Assembly (NCBI GenBank): GCA_964487115.1
Contig: CAZAPD010000030.1
Location: 1 to 44,124, forward strand
Length of the DNA: 44,124 nucleotides
Direction of reading: 5' to 3'
DNA from: an uncultured Thermococci archaeon
GTDB taxonomy: Archaea > Methanobacteriota_B > Thermococci > Thermococcales > Thermococcaceae
In this document: one piece after another, positions 1 to 44,124 of the stretch
Layout: every line of letters begins with the position of its first letter
How positions within the stretch are numbered: the stretch's first letter is position 1
Made by a program: the position numbers and the translations under genes
Notes under the pieces: generated by a model
Seen by the model: the letters and a program-made list of their open reading frames with translations, nothing else
What the model was told of the DNA's origin: nothing
The model's database searches: none

Positions 1-515
1 TCAAGGCAGTTTGTGGAGTCCAAATACTCTCCTTTCTTTTTGTCCCAGTGGGAGTGATAGAACCACTCTGCAGCTTTGCAGTATTCAAAAATCTCATCTT
101 CATTGAAATACAGGTTTATTTCCCTTTCAGCGCTTTCAGGGGAATCAGAAGCATGTATTACGTTGTAGATTGCATCTCCGACATCCAGACCGTAATCGCC
201 TCTGATTGTCCCGGGTTCAGCATCCTTGGGATCTGTGGCTCCTGCCATCTTTCTGACGACGCTTATGGCGTATCTGCCCTCAACTACCATAACAACGCTT
301 GGAGCTTTGGTTATATAGTCTATCAGAGGTTCAAAGAAGTGCTTTCCTTTGTGTTCAGCATAGTGCTTCTCGGCAAGCTCTCTATCAATGTGTATCATCT
401 TCATTCCAACGATTTTAAGTCCTCTTTTCTCTAAACGGGCTGTTATTTCGCCTATTAAACCCCTGACAACAGCATCGGGTTTTATAATGACCAGAGTCCT
501 TTCAATCGTATTCAT
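1..515 (-). CDS. ndk: Nucleoside diphosphate kinase (3' end runs off the window)
   Basis: Not in the ORF track. Manual translation from ATG at 515: [40 protein letters not shown]...[17 protein letters not shown] (NDK phospho-His motif HASDS). No in-frame stop before position 1. Confidence 0.96.
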
Positions 516-625
516 GGCTAACACCAAAAATAGTTTGACATCGGGTTAATAGATTTTTGGGTAAAGGCTTGATAACGGGGAAGGTTGGAAAAATCTAAAA
601 CCATGCTTTTATAACATCGGGAGAC

Positions 626-677
626 TGACCTCCTCCCTCCCGCCCTGAAGGGCGAGGCTTGAAAAAAAGAAAAGTCA
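626..677. mobile_element. Short non-autonomous IS200/IS605-end-like palindromic element
   Basis: TGAC-CTCCTCCCTCC-CGCCCT-GA-AGGGCG-AGGCTTG-A-rich-GTCA: GC-rich hairpin (641-654) in an AT-rich spacer, bounded by TGAC/GTCA. Resembles IS200/IS605 subterminal hairpins. No transposase in the window. Confidence 0.6.
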
Positions 678-803
678 TTATCCCGTAAAACAAAATCGTA
701 TGTGGAAAATATCTGCTACACTTTCAAAAATACTCAGCATCAACAGCCAGCTACAAACATACAAATCATGGTTTGCACAAGAAAATGATAAAGAAGTGAA
801 AAT

Positions 804-1010
804 TCACTTTTTCCTCTTGGCCCTCTGGAGCCTTGCCTCTTGGAAGGCCTTTGTCCATTTGAGCTTTCTTGGATTACGTCCCATGAAGTAGAGCTTTTCA
901 CACTTTCCTGAGCAGAAAAAGAGCACTCTGCCATCATTCCTGACGTACATCTTGCCAGTTCCCGGCTCGAACTCTTTTCCGCAGTATGAACAGACATTCC
1001 ACCTTGCCAT
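804..1010 (-). CDS. rpl24e: 50S ribosomal protein L24e
   Basis: [39 protein letters not shown]...RNPRKLKWT (zinc-binding L24e). GGTGA RBS before ATG 1010. Confidence 0.98.
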
Positions 1011-1015
1011 TGCTA

Positions 1016-1231
1016 TCACCTTCTTGACCTGATTTCTCTTGCCTCTCTTTCTGTCTCTCTGAGGATAACTATGTCGCCAACCCTCACTGGTCCTTTAACG
1101 TTCCTCCTGATAACTCTGCCTTTATCCCTGCCTTCAAGGACGCGCACTTTAACCTGTGTCACGCCGCCAGTAACTCCTGTTCTCGCGACGATTTCTATAA
1201 CCTCAGCTGGATATCCCTCATCTTCAGCCAT
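1016..1231 (-). CDS. rps28e: 30S ribosomal protein S28e
   Basis: [58 protein letters not shown]; conserved rpl7ae-rps28e-rpl24e-ndk order. Confidence 0.98.
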
Positions 1232-1279
1232 TCCTCACACCTCTCAATAATCTCACTAATAAGGATTAAAGGTAAGTGC

Positions 1280-1651
1280 TCACTTCATGAGCTCCCTAAC
1301 CTTCATAGCGATTTCCTCAACGAGCTCCCTGCCCTTACCAGGCTCAAGGATTGCAACACTGGCTGATGGAACTTCAATACCAGCAGCAGCACCGAGCTCC
1401 TTCTTGCTCGGGACGTAAATATATGGTATCTCCTTCTCCTCACAGAGCGGGGGAAGGTGAGCAACTATCTCCTCGGGGTCAACATCCTCAGCTATAATAA
1501 CGAGCTTTGCCTGACCCCTCTCAACGGCCTTTGTTGTTTCATTTGTTCCTTTCCTAATTCTTCCAGTATCCCGGGCAATCTCAACAGCTTCAAGAGCTTT
1601 CTCAGCAAGCTCTTCCGGAACCTCAAACTTGACGTAGCTTGGTTTTGCCAT
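1280..1651 (-). CDS. rpl7ae: 50S ribosomal protein L7Ae (K-turn binding protein)
   Basis: [12 protein letters not shown]...[46 protein letters not shown]. Start at 1651 after GGAGGG RBS. Confidence 0.98.
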
Positions 1652-1720
1652 TTCACATCCCTCCGAAACCTCATCGTTCATCGAGTTTTGACGGGTTCAA
1701 TTTCATTGGGATATTTAAAA
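1650..1720 (-). promoter_or_regulatory. rpl7ae promoter (TTTAAATA, ~1712-1719) and 5' leader with candidate K-turn/K-loop
   Basis: Leader (minus strand) ATTGAACCCGTCAAAACTCGATGAACGATGAGGTTTCGGAGGGATGTGAAATG contains tandem-GA elements next to the RBS and start codon. Confidence 0.55.
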
Positions 1721-1976
1721 GGCTTTCGTTATCTCGTGGATGCAGCTGCTGTTGGATAGCTCTACCTGGGAGATATCTGTGGACAGCTATGTGGTTTGGA
1801 GAAGATGTCCATTTTTATTTACTTCTTTACTCAAGTGGTTAATATGATCACTGAAAATGCAGTTGGAAAGTAAAAATTCACAAAAAAAGCGTAATAAATT
1901 ACAAATAGTAAAAGGAAAAAATTTATAAATTTTGAAATCAGAATTGGCATTGCGTTATTTAGTAGGAGGTGCATGC

Positions 1977-3314
1977 ATGGGAAGGAAGTTGGCTTTTGTG
2001 TTTTTATCAGTGCTTTTGGCAATAGGATACATCCAAGCGGCTCCCCTTGGTGGGGCTAAGTTGAGCCTTGTTGATGCGAACGGAAAACCCTTAACCGACT
2101 ATGGGAAGGTTTATTACACAGTGTGGACTTTTGATGAGAATGGGGACATAAAAGTCCTGAGTAGGGGAAGCTTAGAGAAGCGTTTCATCTTTTCTAACAA
2201 TGTAGTTAAACTCTCATCCTCAAATTTTGAAATGGCGAAAGAAATCGCCAGAAAGAAGGCATCTAAAACAGCTTTTATTGGCGTTGACGTGTGGGTGGTT
2301 AAGAATGGAAAACTCTACACGCTCCCCCCAGAAAGCTTTGAAACAGGATTAACTGAAAATACTCTCGCAAAGACTTTTAAACTCAAAATAAACCTCAAAG
2401 AAGCGAGGGTTAAAGAGGTGGGAAAACTGGGAACCAAGATTATTCAGCCCATGGCGCATGACGTGTATTACATTTGGGAAACTGTAAAGCAAAAATCATA
2501 CACGAACGTGAGGATTCCCCTTCTGATAATACATAACAAAGCTGGAAGTGAAGTTTTCGGAACTGCTGACATTGCGGTGCAGATTCAAAAATACTGGGGG
2601 CCTGACGTTACAGTAGCGTTTGGTGATCAAATCTCCAAGAAAGTAAGATTCGATCCAAGCTCCATAACCGTCAAAGTCCTTAGCAGGTCAATAACAGACT
2701 ACTACGCTGGGGGGCATCATATTACTGTGCCTCCGTATTCATGGGGTTATGTATGGGTAAAGGGCACAGTCCATTATATTTATCAGAAAGAGTACATTTG
2801 TACAGCATGGTGCTACCCTACAGGAAACGAAAGATACTTCGCAAAAATCGATGACTTCACCATAAAGGAGACAATAAATGGCATTAAAAACATTGAAAGT
2901 GGTTCAATCCTTGGGAGGCCTCCTTACAATTTTCCGGACGAATGGATGAAAAAATCAACAGGCATCACTCGTAGAATCGGACAAGATGTTTATGTAGAAA
3001 ACTTCTACGGAACCATCTATGCCGGGAGTGATGGGCGTAGTTTTGGTGTTGGGGTTCCCGTTGGTGCAATGCTTGAATACTTCGCTGGTGATGCTCTTCC
3101 TGGCTGGTTTAATACACTCACCGTGGGATTCAGCACGGGTGATTACGCAAGTTACGTAATGCTGGGACACTTAACAAACGATGGGCCTCAGAGCACTGTA
3201 ACCTTCTATGCCATGGAGAGCAAGTACAAGGTCAGAATACCGGTGCATCACTGGTACGGCACCACATACGAGAACATAAACGTGCCAGTTGGCCTCTACG
3301 TTGAGGTTTCTTAG
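1977..3314 (+). CDS. Secreted hypothetical protein (~445 aa), beta-rich
   Basis: GGAGGT RBS at 1965-1970; TTTATAAA box at 1922-1929; signal peptide MGRKLAFVFLSVLLAIGYIQA; no C-terminal TM anchor; no family recognised. Confidence 0.85.
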   Translation: MGRKLAFVFLSVLLAIGYIQAAPLGGAKLSLVDANGKPLTDYGKVYYTVWTFDENGDIKVLSRGSLEKRFIFSNNVVKLSSSNFEMAKEIARKKASKTAFIGVDVWVVKNGKLYTLPPESFETGLTENTLAKTFKLKINLKEARVKEVGKLGTKIIQPMAHDVYYIWETVKQKSYTNVRIPLLIIHNKAGSEVFGTADIAVQIQKYWGPDVTVAFGDQISKKVRFDPSSITVKVLSRSITDYYAGGHHITVPPYSWGYVWVKGTVHYIYQKEYICTAWCYPTGNERYFAKIDDFTIKETINGIKNIESGSILGRPPYNFPDEWMKKSTGITRRIGQDVYVENFYGTIYAGSDGRSFGVGVPVGAMLEYFAGDALPGWFNTLTVGFSTGDYASYVMLGHLTNDGPQSTVTFYAMESKYKVRIPVHHWYGTTYENINVPVGLYVEVS

Positions 3315-3442
3315 TTGTATTGGGGTGCCTGTGCTATGGGTTAGCCCCTCATCGAGCAATATCTTCATTACGGTTTGTATGGAGCTCAATAACAGTAAAA
3401 GGAAGCCCCTATTTCTTGTGACAGGAAATCCTCCCCAAGAAA

Positions 3443-4045
3443 TCATTCTCTGTATCCTCTGTAGATTTTAAGGTTTCTGCTTGCCCTCGCTCTTATTGGT
3501 CTGCCCATGAGTCGGATGATTTCGTCAGCTTTTGCCTTGCCATGCCTGAGCATCTTTCTCTCCGTTTTTATCTTCTCAACTTTAAAGGTATAGCCGCCAA
3601 CCTCAAGAACTTCACCAACGACAAATTCCTCATCTCTTGGCACTTTCACCTTGAAAGACTGAGTTACGCCTCCGGGTAGATATATCGAAACTCCTATAAT
3701 CCGGGGATATGTTAGGCTCTCACCCCAGAGAGTCTGTATCTCCCCGATTCTTCCTCTCTCAACTCTCTTGTTTCCTTCAAGCTCAATACCAGTGATTCGA
3801 ACTTCATCTCCTTCAATCTCCACTATATCACCAATGGCTATCTCTTCCCCTTCAGGAAGCTCTGCTTCGCCTTTAAAGCTTCTTTCATGCTTGCTGATTA
3901 TGAGCGGGACTTTAACGAGCTTTGGTAATGTTACATGCCATACATTACCGCATTCATTGCACCTCAGCGTTATTTCTCTCCCCCTCTCTCTGACAACTTC
4001 AACATCCTCGCTTCCGCATTCAGGACAGATAAAATACTCTTCCAT
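3443..4045 (-). CDS. Conserved archaeal Zn-finger protein (HVO_0476-like)
   Basis: MEEYFICPECGSEDVEV...LRCNECGNVW (CxxC..CxxC) followed by two similar beta domains (GEEIAIGD / DEEFVVGE); GGTGA RBS. Confidence 0.85.
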   Translation of the reverse strand: MEEYFICPECGSEDVEVVRERGREITLRCNECGNVWHVTLPKLVKVPLIISKHERSFKGEAELPEGEEIAIGDIVEIEGDEVRITGIELEGNKRVERGRIGEIQTLWGESLTYPRIIGVSIYLPGGVTQSFKVKVPRDEEFVVGEVLEVGGYTFKVEKIKTERKMLRHGKAKADEIIRLMGRPIRARASRNLKIYRGYRE

Positions 4046-4086
4046 TTTTCTCACCTTTTGATGCTTTTCTCAGTCGCTTTATAAAG

Positions 4087-5040
4087 CTACCTTTCTCTGA
4101 GTTGAATTCTGTAGCTCCTGCCTTCGCGTATCCTCTCTATGAGGCCTTTTTCTTCCATTTCCCTGAGAAGGATGCTTATTTTTGCCTTCGAAACACCCAG
4201 ACGCTTAACGAGCTCGCTCTGGAGAATTGGTCCCTCTTTCAGGATTTCCACAACTCTTTCCTCATCGCTCTTTAGTATTTCTCTTTTTATTGATTTTCGT
4301 TCTTTATGCTCCTTATACAGGATTCCCCCGAAGAATCCACCAACAAATGCTGAAATGAATATTACAACCATCCACAAAGGAGATGTTTTCTTTGGGGGTT
4401 GGATTTCCTCAGAAAACCCAACTATAAAGTAGAACTCATCTCCTGCGTTTACCTGTATCTTCTTCCATTCCAAAACCATTCTATTGGCTGAGCTCTCAAC
4501 TTTATTTGGAGATGGTATAATGGGAGATAACACTGCATAGCCTCTGGGTACAAATAGACGAACATAAAAAACGCCCACAGGTTGATTGAAGCGCACATAA
4601 TATGCAAACTGCTGTTTCCCATTCACTTCTTGTACTATACCACTCGTTAGAAAGCTTATACGTATTTTTATCTGGTCCCCCTTAGTTACCTCTGGGAAGG
4701 TAACATAAACTGCTGTTATTCCCCCTGTTATCTTTTCTGCTGTCACATTGCTGGTTAATGTATTTCCGTTTATATCTACAATTGCATCTAAATTGTTAAC
4801 GGGGTATTCTGTATAGAAAACATACCTGTTGAATGGTTGATTTGCTGTCAGTACTACCTCAATAGTCTCCTTGATTGAATTTTCGTTTAATATATCAAAA
4901 TACAGGGAATAGCTTTCAATATTATATTCGTACTCATTCTGGGAGCTCACCAGAGGTATTAAGAAGACTGAAAATAAGATTCCGATTATAATTATAACTG
5001 ACTTCCTTCTTCCGGATTTTTTATTTTTAACAGAGGACAT
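4087..5040 (-). CDS. Membrane-anchored helix-turn-helix protein (COG2512-like)
   Basis: N-terminal hydrophobic segment, extracellular beta domain, TM helix (LWMVVIFISAFVGGFFGGILY), C-terminal wHTH (GPILQSELVKRLGVSKAKISILLREMEEKGLIER). Start uncertain (5040 ATG or 5052 GTG). Confidence 0.82.
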   Translation of the reverse strand: MSSVKNKKSGRRKSVIIIIGILFSVFLIPLVSSQNEYEYNIESYSLYFDILNENSIKETIEVVLTANQPFNRYVFYTEYPVNNLDAIVDINGNTLTSNVTAEKITGGITAVYVTFPEVTKGDQIKIRISFLTSGIVQEVNGKQQFAYYVRFNQPVGVFYVRLFVPRGYAVLSPIIPSPNKVESSANRMVLEWKKIQVNAGDEFYFIVGFSEEIQPPKKTSPLWMVVIFISAFVGGFFGGILYKEHKERKSIKREILKSDEERVVEILKEGPILQSELVKRLGVSKAKISILLREMEEKGLIERIREGRSYRIQLRER

Positions 5041-6878
5041 ACGTCCATACACTCCTTACAGTGGATGCATCTAATAGGATCGACAACTATCTTCCTGCTT
5101 TTTGGGTTTATGATAATAGCCTCTTCTGGACACCTGCCAACACAGACCCCACAACCAACGCATTCATATGCTCGTTTTACCAGATAATACGCTTGAATTG
5201 CCTCACTGGCGTTCTCACTGTAAATTGCATCCTTCATGAATTTTACATTATCAGCTTTTATGTAGTTTTCGCCTATTTCTATTTCTCCCAATATTGGGAC
5301 GACTTCCTTTATGCGTTTCAGGTTTATGAGGGTATTAAGGTGTATAACAAAAACCCCGTTCTCCTCATTTAACAGATACTGCAGTGGCTCCCATATCCTA
5401 TTTTCAGGAATTTCAACATGAAGTTTTTCTGCCAGAGCTTTTTGTCCTTTAGTTGTTTTTTTCCATCGCCAGAATCCGTGGGTTATCCATTCTTCTGGTA
5501 AATTAAAGCGCTTTCTCCAGAGTTCAAGTTCTTTTTCCCATTTGTTCCATAATTCAGGTTTTTCCTCTTTTAGAGTATATATCTCTGCCAGAGAAGAGCT
5601 TGGACAGAGAAAGCAGCCTATTCTATCCAAACGTTCTTTATAGAGGGGGTTATAATTCAATTTACGAAGAAAAATGTATAACCATACCTCCAGAGCATTC
5701 CAGTGAAAAATAGGTGAAGCCCCTATTTCATTTGGTACCCATGGGTTTTTCCAGATCCTTGGTTGTTTGTATCTGCTTATGCTCTCATACTTTCTTTGCC
5801 CTACAAACATTAATACTCCCATGGGATAGTGCTTTCTGATGGACAATGTTATGGGTCCGAGCTTTGTGACTTTACAGCACCAGCGATAGTCCCTTCCTGG
5901 AGGAGAGAAAACATTTATTGCCCTCCAGAAAGCATCTCCAGCGTCAGCTATTATAAACTTGATATTTCTGTCCATAAGTTCCTTTTTAATGTTCTCAACA
6001 TATTCAATGGTTTCGGGAAATTCTATACCTGTGTTGTTAAAGAACACTGAAAAATTTTCCCCAAATTCTTCCAGTGCTAACCCTAAGACTGCTAAACTGT
6101 CTTTTCCTCCGGAGAAAGCAACTGCCACCGGCTTTTTTATTCTGTTAGCAGTATTCCTCATGAACCTTCGGGCCTCTTTAATCTTCTTTTCCAATGCAGA
6201 ACGATTTGCTTCTATGACATCCGCTATTTTTGCCTTTTTGCCTTCCCGATAGTGGGTGTTTTTTTGTCTTCTGGTTTTTATACCCGTGCCTCTCTCCCCA
6301 GATACAAGCCCTTCATAGTTTTTCTTGGCTATTCCAGTTGCTATGACTTCTCCTTTGGAGGATAGAACTATGACGTCATCCCCAGACTTTATAGACAACT
6401 CAGCATCGAGAATACCAACTGGAAGGACATTTGCACCTTTTTTTACCGATTCAACGGCACCGTCGTCGATTATTACCCATTTTTTCATTTTTTTGCCAAA
6501 ATGTTTCCAAAGAGAAATCGCCCCTTCAATTTTTAATCCTGGCTTCCATCTGAGTGTTATCGGATCAAAACGAAGCCAGCCAAAAATATATCCATCTATG
6601 ATAATTTCATAAACATCGTCCTCTCCCGGGGTTTTGTTGAGTAGAACTATTTTATCCTTTAAAATTTTGTGAATGTCAACTCCATAATGTCTTTCGAATT
6701 CTTGCTCTATAAATCTCAAGTCCTTTTCAAAAGCAAATCTAATATCGGCTGGAGGTGTAAGATTAAGCTTAAACACGCTTTTATGCCCATGAATATCACA
6801 TTTATCACTTATTAGAGGTACATTACACTCCTCACACCAGTATATGTGGGCCTTACCCAAAAACACAGGCCTTCCCAT
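4992..6878 (-). CDS. PAPS-reductase-family protein with PUA domain and C-terminal 2x[4Fe-4S] ferredoxin
   Basis: N-terminal CEEC..CDIH; PUA-like VIIDDGAVESVKKGANVLPVGI...GDDVIV...VIATG; PP-loop FSGGKDS; WCCKVTK and RIGCFLCP; CVGCGVCVGRCP and CIHCKECMDVCP. Confidence 0.9.
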   Translation of the reverse strand: MGRPVFLGKAHIYWCEECNVPLISDKCDIHGHKSVFKLNLTPPADIRFAFEKDLRFIEQEFERHYGVDIHKILKDKIVLLNKTPGEDDVYEIIIDGYIFGWLRFDPITLRWKPGLKIEGAISLWKHFGKKMKKWVIIDDGAVESVKKGANVLPVGILDAELSIKSGDDVIVLSSKGEVIATGIAKKNYEGLVSGERGTGIKTRRQKNTHYREGKKAKIADVIEANRSALEKKIKEARRFMRNTANRIKKPVAVAFSGGKDSLAVLGLALEEFGENFSVFFNNTGIEFPETIEYVENIKKELMDRNIKFIIADAGDAFWRAINVFSPPGRDYRWCCKVTKLGPITLSIRKHYPMGVLMFVGQRKYESISRYKQPRIWKNPWVPNEIGASPIFHWNALEVWLYIFLRKLNYNPLYKERLDRIGCFLCPSSSLAEIYTLKEEKPELWNKWEKELELWRKRFNLPEEWITHGFWRWKKTTKGQKALAEKLHVEIPENRIWEPLQYLLNEENGVFVIHLNTLINLKRIKEVVPILGEIEIGENYIKADNVKFMKDAIYSENASEAIQAYYLVKRAYECVGCGVCVGRCPEEAIIINPKSRKIVVDPIRCIHCKECMDVCPLLKIKNPEEGSQL

Positions 6879-6927
6879 ATGTTTCACCTAAAATGAAAGA
6901 TAAGTAGGTGGTTTATAACAGTTGGGT

Positions 6928-8880
6928 TTATCTTTCCTCAAGCTTCGCAGCGATGAAGGCCACCAACAATATAAAGAGAATACCCCCGGCAAATGCCCCG
7001 CCAAAGTAGAGTATTTTCTGCTTGAGTGTCATGCTTTCTGCAACTTCCACCGTGGCATTCTGGGGAACTGGAACTTTTATAATCTGGGTAACTACCTTGG
7101 GCTGGCATGTTGTATTTTCAGTTTCAGTTTCTGTATTATTTTGTACAGGAACTGTACTCACGTTATTTTCGGTTGTCAGTTTAGAGATGGCTATAACCGT
7201 AGAATTCTGAAAGAGTTTATTGTTAACATTGACCACCCCAATAATCTCGTATTTACCTGCTTTTAATGGTATTAACGAAAGATGATATATCCTCGTCTGA
7301 TTTGGATTGATTGAATCCCTCAGCTGAAGCCATTTTCCGTACATTGTAAGGTTTTTACCAATTACTCCAAATCCAGGAGGGATTGCAATCGTTAGATCAA
7401 ACGGAATGTTTGAATTGCCCATATTGGTTACGCTTATATTCAGGGGTATGCTTTCACCAATCTTTCCATCTTTGCTGGAGAGCTTTATACCATACCTGAG
7501 TATTGCTCTTTGAACGAATATCTTTTTTATTTCTGAAGAAAATTCCACACTTTCCAACCCGTAACATGAGAGGGGATAGGGGGCATGAGCTGAGACTTTG
7601 ATATTTCCAATGGTGAGGTTGCCGGATGTTTTTGGTTTAAGCAATAATGGAAATTCGATTTTCTGACCTCTCTTAATTACAGGAATATACTTGGGGTACC
7701 CTCCAAGTATCTCAAAATCCTTTGAAATATTTGGCAGTATCTCTATATACTTCAAATCACTCTTCCCAGTGTTTTTTAGTACAACATAGGCTTTAAACGG
7801 TACATACTGTTCAGCATTCTGGGGCGTCTTGAAGGAGACATTGAGAAACGCGGTATTCTGAATTTTAGGGATTTTCTCTTCATCCAGCATTGCTACAAGT
7901 CTAACTTGCATTTCATTTTCTCGTTCTCTCGTTTCCAAAGCTCCTATTGACAAACCTCCATAAGAAAACATGTAAGTTAGATTACCGATGGTAATCAGAG
8001 CAGTTTTTAGTGGCATTCCACATGAATTTTGGATTGAAATATAGGCTTTATTTCCAAAGATATTCTCTACCTTTATAACATATGGGCCGAGCCTGGTGGT
8101 TTTACCTTCACTAATCCATCCATCGAAGTAGGGCAGTATCTTTACGTTGATATATGCACCAATTAGCCTTATTTTTGTTCTTAAATATTCTGAGCCTATT
8201 AGGTCTTTAACTTCAATTTCCAGACCTTCTGCCTCGATAGTTTTCCCGATTTCACTGAAATACTCCTTTTGATTTACCTTTAACCGGACTATTTCGATTA
8301 GATTTCCATTTTCATTGGTTACATTGTATCCCTCAAAGGTTATGTTCCATTCCCCAATCCTTTCTGTTTGTCCTCTGTATAAATAACCATCAAATAAAGT
8401 CGGCATTAGGCCTAATGAAACTCTCAGATTTTCAAAGTTTATTGTCCTTCCCCTATACGTTATTTCCTTTGTTGAGTTTCCATAACTTAGCTGTAAAACT
8501 GCAGTTCCGGGTGAGACTGATTTTAAAAGTATCTTATATTTATCAAAAGTTATGTTTTCTCCCTGAAGCAAATATGGAAACTGGAGATATATGTTCGAAT
8601 AACTTGGATTGTTGATCATGATGGAATTAACAGTGAGATTGTATTCCCCTGCTTTTAATGTATAACCCATTGGAATTGTTGTCATAATGTTGAGTCCTCC
8701 ACCTTCCAGAGTCAGAAACATAGATCTATCTTGGATAGAAATATCGTCAATTGATATTCTAACTTCCCCTATGCTGATATCCCCAGGTACCTGAACCCAT
8801 CCCTGAATAGAAGAAGTCGCAAGTGCTTTGGGGGATATTAAAAGTATGAGTGCTATGAACAATACCATTCTTTTCTTCAT
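6928..8880 (-). CDS. Membrane-anchored cell-surface protein (S-layer-domain/COG1361-like Ig folds)
   Basis: Signal peptide MKKRMVLFIALILLISPKALA; Ig-like motifs (VVLKNTGKSDL, ISVTNMGNSN); Thr/Asn-rich linker; C-terminal TM helix; ATGA overlap with the arlJ stop. Confidence 0.8.
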   Translation of the reverse strand: MKKRMVLFIALILLISPKALATSSIQGWVQVPGDISIGEVRISIDDISIQDRSMFLTLEGGGLNIMTTIPMGYTLKAGEYNLTVNSIMINNPSYSNIYLQFPYLLQGENITFDKYKILLKSVSPGTAVLQLSYGNSTKEITYRGRTINFENLRVSLGLMPTLFDGYLYRGQTERIGEWNITFEGYNVTNENGNLIEIVRLKVNQKEYFSEIGKTIEAEGLEIEVKDLIGSEYLRTKIRLIGAYINVKILPYFDGWISEGKTTRLGPYVIKVENIFGNKAYISIQNSCGMPLKTALITIGNLTYMFSYGGLSIGALETRERENEMQVRLVAMLDEEKIPKIQNTAFLNVSFKTPQNAEQYVPFKAYVVLKNTGKSDLKYIEILPNISKDFEILGGYPKYIPVIKRGQKIEFPLLLKPKTSGNLTIGNIKVSAHAPYPLSCYGLESVEFSSEIKKIFVQRAILRYGIKLSSKDGKIGESIPLNISVTNMGNSNIPFDLTIAIPPGFGVIGKNLTMYGKWLQLRDSINPNQTRIYHLSLIPLKAGKYEIIGVVNVNNKLFQNSTVIAISKLTTENNVSTVPVQNNTETETENTTCQPKVVTQIIKVPVPQNATVEVAESMTLKQKILYFGGAFAGGILFILLVAFIAAKLEER

Positions 8881-10586
8881 GTTAACACCCCCAGTATGGG
8901 CCATATAACTCCACTAAATGTCATCATTTTTCCCATAATTACCTGTCCAATATACAATGCTATAGCTGCAATCCACGTCAGAACTACAAAATGATATATT
9001 GATATTCCCAGATGCCCACCATCGGCAAGTTTTATGGAGAAGGAGGATAGGAATGCATGCAACAACAATATCGCGGTTAAAATATAACTTGTTAGTTCGA
9101 GACCACTTGATGATGGGACGAATATTATGTTTTTTAGAAAATCTCCTGTTATCGGTATATTCGAAAAGAGATGGTTCATATAAACTGCAACCTGAAATGC
9201 TGCAGCGACTGAAAAAGCAAAAGCTCCGGTAATGCCATAGATAACACCTCTGAAACTGGCTACATTTTGCTGTCTTTTTCTTCTGAGCCTCACAAGACGT
9301 TCAAAATTTCTTGAGATAACCATTCCTACATAATCTGGCTCAGCACCTAATTTTATGCTTTTTTTGAATATCTCTGAAAATATTCCTATAAGCCAACTGC
9401 CAGTATCCGAAGCAAAATAGTTCCATGATTTACTATCATCAATTCTCATAGCTACTCTGCGATATAGATTCCTGATGTCATCAGTTAGAGTTCCGAAGTC
9501 ATGAGAACTCAGATATTTCAGGACTAAGTGGAGGGATGCTCCGCTGGCAGCAAGAGAGGAGCTTAGGCTCCTTATAAATGCCGGGAAGTTTTCGTCTTTT
9601 ATCATTATACTATGTTCCTCTTTTTCTATAACTTTGCCTAAATAAATCAGTGGTGTTATTACAAAGGCTATTCCTACCAAAAGGGGCAAATTAAAACGAG
9701 GCCGTATTATGAGTAGGTACAGAACTGCGGAGATAATTATGCCGACAATGGATATGATAACTGCTTTAATTAGTCTCATTCTTCTCTCTGAAGTCATCGC
9801 ATTTTCGGACCAAATTCTATCTTCTGGCATTCTGTATTTTATAACGACTAAAATACCAATTTCCGTTGCAAGAACTAAAATAAACATAAATACACTCATG
9901 CTAACAATGTCTTGTCCTGTTATTATTGGGCCGATAATGATGAATGTCACCATAAAAACAACGGAGATTATCAAAGATGAATAAATTTCTTTAAAAACAT
10001 CAAGATCATACAGGGCACCCTCATAGAAAGTCTCATAATCATCCATAACAGTTTTCTGTTCTTGGAGCAGGTAGTCTTTTAATTCGACGCCGCTGTCTAA
10101 GGAATAAGCTAATCTTTCAAGGAAATCGGAGAAAACTTTGCTGGGAGTTCTCTTGGCAAGAAATCTCAAAGCCTCTGGCATTCCTCTGTGTAATTTGGCA
10201 ACAAGGTAGTAGACCTTCTTCATGTCACTTGCTATAGGTTCGAGAATTTTCTCCGTTGACAGGTTCCATACTAAATCGCTTCTGCCTACGTCACTCGTGG
10301 ATAATACGGCAAAATATGTAGCAAAATAGGGTATTCTGGAGTTTATCTTAACTTTCTTGCCACTGACCCTCGCATATGGGTAGGAGACTGCATATAGCAT
10401 GGGGAGGGCAGGAATTGCATAGAGAGCCATGAGTATTATCTTAGGGAGGGTTATGAATCTGGTGAGCAGAAGCATCACGGTGAATAGTGCTATAGAGAGG
10501 ACTAAGCTTGGAGCTAATATCTTTCTGAGGTAATATCTTATCGTTAAATCCGATTGAATAAATATTCCGGCTTTTTCTTTCGGCAT
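8877..10586 (-). CDS. flaJ: Archaellum membrane platform protein ArlJ (FlaJ)
   Basis: Polytopic T2SS-F-like protein with RTPSKVFSDFLERLAYSLDSG and FPAFIRSL motifs; follows the arlI ATPase. Confidence 0.95.
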   Translation of the reverse strand: MPKEKAGIFIQSDLTIRYYLRKILAPSLVLSIALFTVMLLLTRFITLPKIILMALYAIPALPMLYAVSYPYARVSGKKVKINSRIPYFATYFAVLSTSDVGRSDLVWNLSTEKILEPIASDMKKVYYLVAKLHRGMPEALRFLAKRTPSKVFSDFLERLAYSLDSGVELKDYLLQEQKTVMDDYETFYEGALYDLDVFKEIYSSLIISVVFMVTFIIIGPIITGQDIVSMSVFMFILVLATEIGILVVIKYRMPEDRIWSENAMTSERRMRLIKAVIISIVGIIISAVLYLLIIRPRFNLPLLVGIAFVITPLIYLGKVIEKEEHSIMIKDENFPAFIRSLSSSLAASGASLHLVLKYLSSHDFGTLTDDIRNLYRRVAMRIDDSKSWNYFASDTGSWLIGIFSEIFKKSIKLGAEPDYVGMVISRNFERLVRLRRKRQQNVASFRGVIYGITGAFAFSVAAAFQVAVYMNHLFSNIPITGDFLKNIIFVPSSSGLELTSYILTAILLLHAFLSSFSIKLADGGHLGISIYHFVVLTWIAAIALYIGQVIMGKMMTFSGVIWPILGVLT

Positions 10587-10604
10587 ATCCCTCCCCTCTA
10601 CAAT

Positions 10605-12227
10605 CTACAATCTGAAGCTTAGACCTTCGATACCGCGTTCATAGAAGTTTTTGATTTCTCTATGAACCGCATGGTAATCCGTAATTCCGAGCTCTATCAT
10701 GCGCTTGATTATTCGGGCCCTTAGGAAAAGCTCGTTGTATATATCTTTTGGATCCTCATAACCTGCAACCTCCGCTATTTTTCTCTCAAGAATGTATGAG
10801 TTGTTCATCCCTCTGAAAATATGCCTGTCAGAAACAGGATCCCATTCAAAGACATTTCTTGTCGCTACTCCACCTAATTCTTCATAATATCCCTCAATTT
10901 CGACCACACTCACGACTCTTCTGAGGAATTTTCCCCTGACATAGACTGCTTGCTGGAATAAAGCAATATTGAGATTATCAATGAATGTGACTGGAACATT
11001 AATTGGCGAGCCGGTGAAACGTTGGATCATCTTTTTGATGTCTCCAGCATGAAATGTAGACATAACTGGATGTCCGGTCTGCATTGCTTGAAAAGCTATT
11101 GCACCTTCAGCTCCTCTAATCTCCCCTACAATGATATAGTTGGGTCTTGATCTAAGAGCCGCTTTAAGCAAATCAAACAGAGTAACTCTGGATTCTTCAG
11201 GCCCTCTTTCTCTTGTTGTCAACCTCTGCCATGTTTTATGGGGAACGATAACCTCGGGGGTATCTTCTGCAGTGTATATCTTTGCATCTGGCTTGATAAA
11301 TGGAATAATAGAATTAAGGGTAGTTGTTTTTCCACTGGCTGTCTCTCCACAGACAAATATACTCATTCCATATTCTAAGGCAAGCCATAGATATGCCGCA
11401 ACTTCTGCGGAGAAGGTATTCCATTTAACCAACTGAGTGACACTAAGTGGAGTCGCAGAAAATTTCCTGATTGTAGCACTTGGACCCTTTATACTGACAT
11501 CTGGGCTGTAGATGATGTTTATTCTTGAGCCATCTGGGAGGGTACCATCAACGACGGGATTTTTATCACTTACAGGTCTGCCCATTCTCTCACTCAGGTT
11601 TTTAAAATAATCCGCTAATTTTATGTTGTCTCCAAAATCAATGTTGGTTGGTAGAGCCTCGAATATCTTGTGAATTAACGACACATATTTTGCTCCAATT
11701 ATATGTATATCCTCAATATATGGGTCTCTCATCAGGGGTTCTAAAGGTCCAATACCTACTATATCCCTCTTTAACAGATATCTGAATTTCTCAGCTTCTT
11801 CTCTGGTTATTTGAACCTTGTTCCGATTGAAAAAGCCTTCAGATAATTTTCTCAAGGCTTCATTAAAAAGTTCATCAAGAAAAAGCTCGAATTCTTCTTT
11901 ATCTTCTGGAATTCTTTTAGTTGGAGCTATTTCGAGTATTTTATCCTTTATGATTTCGTATTTCTCTTCCTCTTGTTGAGTTACAATTCTGGGTTCTATA
12001 ATTATGTACTTTCTCTCTGTGTGGATATCTCCATAAATGTGTATAAAAATTGGGTCTCCTACTGGATATATTATGTTGGGATATTTTATATCCTTCATGT
12101 CTCTGCTCAATTGGGGATAAAATTCCGGGAATTTACCAGTTTTCCTGACGAAGTTGTCTATATACCTCTTCAAATGCGGGTTTCGAGCCATTGCAGTTTC
12201 GATATTGTCGCTGATTCTCTCTGCCAT
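10605..12227 (-). CDS. flaI: Archaellum motor ATPase ArlI (FlaI)
   Basis: Walker A GETASGKTT, LLKAALRSRPNYIIVGEIRG, MQTGHPVMSTFHA, YPVGDPIFIHIY. Confidence 0.97.
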   Translation of the reverse strand: MAERISDNIETAMARNPHLKRYIDNFVRKTGKFPEFYPQLSRDMKDIKYPNIIYPVGDPIFIHIYGDIHTERKYIIIEPRIVTQQEEEKYEIIKDKILEIAPTKRIPEDKEEFELFLDELFNEALRKLSEGFFNRNKVQITREEAEKFRYLLKRDIVGIGPLEPLMRDPYIEDIHIIGAKYVSLIHKIFEALPTNIDFGDNIKLADYFKNLSERMGRPVSDKNPVVDGTLPDGSRINIIYSPDVSIKGPSATIRKFSATPLSVTQLVKWNTFSAEVAAYLWLALEYGMSIFVCGETASGKTTTLNSIIPFIKPDAKIYTAEDTPEVIVPHKTWQRLTTRERGPEESRVTLFDLLKAALRSRPNYIIVGEIRGAEGAIAFQAMQTGHPVMSTFHAGDIKKMIQRFTGSPINVPVTFIDNLNIALFQQAVYVRGKFLRRVVSVVEIEGYYEELGGVATRNVFEWDPVSDRHIFRGMNNSYILERKIAEVAGYEDPKDIYNELFLRARIIKRMIELGITDYHAVHREIKNFYERGIEGLSFRL

Positions 12228-12228
12228 A

Positions 12229-12924
12229 TCACACCACCGCGGCTATTTCGACTATAAATCCAACTTTTGGTTCTACTCTAAATGGAATAATCTTCTGGAA
12301 AACACCAGCGGCGTTGTTATACTTCACAATTGTAGCAGAATTCTTCAAATCTCCACCAAAAGTTTTCACGCTGAGCCTAATCAGCACGCTCGAAATTTCC
12401 TCAAGAACACGAACCACTGATTTATCAATATCTGCGGGATTGAGAGTCATCATAATAACCTTCCCCAATGAACTCAGCTTTTTTAAGTGAACTGTGAGGA
12501 GTTTCATTTCATTCTCGCTTATTTCCTCTGGCAATATCGATGAGATAGCATCAACTATCACAACATCCTTCTCCCAAATTCTGGATTCTCCTAAAAATCT
12601 TGGTAAAAATTTCTCTCTCTCTGAAATTCCTATTAGAAGGGGGTACAATGAGATAAAAAGTAATTTACGCCGGATCAAATCCTTAATAATGCTATATCCG
12701 AGAGATTCCATCTGATTTATAAATTCTGGCGTTGTATATTGGCTTGAAATATAAGAAACACTATGATCATTTCTCAAGAAGCCATAGAGGAGTCTCTGGG
12801 AGAATATGGACTTACCCGTCCCTCTATCCCCCTCGATTAAGATTATACTGCCTGGGGGGATGCCCCCTCCTAATCTTCGATGAAGCTCATCGTTTGGGAT
12901 CTGGATTTTAAGGATAGTCTCCAT
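12229..12924 (-). CDS. flaH: Archaellum KaiC-like ATP-binding protein ArlH (FlaH)
   Basis: NDELHRRLGGGIPPGSIILIEGDRGTGKS...IPFRVEPKVGFIVEIAAV. Confidence 0.96.
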   Translation of the reverse strand: METILKIQIPNDELHRRLGGGIPPGSIILIEGDRGTGKSIFSQRLLYGFLRNDHSVSYISSQYTTPEFINQMESLGYSIIKDLIRRKLLFISLYPLLIGISEREKFLPRFLGESRIWEKDVVIVDAISSILPEEISENEMKLLTVHLKKLSSLGKVIMMTLNPADIDKSVVRVLEEISSVLIRLSVKTFGGDLKNSATIVKYNNAAGVFQKIIPFRVEPKVGFIVEIAAVV

Positions 12925-12929
12925 ATTCC

Positions 12930-13388
12930 TCACCCTATTTTGAATATCAATGATTTCTGTTTACCATCTGCTAATACTACTACGATTTTGTGGTATCCTG
13001 TAGATAACAGGGTAACAACTTGAATTTCACCGATATCATATGGCTGTAACTTATCTGAACCCGGATTATCAAGATTGGTGAATGTTAGATTTGCTGGGGG
13101 TATGAGATTACCATCTATAAACACGACAACTGAATTGTTATTGAAGGTAAAAGGTACTTTTCCAATATTTCGAACATAGAATATATATGCCCCCCCACTT
13201 ACAGGAATATTCTCGGGATCATTTATTATCGCGAAATTTACCCTCAGATTATATGCTAAGTCCTTCCCACGCAGGGTTATCCCGTCAGAAAGATCCTGTG
13301 TAACCATATATAGCCCACCAGCCACCATGCCTGCAATGAGCAATGATGCTATAAAGAGCACCAATTCTGATACTACTGAACTTGCCAT
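12930..13388 (-). CDS. flaG: Archaellum stator protein ArlG (FlaG)
   Basis: MASSVVSELVLFIASLLIAGMVAG; FAIINDP; YVRNIG; position in the cluster. Confidence 0.93.
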   Translation of the reverse strand: MASSVVSELVLFIASLLIAGMVAGGLYMVTQDLSDGITLRGKDLAYNLRVNFAIINDPENIPVSGGAYIFYVRNIGKVPFTFNNNSVVVFIDGNLIPPANLTFTNLDNPGSDKLQPYDIGEIQVVTLLSTGYHKIVVVLADGKQKSLIFKIG

Positions 13389-13390
13389 GG

Positions 13391-13903
13391 TTACCCCTCC
13401 ACCGGACAGTACCAAGCACTTACGAGTAGTTTAGGCCATCCAACGGTTATGTTGCCTACCCATTCCCAGTTGATTTTTAGATTACAGCCTGTTTCTGTAT
13501 TTATTACGAGGGAGTGCACTAAAGTATCCTTTGGAACATTTTGAACTGTCACGAGGATGACTTCTCCCGGCAGGAGATACGATTCATTTTGAATATCAAC
13601 TACACCAGCTGTTGTTACCAAATTCCCGTCATAGATAAAGCTCCATTCCTTTGGTGATAGTGTAGTACCCTCATTTGTGACATTAAATGTGATGTTGTAT
13701 AAGGAAATCCCGGAGATTGTTGAATAGTTGTAGAGGTCACCTTCCAACAATGAAGTTTTTGCCTTTAAGAATGCGTTGTTGTAATCTGAAGTCGCCTCCT
13801 TAACGTATCCAAATGCATTTTCTGTAGCTACATAAAGTATGCCAATCGAGAGTAATGTGGCAGTGAATAATATTGCAAATGTTGCTGAAACACTGAATCC
13901 CAT
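13391..13903 (-). CDS. flaF: Archaellum stator protein ArlF (FlaF)
   Basis: MGFSVSATFAILF; VTNEGTTL; YLLPGE; INTETG. Confidence 0.92.
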   Translation of the reverse strand: MGFSVSATFAILFTATLLSIGILYVATENAFGYVKEATSDYNNAFLKAKTSLLEGDLYNYSTISGISLYNITFNVTNEGTTLSPKEWSFIYDGNLVTTAGVVDIQNESYLLPGEVILVTVQNVPKDTLVHSLVINTETGCNLKINWEWVGNITVGWPKLLVSAWYCPVEG

Positions 13904-13921
13904 GGGAATCCCCTGAACATT

Positions 13922-14779
13922 TTAAACTCCATAAACCTCCTCCAATACCCGGTTGATCACCTTCATCTCCCTTTCAATTGAGTCCAAGATTTCACGAGTT
14001 ATCTTGACTCCTCTGAGTCTCTCTATGAAGAGCAGTGAAATTAAATGATCCTGTATAGTCAATTTATCTTCGGGTCTCCAGTTGGGCTCTCTATGGTGTG
14101 GTTTTGTTCCATTTGCATACTTGAGCATAGTATTCAGGACATCTTCTGATATCCATCCAATTTCGTAGTAAAATTCAAGTACTTGTTCTAAATTCTGCAT
14201 GCCCACTCTATCTATGAGGAAACCGAGCCATTTTAGGGCTATTAGAGTAGATGCCATATCTTGGGGTATTTTCTCCAGTCTGGCTTTCCCATTGGATGAT
14301 GCATAAGGAACAATCAAGCTCTCTCTAATCTCAGGAGGAATTTCTAATCCTTTTTCCATAGGCTTCTCCCCCTTAACAGCCTCAACAGCAGTTTCAACTC
14401 CATGTTCGGGAGCTTTAACATTCTCAATTAACTCGGAGGTAGAAAGCTGGGTTTCTTGTGGATACTGGGTTGTCGTGGTCTCTGGGCCACTATATTCTTT
14501 TCCTTTTCTCCCTTTTCTCTCTTCTTTTTGCTCTAATAGTAAGCTCCTTATCTCCTCAAGATATCTGCCTATTTCTTCTACTCTCTTGTCCAGGTTTATA
14601 AGACGGGTAACTTGGCCTGAATATGTTTGAATAACCCGGTCTATTATTTTATCAAGTTGTTCTGGACTTAGGATGTCCTTTTTGTTCAGGAGCTTTTCTT
14701 TTAAGTCATCTATAAGGACATTGGGGACTTTTCCCTTGAGTTTTTTGAGCCTCTCATCGATCTCGATCTCTGTAATCAT
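13922..14779 (-). CDS. flaD: Archaellum accessory protein ArlD/E (FlaD/E)
   Basis: C-terminal FlaD/E domain ALKWLGFLIDRVG...LEFYYEIGWIS...KLTIQDHLISLLFIERLRG; ATGA overlap with arlC. Confidence 0.93.
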   Translation of the reverse strand: MITEIEIDERLKKLKGKVPNVLIDDLKEKLLNKKDILSPEQLDKIIDRVIQTYSGQVTRLINLDKRVEEIGRYLEEIRSLLLEQKEERKGRKGKEYSGPETTTTQYPQETQLSTSELIENVKAPEHGVETAVEAVKGEKPMEKGLEIPPEIRESLIVPYASSNGKARLEKIPQDMASTLIALKWLGFLIDRVGMQNLEQVLEFYYEIGWISEDVLNTMLKYANGTKPHHREPNWRPEDKLTIQDHLISLLFIERLRGVKITREILDSIEREMKVINRVLEEVYGV

Positions 14780-15294
14780 AACTCTCCCTCCTCAAGGACA
14801 TCATATATAAGCTCATCAATGTTGATGCCATGCATAGCGAGCAATCTCAGATCTGACTTTATTTGGGTAATCTCAGTCCTTAGCTCCTCGACCTGTTTGG
14901 AGAGATTGTGGATTTCATTGACAAGTGGATTGTCTTTTTCCTGATCCTTGAATGGATTAACTTCCTGTGATACAACTTCATACAGCATCATAACATCTTT
15001 GATGGTTTTGTTGAGTTTTTCCATTTCCTCTCTAAGCTCTTGAATCTGAGATTTCAAGGTATCAATACTAACTTTTATCCTTGGGATGTCATTTTCTATC
15101 TCATTAATCCTCGTCATAACTTGAGTTAGTAGCTCCTCTTCTTCTTTCTTTTTCTCATTTTGTTCTGTACTTTCGCTTGTTTCTTCATTTACATTCTCCA
15201 ATTCGTCTAATTTGATTATTTCCACGTTGTTATCCTCTTTCACCTCTTCCTCCTTTTTTTTCTTGAATTTGTTTTTGAGGTATGAGAAGGACAT
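14776..15294 (-). CDS. flaC: Archaellum accessory protein ArlC (FlaC)
   Basis: Coiled coil plus IKDVMMLYEVVSQEVNPF signature. Confidence 0.92.
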   Translation of the reverse strand: MSFSYLKNKFKKKKEEEVKEDNNVEIIKLDELENVNEETSESTEQNEKKKEEEELLTQVMTRINEIENDIPRIKVSIDTLKSQIQELREEMEKLNKTIKDVMMLYEVVSQEVNPFKDQEKDNPLVNEIHNLSKQVEELRTEITQIKSDLRLLAMHGINIDELIYDVLEEGEL

Positions 15295-15364
15295 CTCTGT
15301 TCCCTCCAGCTTGAATTAAGAGTAAAAAGAAAGGCTGTGGAAAAATGCAAATAAGTTAAAGACG

Positions 15365-16024
15365 TCACTTGAGATCTACTATCTTGTCGGTGTCACTGAG
15401 ACCATAGGCCGTTGGAGTAACAACCTTGGCATATCCGGGTGCTCCAAACTCTGGAACAACCTTGATTGTTATCGGGGTTCTGGGTTTAACACCGCCAAAG
15501 ACTGCAGTGAGGTTGACTGTGAGCAGGGCTATGTCGCCGGTAGTCAATGTTGGAATGGTTCCTCCGAGAGAGTTATCAGCGTCCTGAACTATAAGAATTC
15601 CAAAGTGGGTACTGTCGACTAAGCTACTGTTCCAGGCTGTAGAGGTTGTGTCGAACATGTTACCACTTATTGTAGCCTTTGCATTTCCGTACGAAAGAAC
15701 AACCTGTTTCTGTCCGTCATCTAAATACACCTTTGTCTGGTTGAGGTCAATTGGATTACTTCCCGCGTTGAGGGAGACTTGTATCGTCATCAGGGTTAAG
15801 TTGTTTGAACTTGGAGCATAGCCGGTGATAGCATCAATCTGGATACCACTTGAAACTTCTTGGGTTGTCTGCCTGCCTGTGCTCTCAGCTCTCTGTTGCA
15901 GATATCCGCTGGTGTTTATTAGGACTGCTGCTGCTACTGCCGCTACCAGCACCATCGCTATAAATACTATTAAGGTACCAATTCCAATCGCACCTCTCTT
16001 CTTCTTTTTTAAAACAAATCCCAT
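15365..16024 (-). CDS. flaB: Archaellin ArlB (FlaB)
   Basis: Class III signal [42 protein letters not shown]-terminal [18 protein letters not shown]. Confidence 0.97.
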
Positions 16025-16073
16025 ATTTTGGCACCTCCACTAAATGTTTTGCAATAGAGAATAAGTAATTTTG

Positions 16074-16130
16074 GATATAAATCAATTTTTTGTTCTTATG
16101 TATGCACATAGGAATGTATCTACATATGTA
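16074..16130 (-). promoter_or_regulatory. Archaellin promoter (TTTATATC, 16074-16081) with upstream EarA-type TACATA boxes
   Basis: Plus-strand TATGTA 16097-16102, CACATA 16105-16110, AATGTA 16113-16118, TACATA 16121-16126 overlapping TATGTA 16125-16130. Confidence 0.8.
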
Positions 16131-16175
16131 GGTTTGAACTAGTGAGAATAGTAATAAATAGCTTGGAGACCGGCA

Positions 16176-17135
16176 TCACATTTTTGTTATGACGAGGACA
16201 GATTTTCCAAGCTCATTGAATTTAAATTCAGTATTGCTGTTTTCCAGGGCATTTAAAATTGCAGACTTGGTAGGAAATGCAATAAATTCTTTTGATAGGC
16301 TTTCAAAAAATTCCCATGCGGAGATATTTGGATAATTTTCTTTAAATGGCTCAACTATTATAAGTTTTCCATTTTCGTTGAGAATGCTCATTGCAGTCTT
16401 TATAACACGATTGATACTATCTAAATACTCAAGAACGAAACTCATTATAACGACATCATACTTATTCTTTGGTATTATCTTTTTAATATCCATTTCTTTT
16501 AGGGTCACCCAATCGAATCCTGCACTTTTTACTCTGCTCTCTGCGATACTTAAAATTCCCGGAGAAAAATCTATTCCTACATATTTACCATTTGGACCAA
16601 GGAATTGGCCGATCTCCAAAGGAGAGACAGAACCACATCCCAAGTCCAAAACACTCGTATCATCATGTAATTTTGCAACATCCGCTATTATTTTCCTGTA
16701 TATGCTATTAAACTCCAGGGATAACCTCATGTCCCAAAAGTCTGCATCTTTATCAAAGTCCATCAAAATTTTTGGATGTTCTGGAGTTATGGAAGCATAG
16801 TCAACCATCTTATAAATTTCTTCAAAGATGGGAACCCATCCAGGGAGAAGATGTTGGGCATTTCTCGGGGAGAGCTTTAGTAGATATTCAAATTCATCCA
16901 TTACAATATTCCCATTTTCTTTTTTGATTATCCCAAGCTGGATATAGGTATCCAAGAGCTTTTTCAAAAGGGATTTATTCCCAAATGACATGGAATTTAT
17001 GAGAGCATTATACGGTTGCTTTTCAGACAATCGGCTAAAGATACCATATTTCAATCCAAGCTGAAAAAGATGGACAACAGAGATTTGAACCATTGCGGAT
17101 ATATTTTCATCCAATTTTCTGATTAAATTCCTCAT
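16176..17135 (-). CDS. Archaellum-associated class I SAM-dependent methyltransferase
   Basis: VLDLGCGS, YVGIDFSPGIL, KYDVVIMSFVLEYL, LNENGKLIIVE; lies between earA and arlB. Confidence 0.88.
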   Translation of the reverse strand: MRNLIRKLDENISAMVQISVVHLFQLGLKYGIFSRLSEKQPYNALINSMSFGNKSLLKKLLDTYIQLGIIKKENGNIVMDEFEYLLKLSPRNAQHLLPGWVPIFEEIYKMVDYASITPEHPKILMDFDKDADFWDMRLSLEFNSIYRKIIADVAKLHDDTSVLDLGCGSVSPLEIGQFLGPNGKYVGIDFSPGILSIAESRVKSAGFDWVTLKEMDIKKIIPKNKYDVVIMSFVLEYLDSINRVIKTAMSILNENGKLIIVEPFKENYPNISAWEFFESLSKEFIAFPTKSAILNALENSNTEFKFNELGKSVLVITKM

Positions 17136-17144
17136 CTAACCACC

Positions 17145-17465
17145 TCACATAAATCTGTTGTAGTATAGGTGATATGATTTAAGCAGTTCAACAACTTTCT
17201 TTCCATATTCCGTTAGTCTATAATACTTGAATCCATCCCGCTCAACAATTTCAACAAGGCCAAGGCTCACGAGAGAACTACTTCCGTTATATCTATTTCC
17301 AAGACCTATAAGGGCACCCTTAACATTTGAAGGGTCTGATTTAACTACCCTTGCAATTTCAGCAAGATATGTGGGGGAAGGATAGATTTCATGCAAATAT
17401 AATAAAATCCTCTTTCTGAGTTCACTGCGGTTTATTGATCTTATTACAAAGGGGTCGATGTACAT
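17145..17465 (-). CDS. earA: Archaellum operon transcriptional activator, EarA family
   Basis: IRSINRSELRKRILLYLHEIYPSPTYLAEIARVVKSDPSNVKGALIGLGNRY...SLVSLGLVE...FKYYRLTEYG; adjacent to the arl cluster. Confidence 0.9.
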   Translation of the reverse strand: MYIDPFVIRSINRSELRKRILLYLHEIYPSPTYLAEIARVVKSDPSNVKGALIGLGNRYNGSSSLVSLGLVEIVERDGFKYYRLTEYGKKVVELLKSYHLYYNRFM

Positions 17466-17577
17466 TGGAATCCCCCCAACAAAATACTTGATGATTTTAA
17501 GGAAAACTGATTTTATTCGTTAAATTATTGGATATTATTGTATATAAGCCTTACTGTTTGAAATTAAACTCAACAAA

Positions 17578-18819
17578 CTACAAATCAGAAAAAGATGTCT
17601 TAATTTTCGGAAATTTTCCAGTATCATAAATCACATCGCCATTGACAAAAACCATCTCGACATCACTTCCCTTTGCACTATAAACAAGATGTGAGAGGTA
17701 ATATCCTTCAGGTAAAAAATGGGGCTTTTTTGTATTTAACAAGACCAAATCTGCCAAATAATCTTTCCCTATCAAACCGGATTTTAGCCTTAGAGCTTTA
17801 GCTCCACCTAAAGTGGCCCAATAGAACACTTCTTCTGCTTTAATTTTCTCTGGACCTGCCTTAACCTTGTTTAAGATGGCCGTCATTTTCATCTCTTCAA
17901 TCATATCCAGTGAATTGTTGGAAGCTGCACAATCGTTTCCCAGAGATATATTGGACCCAGCTTTCCAAAGTTCTATTATTGGAGCAATAGCCCCTTCAAG
18001 CTTAGCCAAACTCGTTGGACAGTGTGCTAATGTGGCTTTAGACTTGGCAAATAGAGCGATTTCCCTATCTGTTAAATACACTCCATGAGCTGCAATTAAG
18101 TTTTCGTTTAGAATACCGCTTTTCTGTAAATATTCCACGGGATATAGACCCTCCCTTTTTCTTACTTTCCTAACTTCCTCCCTACTTTGAGAAAGATGGA
18201 TGTGTATGAGGCCATTTTCTTTTTTTGCAAAATTTCCAATATCCTCCAGTAGATCACGGGATACTGTATCTGTGGCGTGAGGGGCAAGTGTCGCAGTTAT
18301 CAATCTGCATTTTTTCCATCGTTTGAAGAATTTAAAGCCCTCTTTCGGTTCTGCAAGTGGAAAATCAATTAGATCCATGACAGTTTGACCAATAAACGTT
18401 CTCACTCCAATTTCTTGGGCGGCTCTGGCAATTTCCTCGGCAAAGAAGTAGTGCTCATTTACTGTTGTTGAGCCATTCGAAACAGCTTCCATTAGTCCTA
18501 TTAGAGCCCATTTTCTGAGGTCTTTTCTATCCCACTTCATTTCCATTGGCCATATAACTTCATTCAACCACGTATTTAACGGTAAATCATCCCCTAATCC
18601 CCTAAATTTTGTCATGGCGACATGGGTATGTGAATTAATGAGACCAGGTATTATCAAATACCCTTCTCCACCAAAAACCTCATCCACCTCGTATTCCTTT
18701 ATTTTATCCACCGGGATGATGTCATAAATCCGTTCCCCTTCGATTAGAACTGCAACATTTTTCCTAATGCTCCTGATGTCCATGGCAGTTCCAATTAGAG
18801 CCTTCATGTTCTTCACCAT
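17578..18819 (-). CDS. Amidohydrolase (MTA/SAH-deaminase/Atz-Trz-like family)
   Basis: IPGLINSHTH, LAPHA, IHIHLSQ, IAAHGV, AHCPTS, SLGNDCAASNNSLDM, ATLGGAKAL, ADLVLL. Confidence 0.88.
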   Translation of the reverse strand: MVKNMKALIGTAMDIRSIRKNVAVLIEGERIYDIIPVDKIKEYEVDEVFGGEGYLIIPGLINSHTHVAMTKFRGLGDDLPLNTWLNEVIWPMEMKWDRKDLRKWALIGLMEAVSNGSTTVNEHYFFAEEIARAAQEIGVRTFIGQTVMDLIDFPLAEPKEGFKFFKRWKKCRLITATLAPHATDTVSRDLLEDIGNFAKKENGLIHIHLSQSREEVRKVRKREGLYPVEYLQKSGILNENLIAAHGVYLTDREIALFAKSKATLAHCPTSLAKLEGAIAPIIELWKAGSNISLGNDCAASNNSLDMIEEMKMTAILNKVKAGPEKIKAEEVFYWATLGGAKALRLKSGLIGKDYLADLVLLNTKKPHFLPEGYYLSHLVYSAKGSDVEMVFVNGDVIYDTGKFPKIKTSFSDL

Positions 18820-19037
18820 TTAAAGATTGTCAGCTTTCCTATTTAAATGTTGTCAGAATGTCAAGCATAAAAGCGAATGATTTAAATAGCATTCAACCCC
18901 CATGCCTATCATGCCCCTGTTACTGCAACCCAAAGCTGAACGCTTTAAGGCACTTTCACTCTGGATGAATAGACTTTTCTAAATGATTAGTGGATAAATT
19001 AATAAGTGGAGAATTGAACTTTGAGGAGGTGTTTAGG

Positions 19038-20327
19038 ATGATTGATAAGGTTTATTGTGCGGATGTAAAGCCTGACATGGAAGGCAAAAGGATCAAGCTC
19101 GCTGGATGGGTTTATAGAAAAAGGGAAGTTGGTAAGAAGGTATTCATAGTCCTACGGGATTCAAGTGGTGTTATCCAAGTTATCTTTAAGAAGGAGAATG
19201 AAGTTGCATACAGGAAAGCGCGGGATGTTGGAATCGAGTCAAGCGTTATAATTGAGGGCACTGTGAAGGCTGATTCGAGAGCTCCAACCGGAGTTGAGAT
19301 AGAGGCTGAAAGTATAGAAGTAGTCCAGAATGTTGGCTTTTTCCCGATAACAAAAGATGCAAGCGATGAGTTCCTGCTCGATGTGAGGCACCTTCACCTT
19401 CACTCGCCAAAGGTAGCGAGCATAATGAAGGTTAAAGCCACGCTCATGCAAGCAGCGAGGGAGTGGCTCCTTCAGAACGGCTGGTACGAGGTCTTCCCGC
19501 CGATACTCGTCACCGGCGCCGTTGAAGGCGGCTCGACCCTCTTCAAGCTCAAGTACTTCGACAAGACCGCTTACCTCAGCCAGTCGGCCCAGCTCTATCT
19601 TGAAGCGGCCATTTTTGGCCTCGAAAAAGTCTGGTCACTCACGCCGAGCTTCAGAGCGGAAAAGAGTCGGACAAGAAGGCATCTCACCGAGTTCTGGCAT
19701 CTGGAGCTTGAGGGGGCTTGGATGGACCTCTGGGACATCATAAAGGTGGAAGAAGAGCTGGTGAGCTATATGGTGCAGCGCACTCTGGAGCTCAGGAGGA
19801 GCGACGTCGAGACCTTCAGAAAGGACTTCACCACGCTCAAGAACACTGTTCCGCCCTTCCCGAGGATAAGCTACGACGAAGCAATTGATATACTCCAGAG
19901 CAAGGGTGTTCAGATCGAATGGGGTGAGGACATGGGGGCTGATGAGGAGAGAATTTTAACGCAGGAGTTTGAGAGCCCGTTCTTCGTCTACGGCTATCCG
20001 AAGCACATCAAGGCCTTCTACATGAAGGAGGACCCGGAGGATCCGAGGAAGGTTCTCGCGGCAGATATGCTCGCGCCGGAAGGCTACGGTGAGGTCATCG
20101 GTGGTTCACAGCGTGAGGACGACTACGACAAGCTCGTGCAGAGGATTCTCGACGAGGGCATGGATCCAAAGGACTACGAGTGGTACCTCGACCTGAGGAA
20201 GTACGGCTCTGTTCCACACAGCGGTTTTGGATTGGGTTTGGAAAGGCTCGTCGCGTGGGTTCTCAAGCTTGATCATGTCCGCTGGGCTACACTCTTCCCG
20301 AGAACGCCGAGCAGGTTGTATCCGTAG
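19038..20327 (+). CDS. asnS: Asparagine--tRNA ligase
   Basis: GGAGGTG RBS; OB-fold GWVYRKR..FIVLRDSSG; AYLSQSAQLYLE; FRAEKSRTRRHLTEFWHLELE; GEVIGGSQRE; PHSGFGLGLERLVAW; FPRTP. Confidence 0.96.
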   Translation: MIDKVYCADVKPDMEGKRIKLAGWVYRKREVGKKVFIVLRDSSGVIQVIFKKENEVAYRKARDVGIESSVIIEGTVKADSRAPTGVEIEAESIEVVQNVGFFPITKDASDEFLLDVRHLHLHSPKVASIMKVKATLMQAAREWLLQNGWYEVFPPILVTGAVEGGSTLFKLKYFDKTAYLSQSAQLYLEAAIFGLEKVWSLTPSFRAEKSRTRRHLTEFWHLELEGAWMDLWDIIKVEEELVSYMVQRTLELRRSDVETFRKDFTTLKNTVPPFPRISYDEAIDILQSKGVQIEWGEDMGADEERILTQEFESPFFVYGYPKHIKAFYMKEDPEDPRKVLAADMLAPEGYGEVIGGSQREDDYDKLVQRILDEGMDPKDYEWYLDLRKYGSVPHSGFGLGLERLVAWVLKLDHVRWATLFPRTPSRLYP

Positions 20328-20553
20328 CAACCTTATGTTCATCTTTGTAATTTCTTTTTATAATGGTAGATGAAACAAATTTCTAAAAAGCTTATCCTAA
20401 AGAATAATCAAAAATTCGTTTTTATATCCTGTGAGTGGCTTTGGAGAATCCTCTTGTAAGTTGAGGTGAGAGGAAAAACAAGATAGGAGATAAGAGTAAA
20501 AATCTGAAATAGGAGAGCGAACAAATCTATCAACACTCGCTTTTGGAGGGACG

Positions 20554-21276
20554 TTAATATATTCTATCAGGCGGAATTAGTATTGTGGGGGTTCTTATTT
20601 GGAGTACTGTTGGTTTGAACTCACGGGATATTCCTTTTATTATTGCAATGTTTTCAATAAACTCATTTTCTTTCAGGATTCCTTGAGTTATTAAGACGTA
20701 ATCACTAATGCTAACCATCCATGAATGAAGGTCGTTGGGGATACTATCCCGGTTAACAATAAGAATATCCCAAAAATCGAAGCCTTTTTTCACTAAATCC
20801 TCCCCTGCATACAAACGTGCCATGAACAGCCTTTTCATAAGCTCTCTACCAAATCTTTCATATAAGGTACTCAGTGTAACAAATGCATGGACAACTCTCC
20901 TATTACCTAAGCCATAATCGTTAACTATCTCTTTTTTGATTTCAACATATTTTGGTATGAAAGTGTTCTCATCCACCTCTCCTACACTATAAACAAAATC
21001 ATAAGGTGGATTTTCCTTGAATATGTGGATAACTGCCAGATTGCCGGTGTTTCCTTCTTTGATAACATCTATACCTGCTGACTTTAACCTTGAGCAGAAC
21101 TTTCTAAATGGAAGTGCAATGTTACTTATTATAGCAAATCCCCCATCCTCTATTTCCTCTTTCACTAGTTTAACTCCAACCTTCCAACCAAGGGAATACT
21201 GATTGTAGGATAACAATAGGATTCCTGCAGGGATGATTTCTCCCAAATAATCTCTTATACTCCTTGGCATAACCAT
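20554..21276 (-). CDS. Hypothetical protein, probable degenerate KaiC/RAD55 (RecA-fold) domain
   Basis: IIPAGILLLSY without a Walker A; RLKSAGIDVIKEGNTGNLAVIHIF; SISDYVLI, a KaiC-like pattern. GAGGTG RBS favours the start at 21276. Confidence 0.6.
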   Translation of the reverse strand: MVMPRSIRDYLGEIIPAGILLLSYNQYSLGWKVGVKLVKEEIEDGGFAIISNIALPFRKFCSRLKSAGIDVIKEGNTGNLAVIHIFKENPPYDFVYSVGEVDENTFIPKYVEIKKEIVNDYGLGNRRVVHAFVTLSTLYERFGRELMKRLFMARLYAGEDLVKKGFDFWDILIVNRDSIPNDLHSWMVSISDYVLITQGILKENEFIENIAIIKGISREFKPTVLQIRTPTILIPPDRIY

Positions 21277-21586
21277 ACTAAACACCTCATGACCTTTAAC
21301 AGACTCTCAATTATATAAGTTTTGTTACTAAAGTGTGATCATGAAGAAATGATAATTTAGTGAGAATACAACATCTATTTCTGCAAAACTCAGCCAACAA
21401 TATTGTTGAAAATACTGACGAGCTGAAAGAGCAAAATAGGTTGTGATCTAAAACAACAGGGATTTAATTCCCGAGTGACATTTCAAAATTTCTCTCATCA
21501 GTATTTTAGGACGCCTTGATGGATGGGACACTGCAAGAATATAACAGAATGGCAAAGCCTGCTAAGGGATAATTCTCAAAAGATAC

Positions 21587-21663
<77 letters not shown>

Positions 21664-21710
21664 ATCGGACTTTACTCTTCATGAGCCGTTTAAAAAAGTT
21701 GCGGTGCCTG

Positions 21711-21730
21711 TTTAGTATAATTTAGTATAA
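21711..21730. repeat. Perfect tandem 10-bp duplication TTTAGTATAA x2
   Basis: Directly visible in the divergent spacer between the tRNA and the 21851 gene. Confidence 0.85.
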
Positions 21731-21850
21731 GATAAGTTTGATAATGCTCTCAAAGTATTACATAGATCTACAAACACATCACAATTATCCCGTAATGACC
21801 TTTGGGCAAAATATAAATATTGCAAAGCACATTATATACTTTGATGCCCG

Positions 21851-22492
21851 ATGTTTTTCAAACCAGATGATGCTGAAGCCAGAGGTATTGGTATTATTGA
21901 TGAGCTTATTGAATTAGTCGGTCTCCTTGAAGGAGGTAGTATGGCCGGCATTATAACCACAGATGCTCTCTCTCAAGTGGTTCTTCAGTATTCCACAATA
22001 GCAAACGCCCTTAACTCTGAAGTTCCAGTCTATTATCTGGCACCTACCAACAGCTTTTCTTTAAAGCTTCTATCAAAGCTGACAGATAGAAGAGATGTTC
22101 TTTTGGGTAGAGTATACAGCATGGATGACCTGGCGACTGCATTGAAAACCGTTCAGGATGATTCTCTTGTTTTTGTTTCAAATTTCTCGGTTCTTATCAA
22201 TATAAAATCTGAGGATATGCTGATTTTAAGAAAGATTGTCGATGATAAAAATCTGATGTTAGTGCTTTCCCACAATACTCTTGAGCTGAATGAGCTGGAT
22301 TTAACTGGTGAATTCAAGCGTTTATTCATAATCCCGGAGCTGTTTGAGTTGCTCATGGTAATGAGGACAAACTCCTATCGTGGTCACTATCGGCTGAATC
22401 TGAGCATTCTGAAAGTACCCTCTGAGTTCATAGGGAATATAGGAGAACACAGCATCCCGATAGACAGCAAAGCTAAGCTCTTTCTTAGGTGA
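21851..22492 (+). CDS. Hypothetical protein, probable degenerate RecA/RadB-like fold
   Basis: GIGIIDELIELVGLLEGGSMAGI resembles the RecA-family N-terminus but has no GxxxxGK[ST]; VYYL..NSFS..L and RVYSMDDL resemble RadB-type elements. Confidence 0.55.
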   Translation: MFFKPDDAEARGIGIIDELIELVGLLEGGSMAGIITTDALSQVVLQYSTIANALNSEVPVYYLAPTNSFSLKLLSKLTDRRDVLLGRVYSMDDLATALKTVQDDSLVFVSNFSVLINIKSEDMLILRKIVDDKNLMLVLSHNTLELNELDLTGEFKRLFIIPELFELLMVMRTNSYRGHYRLNLSILKVPSEFIGNIGEHSIPIDSKAKLFLR

Positions 22493-23251
22493 TTAATACA
22501 GTTTTATATGACCGAAGCCGAGGCCATAACGCACATATAGGGCAATACCAATAGTAATGCCTGTCAGAAACAAAGCTATATAATCCCTTTTTTTCATCTC
22601 AATCGTATGCAGAAAGGTTCTTTTTCTTCTGGCTCCAAAACCCCTGCTTTCAAGGGCAATGCTGAGCTCATGGGCAGTCTTTATTGAGGCTATGAGGAGG
22701 GGAACTAAAACGGCACTCATTTTCTTAATTCTAACAAAGATGTTTCCTTTTTCCATTTCCCATCCCCTGGCTTTCTGGGCATCCATTATATTCAGGGCAA
22801 GCATGTAAAGAGTGGGGATGTATCGAAGGGCTATTGTCATTGTCAGTCCGTATTCATAGGGCATTTTCAACTTTATAAAGCCCAGAATAAGGTCTCTTTG
22901 TGTCGTGGTCATCAGCAGAGCAAAGGCGATAAGGCCGAAGGTTAAAAGCCTCAGGCCATAGGCAACACCTATCAGAGCTCCCCTATACCACGGATCATAT
23001 ACAAAAGCCCACACAACGATTGTTATGATTAGAATGGGAAAGAGAGGTCTCAATACTCTGTACTGCTCGCGGAGGGTTATCTTTCCCAGAAGGTATATAA
23101 GGAGCATTGTCAGGAAGAAAAGAGGTATCAAAACCTCAGGGGAGTTGAAAAGAAGGAGTATGATTACCGCTGCAGCAGTGCCTGTTAGCTTAACCCGCGG
23201 ATCGAGGCTATGGAGGATGGAATCCCTCTTGATATAGAAGTTATACATCAT
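22493..23251 (-). CDS. ECF transporter transmembrane component T (BioN-like)
   Basis: SILHSLDPRVKL; IALRYIPTL; AQKARG and ALESRGF Ala-Arg-Gly motifs. Confidence 0.93.
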   Translation of the reverse strand: MMYNFYIKRDSILHSLDPRVKLTGTAAAVIILLLFNSPEVLIPLFFLTMLLIYLLGKITLREQYRVLRPLFPILIITIVVWAFVYDPWYRGALIGVAYGLRLLTFGLIAFALLMTTTQRDLILGFIKLKMPYEYGLTMTIALRYIPTLYMLALNIMDAQKARGWEMEKGNIFVRIKKMSAVLVPLLIASIKTAHELSIALESRGFGARRKRTFLHTIEMKKRDYIALFLTGITIGIALYVRYGLGFGHIKLY

Positions 23252-24033
23252 CTCAAAAACCTCCCAATGAATTCTTCCACATTCCTAACAAAGCCTGTAC
23301 CTATGGTGAAGCTTATCCTGAGCAGTTCTGGCTTATCAAGACCGTAATTTCTTAATTCAATGGAGAAGAACTCATCAGTTGGCCCGTCGAATACTTTTTC
23401 TCCTTTATAGAGGAGGACGACTCGCTGGGCGAGCTCTAAGACGAGGTCCATCTCGTGGGTTATGAACAATATTCCGTGTCCCTCTTCATACAGGCTTTTA
23501 ATGATTTCTTTAACGCTCTCTGCACTCCTTTCATCTAAACCTGTTGTTGGTTCATCAAGGATAAGGTATTTCGGCTTCATGGAGAGAACGCAGGCTATTG
23601 CTAAACGTTGCTTCTCCCCTCCACTGAGGGAGTATGGGGTTCTCTCTTCATAACCCTTCAGATTGACCTTTTTAAGGGCCCATTTAACCCGTTCTTCGAT
23701 TTCTTCGGGACTTAGTCCAAGATTTTTCGGTCCAAATGCAACTTCCTTAAAAATACTCTCTTCAAAGAACATGTGTTCGGGATTCTGAAAGACATAACCC
23801 ACAAGCTTCGAAAGTTCAGCTACACTATGTTCTTTCGTGTTCATACCGTCTATTATAACATCCCCCCTGGTCGGCTTCAACAGACCGTTCAGATGCTTTG
23901 CGAGGGTTGTTTTTCCACTCCCATTAGGGCCCACTAACGCGACTATCTCTCTTCCCATCTCAAAATTTACTCCTCTGAGCGCCTCTTTTCTGCCTTCATA
24001 AATGTGCCAGAGGTTTTTAACCTGAATCATCAT
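23248..24033 (-). CDS. ECF transporter ATPase (BioM/CbiO-like)
   Basis: GPNGSGKTT, GYVFQNPEH, LSGGEKQRLAIA, ILDEPTTGLD, ITHEM. Confidence 0.94.
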   Translation of the reverse strand: MMIQVKNLWHIYEGRKEALRGVNFEMGREIVALVGPNGSGKTTLAKHLNGLLKPTRGDVIIDGMNTKEHSVAELSKLVGYVFQNPEHMFFEESIFKEVAFGPKNLGLSPEEIEERVKWALKKVNLKGYEERTPYSLSGGEKQRLAIACVLSMKPKYLILDEPTTGLDERSAESVKEIIKSLYEEGHGILFITHEMDLVLELAQRVVLLYKGEKVFDGPTDEFFSIELRNYGLDKPELLRISFTIGTGFVRNVEEFIGRFLR

Positions 24034-24043
24034 TTTTCCCTTC

Positions 24044-24784
24044 TTAAACTTCTCTTAAAAAAGTTCCGAGATTATTGAAAAGCCTCTGCGAAACGTCCAG
24101 TAACGTTGGGGCTTCATCAAGCTCAAGAACAAGTGACGTAGCATTCTTTGGAACAGGATTTGCTACATTAAGACCCACACCAAGTACAGCATAGCGCACC
24201 ATGTCAAGTTCACCTGCGACTTCTATGAGCACACCTGAAATCTTTTTCCCTTCAACATAAACGCCGTTCTCTACAGCTTTGCCCTTTACACCGTACTCTC
24301 CAAGCGTCTTTATGATGGCTGAGAGAGCAGGAGATAGAAGCTCACCGGCCTTCGCCAGTCTGAGTTTTGGCCTAAGAATAACGGAAAAGTAGAGACCACC
24401 TTCTCTGGAGATCCACTTCCGCATCAGCCTGCCTCGGCCCGCACTCTGTTTCCCTGCTATCACAAATGTCCAGCTTTTTTCTCCTCTCTCTGCGAGCTTT
24501 CTGGCAACGTTCATTGTGGAGTCAGTTTCCACCAGATAATAGCTTTTGACATCAAGTTCCCATGGATACGGTTTGTGGGGTTCTTCCAGAAGCCTGTAAC
24601 CCTTTGGAGTGGCGTCTATCTTGTAGCCAAGCTCTTTTAGTTCTTTCACATGTTTCCAAACCGCAACCCTTGAGACTCCAAGCTCTCTTGCTATTTTATC
24701 CCCGGAAACTACTCTCCTATTCCTCAGCGCCTCAAGGAGGGATCTCTTTATCCTGCTGTCTCTTATGAGGTTTCTAATCATCAT
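24044..24784 (-). CDS. birA: BirA-type biotin repressor / biotin-protein ligase with N-terminal HTH
   Basis: VSGDKIARELGVSRVAVWKHVKELKELGY...KGYRL; TDSTM; QSAGRGR; GLYFSVIL; KKISGVLIE; GVGLNV. Confidence 0.92.
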   Translation of the reverse strand: MMIRNLIRDSRIKRSLLEALRNRRVVSGDKIARELGVSRVAVWKHVKELKELGYKIDATPKGYRLLEEPHKPYPWELDVKSYYLVETDSTMNVARKLAERGEKSWTFVIAGKQSAGRGRLMRKWISREGGLYFSVILRPKLRLAKAGELLSPALSAIIKTLGEYGVKGKAVENGVYVEGKKISGVLIEVAGELDMVRYAVLGVGLNVANPVPKNATSLVLELDEAPTLLDVSQRLFNNLGTFLREV

Positions 24785-24792
24785 CAGAATTT

Positions 24793-24821
24793 CGTTAACT
24801 AAAAAGTTTTAAAGATTAACG
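24793..24821. promoter_or_regulatory. Candidate BirA operator CGTTAAC-N15-ATTAACG
   Basis: Near-perfect spaced palindrome in the 59-bp divergent birA/bioY spacer, enclosing a TTTTAAA TATA-like core. Confidence 0.75.
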
Positions 24822-24843
24822 GAGGATGGTGAAAGGTGATGAA

Positions 24844-25359
24844 ATGAAGGCAAATGAAGTGGCTTATACGGCTCTCTTTGTGGCTTTAACGGCTGTCAGC
24901 GCTCAGATAGCAATTCCGCTGGGGAGTGTTCCAATAACCCTCCAAGTGCTCATGGTTCTACTGAGTGGTTTTATTCTCGGTGCTAAGCTCGGATTTTTAA
25001 GTCAGCTCATCTATGTGATAATGGGCGCAATAGGTTTTCCGGTCTTTGCAAACTTTCAGGGTGGATTGGGGGTTATATATGGCCCAACGGGTGGTTATCT
25101 GCTGGCATTCCCGCTGGCTGCATTCTTAGCTGGCTGGATCAGCGAGAAAAGCGAAAATATCGGGTTGCATTTTGCTGCCGCACTGGGAGCAATTGGCGTT
25201 ATATACCTGTTAGGTTGGCTGAGGCTTGGTTTTTTCATTGGAGGGAATTTCAAAAAAGCGTTTATGATCGGAGTACTACCATTCATTGGAGTTGACCTAA
25301 TAAAGGCAGGTGTCGCTGTGATAATCACAGAGAAGGTTAAAAAGAGCGGGTTTATGTAA
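24844..25359 (+). CDS. bioY: Biotin transporter S-component BioY
   Basis: VPITLQVL..LLSGFILG; GAIGFPVFA; GPTGGYLLAF; VLPFIGVDLIKA; GGTGA RBS. Confidence 0.95.
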   Translation: MKANEVAYTALFVALTAVSAQIAIPLGSVPITLQVLMVLLSGFILGAKLGFLSQLIYVIMGAIGFPVFANFQGGLGVIYGPTGGYLLAFPLAAFLAGWISEKSENIGLHFAAALGAIGVIYLLGWLRLGFFIGGNFKKAFMIGVLPFIGVDLIKAGVAVIITEKVKKSGFM

Positions 25360-25780
25360 ACCTTCAGGGCTTTCTTCCGCATATTGAGATAAGCGGAACC
25401 TCTGTTTTTATTCCCGTTTATTGGGTCTGATATTTCTCCCTGAGAATGCAAGGGGTGTGCGCATGAAAGCAGGAAATTGGGTGCTCTAATAAAGCTTTTC
25501 TATGCCTTAGGTAAACATCATGCTCGGGGACAAAAGCATGAAAGATTCTTCATATTTTCTGGTTCTTTTGTATATCCTGCAACTTTAAGGGCGAATGTAA
25601 AACGTATTCCAAATGTTACCTCCTCTTCAAAGGTATGTCCAAGTTTGTTTTGTATATTTCTTCATGTGATCGAAGAATTTTTTACTTAGCAGAATGTCAA
25701 TTTGAATTTAGAAAAGTATATTTAGGGGTTTGTAGCGAACAGGTAATATGAAATGCGTATCATAAATGGAGGGGAATGTA

Positions 25781-28700
25781 ATGGAAAATTCCTTCACAAA
25801 GAAGGTGTTTGTTCTGGTTGTGTCCCTTTTAATGCTCCAGTTCCCTCTGGCTTTTGCGGTTTCTCTTCCCCATTCGATTTTTTATGGGGCAAAAGAAACA
25901 ATTGACATAGAAAACAGTATAGTGCCTGCATACATCTCGCAGGTGAATTATACCGATGAAGACCTGAGAAAGGAGATTGAGCTTAAATACTCCTATAATC
26001 TCGATGAGTTCATAGCGTTGCTCAATAATGATCCGATTGAGATTTTCTGGTATATACGTAACAATTTTGACTATGAGCCATACTATGGAAGCCTAAAAGG
26101 TCCTGTTGGAACATTTCTCCAGAGAGGCGGCAATGACCTTGATTTAGCATCCTTGCTCGTGGAGATTTACAGGCAGCTTGGAATTCCGGCGAGATACGTA
26201 AGAGGCAACATAAGATTGTCAGAAAGTCAGCTGAGAAACTGGTTCGGGATTAAAAATGTTGAGAGGGTTCTGAAAACCGGTCTTATACCCTATGAAAAAA
26301 CTTCTGACGGCTATATCGTTGAACATTTCTGGGTTGAGGCTTATCTTGATGGCAAATGGGTCCCGCTGGATCCTTCTTTTAAGGAGTACGAATATGTGCC
26401 ACCTGAGCTCAACATCACACAGATGGGGGAAGGTTTTGCTGAGAGCGTTTTTAATAACTCGGTGTCCGGTAGTGATTGGTATCTCCTGAGAAAGGACGTG
26501 GAGGGCTCGCCTGTTCTTTCGGATGATTATCTAAACAATGTGAGCGAGGACATTATCAAAACTCTGGGGGTTAGGTATATAGGAAACACCTCCAAACAGA
26601 GTATTTACAGAACTCTGAAGGGATTGTCAGACTTCAAAAGTGCTATTTTTGGCTCATGGAGGATAATTGAAAGTAGAGAGGGTTTTGGAAAGCTACCGTT
26701 TAATGTTAGCAATGTCTTAGCAGAATTCCCAGAAATTCCCTCAAAATTCAAATATAAAGTCAGGATTGAACTTCCGGGACAGGATGTAAATACAACCCTG
26801 ATCTTGGGCAATGTTAGCACGAAGAGGATCACCCTTGGCTGGCTTCCGGCCACTGAGAACGACAAAAAAGAAGTGGAGAAATATGAGGATATAACGGATA
26901 TTCCGATAGACAGCGTTAATTTCACCCCTGTCTTGATGCTCGATGGAGTTCCGGTTGCTAAAGGCCGGATTTCACATCTTGGAGAAAAGGCAAATCTAAC
27001 GGTCACAATGCTCCTTGGAAACCGTGTTCTCTATGTGGAAGACACTCCTGTTACCGCTGGGGGATATTATGCGGTCAGTATAGATGCACTGAGGGTGAGT
27101 CAGCAGTTCCTGAACTATCGTTTGAACAGGCTTAGAATTACAAGCTTCATGCTCGAAAGAGGCTTTTCCAACGTTACGACAGACGAAGTTATAGGAGAGA
27201 TGCTGAATTTGGCAGGTCTAACCTACTGGTATGAGCTCGATAAATATGCCGATGAAGTAGCATTCCGTTTAGGAATAAGGTGGATCAGGGTTCCTTCCGT
27301 TATAGTGCTTGGAACTGCATATAAGGTTGAAGAGGATAAGTTGCGATTTATTGGGATGTTTGTGGATGTTCAGAAAGACCTCTATCTGCCACTTTCAGAG
27401 AATAACAATAAAACGAGAGAAAGGGGTTTTATGATTAGCACTGGGAGGAGAGGTTCTGAGCTTGAGGCTTATGTGCTCAGACAATACTTTAATGCCCCTG
27501 CAATTTCCACTGCAACGATATTTGATTTGGCCTACGAGCTCACCATCCCGATATACCATGTTAATTCCTCAAATGTTAATTCTGTCCTTCCTCTGCTGAA
27601 TATAAGTCAAGAAGATAAGAACAAAATACTTGGTTATGTCAATAGTGGCTATGAAGTTTATGTACCCAGGGATAATGTGGTTATAAATGGATGGGTTGGA
27701 ACTGGCTACTACGTTGTCGATCCTGAGACAGGTGCGATGGCATACATGATAAGCGGTGGCATCAGAGGGGGCTTATCATTAACTGAATGGATGCACTCCC
27801 TAATGCAGGATGCAACTATGGAATTATTCAAGTGTCTGGGATTCATGAAGAGTATGGGTAAAGCGCTTGCTGAAAAAGTTTCTGATGCAGTTTCTGTATT
27901 TGTGAGTGCTGTCCTGAGTACAGTTGAAACCGTGGCATCGTGTCTTGAGGCACATCCCTGTGAATGCTCCCAGTACATAAAACAAACTGTTGTTAGCGTT
28001 GTTGTCGATGGAATTATGACAACATTGACGATAGGTATAACGGTAACAGGTACGGGGATTTTGGTACTCTTCCTTAAACTGTTGGCCTTTACAGGGGAGG
28101 GTACTATTTCATACGTCATAGGAGACATAACCAAGAAACTGATAAACTGGTTTTTGGGCTTTAGCAACACACTGAGAAACTGTCCAGCTCCAGATGTTGT
28201 AATAAGACAACCAAGAACCATACTTAAAGTTTCCAAACAGGTCATGGACTATGTTAGAGCATTCAGCATATGCGTCGTTTCACAAAACGGGCTCCGGGCG
28301 TATAGGGAAGTTGATTGGGAAATCCCGCGATGGGGCAATCCACCCCTTATCAAATATGGGATAAGGGGAATAAGAATCCGTTCAGGGATTATTTTTGCAT
28401 CTATGCAGTCTCAGTGTGACTCTGTTTATGTCATGATAGATCCTGCATATGTGCCTATGAATATCAAGCTTAGAGGAGGTATCGTTGAAGTTCCGGTCAA
28501 GGTCAATATAAAGATGGAAACCTTCAAAGGCGTTGAAACATTCACAAAAACTGGCTATATACGGTATAAATACGTGGTTAAAAAAGGAGATCTGATCCAG
28601 GTTTTAGGTCTCTCACAAACCATAACTTATACTGAAGGCGGAAGCGGTTCCACATACTTCACATTCATAAACAGGGCGGATAAAACCGTCAGAATATATG

Positions 28701-31700
28701 TCAGAAAGGATGGAATACCCGGGCTGAAAGTTGAATATCCAAAGAGAGTACCCCCACATTCCCAGTTTACTGTCAAGGTAACATCCTCAGGACTCTCAAA
28801 AGGACGTTATTCAGGAGGAATAACAGTTATCGGAGAAATTCCAACCACTGATGAGTGGGGGTATAAAGAGGATAGTGCTTATGGTCTCCTGTGGGTTGAG
28901 GTCAGAGGGAAAAATGGAAAACCACCCGGCCATGGAGATCCCAACGCAAGACCTGAGAATCCCGGAAATGACCATCCTGATGACAGTTTAGATGTTCCAA
29001 GGCTAACCCTCACAAAGGAGCTCGACTTCTATACACTCCTCAGGGAGGGCCTGAAGAAAAACATTAGTGAAGCTGTTGATCTCCTTGAACTTGCCAGTTA
29101 CCAAGCGATGCTCTCTAATTTGAGTATCGAAAATATAAGCGCATACAGGAGTCTCGCTTCTCAAGTGACGAAGCTTTACATCAGATTATCTTCGAATCTG
29201 AAGTTCCTCAATGATCTGATGGAAAAAGCCCCAGCTGTTGCAATCTTTAGGAAAGGATTTTACTCGGGAGCAGAGAACATTCTGAAAAAGGCTAAAATCC
29301 CCTATAAGCTTGTTGACGAGAATTTTGATCCGGTTAAACTGGTAAAATATCAGAAAATCCTTATACTGCCAAGTGGATCCCTGTTTGGAATGCAGAGCGA
29401 TGCCTTTAAGGAGAAACTCAAACTTTACTTAGAGAAGGGGGGAGACATCATAGTTTTTGATCAGCAATACGGTGACCACTTCTCCGTGATTCCGGGAGGT
29501 TTGAATGGTTATGGCTGGGCTCAGGATCAGATGTGTCATGCAAACTCTCTCTATGCCGCTCAGGATCATCCCATACTCTCAACCGTGCAGTCAAATCTCA
29601 TAACCGAGGATGTTGACGGATACTTCGAAACTTATCCTCCCAACTCCATAGTTCTCATGAGAAGAACCAAAAACGATTTCCCGGCTATGGTGCTTTACAG
29701 CTATGGAAAAGGGCATGTCTTAGCAACCACGCTGTATTCTGACTGGAAGTCCCAGAACTATGTCTCTACCTTTATGATGAAAATTCTGAGAGATGCAATT
29801 GCGTACTTTGAGCTGAATGAGGATATCTATGAAATAGGTGTCGGCAGGGCATGGTACGGGCTGGTACTCGGGGGACCATATACAATACCCATCAACGTTA
29901 CAAACCCAACAAACGTGACTGCAGATAGCGTTAAATTCAGGATTCTGACTCCTTCTGGAAACCTCAGATCTGAGATAACTCTAAATGAGACGATCCAACC
30001 GGGTGAAACGAAAACTGTTAATGTCACCCTCTCGGCAAAGGACTTCGGTTCCGTTGTGCTTGGGATATGGACTGTGGATTATACCCTCCTCTCGGGTGGG
30101 AATAAAATCTATACAAAGTATGATGCAAAGGGCATTTCCATGAATATTTACTACAACAGTGATGAGTACTTCAACTACAAAGGCGGCAACAAATATCTTA
30201 TATGGGCAACGGCAGAAAAAGAAAAGGTTCTGTTTGGTGAGAAGGTCAGAATAACATTCCACATCATAAACAAGGACAGCAAAACCCTGACAGGACAGCT
30301 TGGAATAGGGGATCATATAAACGGGTGGCGTGTACTTGAGGTCAAGAATGTCACAGTCGCCCCGGGAGAATACAAAAAGTACTATTTTGAAGTGTATCCC
30401 TATGTGGATGCAGGCAATTATCCCGGTCTCACATACTATATGGGGTTATACACTGACAAATCACCTTATGAAGGTGCAGGTAACTTCTGGGATGCACGGT
30501 TTAGTGCTGAAAAGGGATTTTACATAATACGTCCAAATCTAAAGCTTGCCTCCAGCATTGATAAGAAGGAATATGCTCCCGGAGAAACCATAACCGTGCA
30601 TGTTAATATAACAAATAATGATGAGATTGACTGGCGGCTCATGTTGATAACTATCATGAAGTACAACAGGCAAACTGTTAGAACTGTATCCCAAGCAGTC
30701 ACGATTCCAAAGCTCTCCACAATAAGTGTCCCCATATCAATCAAGGTGCCTGAAGATGCGGAGAGGGGGTACTACACCCTGATAACAACTTTCGGTGACA
30801 TGTATGGCAAAACAAACGGTCTGGAGGACTTCTATCTTCCGACATCCAATCTGTATTTCACCAGAAAAGTCTCCAATATTGAGATAACCCCTGAATTTAC
30901 GAAACCTCTTGCGGTCAGGATAAAGGCGAGGATAACGAACAATATCTCGATAGTGAAACCTAAACTGCTCGTTACGGCAGATGAGTTCTGGCAGAAAGGA
31001 CACAACACCCATAAGTATGAATTTAACTTAACATTTACCAATTGGGAGACTGAGGTTACAGTGCCTCTGAACGAAGACATCTTTGGGAAATATCAGATTT
31101 CCTACGTTCTTTATGAGGGCGGTGTTGTGGCCACTTCGGGATCAGCGTATCTGAACAGAAGAGTCATCATAACACCGAAAATTATGTTCTCTGGAAGGGC
31201 ATTAAGCAATCTAACACTAAGTGTAAATCTCTCAAATCCGGGCTTTTTGAACGAAGATTTCAGTCTCAATATAACGATCCCAGCACTGAACTACACCACC
31301 ATGATTCCGGTTTCGCTTCTGCCCAGAGGAGGAAAGGAAATCAATGCAACTATTGGCATTCCGAATCTTCCACCGGGACTTTACCCCATAATAATCCGTG
31401 CTCAGAAGGCCAGGGGATTCATTGAATCCCGTGCCTACTTCAGGATTATGGAGTCCAATGTTCAGGGAATTATCTATCCCCAGACATATTCTGCAGGAGA
31501 AAATGCCCTTGCGCTCTTGGAGAATAAGGGAGGTGTTCCGACAACCGTTCGGGGCAATCTCTCGATAATCCACGACAGCTCGGTGCTCTCAATCAGGAAT
31601 TTCACATTCATCCTAAATCCGGGAGAAAACAGAACTGTTGGAGTTCCAATTCCTCTCAACACACCCCGGGGCAGCATGATAGCTCTCAATTTCACCGATT

Positions 31701-34700
31701 TAAAGAGAGGCATAACGAGGCACTACACGAGACCCCTCTATCTCAGTGGATTCAAAGTAAAGGCAGTTCATGATAATGAAAGCTACGCTCTTGACAATCT
31801 CACCGTTACCCTAATTAATGAGGGAGGCATCACGGATACTGTCAATGTGACTATATCACTTAGACAGTATTTCTGGGAAAAGATCTTCGGAGAATGGAAG
31901 TACTACAACATTACCCTCGCTCCGGGAGAGAGCGTGAACGTCACTCTTACTGTTCCAAACATCATCTCAGGCAGGTACATCCTCTATGTAACTGCCTCTG
32001 GAAAACAGGGGACATCATATTACTGGGATTATCTTAATGTCATCGGACCTAATATCAGCGTGCACGTTGATAAAACCTCATACGTCGCAGGGGATAATGT
32101 GACGGTGAGGATAACTAACAGTGGAGGAGGCCATACAAAGCTAAATGTAGCCGCTCAACTCAGGGGCAACCTAACATTCTGGGACCTTGGTAGCACTTCA
32201 CTGGATATTGGAAAGCTTGAGAGCAAAGAAGTTGTCTTTACAATACCAAAGAGTGTTCCAACGGGTAGTTATACCCTTATAGTGCGCCATAAGTTTGGAA
32301 GCTACCGCAAGAATGTCACGGTTAAAGGACTTGAGCTGAGTATCAGCCTGCAAAAGGAGAGCTATGATGTGGATGAGAATATATCTGTGAGGATTGAGAA
32401 CACAGGAGGTACGGATGCTAACCTTGAAGTGCAGTATAGAATCTCATCTCAAACCGGAACTGTTAATGTTACGGTTCCAAAGGGTGCATCATCAACACTT
32501 GAGCTTGAGATACCTGATGGTCTTCCATCTGGGAGATATAGCTTGTATCTCAGGATTCATGATAGATTCACCGGCTTGTGGATGGAGAAGCATTTCACCA
32601 TACAAATTAGAGGAGCTGAGCTTGAAATAATTCCCGTTAAAACTGATCTTGAACCAAGAGAAGGACTTTCCATACTGTTCCTGAACAAAGGAGGAATAGA
32701 TCTCAATCTGAATACAACGCTCACTATAGCAGGCTCTACCGTGAGCCAGCAGTTTGTACTTCCAAAAGGAAGAAACTCAACAAGAACCTTTAGCCTGCCG
32801 CCTCTTAAAAGCGGAGAATACAGAGTGGAGATAATCGCAGTTGATAGTAACAGCAACAGGAGGTTCTTCCGTGCAATTTCAATCTCGATAAGCAGCTTCA
32901 AAATAAACGCTACCCTGAACAGAAAGAGCTTTTCGATAGGAGACTCACTGATGATTGCACTAACCAGCGGCACAAACGTGGATGCAAATCTAAGCTATAG
33001 GCTTGACATGGTGGATGAGGAAGGAAACACCTTCCATCTCACGGATGGCAATTTAAGGCTGTCCGCCATGGGAACGTCATCAATAACCGCAACGATTGAC
33101 AAGGTGGCGAGAGGCAACTATACTCTAACCCTCAGAATGACAGAGATGACTACAGGGGAGAATTTCGTGGTTACATGGACCATATACATAGACGGAGCAT
33201 GGGGAAAAATCAGTATTGACATGCCGTCGTTAGCATTTGTCGGCTCGCTTCCAGTAGCCGTGAATGTGACGGGCAATACTGGAGGAACGCTCAGAATCCT
33301 TGGAAATCCCTACATTGAATCACATCCAGTGAAGCTCATAGGAATTGAATCTGATGGAGGCCTGTGGATAGCTTTCTCCACCCATCTGGGATACTATCAT
33401 GATGGAAAGCTTGAGCTCTTTGGGTATCCCAACGGAACTATAATCGAAGGAGGATATGAAGGCATGTCCGCAGCAATGACGAGCAGTGAGGACCGCATAT
33501 GGATAGCCTCGTGGAATAAAATCCTTGAGTTCAACAAGAATACTCACGAGTGGAAGATTTACATCACCGCGGACATACCCGGCTTCCCAGCCACAGTAAA
33601 TTGGGAATGGGGAGAGGAGCAGGTTAGCATCTTCAGCCTTGCATACTACAACAGTTCATTATGGGTCGGAACAGACAATGCAGGTCTGGTCAGGATAAAT
33701 CCAGAGACTATGACTACAATCACCATTTACAACTCGACGAACAGCCCGCTAACCACCGATTACATAATGGCACTGAAAGTGAATGGAAGTGACCTATGGG
33801 CGCTTGGTGATGGCCTGTGGAAAATCGGAAACAAATGGACTCACTACTCTCCGGAGGATTTCAACCTGACATGGATCGATGCATTTGATGTCTTTGATAA
33901 TCAACTCTGGGTTGGTGGTGAAAACAACTCCATTATCTCCGTATGTATGCTCGGTGGGGAATGCCTCAGGGATTTACCCTCATGGAGGGTTTCCAATATT
34001 GAACACGATAACGAGTCCATATGGATCATATACTCACCTTGGGATCAGATTACGGTGAGCAGGTACTATTTGGCCAATAAAACGCGGGTTGACTATTCCG
34101 GAGATACATTCTGGGGCGGTCTGGTGGAGGTGGAAAACAACATCTATGCCTCAAGTTATGGACTCCTTATAGGAGGTATGGGAGGCAAGCTGGTAAGATT
34201 CGGACCCTCGGGATATGTACAGGATATTGCATATCATGATGGAATTGCATACATTCTAACTGAAAACGGGGAGATTTCAATTTACAACCTCAGCAGCGGT
34301 AAATGGAAATTCATAATCAACGAGACGTTTGCAAATAGCAACAGGATAGCCTATGCTGGGGGCAGACTGTTTATGACGATATGGTCAGGCTTGATTGAAT
34401 ACGACCTGAGCAGTGGCTCTGTTACCATATACAGTTCATCAAACTCTCCGTTCAGCAGTTCAAGAAATCCAACAGGACTTGCAGGAGATGATGGGGTGTT
34501 ATACATTGGCACCACTGATGGCCTTGTGGTTCTGAATCTTACATCAAACAGCTTCACACTCTACTACCCACCCAATTTCGGAACAGCCGTGAGGGATGTG
34601 TGGCTCAATGGTGACGAGCTGTGGATTGCAGGGGACAATGGTGTGGGGATATATGACATCTCATCCAATACGTATAGGTCCTATTTGAGGGGTGTATCCT

Positions 34701-37700
34701 CATGGCTCGTGAGGGCATATGGAGATGAAGTATGGGCAGCATTCTACCAAAATTCAGATTATGCTCTCTGGCATTACAACAGAGAAAGCGGAATGAGCGA
34801 GATATACAACTCGACAAACGGATTAACAGGCGAGTATATTCAGGATATGGCAAGGTTCGGGGGGCTTGTGTTTGTTACTTATAACTGGGGAAGCAATGTA
34901 TCAGTTTTTGATGGAAACGCATGGAGAACAATATCTATACCCGCACAGTCTGTTGAGTCTTCTGAAAAAGGCGCACTCCTTGGCGGTAATATATTTGCCA
35001 TATATTCAATGGATGTATTTGAATTCCCCGTTGCTCAGGGGAGAAACGAGTTCAATATAACCCTTAGAAGACCCGGAGAAGCGTCATACACCTTCAGACT
35101 GCTGCTCGGAAATCAGGTTCTCGATGAGGAGATACGGGAGCTGAATGTTTATGAGCATGCAATATCATTTGATCTGAGAACATCGAAGTATCTCTACAAG
35201 AAGGGTGAGAACGCGACTTTTGAAGTCATCATAAGGAATGATGCACCTCTGGATGATATCGCCAGTTACAGACTGCTCCTTGGAGATGCTGCCTATGAAG
35301 ATACAATAACTGTTGGAGCAGGTCAGGAGGTGCATCTAAGCTTTGTTATAAAAGCTGAGTCAAGCTTTAACGCCACGCTTGTTGTGAATGGAGTATCCAG
35401 GGTGGTTCCAATAAGCGTTATTGAACCGAAAGCAGAGATAACACTAAGCGCTCCAGATGTGGTCGGGTATGGGAAGCCTTTCAATGTTACCCTGACGATA
35501 ACAAATACAGGAATTGTGCCAGTTGATCTCTCAGTGGATTTTGCTGGAAACAGAAATATTACCGTAGAACCGGGAGATTCTGCTGTTATTTCTCAGGAAA
35601 TGACAATAACGAACGACACTACACTTAGGGCTGTAATTTCCGGTGATTTGAACAGGACGCTGGAGAAGAAGATTATCATGGGAGAAAAGATTAACATATT
35701 CTTTGGAAACTATACGGTGATTCCCGGACATTCAGAACTTCCGTTTACAGTTGAAAACCGTGGGATCCTCGATTCAAACTTTGTCCTTGTAGTTAAAAAC
35801 GGGAGCTGGTCATGGCAGAGCAACCTCTCAGTTCCAGCAGGAGCAAAGCTTAACCTTACGCTACCCGTTGATCTGAATGAAGGGAGCTACACATTCGTAT
35901 ACAGAAGCAAATTTGGAACTGGAAGCTTTTACGTGGAGGTTATAGGAGAGAAGCTCTCGGTTTCATATGGGTTTGATGGAGAAGAGATAGCACTCAACGT
36001 AACAAACCTCGCACCCCTTGACTTCAGTGGAACGCTGAGAATCGATTCTTCAATACTCTCAACAGTCACGAATATAAGTGTGACCGCAGGTTCATGGAAA
36101 CTCCTCACATTTCCGTCTGGAAATCTATCTCCCGGAACATACAACCTCACGCTGAGAATAGATAGAAATGGCAGACTCGTGCTTTTGAAAACTCTAACGA
36201 TTAAAGCGGAGCCGAGGATAATCCTGATTATTGGGGGCATAACAAACGAGCAGAAGATTGGCGATATCATAAATGCAACTGTTACAGTGAGGAACAGTGG
36301 AACCGCATGGAAAAGGGATCTGCTTGTGTTTGAAGTTCCCGGAATCTACAGGAAGGAGGTGCAGATGAAAGTTGGCATCGGTGAGGAGAAAGTCTTCAAC
36401 TTTACATTTGCCCTGCCTATGGATCTGCCGAGCAAAATACTGAGAGCAACTGCAAGATTTGGCAACGTCACAGCTGAGAGGAGCTTCCGTCTCAGAGGTG
36501 TCAACTTAAGCGTTAATCTAACAACCGATAAGACATGGTACTATGAGGATGAGAATGTTACTGCCACGATAACGTTGGTCAACCATGAGAACATAACGCT
36601 GAAAGGCAACATTAGCCTATCATGTTCCTCCTTCAACAGTACCCGGAGTTTTGAGCTGGGAGAGGGGGAGAAGGAATTCACGTTCAGGTTCCCAGTATGT
36701 TCAAGAATCTTCTACCAGATAAGTTTAAGCACGGGACGTATCATCTACATAAATTCACGGCTGGTTCAGATTCGGGAGAGAAGTGCAGAGGTTAGTGTTA
36801 TCACAGATAAAGACCGCTATTCCATAGGTGACAATATGACGGTTTATATCTACTCCACTAAGCCCGTTACTGTGGCTTTGGCTGTCTTTGACAATGTAAC
36901 TCTTGTAAATGTCACAAATACAGCATCCTTAAAGTTTAAGATTCCCGATGTAGAAAGCGGTACGTACAGGATTTATTATTCCTATGGCAATGAAACAAAG
37001 AGCAGGGAGTTTGATGTGGTATCTCCTGCTGCAAAAGTCCTCGACTTTGAGCTTAAGAAAAGGCTCTTTGAGCCGGGTGAAAACGTGAGCTTCACTGCTC
37101 TTGTGCATGCAGATGAAGATGTTGTTGGGAAGGTAGTGGTATGGTTGTACCAAGGAAGCTCCCTCATAGACTACTACTTGAAGCCGCTAAATCTAACCGC
37201 AGGAGACAACTACATTAATGTCACTACAGATATAGTAGTTCCGAATATCGGCTCATATACCCTGCTCTATGCCTTCTATCGCGGCTTGAACTCAACAGTT
37301 ATCGCCTCAGGAAGCCAGATCCTCCAGACAGAAGGAGCGTTGATAACATCAATGACAACGGATAAGGAGGAATATACTGAGGCTGAGAACATCAAACTGA
37401 GGCTGGTGATAACCGGAACTCCAGGAACGTATGTGCTCAGGATAAAGGGAGTAAGTGATGTGCTGGAGAAGAATATCACAGTAGGTGGAAGTACAGAGGT
37501 TAATCTGACTCTTCCTGCAAAGTACTTCGACATAAGAATTATCGCCAGCCTGCTCATGGGCGAGTATTCAACATCCAAAGAAATTGCTGTAAAGGTGACA
37601 AACCTACCTCCTGTGGCTCGCTTCAAAGTTCAGGGCAACATGAGTGTTAATTCAGAGCTAACATTTGATGCATCTCTCAGCTCTGATCCCGGTGAGGACA

Positions 37701-38215
37701 GCTTAACCTATTCATGGGACTTTGGAGATGGAACCTCACTAACCGTTTCAGCACCGGTTGTTACACACACATACACCCAAGCTGGCAACTACACTGTAAT
37801 ACTGACTGTCAGCGATGGAGATGGTGGAACCGATATAGCAATTCTCGTACTTGAAATTTCTAAAGCTGGAGTTATCAAGAACATAACAGTAATAAACAGG
37901 GAAAGCGCCTTCAGAAGAATAACGACACTGGCTCAGATGTGGACTGCGAGATACTTCTACTACAGGACAGAATATGAGGAGCTTCTGGCAAGGGCAAAGG
38001 AGCTGGAGGTCGATAATGAGACCCTATCATCAATAATTCAACTCCATGAAGAAGCTGAGATTCTTATGACCGAAGGATGGAGGGTCAAAAATATAGAGAG
38101 TGTCCTCGGGGTTTGGATGAAGGCCGGCGTCGTTCCGAATCTTATCAAGGTAAGAAGGGCATATCTGCTCGAAAAGAAGACTGTGGACAGGCTTAGAAAG
38201 CTTTTAGGTCTTTGA
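25781..38215 (+). CDS. Giant (~4,144 aa) multidomain surface protein: transglutaminase-like N-terminus, hydrophobic helical segment, GATase1-like domain, Ig-like repeats, beta-propellers, PKD, pyrolysin-type C-terminal tail
   Basis: Uninterrupted 12.4-kb ORF; GGAGGG RBS; signal peptide; YEPYYGSLKG..GGNDLDLASLL..IPARYVRG..EHFWVEAY..WVPLDPS; LWVGTDNAGL propeller blades; PPVARF..FDAS.SSDP..YSWDFGDG..HTYTQAGNYTVILTVSD (PKD); many N-x-S/T sequons. Confidence 0.93.
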   Translation: MENSFTKKVFVLVVSLLMLQFPLAFAVSLPHSIFYGAKETIDIENSIVPAYISQVNYTDEDLRKEIELKYSYNLDEFIALLNNDPIEIFWYIRNNFDYEPYYGSLKGPVGTFLQRGGNDLDLASLLVEIYRQLGIPARYVRGNIRLSESQLRNWFGIKNVERVLKTGLIPYEKTSDGYIVEHFWVEAYLDGKWVPLDPSFKEYEYVPPELNITQMGEGFAESVFNNSVSGSDWYLLRKDVEGSPVLSDDYLNNVSEDIIKTLGVRYIGNTSKQSIYRTLKGLSDFKSAIFGSWRIIESREGFGKLPFNVSNVLAEFPEIPSKFKYKVRIELPGQDVNTTLILGNVSTKRITLGWLPATENDKKEVEKYEDITDIPIDSVNFTPVLMLDGVPVAKGRISHLGEKANLTVTMLLGNRVLYVEDTPVTAGGYYAVSIDALRVSQQFLNYRLNRLRITSFMLERGFSNVTTDEVIGEMLNLAGLTYWYELDKYADEVAFRLGIRWIRVPSVIVLGTAYKVEEDKLRFIGMFVDVQKDLYLPLSENNNKTRERGFMISTGRRGSELEAYVLRQYFNAPAISTATIFDLAYELTIPIYHVNSSNVNSVLPLLNISQEDKNKILGYVNSGYEVYVPRDNVVINGWVGTGYYVVDPETGAMAYMISGGIRGGLSLTEWMHSLMQDATMELFKCLGFMKSMGKALAEKVSDAVSVFVSAVLSTVETVASCLEAHPCECSQYIKQTVVSVVVDGIMTTLTIGITVTGTGILVLFLKLLAFTGEGTISYVIGDITKKLINWFLGFSNTLRNCPAPDVVIRQPRTILKVSKQVMDYVRAFSICVVSQNGLRAYREVDWEIPRWGNPPLIKYGIRGIRIRSGIIFASMQSQCDSVYVMIDPAYVPMNIKLRGGIVEVPVKVNIKMETFKGVETFTKTGYIRYKYVVKKGDLIQVLGLSQTITYTEGGSGSTYFTFINRADKTVRIYVRKDGIPGLKVEYPKRVPPHSQFTVKVTSSGLSKGRYSGGITVIGEIPTTDEWGYKEDSAYGLLWVEVRGKNGKPPGHGDPNARPENPGNDHPDDSLDVPRLTLTKELDFYTLLREGLKKNISEAVDLLELASYQAMLSNLSIENISAYRSLASQVTKLYIRLSSNLKFLNDLMEKAPAVAIFRKGFYSGAENILKKAKIPYKLVDENFDPVKLVKYQKILILPSGSLFGMQSDAFKEKLKLYLEKGGDIIVFDQQYGDHFSVIPGGLNGYGWAQDQMCHANSLYAAQDHPILSTVQSNLITEDVDGYFETYPPNSIVLMRRTKNDFPAMVLYSYGKGHVLATTLYSDWKSQNYVSTFMMKILRDAIAYFELNEDIYEIGVGRAWYGLVLGGPYTIPINVTNPTNVTADSVKFRILTPSGNLRSEITLNETIQPGETKTVNVTLSAKDFGSVVLGIWTVDYTLLSGGNKIYTKYDAKGISMNIYYNSDEYFNYKGGNKYLIWATAEKEKVLFGEKVRITFHIINKDSKTLTGQLGIGDHINGWRVLEVKNVTVAPGEYKKYYFEVYPYVDAGNYPGLTYYMGLYTDKSPYEGAGNFWDARFSAEKGFYIIRPNLKLASSIDKKEYAPGETITVHVNITNNDEIDWRLMLITIMKYNRQTVRTVSQAVTIPKLSTISVPISIKVPEDAERGYYTLITTFGDMYGKTNGLEDFYLPTSNLYFTRKVSNIEITPEFTKPLAVRIKARITNNISIVKPKLLVTADEFWQKGHNTHKYEFNLTFTNWETEVTVPLNEDIFGKYQISYVLYEGGVVATSGSAYLNRRVIITPKIMFSGRALSNLTLSVNLSNPGFLNEDFSLNITIPALNYTTMIPVSLLPRGGKEINATIGIPNLPPGLYPIIIRAQKARGFIESRAYFRIMESNVQGIIYPQTYSAGENALALLENKGGVPTTVRGNLSIIHDSSVLSIRNFTFILNPGENRTVGVPIPLNTPRGSMIALNFTDLKRGITRHYTRPLYLSGFKVKAVHDNESYALDNLTVTLINEGGITDTVNVTISLRQYFWEKIFGEWKYYNITLAPGESVNVTLTVPNIISGRYILYVTASGKQGTSYYWDYLNVIGPNISVHVDKTSYVAGDNVTVRITNSGGGHTKLNVAAQLRGNLTFWDLGSTSLDIGKLESKEVVFTIPKSVPTGSYTLIVRHKFGSYRKNVTVKGLELSISLQKESYDVDENISVRIENTGGTDANLEVQYRISSQTGTVNVTVPKGASSTLELEIPDGLPSGRYSLYLRIHDRFTGLWMEKHFTIQIRGAELEIIPVKTDLEPREGLSILFLNKGGIDLNLNTTLTIAGSTVSQQFVLPKGRNSTRTFSLPPLKSGEYRVEIIAVDSNSNRRFFRAISISISSFKINATLNRKSFSIGDSLMIALTSGTNVDANLSYRLDMVDEEGNTFHLTDGNLRLSAMGTSSITATIDKVARGNYTLTLRMTEMTTGENFVVTWTIYIDGAWGKISIDMPSLAFVGSLPVAVNVTGNTGGTLRILGNPYIESHPVKLIGIESDGGLWIAFSTHLGYYHDGKLELFGYPNGTIIEGGYEGMSAAMTSSEDRIWIASWNKILEFNKNTHEWKIYITADIPGFPATVNWEWGEEQVSIFSLAYYNSSLWVGTDNAGLVRINPETMTTITIYNSTNSPLTTDYIMALKVNGSDLWALGDGLWKIGNKWTHYSPEDFNLTWIDAFDVFDNQLWVGGENNSIISVCMLGGECLRDLPSWRVSNIEHDNESIWIIYSPWDQITVSRYYLANKTRVDYSGDTFWGGLVEVENNIYASSYGLLIGGMGGKLVRFGPSGYVQDIAYHDGIAYILTENGEISIYNLSSGKWKFIINETFANSNRIAYAGGRLFMTIWSGLIEYDLSSGSVTIYSSSNSPFSSSRNPTGLAGDDGVLYIGTTDGLVVLNLTSNSFTLYYPPNFGTAVRDVWLNGDELWIAGDNGVGIYDISSNTYRSYLRGVSSWLVRAYGDEVWAAFYQNSDYALWHYNRESGMSEIYNSTNGLTGEYIQDMARFGGLVFVTYNWGSNVSVFDGNAWRTISIPAQSVESSEKGALLGGNIFAIYSMDVFEFPVAQGRNEFNITLRRPGEASYTFRLLLGNQVLDEEIRELNVYEHAISFDLRTSKYLYKKGENATFEVIIRNDAPLDDIASYRLLLGDAAYEDTITVGAGQEVHLSFVIKAESSFNATLVVNGVSRVVPISVIEPKAEITLSAPDVVGYGKPFNVTLTITNTGIVPVDLSVDFAGNRNITVEPGDSAVISQEMTITNDTTLRAVISGDLNRTLEKKIIMGEKINIFFGNYTVIPGHSELPFTVENRGILDSNFVLVVKNGSWSWQSNLSVPAGAKLNLTLPVDLNEGSYTFVYRSKFGTGSFYVEVIGEKLSVSYGFDGEEIALNVTNLAPLDFSGTLRIDSSILSTVTNISVTAGSWKLLTFPSGNLSPGTYNLTLRIDRNGRLVLLKTLTIKAEPRIILIIGGITNEQKIGDIINATVTVRNSGTAWKRDLLVFEVPGIYRKEVQMKVGIGEEKVFNFTFALPMDLPSKILRATARFGNVTAERSFRLRGVNLSVNLTTDKTWYYEDENVTATITLVNHENITLKGNISLSCSSFNSTRSFELGEGEKEFTFRFPVCSRIFYQISLSTGRIIYINSRLVQIRERSAEVSVITDKDRYSIGDNMTVYIYSTKPVTVALAVFDNVTLVNVTNTASLKFKIPDVESGTYRIYYSYGNETKSREFDVVSPAAKVLDFELKKRLFEPGENVSFTALVHADEDVVGKVVVWLYQGSSLIDYYLKPLNLTAGDNYINVTTDIVVPNIGSYTLLYAFYRGLNSTVIASGSQILQTEGALITSMTTDKEEYTEAENIKLRLVITGTPGTYVLRIKGVSDVLEKNITVGGSTEVNLTLPAKYFDIRIIASLLMGEYSTSKEIAVKVTNLPPVARFKVQGNMSVNSELTFDASLSSDPGEDSLTYSWDFGDGTSLTVSAPVVTHTYTQAGNYTVILTVSDGDGGTDIAILVLEISKAGVIKNITVINRESAFRRITTLAQMWTARYFYYRTEYEELLARAKELEVDNETLSSIIQLHEEAEILMTEGWRVKNIESVLGVWMKAGVVPNLIKVRRAYLLEKKTVDRLRKLLGL

Positions 38216-38216
38216 G

Positions 38217-38240
38217 TCTTTTTATTTTTACTTTACTTTT
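38217..38240 (+). terminator. Oligo-T archaeal terminator after the giant gene
   Basis: TCTTTTTATTTTTACTTTACTTTT immediately after the TGA. Confidence 0.65.
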
Positions 38241-38311
38241 GCTGTCATTTGTTCAAAAATTTCTCCAAAAAACTTAAATCATGCCATCTAACTGACTATT
38301 AAGCGGGTTAA

Positions 38312-39742
38312 ATGATACCGAGAACAATGAGTACTCAACATCCTGATAATGTATTTATTCCATTCTTTGCTCAAGAACCCACCCTTGGAGGGGAAGATGA
38401 GGTAACGGAGGCATTTTACGCCTTCAGCGTTCTTGGGATAGAGGAGCAGATGTGGGACTTTGAGGGCAAAGAGGTGGATGAGTTTGTCGTCAAAAAACTC
38501 CTTGAGAGGCATGGTTACTTTTTTAAGGAACACAGGCTTGGAGAAGAGTTTAGGTTAACACCAAGAGTCCCGAACCCAACTGTTGAAAAAACTGAAGCAA
38601 AGCTTTTGCTTGAAACTCTGGAGAGCATTCCACGTTCAGCAGATTATGCAAAAGTTTTCTACGGTGAGGAGATAATCCCAATATTTGAGATTATCCTGCC
38701 AATGACAACCTCTTCTGAGGAGATTGAACGAGTTTATGAGCTCTACAAACGCTACATTGCAGGAAAACAGTACAAGAGAGTCTATGATGTAAAGATATAT
38801 GAATGGATAGGGGAGTTTTTCCCCAAGGAGATAAGCGTAATTCCCCTCTTCGAGACGAAAGAGGCCATCTTAAATGCCCATGAAATTCTTGAGGAGTATA
38901 TGACCGGGAAGAACTTTGAATACCAGCGTATCTTTTTAGCGCGGAGCGATCCAGCTATGAACTACGGCTTGATAAGTGCAGTTCTCTATGACAAATATGC
39001 CCTATTTAAGCTCCAAGAGCTTGAGGAGGAAATGGGGGTTGAGATATATCCCATAATCGGTGTTGGGGGAGTGCCCTTTAGGGGACATCTTATTCCTGGG
39101 AACGTTAGAGGCGTTTTAGAGGAATACAAAGGTGTTCAGACTTTTACAATTCAGAGCTCGTTTAAGTACGACAATCCTCCAAAAGAGGTTATAAAAGCTG
39201 TGGAAAAAATAAAGTCCTCCAAAAGGAGGAAAACTGAGGCAGTAGATGAGAAGATATTTGAACTCCTTTCAAAATACGAGAGGGCGTATTCAACAGAACT
39301 CAGAGCTTTAGCACCGCTTATAAGGGAAGTGGCAAAATACGTCCCTTCAAGGAGAAGACGAAAGCTTCACATTGGTCTTTTTGGATACTCAAGGGAGGTT
39401 AACGGCTTAGCTCTACCCAGAGCAATAAAATTCACCGCATCACTATATTCCATTGGTGCTCCACCCGAGCTCTTGGGCTTGAGTGCTTTAAGCGAGAGTG
39501 AATTGGACAAAATCAGCGAGTACTATAAAGGCCTCTACAGAGACCTGAAATTTGCCTTGATGTATTTCAACGCAAGAGCAGCCGAGAAGTTCAAGTTCTT
39601 AAAACCTATTGCCGATCTTCAAAAGGAGTTCGGAGTCGAGCCTGTAAAAGAGCACGAAGTGATAACCACAAGAATTCTAAGCGGAGAGCTGAGTCAGGAA
39701 CTGGTGGTTGAAGCTGCGGGGATAAGGAGATTTCTTGGTTAA
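38312..39742 (+). CDS. ppcA: Archaeal-type phosphoenolpyruvate carboxylase
   Basis: MIPRTMSTQHPDN; EQMWDFEGK; RLTPRVPNP; FEIILPMT; VIPLFE; RIFLARSDPAMNYG; PFRGH; LPRAIKFTASLYSIG. Confidence 0.96.
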   Translation: MIPRTMSTQHPDNVFIPFFAQEPTLGGEDEVTEAFYAFSVLGIEEQMWDFEGKEVDEFVVKKLLERHGYFFKEHRLGEEFRLTPRVPNPTVEKTEAKLLLETLESIPRSADYAKVFYGEEIIPIFEIILPMTTSSEEIERVYELYKRYIAGKQYKRVYDVKIYEWIGEFFPKEISVIPLFETKEAILNAHEILEEYMTGKNFEYQRIFLARSDPAMNYGLISAVLYDKYALFKLQELEEEMGVEIYPIIGVGGVPFRGHLIPGNVRGVLEEYKGVQTFTIQSSFKYDNPPKEVIKAVEKIKSSKRRKTEAVDEKIFELLSKYERAYSTELRALAPLIREVAKYVPSRRRRKLHIGLFGYSREVNGLALPRAIKFTASLYSIGAPPELLGLSALSESELDKISEYYKGLYRDLKFALMYFNARAAEKFKFLKPIADLQKEFGVEPVKEHEVITTRILSGELSQELVVEAAGIRRFLG

Positions 39743-39821
39743 TTTCGTTCTAACCATTTTTAATCTCAGCGAAAGTTTTAAATACAAAAAGTTATTAAAA
39801 ACTTAAGGTGGAGGTGAGAAA

Positions 39822-40283
39822 ATGGCGGAAATGATAATACCCTACCCCCAGCTCAAGAAAATTCTTGAAAGAACTTGTGAACTGGCTGTGATAAAACCTC
39901 GCGCTGAGGAGATGATGGATATAGTTGAGAAGAAGCTCTCTGACCTCTTTGAAGTTGCCTATGAAAACGCGAAAGCCGAAAGGAGTAAGACTATAAGGCT
40001 CAGAAACGTCCCGATAACCAAAGGATTCAAGAGTTCCCTTAATCTCTTTAGAACAGTTATAGAGGAGGAAAAGGTTCAGATAGAGCCAATAAGGAAGTAT
40101 GTCCTTAAGAAAATACCGGGAGACATGCCACTGGAAGAGGATGTTGTAAACGAGCTCCCAATCATAGCGGGAACACTCTTTGTTCTTGTTGGAAGGGTCA
40201 TTAAAGCTCTCCATCCGGAGATAAAGAATGTCTACCCCGAGCACATCGAAGAAGCAGGAAAAGTGCTGGATTACACGCTCTGA
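39822..40283 (+). CDS. DUF1931-family histone-fold protein
   Basis: [17 protein letters not shown]...[12 protein letters not shown]...LP.IAG.L...RVIKAL.P..KN...EHIEEA; GGAGGTGA RBS. Confidence 0.8.
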
Positions 40284-40369
40284 TCGCCTATGTTTCCAGT
40301 GGCTCTTATTTTACTTTATCTTGATAGAAAAATTTTTAAAAGATAGACGTTATTCTTTCCGGTGGTTAA

Positions 40370-41521
40370 ATGAGAAAATTTGCAGTGCCCCTGATGCTCT
40401 TCTTGCTGCTCGTTCCCCTCGTTTCAGGAGCAACCCTGAACTGTTCAGATAAAGTTCACGGCAACGAGGTCATTTGTCACCTCGAAGGCTCCGGCAAGGG
40501 AAGACTCTACTTAAGGAGCGTTGACGGAGTTTCCTCCGGCGGCTATACTATAATCATCACGGACGCAACCGGTCGCGAGAGGATTTCTTCGAGCCAAGAG
40601 CAGGAAACCTTTGTCCTCCCAGCTAACATAACGTTTTATCCGGAGAACATCCTAAACGACGTAATTGACGGATACCTCACCTTCCAGCCCTACTGGGTAG
40701 TTCTCAACAAGTGGCACTCTTTTGTCTTCGAGTTTCAGGAGAATGATGGAATCTCTGGGACGTTTAAAGTCGAGCTTTACCTCGAAGGGAAGCCCGAGTG
40801 GGGGGAGGTCAAAGAGGACTTCATGGCATCCCTCCTGGCCTCTCTGGTGGTTGGGCTGGTTGTTTTGGCAGGCTTCGGTCTGATCTGTCTCCTCAAGAAC
40901 AGGGGGCCTGGTTTAAGGGGTACGATGTTTGCCCTCGCATTTGGAGTGTTTTCATTATTTTTCACGCTGAACTTCCTTGGGCCGGCCCTCTTCACGTTCC
41001 TCTACTACAACTTCGGGAGCGGAACGGGCCTTTGGGGAGACGTCATGTTCGGCTGGGGGATCTGGGTTCTGAGTGTAATGCTTTCGGTTTACCTCACCGT
41101 GTACCTCCTCATAACGCCGGAACTGGAAGCGTTGGCTTATTCAAAGCCCCTCAAGGCCCTGAAGAACCAAAAACTCGGGCTCTGTTCCGGCCTTGGGTGG
41201 ATTCCCTTTATGATGGTCGCGTATCTCCAGATAAACTCGACTCCCCTCATCATCGGTCTCGTGGCAGTTTCCGTAGTTCTGGGCATGTTTTCTCAGGATA
41301 TTCCTGAAAGGATTAAACCGGAGGGGGTTCTCTTCATCAACCTCACCCTCGTTGGCGTGCTCTGGTTTGCACTTCGTCCGGACTTACCTTTCCTTGGAAT
41401 ATTGGTGATTCTCTTCATGCTGGTTTACTCGATTCAGAGGAAGTGCCTTTCCAAGTTTGCCCTGGAAAAAGAGCGCCTCGTTAGGGAGGTCGAAAACAGG
41501 GTAAAGATGATTGGGGGATAA
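40370..41521 (+). CDS. Hypothetical membrane protein (signal peptide, extracellular domain, ~7 TM helices)
   Basis: MRKFAVPLMLFLLLVPLVSG; soluble N-domain with a Cys pair; several hydrophobic segments; charged C-terminal helix. Confidence 0.8.
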   Translation: MRKFAVPLMLFLLLVPLVSGATLNCSDKVHGNEVICHLEGSGKGRLYLRSVDGVSSGGYTIIITDATGRERISSSQEQETFVLPANITFYPENILNDVIDGYLTFQPYWVVLNKWHSFVFEFQENDGISGTFKVELYLEGKPEWGEVKEDFMASLLASLVVGLVVLAGFGLICLLKNRGPGLRGTMFALAFGVFSLFFTLNFLGPALFTFLYYNFGSGTGLWGDVMFGWGIWVLSVMLSVYLTVYLLITPELEALAYSKPLKALKNQKLGLCSGLGWIPFMMVAYLQINSTPLIIGLVAVSVVLGMFSQDIPERIKPEGVLFINLTLVGVLWFALRPDLPFLGILVILFMLVYSIQRKCLSKFALEKERLVREVENRVKMIGG

Positions 41522-41523
41522 CC

Positions 41524-42168
41524 ATGACCTTTGAGCAGCTGGTATCTCACGGCGGGGGAATGGCCTTTCAGGAGATTCTCAATACGATACGGGACAATAT
41601 ACTGTGGATACTTGCACTGGTATTCTTCATAGTGGCAAGCTGGGTTTTTGAAACAGTGAAGCTTGTCAGTGGGGAAGTTCCTGATGCAAAGAAACAAGAT
41701 AACAGACTCGGAACGCTTGATCTGTTGGGAGCAACGCTCTTTCTCTCGGGGCTTATATATGCACTTCTGATATATCCTCTCATGTGGGTGATTCCTGGAG
41801 ATGTCCTCGACGTGTATGTACCGGCGCTCTTTGCGTTCTCCTTTATACTCTCCCAGGCTGTCTTCCACCGGGAGGAGCTAAGAACAGGAGTGAGAATCTC
41901 TACTGGTTTGGAGTGGATGTCCCTTTCGGCGTTGTTGTATCCTTCTCTTTCGTTTATTTCCATCCTTTATCCAGTGCTCCTGCTCCTTGGGAGGATTGGA
42001 AAGGTCAGGAGGCCTCTCAGGAGGGTTTCTCCTTACATCTCGGCAATCTGGTTCGGTCTGGGTTTCTACCTGGGAGTGTTCCCCCTAAAAGCGGTCTTCT
42101 TCTTGGTCCCTGCGTTCCTTGTATACTTATGGTTTCTCCTGCCCTTGAGAAAATGGGGAAAACACTAA
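41524..42168 (+). CDS. Hypothetical polytopic membrane protein
   Basis: About 6 hydrophobic segments; starts 2 nt after the previous stop (alternative start 41560); stop overlaps the convergent peptidase stop. Confidence 0.75.
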   Translation: MTFEQLVSHGGGMAFQEILNTIRDNILWILALVFFIVASWVFETVKLVSGEVPDAKKQDNRLGTLDLLGATLFLSGLIYALLIYPLMWVIPGDVLDVYVPALFAFSFILSQAVFHREELRTGVRISTGLEWMSLSALLYPSLSFISILYPVLLLLGRIGKVRRPLRRVSPYISAIWFGLGFYLGVFPLKAVFFLVPAFLVYLWFLLPLRKWGKH

Positions 42169-44060
42169 CTCTTCAGCCACCTCTCCATCCACCCCACTAT
42201 CAGCTCCAATCTCCTAACCCTGTGCTTCGGCTTCCCAGTCCTGCTGAGGTCGTGGTTCTCTCCAGAGAAGAGGGCGAGCTCAACCGTCTTGCCAAGATAT
42301 TTCAAAGCCGTGTAGAACTGGAGAGCCTCCGGAAGCCAGCAGCGGTAGTCCTCCATGGAGTGGATTATGAGGAGGGGCGTTTTGACGTTTGGAGCATACT
42401 TCAGCGGGCTCTTCTCCCAGTAGCCATCGAGGTTGCTCCATGGGTCTCCTTCGATTTGATCCGGAGCGAAGTAGTAGCCTATGTCCGTCGTTCCAAAGAA
42501 GCTTACCCAGTTCGAGATGGAGCGCTGGGTCACAGCGGCCTTAAAGCGCTTCGTGTGCCCAACTATCCAGTTCGTCATGAAGCCGCCGTAAGAACCCCCA
42601 GTAACACCTACGCGCTCTGGGTCGATGAAATCGAAGCGCTTCAATGCTTCATCAACGACCTCCATCAGATCTTTGTAATCCCTCTCGCCGTAGTGTCCCC
42701 TGATGTCGGCAAAATCCTCCCCATAACCGTCGCTTCCCCGCGGGTTGGAGAATATCACCACAAATCCCTTAGCTGTCAGAACGTGGAACTCATGCATGAA
42801 GGAGTAGCCGTAAGCCGTCTTCGGCCCGCCGTGAATCTCAAGAATTGCAGGATACTTCTTTCCGGCCTTGAAGTTGATGGGTTTCATAATCCAAGCATCA
42901 ATCTCCACGCCATCGCTCGCCTTAACCTTAAAGTGCTCCGGTTTTGAAAGGGTGTAGCTTTTAATCCACTCATTGAAGTTTGTTAGCCTCTTCTCCTTCC
43001 CGTCCCTCAAAATGTAGAGCTCCGTTGGCGTTAGGGCATCTTGGGCGGTGAAAGCTATGTAGTCCCCAACAGCGAAGCTTTCCACGCTCCTATCTCCACC
43101 TATGAGTCTTTCGATTTTTCCATTAAGGTTAACCCTGAAGAGATGTGCCCTTGGCCCATCTGTTGTCACATAGTAAATCCAGCCTTCCTTAAAAACTAAC
43201 TCGGCCCTCTGACTTCCACGGACATCACAGTTGAGCGAGTTGTATGCAGAGCGGTCGAGGTCTTTGGTGAGCTTCTTTAACTCATTCGTCTCAGTATCGT
43301 AGAAGTAGATGTGCGTGTTGGTCGGTATCCCGCGCTCGAGGGTGCTGGCCTTGAGGATGAATTTGTCATCAAGTGGTATGAAGTCGCTTATGCGCCACTT
43401 TGAGTCGGTGAGCTTTCTAACTTTTCGTCCTTCGAGGACAAAGAGGTCGCTTATCATTGGCTGCTTTTCCCTGTCTTCTTGAGCAATGAAATAGAGCTTC
43501 CCATCGTGAAAGCGGATTTGGGAGACATCGAGGTTTTTCGGTGTTAGCCTTTTCCTCCTGCCGGTCTCGAGGTCAACGAGATAGACCACACTTCTCTTTC
43601 CGTAGATCCAGCCAATACCGTTGAACCAGAAGGGGAGCTCCTTAATCAGGTGAACATCATCTTTGGGCTTCTTTTCGACGTCTATCGGCGTTATCACAGC
43701 TATACTCTTTCCATCTCCGGTGAAGCGGAGATCTTTGATTCCATATTTGAATTTCTTCAGCAGACGGGCTTCACCACCGCCAGTGGGGATAACGTACAGC
43801 TCAGCCTCCTTGCTCTCCTTGTCGCGCTTTGATGTAAAGGCTATGAGCTTCCCGTCGGGGGAAAAGCGCGGGTTTCCATCTTTATTTCCTGATGTGAATG
43901 GTCTGACCTTCCTCCCGTCGTAGAGGTAGAGCCTTGAGAGGTAGTCGTCCTTCTCAACGCTTATCTCTGTCACCTGAAAGACGAGCTTTCTGCCAAAGAC
44001 GTCGATGTTGCCGACGAGTTTGAATTTTCCGAGGTCTTTCTCGGTTATGCCTCTAACCAT
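42165..44060 (-). CDS. S9-family prolyl oligopeptidase / acylaminoacyl peptidase
   Basis: PD40-like propeller (PRFSPDGKLIAFTS); EIHGGP; NPRGSDGYG; nucleophile GGSYGG; IIHSMEDYRC; GENHDL. Confidence 0.95.
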   Translation of the reverse strand: MVRGITEKDLGKFKLVGNIDVFGRKLVFQVTEISVEKDDYLSRLYLYDGRKVRPFTSGNKDGNPRFSPDGKLIAFTSKRDKESKEAELYVIPTGGGEARLLKKFKYGIKDLRFTGDGKSIAVITPIDVEKKPKDDVHLIKELPFWFNGIGWIYGKRSVVYLVDLETGRRKRLTPKNLDVSQIRFHDGKLYFIAQEDREKQPMISDLFVLEGRKVRKLTDSKWRISDFIPLDDKFILKASTLERGIPTNTHIYFYDTETNELKKLTKDLDRSAYNSLNCDVRGSQRAELVFKEGWIYYVTTDGPRAHLFRVNLNGKIERLIGGDRSVESFAVGDYIAFTAQDALTPTELYILRDGKEKRLTNFNEWIKSYTLSKPEHFKVKASDGVEIDAWIMKPINFKAGKKYPAILEIHGGPKTAYGYSFMHEFHVLTAKGFVVIFSNPRGSDGYGEDFADIRGHYGERDYKDLMEVVDEALKRFDFIDPERVGVTGGSYGGFMTNWIVGHTKRFKAAVTQRSISNWVSFFGTTDIGYYFAPDQIEGDPWSNLDGYWEKSPLKYAPNVKTPLLIIHSMEDYRCWLPEALQFYTALKYLGKTVELALFSGENHDLSRTGKPKHRVRRLELIVGWMERWLKS

Positions 44061-44124
44061 AGAAACCACCGGGTTAACTGGGTCTTTTTCGTATAAAAGC
44101 TTAGCGTTTCGATGGATATCGAGA

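Follow-up and report, generated by a model that had tools for sequence, protein, structure and literature searches.

The locus considered here raises the question whether a giant archaeal protein, in which a transglutaminase-like scaffold ends in a Gly-rich motif and gives way to hydrophobic helices, carries a toxin-like cargo at an internal position. A first-pass annotation of this DNA had taken the motif as a scaffold/cargo boundary and the helices (aa ~670-810) as a membrane-inserting cargo, and it is these two proposals that we have followed up.

Layout of the giant protein

The window (the whole stretch of DNA that was analysed, 44,124 nucleotides) is contig C30 of an archaeal genome of 2.06 Mb that is 96% complete, and it also encodes an archaellum operon and an archaeal PEP carboxylase; near relatives of the giant protein bear the database label Thermococcus sp. 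The giant ORF is flanked by bioY on one side and by the PEP carboxylase gene on the other. Elsewhere in the window, the archaellum operon (6928-16024) comprises one flagellin, FlaC, D/E, F, G, H, I and J and is followed by a BatD-like gene; the ORFs 1932-3314, 20554-21285 and 21851-22492 are without a family, and between 40000 and 44124 the GC content climbs from ~0.43 to 0.50; in this part, two ORFs without a Pfam family (40370-41521 and 41524-42168) precede an S9 peptidase. The domains of the giant follow one another in this order:

25766..38215, + strand: giant ORF, 4,149 aa (database form 4,144 aa, start five codons later)
25781..25858, + strand: likely Sec signal peptide with basic residues, hydrophobic core and A-F-A end (Kyte-Doolittle peak 2.53 at aa 14-32)
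26039..26374, + strand: transglutaminase-like core, aa 92-203 (PF01841, E 1e-14)
26654..27772, + strand: second scaffold domain, aa ~297-669, alpha/beta, conserved family-wide, no Pfam family
27689..27772, + strand: junction motif WxGxGY..DPxTG..Y.ISGG..GG, last beta-hairpin of the scaffold and boundary to variable cargo
27773..28195, + strand: hypervariable helical hydrophobic segment, aa 670-810 (Cys732 and Cys806 positions in 9/9 aligned giants)
28196..28915, + strand: two Ig-like domains (PapD/ASH or cadherin-like), fast-evolving (6fvi: Z 11.8, rmsd 2.5, 111 aligned)
28961..28984, + strand: second junction PGNDHPDD, after an acidic/Pro/Gly linker (PG.D.PDD invariant in 10/10 aligned giants)
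29228..29815, + strand: GATase-like domain of the beta-galactosidase trimerisation type, invariant W.D..C (Cys1257) and R.KN (Atlas feature matches 0.93)
29846..33115, + strand: Ig-like repeat stalk (weak MG2/CARDB/A2M_BRD matches; 32 sequons)
33116..35065, + strand: likely beta-propeller region (weak PorZ propeller matches)
35066..37834, + strand: Ig-like repeats with a terminal PKD domain (aa 3946-4023; PF18911, E 2e-22)
37883..38212, + strand: C-terminal helical domain, likely cell-envelope anchor (tblastn to contig C55, E 6e-14)

Judging from the hydrophobic N-terminus (2.53 on the Kyte-Doolittle scale), the protein likely bears the export signal that belongs to polymorphic toxin systems. 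The helical tail at its other end is presumably of the pyrolysin type; the same tail closes a 1,366-aa signal-peptide protein encoded on another contig of the genome (G000:C55:2199-6299). Pfam and NCBIfam scans of seven pieces of the giant detected no RHS family.

Within the transglutaminase core, Asp124 occupies the position of the catalytic Cys, with the His and Asp retained, and read from its sequence the domain has lost the catalytic Cys. The same holds across 155 related proteins, which have D, A, S, G or E at this position in 120 cases and Cys in none (35 unassigned). An AlphaFold model of aa 32-1060, built from 83 sequences, reached a mean pLDDT of 82, and values in the scaffold, including the second domain, were mostly 81-97 except at aa ~220-290. 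The model matched transglutaminase-like folds among PeiP/PeiW, TglA and LapG (Z 10.7, 10.5, 9.7 and 8.6), with PeiP aligned over 129 residues (Z 10.7, rmsd 2.8), and the sole match in a PDB sequence search was a transglutaminase-like chain (E 0.001).

The scaffold was found in 7/133 genomes of the class and in 4/99 of the high-quality ones, with one copy broken by stops. This copy, in another Thermococcaceae genome (L019, G132:C34:6597-7544 plus flanks), is split by two stop codons. A further scaffold relative lies on a Paraglaciecola plasmid (NZ_CP047657.1:27371-28468), and weaker ones lie on five further plasmids, three of them annotated as RHS/DUF6531 proteins.

The GG junction and the tails of relatives

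The motif GWVGTGYYVVDPETGAMAYMISGGIRGG extends from aa 642 (27689) to aa 669 (27772) of the ORF at 25766-38215, and thus ends exactly where the first-pass annotation had placed it; both helices quoted there do come next, marking the abrupt switch that had been described. In order to analyse whether the motif separates conserved from variable sequence, we searched with aa 32-880 and obtained 6,567 cluster representatives at E <= 0.001, part of which match only the transglutaminase core; among the best 150, alignments mostly end near aa 669. The junction could be located in 145/147 new matches, with tails of at least 60 aa in 139; according to the first-pass annotation, a similar motif closes the conserved part of bacterial transglutaminase-like proteins ahead of variable C-terminal regions, as in polymorphic toxins. 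At the two Gly residues the columns carry 3.4 and 2.7 bits of information, and directly behind them there is a sharp fall to 0.3-0.9 bits. When 147 sequences including 8 giants were compared, the last 150 scaffold residues linked 10,728/10,731 pairs into 1 group, whilst the first 150 tail residues of the same set linked 171 pairs and fell into 75 groups, and a hydrophobic stretch (19-residue Kyte-Doolittle average, KD19, >= 1.8) was present in 82/139 tails versus 0/139 scaffold ends. With family alignments stopping at ~aa 669 and unrelated tails beyond, the proposed scaffold/cargo boundary is strongly supported: on these alignments the GG is almost certainly a true one, and the family shares with polymorphic toxins a conserved N-terminal scaffold followed, past a sharp boundary, by variable cargo. 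In the giant the cargo is indeed internal, as had been suggested, with ~3,340 aa following the segment. The GG motif also offers a precise boundary for mining new toxin tails.

The relatives make clear what such tails can be. We scanned 37 of the 147 for tail domains, picked mostly for long tails: four carry nuclease toxins (Tox-REase-5, AHH twice, WHH/colicin DNase) and one Hint only; four carry wall-lytic domains (M23, NlpC/P60, SLT and M15, the last below the cut-off), one RHS and five others, and 22/37 have no recognisable tail family. The types encountered are therefore short hydrophobic segments, hydrophobic segments joined to a nuclease, wall-lytic enzymes and RHS. All five nuclease/Hint carriers have a hydrophobic stretch directly past the GG (2.14-2.83) and all four wall-enzyme carriers are without one (<= 1.31), a division that would be expected if the stretch served in membrane crossing. 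In a separate group of tails (P0038, P0046, P0093, P0109 and P0062) an alpha/alpha toroid, CBM9, beta-helix or protein-arginine deiminase domain stands at the end, in most cases preceded by a hydrophobic segment.

The genes downstream of the tails were analysed at 82 loci (80 together with L010 and L019), 56 of which show the junction pattern; after removal of 9 as open-ended or duplicate and 7 without a downstream ORF, 40 remained. The next gene encodes at least two TM segments in 14/18 loci with short hydrophobic tails versus 0/22 with other tails (Fisher p = 1e-7, which overstates the case because ORF calls were mechanical and loci are not independent). Scans of 30 downstream proteins identified one CdiI immunity protein (E 2e-21), matched four to other families and left 25 without a match. 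Tails and downstream genes of the relatives pair like toxins and immunity proteins, and the family very probably behaves as polymorphic toxins.

Several of these loci have features of their own. At L010:1267-6859 (G009:C59) a 1,382-aa relative combines a long coiled N-terminal region with a terminal hydrophobic tail, and directly 3' of it lie two similar-looking, immunity-like genes for small membrane proteins. L049 (3967-4233) and L060 have a tail of 31 aa and, 103 bp on, a hydrophobic frame without a clear start, perhaps an orphan cassette or a tail split off by a frameshift. At the short-tail loci L050, L056, L065 and L049, ORFs of 1,000-1,570 aa are found beyond the small TM genes.

The helical segment and its cassette among the giants

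The protein of 4,149 aa has only 12 Cys residues, none of them within aa 32-669. Five of the 12 (Cys690, 726, 732, 734 and 806) had drawn attention to the segment, and at least five Cys in a 141-aa window arose in 6/1000 shuffles. A disulfide between Cys732 and Cys806 is likely, as judged from their conservation. The GRAVY value of aa 670-810 (0.63) is the highest of all non-overlapping 141-aa windows (next 0.33, mean -0.12); since it was attained in 406/1000 shuffles of the same composition, hydrophobicity alone is not beyond chance by this test. The peak 19-residue Kyte-Doolittle average is 2.02 (aa 756-774). Both AlphaFold models render the segment as all-helical at low confidence (pLDDT 47-64 in the 83-sequence model). 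The description of the segment as colicin-like is an interpretation: Foldseek and VIA searches with a single-sequence model of the cargo (pLDDT 48) gave nothing at E <= 0.001 and at best generic helices (Z 7.5), and those with the 1,029-aa model returned lists filled by Ig and transglutaminase folds, from which colicins are absent, a result that is not decisive. An Atlas search with the cargo scored 0.84 at best, and a picornavirus 2B row scored 0.80; either value is at chance level.

In the tail comparison the segment had no detectable homology to any bacterial-type tail, and its own genome (96% complete) holds no orphan cassette. No immunity-like gene is adjacent at any of the three loci in Thermococcales for which both flanks are available (window, L008 and L009), housekeeping genes coming next. 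An antisense ORF of 178 aa (27709-28245, - strand) was considered as a hidden immunity gene and rejected, given internal stops in L008 and L004; it is likely a shadow ORF.

Seven further giants match the whole N-terminal 1,300 aa. Compared with distant giants, identity is 43-56% over aa 431-669, drops to 21-26% over aa 670-810 and 21-27% over the Ig pair, and rises again to 44-75% over aa 1161-1360. There is consequently a second boundary near aa 1066, which the first-pass annotation had missed, and a variable cassette (aa 670-1065) sits between two conserved junctions. At ~20% identity the segment still retains its length, a W past the GG and two Cys positions. The KD19 peak is 2.0-2.1 in the four closest giants, and peak hydrophobicity is only 1.44 and 1.33 in the distant orthologues P0008 and P0009, with 29-38 charged residues; P0019 lacks the Cys732 and Cys806 positions and has a segment rich in Gly, Ala, Thr and Val. 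In a tree of nine giants, from which P0019 was excluded, the deep branch is longest for the cassette (1.57), against 0.30 for the scaffold and 0.16 for the module behind it. The tree of the scaffold and that of the cassette are mutually compatible (AU p 0.13 and 0.057), and a swap at the GG is accordingly not demonstrated among the nine; the module rejects both other trees (p 0.0002 and 0.007). The trees speak for fast divergence of the segment, possibly accompanied by exchange of the N-terminal block as a whole, rather than for a swap at the GG, and this colinear, fast-evolving rather than swapped state counts against the membrane-inserting cargo reading.

The second junction and the GATase-like domain (28961-29815) form a module that no Pfam or NCBIfam family covers; it closes the cassette and opens the ~3,000-aa Ig/propeller stalk. 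The motifs W.D..C, VDG.F and R.KN of the GATase-like domain are common to 10/10 aligned giants, and the domain had no PDB sequence match. Cys1257 is likely unpaired and, as we assume, lies off the canonical GATase nucleophile position; a cutting role for it is a guess. In seven of the ten giants with the second junction, the transglutaminase scaffold precedes it, and the four cassettes that were measured have 241-521 aa; the module is also present in P0019 and P0045. In P0010, P0011 and P0012 it bears unrelated N-terminal modules: a ~230-aa Cys-rich domain in P0010; in P0011 a domain with Zn-PLC and S1/P1 Pfam matches only at E 0.28, the motifs of which we take to resemble such enzymes; and in P0012 DUF6531 and an RHS core that closes with DPxG (aa 910-986), with a ~140-aa Gly/Cys-rich cargo ahead of the second junction. 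TM-like or sorting-type tails end P0009, P0010, P0012 and P0045 (PGF-pre-PGF in P0009 and P0010), so that payload first and anchor last is a recurring layout. Amongst proteins of 2,281-7,261 aa the module was found only in 7 known giants, and amongst those of 525-2,000 aa in 0/2,776 candidates, the latter being weak evidence.

The Ig pair, modelled at pLDDT mostly 73-95, has no N-glycosylation sequons, compared to 14 in aa 32-669 and 32 in aa 1361-2450. Cassettes of six giants hold 7 sequons where 65 are expected; as the GATase-like domain is also without sequons, their avoidance in the cassette is not a specific signal.

Possible function and comparison with known systems

We favour, with not quite even confidence, the reading of the giant as a surface-anchored polymorphic toxin of reversed polarity, the helices past the GG being predicted to insert into the membrane of a contacted cell. 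After Sec export, scaffold and stalk would be glycosylated and the protein anchored on the cell through its C-terminus, with the Cys732-Cys806 disulfide pinning a hydrophobic hairpin that would stay shielded until contact. The co-varying Ig pair may bind the target surface, release could take place at the GG or at PG.DHPDD, possibly via the adjacent Cys domain, and insertion would depolarise or damage the target membrane; the ~3,000-residue stalk would hold the helices off the producer, distance replacing the immunity gene. Insertion of aa 670-810 into a membrane is predicted by analogy with relatives, and to that extent this part of the first-pass annotation is supported; the lack of an adjacent immunity-like gene and the barely hydrophobic segments of two distant orthologues count against it. 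It is possible, if doubtful, that the giants represent an undescribed and mainly archaeal platform of inverted polarity for contact-dependent weapons, in which the module on a C-anchored stalk, its invariant Cys cutting the chain, releases swappable N-terminal payloads and no immunity gene is needed because the payload stays a stalk's length from the producer. The payloads would then comprise, with the same reserve, a pseudo-transglutaminase-capped pore former, RHS-caged cargo, phospholipase/nuclease-like and Cys-rich domains.

The missing immunity gene also speaks for a toxin-derived but non-lethal contact protein, with helices and Ig pair as an allele-specific tip for adhesion, kin recognition or membrane tethering, as do the long adhesin-type stalk and a cassette that diverges at ~5x the rate of the scaffold (1.57 vs 0.30 for the deep branch) and still tracks its tree; self/non-self recognition is moreover among the hypotheses put forward for further hypervariable Ig proteins of Thermococcales (PMC8416519). 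That relatives hold toxin-type cargo and matched downstream genes at the same position, and that P0012 combines an RHS core and its cargo with the same module, makes this somewhat unlikely. A soluble bundle of helices that only links scaffold and stalk, as a relic or as a spacer, and that changes fast under relaxed constraint would suit the weakly hydrophobic, charge-rich segments of P0008 and P0009, the amphipathic character of the helices, the shuffle control for GRAVY and the stop-broken copy in G132; we regard this as distinctly unlikely given that length, two Cys positions and the W past the GG persist at ~20% identity and that the segment is the protein's most hydrophobic window and avoids sequons. 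As for an ordinary anchor in the producer's own membrane, whether a single TM helix or a TM hairpin, the peak KD19 values of the four closest giants (2.0-2.1) would fit, but a single TM is topologically unlikely because the flanks on both sides (aa 32-669 and aa 1361-2450) are sequon-rich, distant orthologues have no TM-grade stretch and several giants already possess a C-terminal TM, all of which renders this explanation very improbable.

Returning to the surface-anchored toxin that we favour, its likeness to known systems is partial in each case. The modelled transglutaminase-like fold resembles those of PeiP/PeiW (pseudomurein endoisopeptidases), TglA and LapG, but unlike in active PeiP/PeiW peptidases the catalytic Cys is missing and the fold spans <5% of the protein. 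Pore-forming colicins and Gly/Ala-rich hydrophobic bacteriocins have amphipathic helices followed by a hydrophobic, hairpin-like stretch. The giant segment shows this order, and relatives with such tails at their ends adjoin small multi-TM genes; it differs from colicins in its ~140 aa, long helices and conserved Cys, with no sequence similarity found and no TM immunity gene at the locus.

VARTIG proteins, as described by Makarova et al. 2021 (PMC8416519), have ~1,000 aa and a varying C-terminal Ig domain, and head islands of small TM genes. Like the giant they are secreted, Ig-rich, hypervariable and patchily distributed proteins of Thermococcales for which toxin and recognition functions are both considered; the giant has PEP carboxylase downstream instead of such an island, the word transglutaminase is absent from PMC8416519, and VARTIG is a different module. 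The portions of PMC13622651 and PMC3387779 consulted contain nothing bearing on the giant protein. In the literature searched (few subscription papers, no supplements) the GG junction, RHS-free tails and second module are not described, their novelty being provisional.

Closest are the toxin systems with an inactive transglutaminase, for which section 19 of Zhang et al. 2012 (PMC3482391) gives a signal peptide, inactive transglutaminase, RHS repeats and C-terminal toxins, and which it calls rare in archaea. The giant shares the signal peptide, a transglutaminase minus catalytic residues and variable cargo, and some of its relatives have the RHS array. It differs from those systems in being archaeal and without RHS, in a ~370-aa second scaffold domain that ends in GG with cargo attached directly, in the internal position of this cargo with a stalk C-terminal of it, and in having no adjacent immunity gene; polymorphic toxin systems in general have a terminal toxin domain and an adjacent immunity gene, neither of which was found here. 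The giant would work like an inactive-transglutaminase polymorphic toxin but lacks three defining features (terminal cargo, RHS and immunity gene); that its segment attacks a foreign membrane is the best single reading, with chances a little under even. Thermococcales are now linked to a large, likely toxin-carrier family (6,567 cluster representatives), and few of the weapons or recognition systems that hyperthermophilic archaea possess have so far been characterised. What is new here is the internal cargo, the second conserved junction and a module shared under unrelated payloads, with the payload placed ahead of a stalk that is likely anchored by its C-terminus, an order opposite to that of classical stalked toxins.

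Follow-up and report, generated by a model that had tools for sequence, protein, structure and literature searches.

The contact toxins CdiA, Rhs and MafB combine a conserved filament with a variable C-terminal effector, which is followed by the immunity gene, and orphan cassettes occur with them. A second group of toxin-bearing proteins carries, after the signal peptide, an inactive transglutaminase that has lost catalytic triad residues; the passages of the source that treat this domain interpret it as a surface anchor and state that RHS repeats and a C-terminal toxin "always" come after it (Zhang et al. 2012, PMC3482391). The VARTIG proteins of Thermococcales, in the sections that describe them, are about 1000 aa long, vary in their C-terminal Ig part and stand at the head of islands whose small genes lie downstream (Makarova et al. 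2021, PMC8416519), and the umbrella toxin particles of Streptomyces are described as large extracellular assemblies with variable toxin and binding modules (PMC13274773).

The window (the whole 44,124-nt stretch of DNA that was analysed, from an uncultured Thermococci archaeon) holds a gene for a giant protein that appears to resemble a polymorphic contact toxin, with a conserved carrier and a putative variable effector slot. As in the class of Zhang et al. (2012), to the extent of those passages, an inactive transglutaminase stands right after the signal peptide, but the variable segment is internal and 3100 aa of hub and stalk follow. The top 25 of 27 Pfam families contain no RHS match, and the C-terminus is a PKD domain and a helical tail; because it has no RHS, the giant protein lies outside the RHS-linked class. 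With VARTIG it shares the character of a patchy, secreted, Ig-rich, variable surface-type protein of Thermococcales; it is set apart from VARTIG (arCOG07710), by the description in the same sections, in its 4144 aa, internal variable region, conserved C-terminal PKD domain and single gene, and the text in those sections makes no mention of a transglutaminase, a glutamine amidotransferase or a propeller (PMC8416519). The Streptomyces umbrella toxins, as described, differ in being multi-protein secreted particles, and no domains in common were detected (PMC13274773). Bacterial proteins that have the hub, the conserved region behind the variable tip, are like CdiA/Rhs/MafB in their filament, variable effector, linked partner gene and orphan cassettes, as far as the account in PMC3482391 extends, whereas their effector is N-terminal to the filament, with partner and orphans upstream, and the giant protein has no partner. 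No description of the hub or of the reversed layout was found in the literature covered, and the hub did not appear in the portions covered of reports on S8-PTS, giant Omnitrophota genes, the Esr system, archaeal dark matter and umbrella toxins.

The gene, its neighbours and its distribution

The giant gene is a single unbroken ORF with possible starts at 25766 and 25781; we prefer the ATG at 25781 because a GGAGGGG stretch closely precedes it, and the features in Table 1 are counted from there. The host genome is 2.06 Mb (96% complete), and close homologues of the giant protein carry the NCBI name Thermococcus sp. An assembly chimera is argued against by the existence of full-length orthologs (4138–4288 aa) and by read contigs without indels: contigs of one public run, possibly the source, cover 30/30 bins, those of two other runs 29 and 22 bins, and no indels are listed for them. 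Three clustered amino-acid differences at codons 760–764 set the gene apart from the homologous locus L099 and from two runs; they make up 3/4 of the non-synonymous differences to L099, are too few to be taken as a sign of selection, and may be an assembly error in the window sequence. The protein contains 102 N-x-S/T sequons, and BLAST within its own genome detected no paralog or internal repeat beyond the PKD domain and tail.

The original prediction of one gene between bioY and ppcA held for the single ORF and for both flanks, bioY ending 421 nt upstream and ppcA starting 96 nt downstream. Its claim that the gene has its own terminator stood in part: an oligo-T tract follows the stop codon, but a stem-loop scan after the gene found no terminator on the + strand. 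The accompanying caveat, that no immunity-like ORF is adjacent, stands, since there is no immunity gene beside the giant gene and the only ATG ORF of at least 25 aa in the 421-nt gap encodes 38 aa.

Table 1 Features of the giant gene and its flanks (positions in the window)
Feature	Position	Strand	Remarks
bioY, upstream flank	24826..25359	+	
Giant gene, 4144 aa + stop	25781..38215	+	
Predicted Sec signal peptide, aa 1–26	25781..25858	+	Basic N-region, KD19 peak 2.53; cleavage site by eye
Inactive-transglutaminase carrier module, aa 28–664	25862..27772	+	Papain/TGase core aa 87–198; end YMISGGIRGG
Variable all-helical amphipathic/hydrophobic segment, aa 665–801	27773..28183	+	Candidate membrane-inserting effector
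Two variable beta domains (Ig-like, by eye), aa 802–1045	28184..28915	+	No Pfam match
PGxDHPDD motif, aa 1061–1068	28961..28984	+	Border between variable tip and hub
Hub: helical bundle aa 1082–1149 and GATase1-like domain aa 1151–1345	29024..29815	+	Cys1252 at 29534–29536
Stalk 1, ~11 Ig-like domains, aa 1355–2470	29843..33190	+	Own-segment profile; Pfam MG2/CARDB-type matches
Beta-propeller region, ~aa 2510–3070	33308..34990	+	Weak Pfam propeller matches
Stalk 2, 9 Ig-like domains, aa 3127–3935	35159..37585	+	Own-segment profile
PKD domain, aa 3941–4018	37601..37834	+	Pfam E 2e-21
C-terminal helical tail, aa 4035–4144	37883..38212	+	Candidate Thermococcales surface-attachment domain
Oligo-T tract, likely archaeal terminator	38219..38240	+	Sequence, after stop
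ppcA (archaeal PEP carboxylase), downstream flank	38312..39742	+	

The giant gene is an accessory insertion, as had been suspected. Its N-terminal module occurs in 6/97 family genomes, the host included (one a distant broken fragment, two at contig edges), and a strong hub match in 3/97. The proposed synteny check bore this out: of the other genomes of the genus, 15 have a ppcA match, and 12 of these keep bioY within 2 kb (11 at 1872–1900 nt, one at 724 nt), without the 12,956 nt that separate the two genes in the giant-gene genome. The interval in inspected genomes contains a 212-aa gene along with one for a secreted protein of 343 aa. The giant gene stands before ppcA in genome G031, and between minD-like and asparagine-synthetase-like genes (named by eye) in G119.

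An inactive carrier, a variable segment and a putatively tethered stalk

The domain order that had been read from the sequence, running from signal peptide through transglutaminase-like module, Cys-containing hydrophobic segment, GATase1-like domain, Ig array, propeller and second Ig array to PKD domain and tail, was confirmed. Transglut_core matched aa 87–198 (Pfam E 1e-13), and most of the module is modelled with good confidence, with pLDDT above 90 in the papain/TGase core. The transglutaminase core fold (Z 10.9, rmsd 2.7, 129 aligned; Z 10.5, rmsd 3.7, 150 aligned) is common to the module, the pseudomurein endoisopeptidases PeiP/PeiW and the C. hutchinsonii structure 3isr, from which the module differs in its replaced catalytic Cys and in about 450 further conserved residues without a fold match; no sequence match to a solved structure was found for aa 28–1106. 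In the column that we take, from the motif GxCxDxA, to be that of the catalytic Cys, Cys occurs in 0/150 aligned sequences and Asp in 119/150 (Asp119 in the giant protein), while 15/150 have a Cys two residues earlier; the rest of the triad is kept, His182 in 142/150 and Asp197 in 140/150. Judged by its sequence, the module is a dead enzyme outside the active transglutaminase-like cysteine enzymes (PF01841), with the fold present and the catalytic Cys absent.

The module matches 6546 library clusters (50% identity). Among the best 150 matches, 149 align through to an ISGGxxGG end, which forms a sharp conservation border, and the tails behind it have a median length of 189 aa (50–500 aa in 116/149). 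The homologue comparison called for by the original prediction showed what follows the module to be highly variable: 143 matches with tails of at least 50 aa, together with the giant protein, gave 144 tails that fell into 74 BLAST clusters, and 85 of the 144 open with a hydrophobic stretch (KD19 at least 1.8). Pfam on 52 hand-chosen matches identified tails that include NlpC/P60 (2), M23 (4), M15-like (1), Tox-REase-5 (1), RHS (7), PT-HINT (4), AHH (2), WHH/colicin DNase (3), TNT (1) and SsdA (1). Co-oriented downstream genes are present at 6 (L187–L191, L193) of the 12 bacterial stand-alone module loci inspected. Without a catalytic Cys, and conserved as a carrier, the transglutaminase-like module is not the effector that had been proposed at the N-terminal tip; the variable candidate for that role is the helical segment behind it, aa 665–801, inside the chain.

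This segment has four to five predicted helices in a low-confidence model (pLDDT 52–69), Cys at positions 685, 721, 727, 729 and 801, and a TM-like stretch at aa 745–772 with KD19 up to 2.02 (aa 751–769); the corresponding segment reaches KD19 of only 1.4–1.8 in other ortholog types. Between Thermococci ortholog types, identity is 14–24% in the segment and 22–26% in the beta domains, against 48–54% in the module and 50–71% in the hub. Within the closest ortholog group the segment is 56–67% identical. In that group its hydrophobic stretch is only 90th from the bottom among 685 windows and parts of stalk 1 are more variable, which speaks against an effector, as does the near identity of Methanosarcinaceae segments across six loci. 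Thermococci have only three segment types, distantly homologous over aa 666–1065 (E 1e-18 to 5e-6), and no orphan cassettes lie near the giant gene, so that the diversity there may reflect fast drift, not cassette exchange. The giants of Methanosarcinaceae and Thermoplasmata have the same frame with different segments, and BLAST found no similarity between the variable region and the Thermoplasmata segment. Searches of the segment for a toxin domain returned no enzymatic motif and no Pfam, NCBIfam, informative Atlas or specific fold match; the fold search gave generic helical-bundle scores (Z under 7), which exclude nothing, and no homologue of aa 666–1060 was found among proteins of 693–2000 aa, which is weak evidence.

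Where a Pro/Asp/Gly linker had been noted, the region is present but holds the highly conserved motif PGxDHPDD (P1061 and D1067 in 30/30, H1065 in 27/30), of which HPDD is unmodelled (pLDDT under 50). The suggested modelling of fragments upheld the GATase1-like fold of aa 1151–1345, by AlphaFold and fold search (5xb7: Z 16.7, rmsd 2.8, 180 aligned; 1t0b: Z 15.6, rmsd 3.2, 188 aligned). The class I glutamine amidotransferase-like fold is common to this domain, ThuA-like 1t0b/4jqs, the GH42 middle domain 5xb7 and IFT52N 5fms, from which the hub differs in being only 9–18% identical and in having its own invariant residues and the upstream PGxDHPDD motif; the domain has no Pfam or NCBIfam match. 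Cys1252 is invariant in all 29 covering sequences of a set from profile search, and Q1228, D1249, D1279 and R1295 are invariant as well. Residue 1227, by topology presumably the nucleophile elbow of catalytic class I glutamine amidotransferases or PfpI proteases, is Ala, Ser, Asp or Thr, and the invariant Cys comes 25 residues later.

The two Ig arrays are present as described, with counts revised from about 10 and 8 to about 11 before and 9 after the propeller; the recurring pattern 'K.sY..G[ED]' occurs only 4 times in the strict form K..Y..G[ED] and 9 times in a looser one. The Ig profile, built from the giant protein's own segments, recovers 18 domains (E < 1e-3) from an ortholog outside the building set. 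Pfam support for the propeller region is weak, and propeller families are present in the distant giants P0007, P0027 and P0155. The C-terminal PKD domain is 42–85% conserved. The helical tail, without a Pfam or NCBIfam match, is also the C-terminal end of 4 other secreted-type ORFs in the same genome (E 2e-44 to 3e-4, second round), and elsewhere the C-terminus carries PGF-pre-PGF plus TM (ortholog L014) or a TM (L016), or is followed by a downstream anchor-type gene (Methanosarcinaceae members). By this replacement of anchor types in orthologs, the C-terminal end is likely the anchor, which indirectly supports the predicted topology with the C-terminus at the cell.

The hub family

Protein searches for hub relatives gave 8 and 23, and locus scans that required a DQxC pattern gave 44 genome and 63 metagenome loci; a PGxDHPDD-type motif is present in 96/108 hub ORFs. 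Carriers belong to Nitrospirota, Thermodesulfobacteriota, Bacillota, Elusimicrobiota, Chloroflexota and several archaeal groups, with Methanosarcina sp. KYL-1 and Paenibacillus ginsengarvi as cultured carriers, and the hub was not found in the plasmid collection. Tips were counted in 56 ORFs that were 5′-complete, non-redundant and classified by hand, after 5′-open, unclassified and redundant ORFs had been dropped: Zn-PLC-like (25), transglutaminase module (10), Amidase_6 (4), no tip (4), M23 (3), alpha/beta hydrolase (3), RiPP-like (3), RHS (2), Amidase_3 (1) and NlpC-like (1), the NlpC-like and RiPP-like classes being assigned by motif. The PLC profile matched solved phospholipase C (E 6e-5), and the alignment brings the HFY and HL..D...P.H motifs into register; Pfam support in the large PLC cluster is weak (3/20). 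Related hubs bear different tips (SH-aLRT 95 and 99, in a quick tree only).

An abutting, co-oriented upstream gene is present at 34 of 37 enzyme-tipped hub loci, and the three loci without one all lie within 320 nt of the contig start. When 17 upstream genes were compared, similarity was confined to the same tip class, and the N-termini looked exported by eye; the partner of the PLC tips is a lipoprotein, with Cys31 in at least 90%. At L040 and L047 an orphan partner-plus-tip cassette is present upstream (55% and 47% to the tip, respectively), and L143 and L147 have tandem units. These features suggest that in bacterial members the upstream exported gene is likely an immunity gene, and that bacterial hub loci may be the mirror image of the canonical polymorphic toxin layout, with the effector N-terminal and the predicted partner and orphans upstream. 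Complex prediction for the L117 PLC tip and its upstream lipoprotein scored 0.31, 0.00 and 0.00 in its runs. An abutting upstream gene also accompanies all 4 tip-less and 3 RiPP-like hubs, and one hub tip is a thioredoxin, so neither the equation of upstream gene with immunity nor that of tip with toxin is general. No immunity candidate and no abutting upstream gene was found in the 10 non-redundant transglutaminase-tipped and 2 RHS-tipped members, which counts against a weapon. The position of the effector N-terminal to the stalk, opposite to CdiA/Rhs, holds across the family at the sequence level, and the family is, with good confidence, an N-terminal polymorphic effector system.

A candidate contact weapon of Thermococcales

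We put the probability at about 0.55 that the giant protein is a surface-tethered contact weapon, with an Ig/propeller stalk, a distal carrier and a predicted payload at aa 665–801; a surface-held weapon is likely because the swappable front ends of its relatives are mostly predicted wall- or membrane-cutting enzymes. The protein would be exported by Sec through its signal peptide and attached by its C-terminal tail, for which orthologs have three seemingly interchangeable anchor types. With Ig domains of 3.5–4 nm each, about 20 of them, glycosylated, would hold the tip up to roughly 70–80 nm out, and the mid-stalk propeller may bind the target. The dead transglutaminase module would carry, and perhaps shield, the segment behind its ISGGxxGG end, and upon contact the helical segment would insert into the membrane of a neighbouring cell and damage it. 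Release, we guess, might involve a cut at either the GG motif or PGxDHPDD, perhaps made by Cys1252 of the hub.

It is rather unlikely, though to be taken seriously, that the archaeal transglutaminase-tipped form, on a scaffold derived from a toxin system, is instead a non-toxic adhesin or a self/non-self recognition protein, binding or recognising cells via its variable segment and Ig domains. Such a role fits the absence of an immunity gene in 10/10 transglutaminase-tipped members and of an enzymatic toxin domain, the long Ig/propeller/PKD stalk, the existence of tip-less hubs, and the few, distantly homologous alleles. However, in relatives toxin-type domains lie next to each of the two conserved modules, and the variable segment occupies the place of toxins or membrane-crossing helices in stand-alone homologues; archaea may also get by without immunity, provided that the weapon is aimed at bacteria or that the segment stays shielded.

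The TM-like stretch (KD19 about 2.0), together with the reading of inactive transglutaminases as producer-surface anchors in RHS toxins, in the relevant passages of Zhang et al. (2012, PMC3482391), would suit the opposite topology, in which the inactive transglutaminase and hydrophobic helices anchor in or on the producer's envelope and the stalk points outward as scaffold or adhesin. We consider this improbable: the lower hydrophobicity of the segment in other ortholog types, the C-terminal TM/PGF-type anchors or directly downstream anchor-type gene of orthologs, and the soluble enzymes that fill the N-terminal slot in bacterial members all argue against it. Least probable is a feeding or envelope-remodelling appendage, in which the family would display hydrolases that digest polymers or dead cells, the upstream gene would act as chaperone and the giant protein would only bind. 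The enzyme tips do all act outside the cell, tip-less hubs keep upstream genes, and the fold of the hub is often found in glycoside hydrolases as a domain without catalytic function. Tip-specific partners, cassettes that stand as orphans or in tandem, and RHS carriers are, however, the hallmarks of conflict systems.

A contact weapon thus remains the reading that we prefer for the giant protein. More tentatively, and short of even odds, the family may form a cross-domain class of reverse-polarity contact toxins, in which a Cys hub would process or tether N-terminal effectors on a 70–80 nm Ig stalk; bacteria would load phospholipases or wall hydrolases with upstream exported immunity, and archaea inactive-transglutaminase or RHS carriers with an internal membrane-inserting payload and no immunity gene, perhaps against bacteria. 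If self-processing and upstream immunity are true, this would be a new class. Genome-mining methods look for a terminal effector with the immunity gene behind it, so a family of reversed order would be missed, and the hub motif offers a handle for finding it across phyla. The inactive transglutaminase module, for its part, is not limited to anchoring RHS proteins but serves as a general carrier that ends in a sharp GG border. Contact antagonism in archaea was experimentally uncharacterised as of 2021, in the words of the VARTIG paper's sections on the subject (PMC8416519), and the giant protein is a concrete candidate for it in Thermococcales.

The C-terminal helical tail and its carriers

The ~110-aa helical stretch that closes the window's giant protein, for which neither Pfam nor NCBIfam holds a model, also forms the C-terminal end of several Thermococcales secreted-type proteins, among them carriers elsewhere in the window's own genome (G000, contigs C55, C82, C121, and C90). 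We regard it as a candidate surface-sorting domain. On C90, a second giant secreted-type protein (4465 aa), with 11 CARDB stretches and PKD domains, gives a weak match to this tail.

Coordinates of the features discussed
Feature	Location	Strand
Helical tail	window 37883-38212	
HTH-containing birA-type gene and the divergently oriented bioY, then ECF ATPase and CbiQ	window 24044-25359	
Amino-acid differences, codons 760-764	window 28059, 28067, 28070	
Second giant protein	L197:2795-16189 = G000:C90:17794-31188	+
Position in a relative's bioY-ppcA interval	L080:446-1474	
RiPP-like hub-stalk fusion	L023:8276-19324	
Split forms (RHS gene and hub-stalk gene)	L036:3113-18151; L144:982-14283	
Truncated transglutaminase-module gene	L113:5984-7096	
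Broken transglutaminase-module fragment	L011:6654-7544	

The bioY-ppcA locus and the helical segment

In relatives, the bioY-ppcA interval carries a 212-aa gene and a conserved 343-aa secreted protein that ends in the same tail as the giant; both genes are absent from the window's bioY-ppcA locus. The birA-type gene, bioY, ECF ATPase, and CbiQ make up an ordinary biotin uptake locus, and ppcA has a match in only 16 of the 51 genus genomes. Inside the giant's helical segment, three amino-acid differences separate the window from locus L099 and public sequencing runs X1 and X2.

Hub-stalk genes and transglutaminase modules in other settings

In Paenibacillus and one metagenome contig (L023, L024, and L104), the hub-stalk unit is fused to a short peptide, made up of a leader and a hydrophobic core, that, judged by eye, resembles a RiPP precursor; a radical SAM gene adjoins these fusions (Pfam match for L104). 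In the split form (L036 and L144), a full RHS gene directly precedes a hub-stalk gene that is without a signal peptide, and in L036 a small gene additionally lies upstream with the RHS gene.

The truncated module gene of L113 is broken by a transposase-like gene and lies upstream of a lipoprotein and PLC-hub gene pair, and the fragment in another Thermococcaceae genome (G120) is of the bacterial type. In four homologous proteins (P0026, P0033, P0050, and P0095), the module is followed by alpha/alpha-toroid (TED/squalene-cyclase-like), PAD, and NosD domains, and thus some transglutaminase-module tails are not classic toxins.
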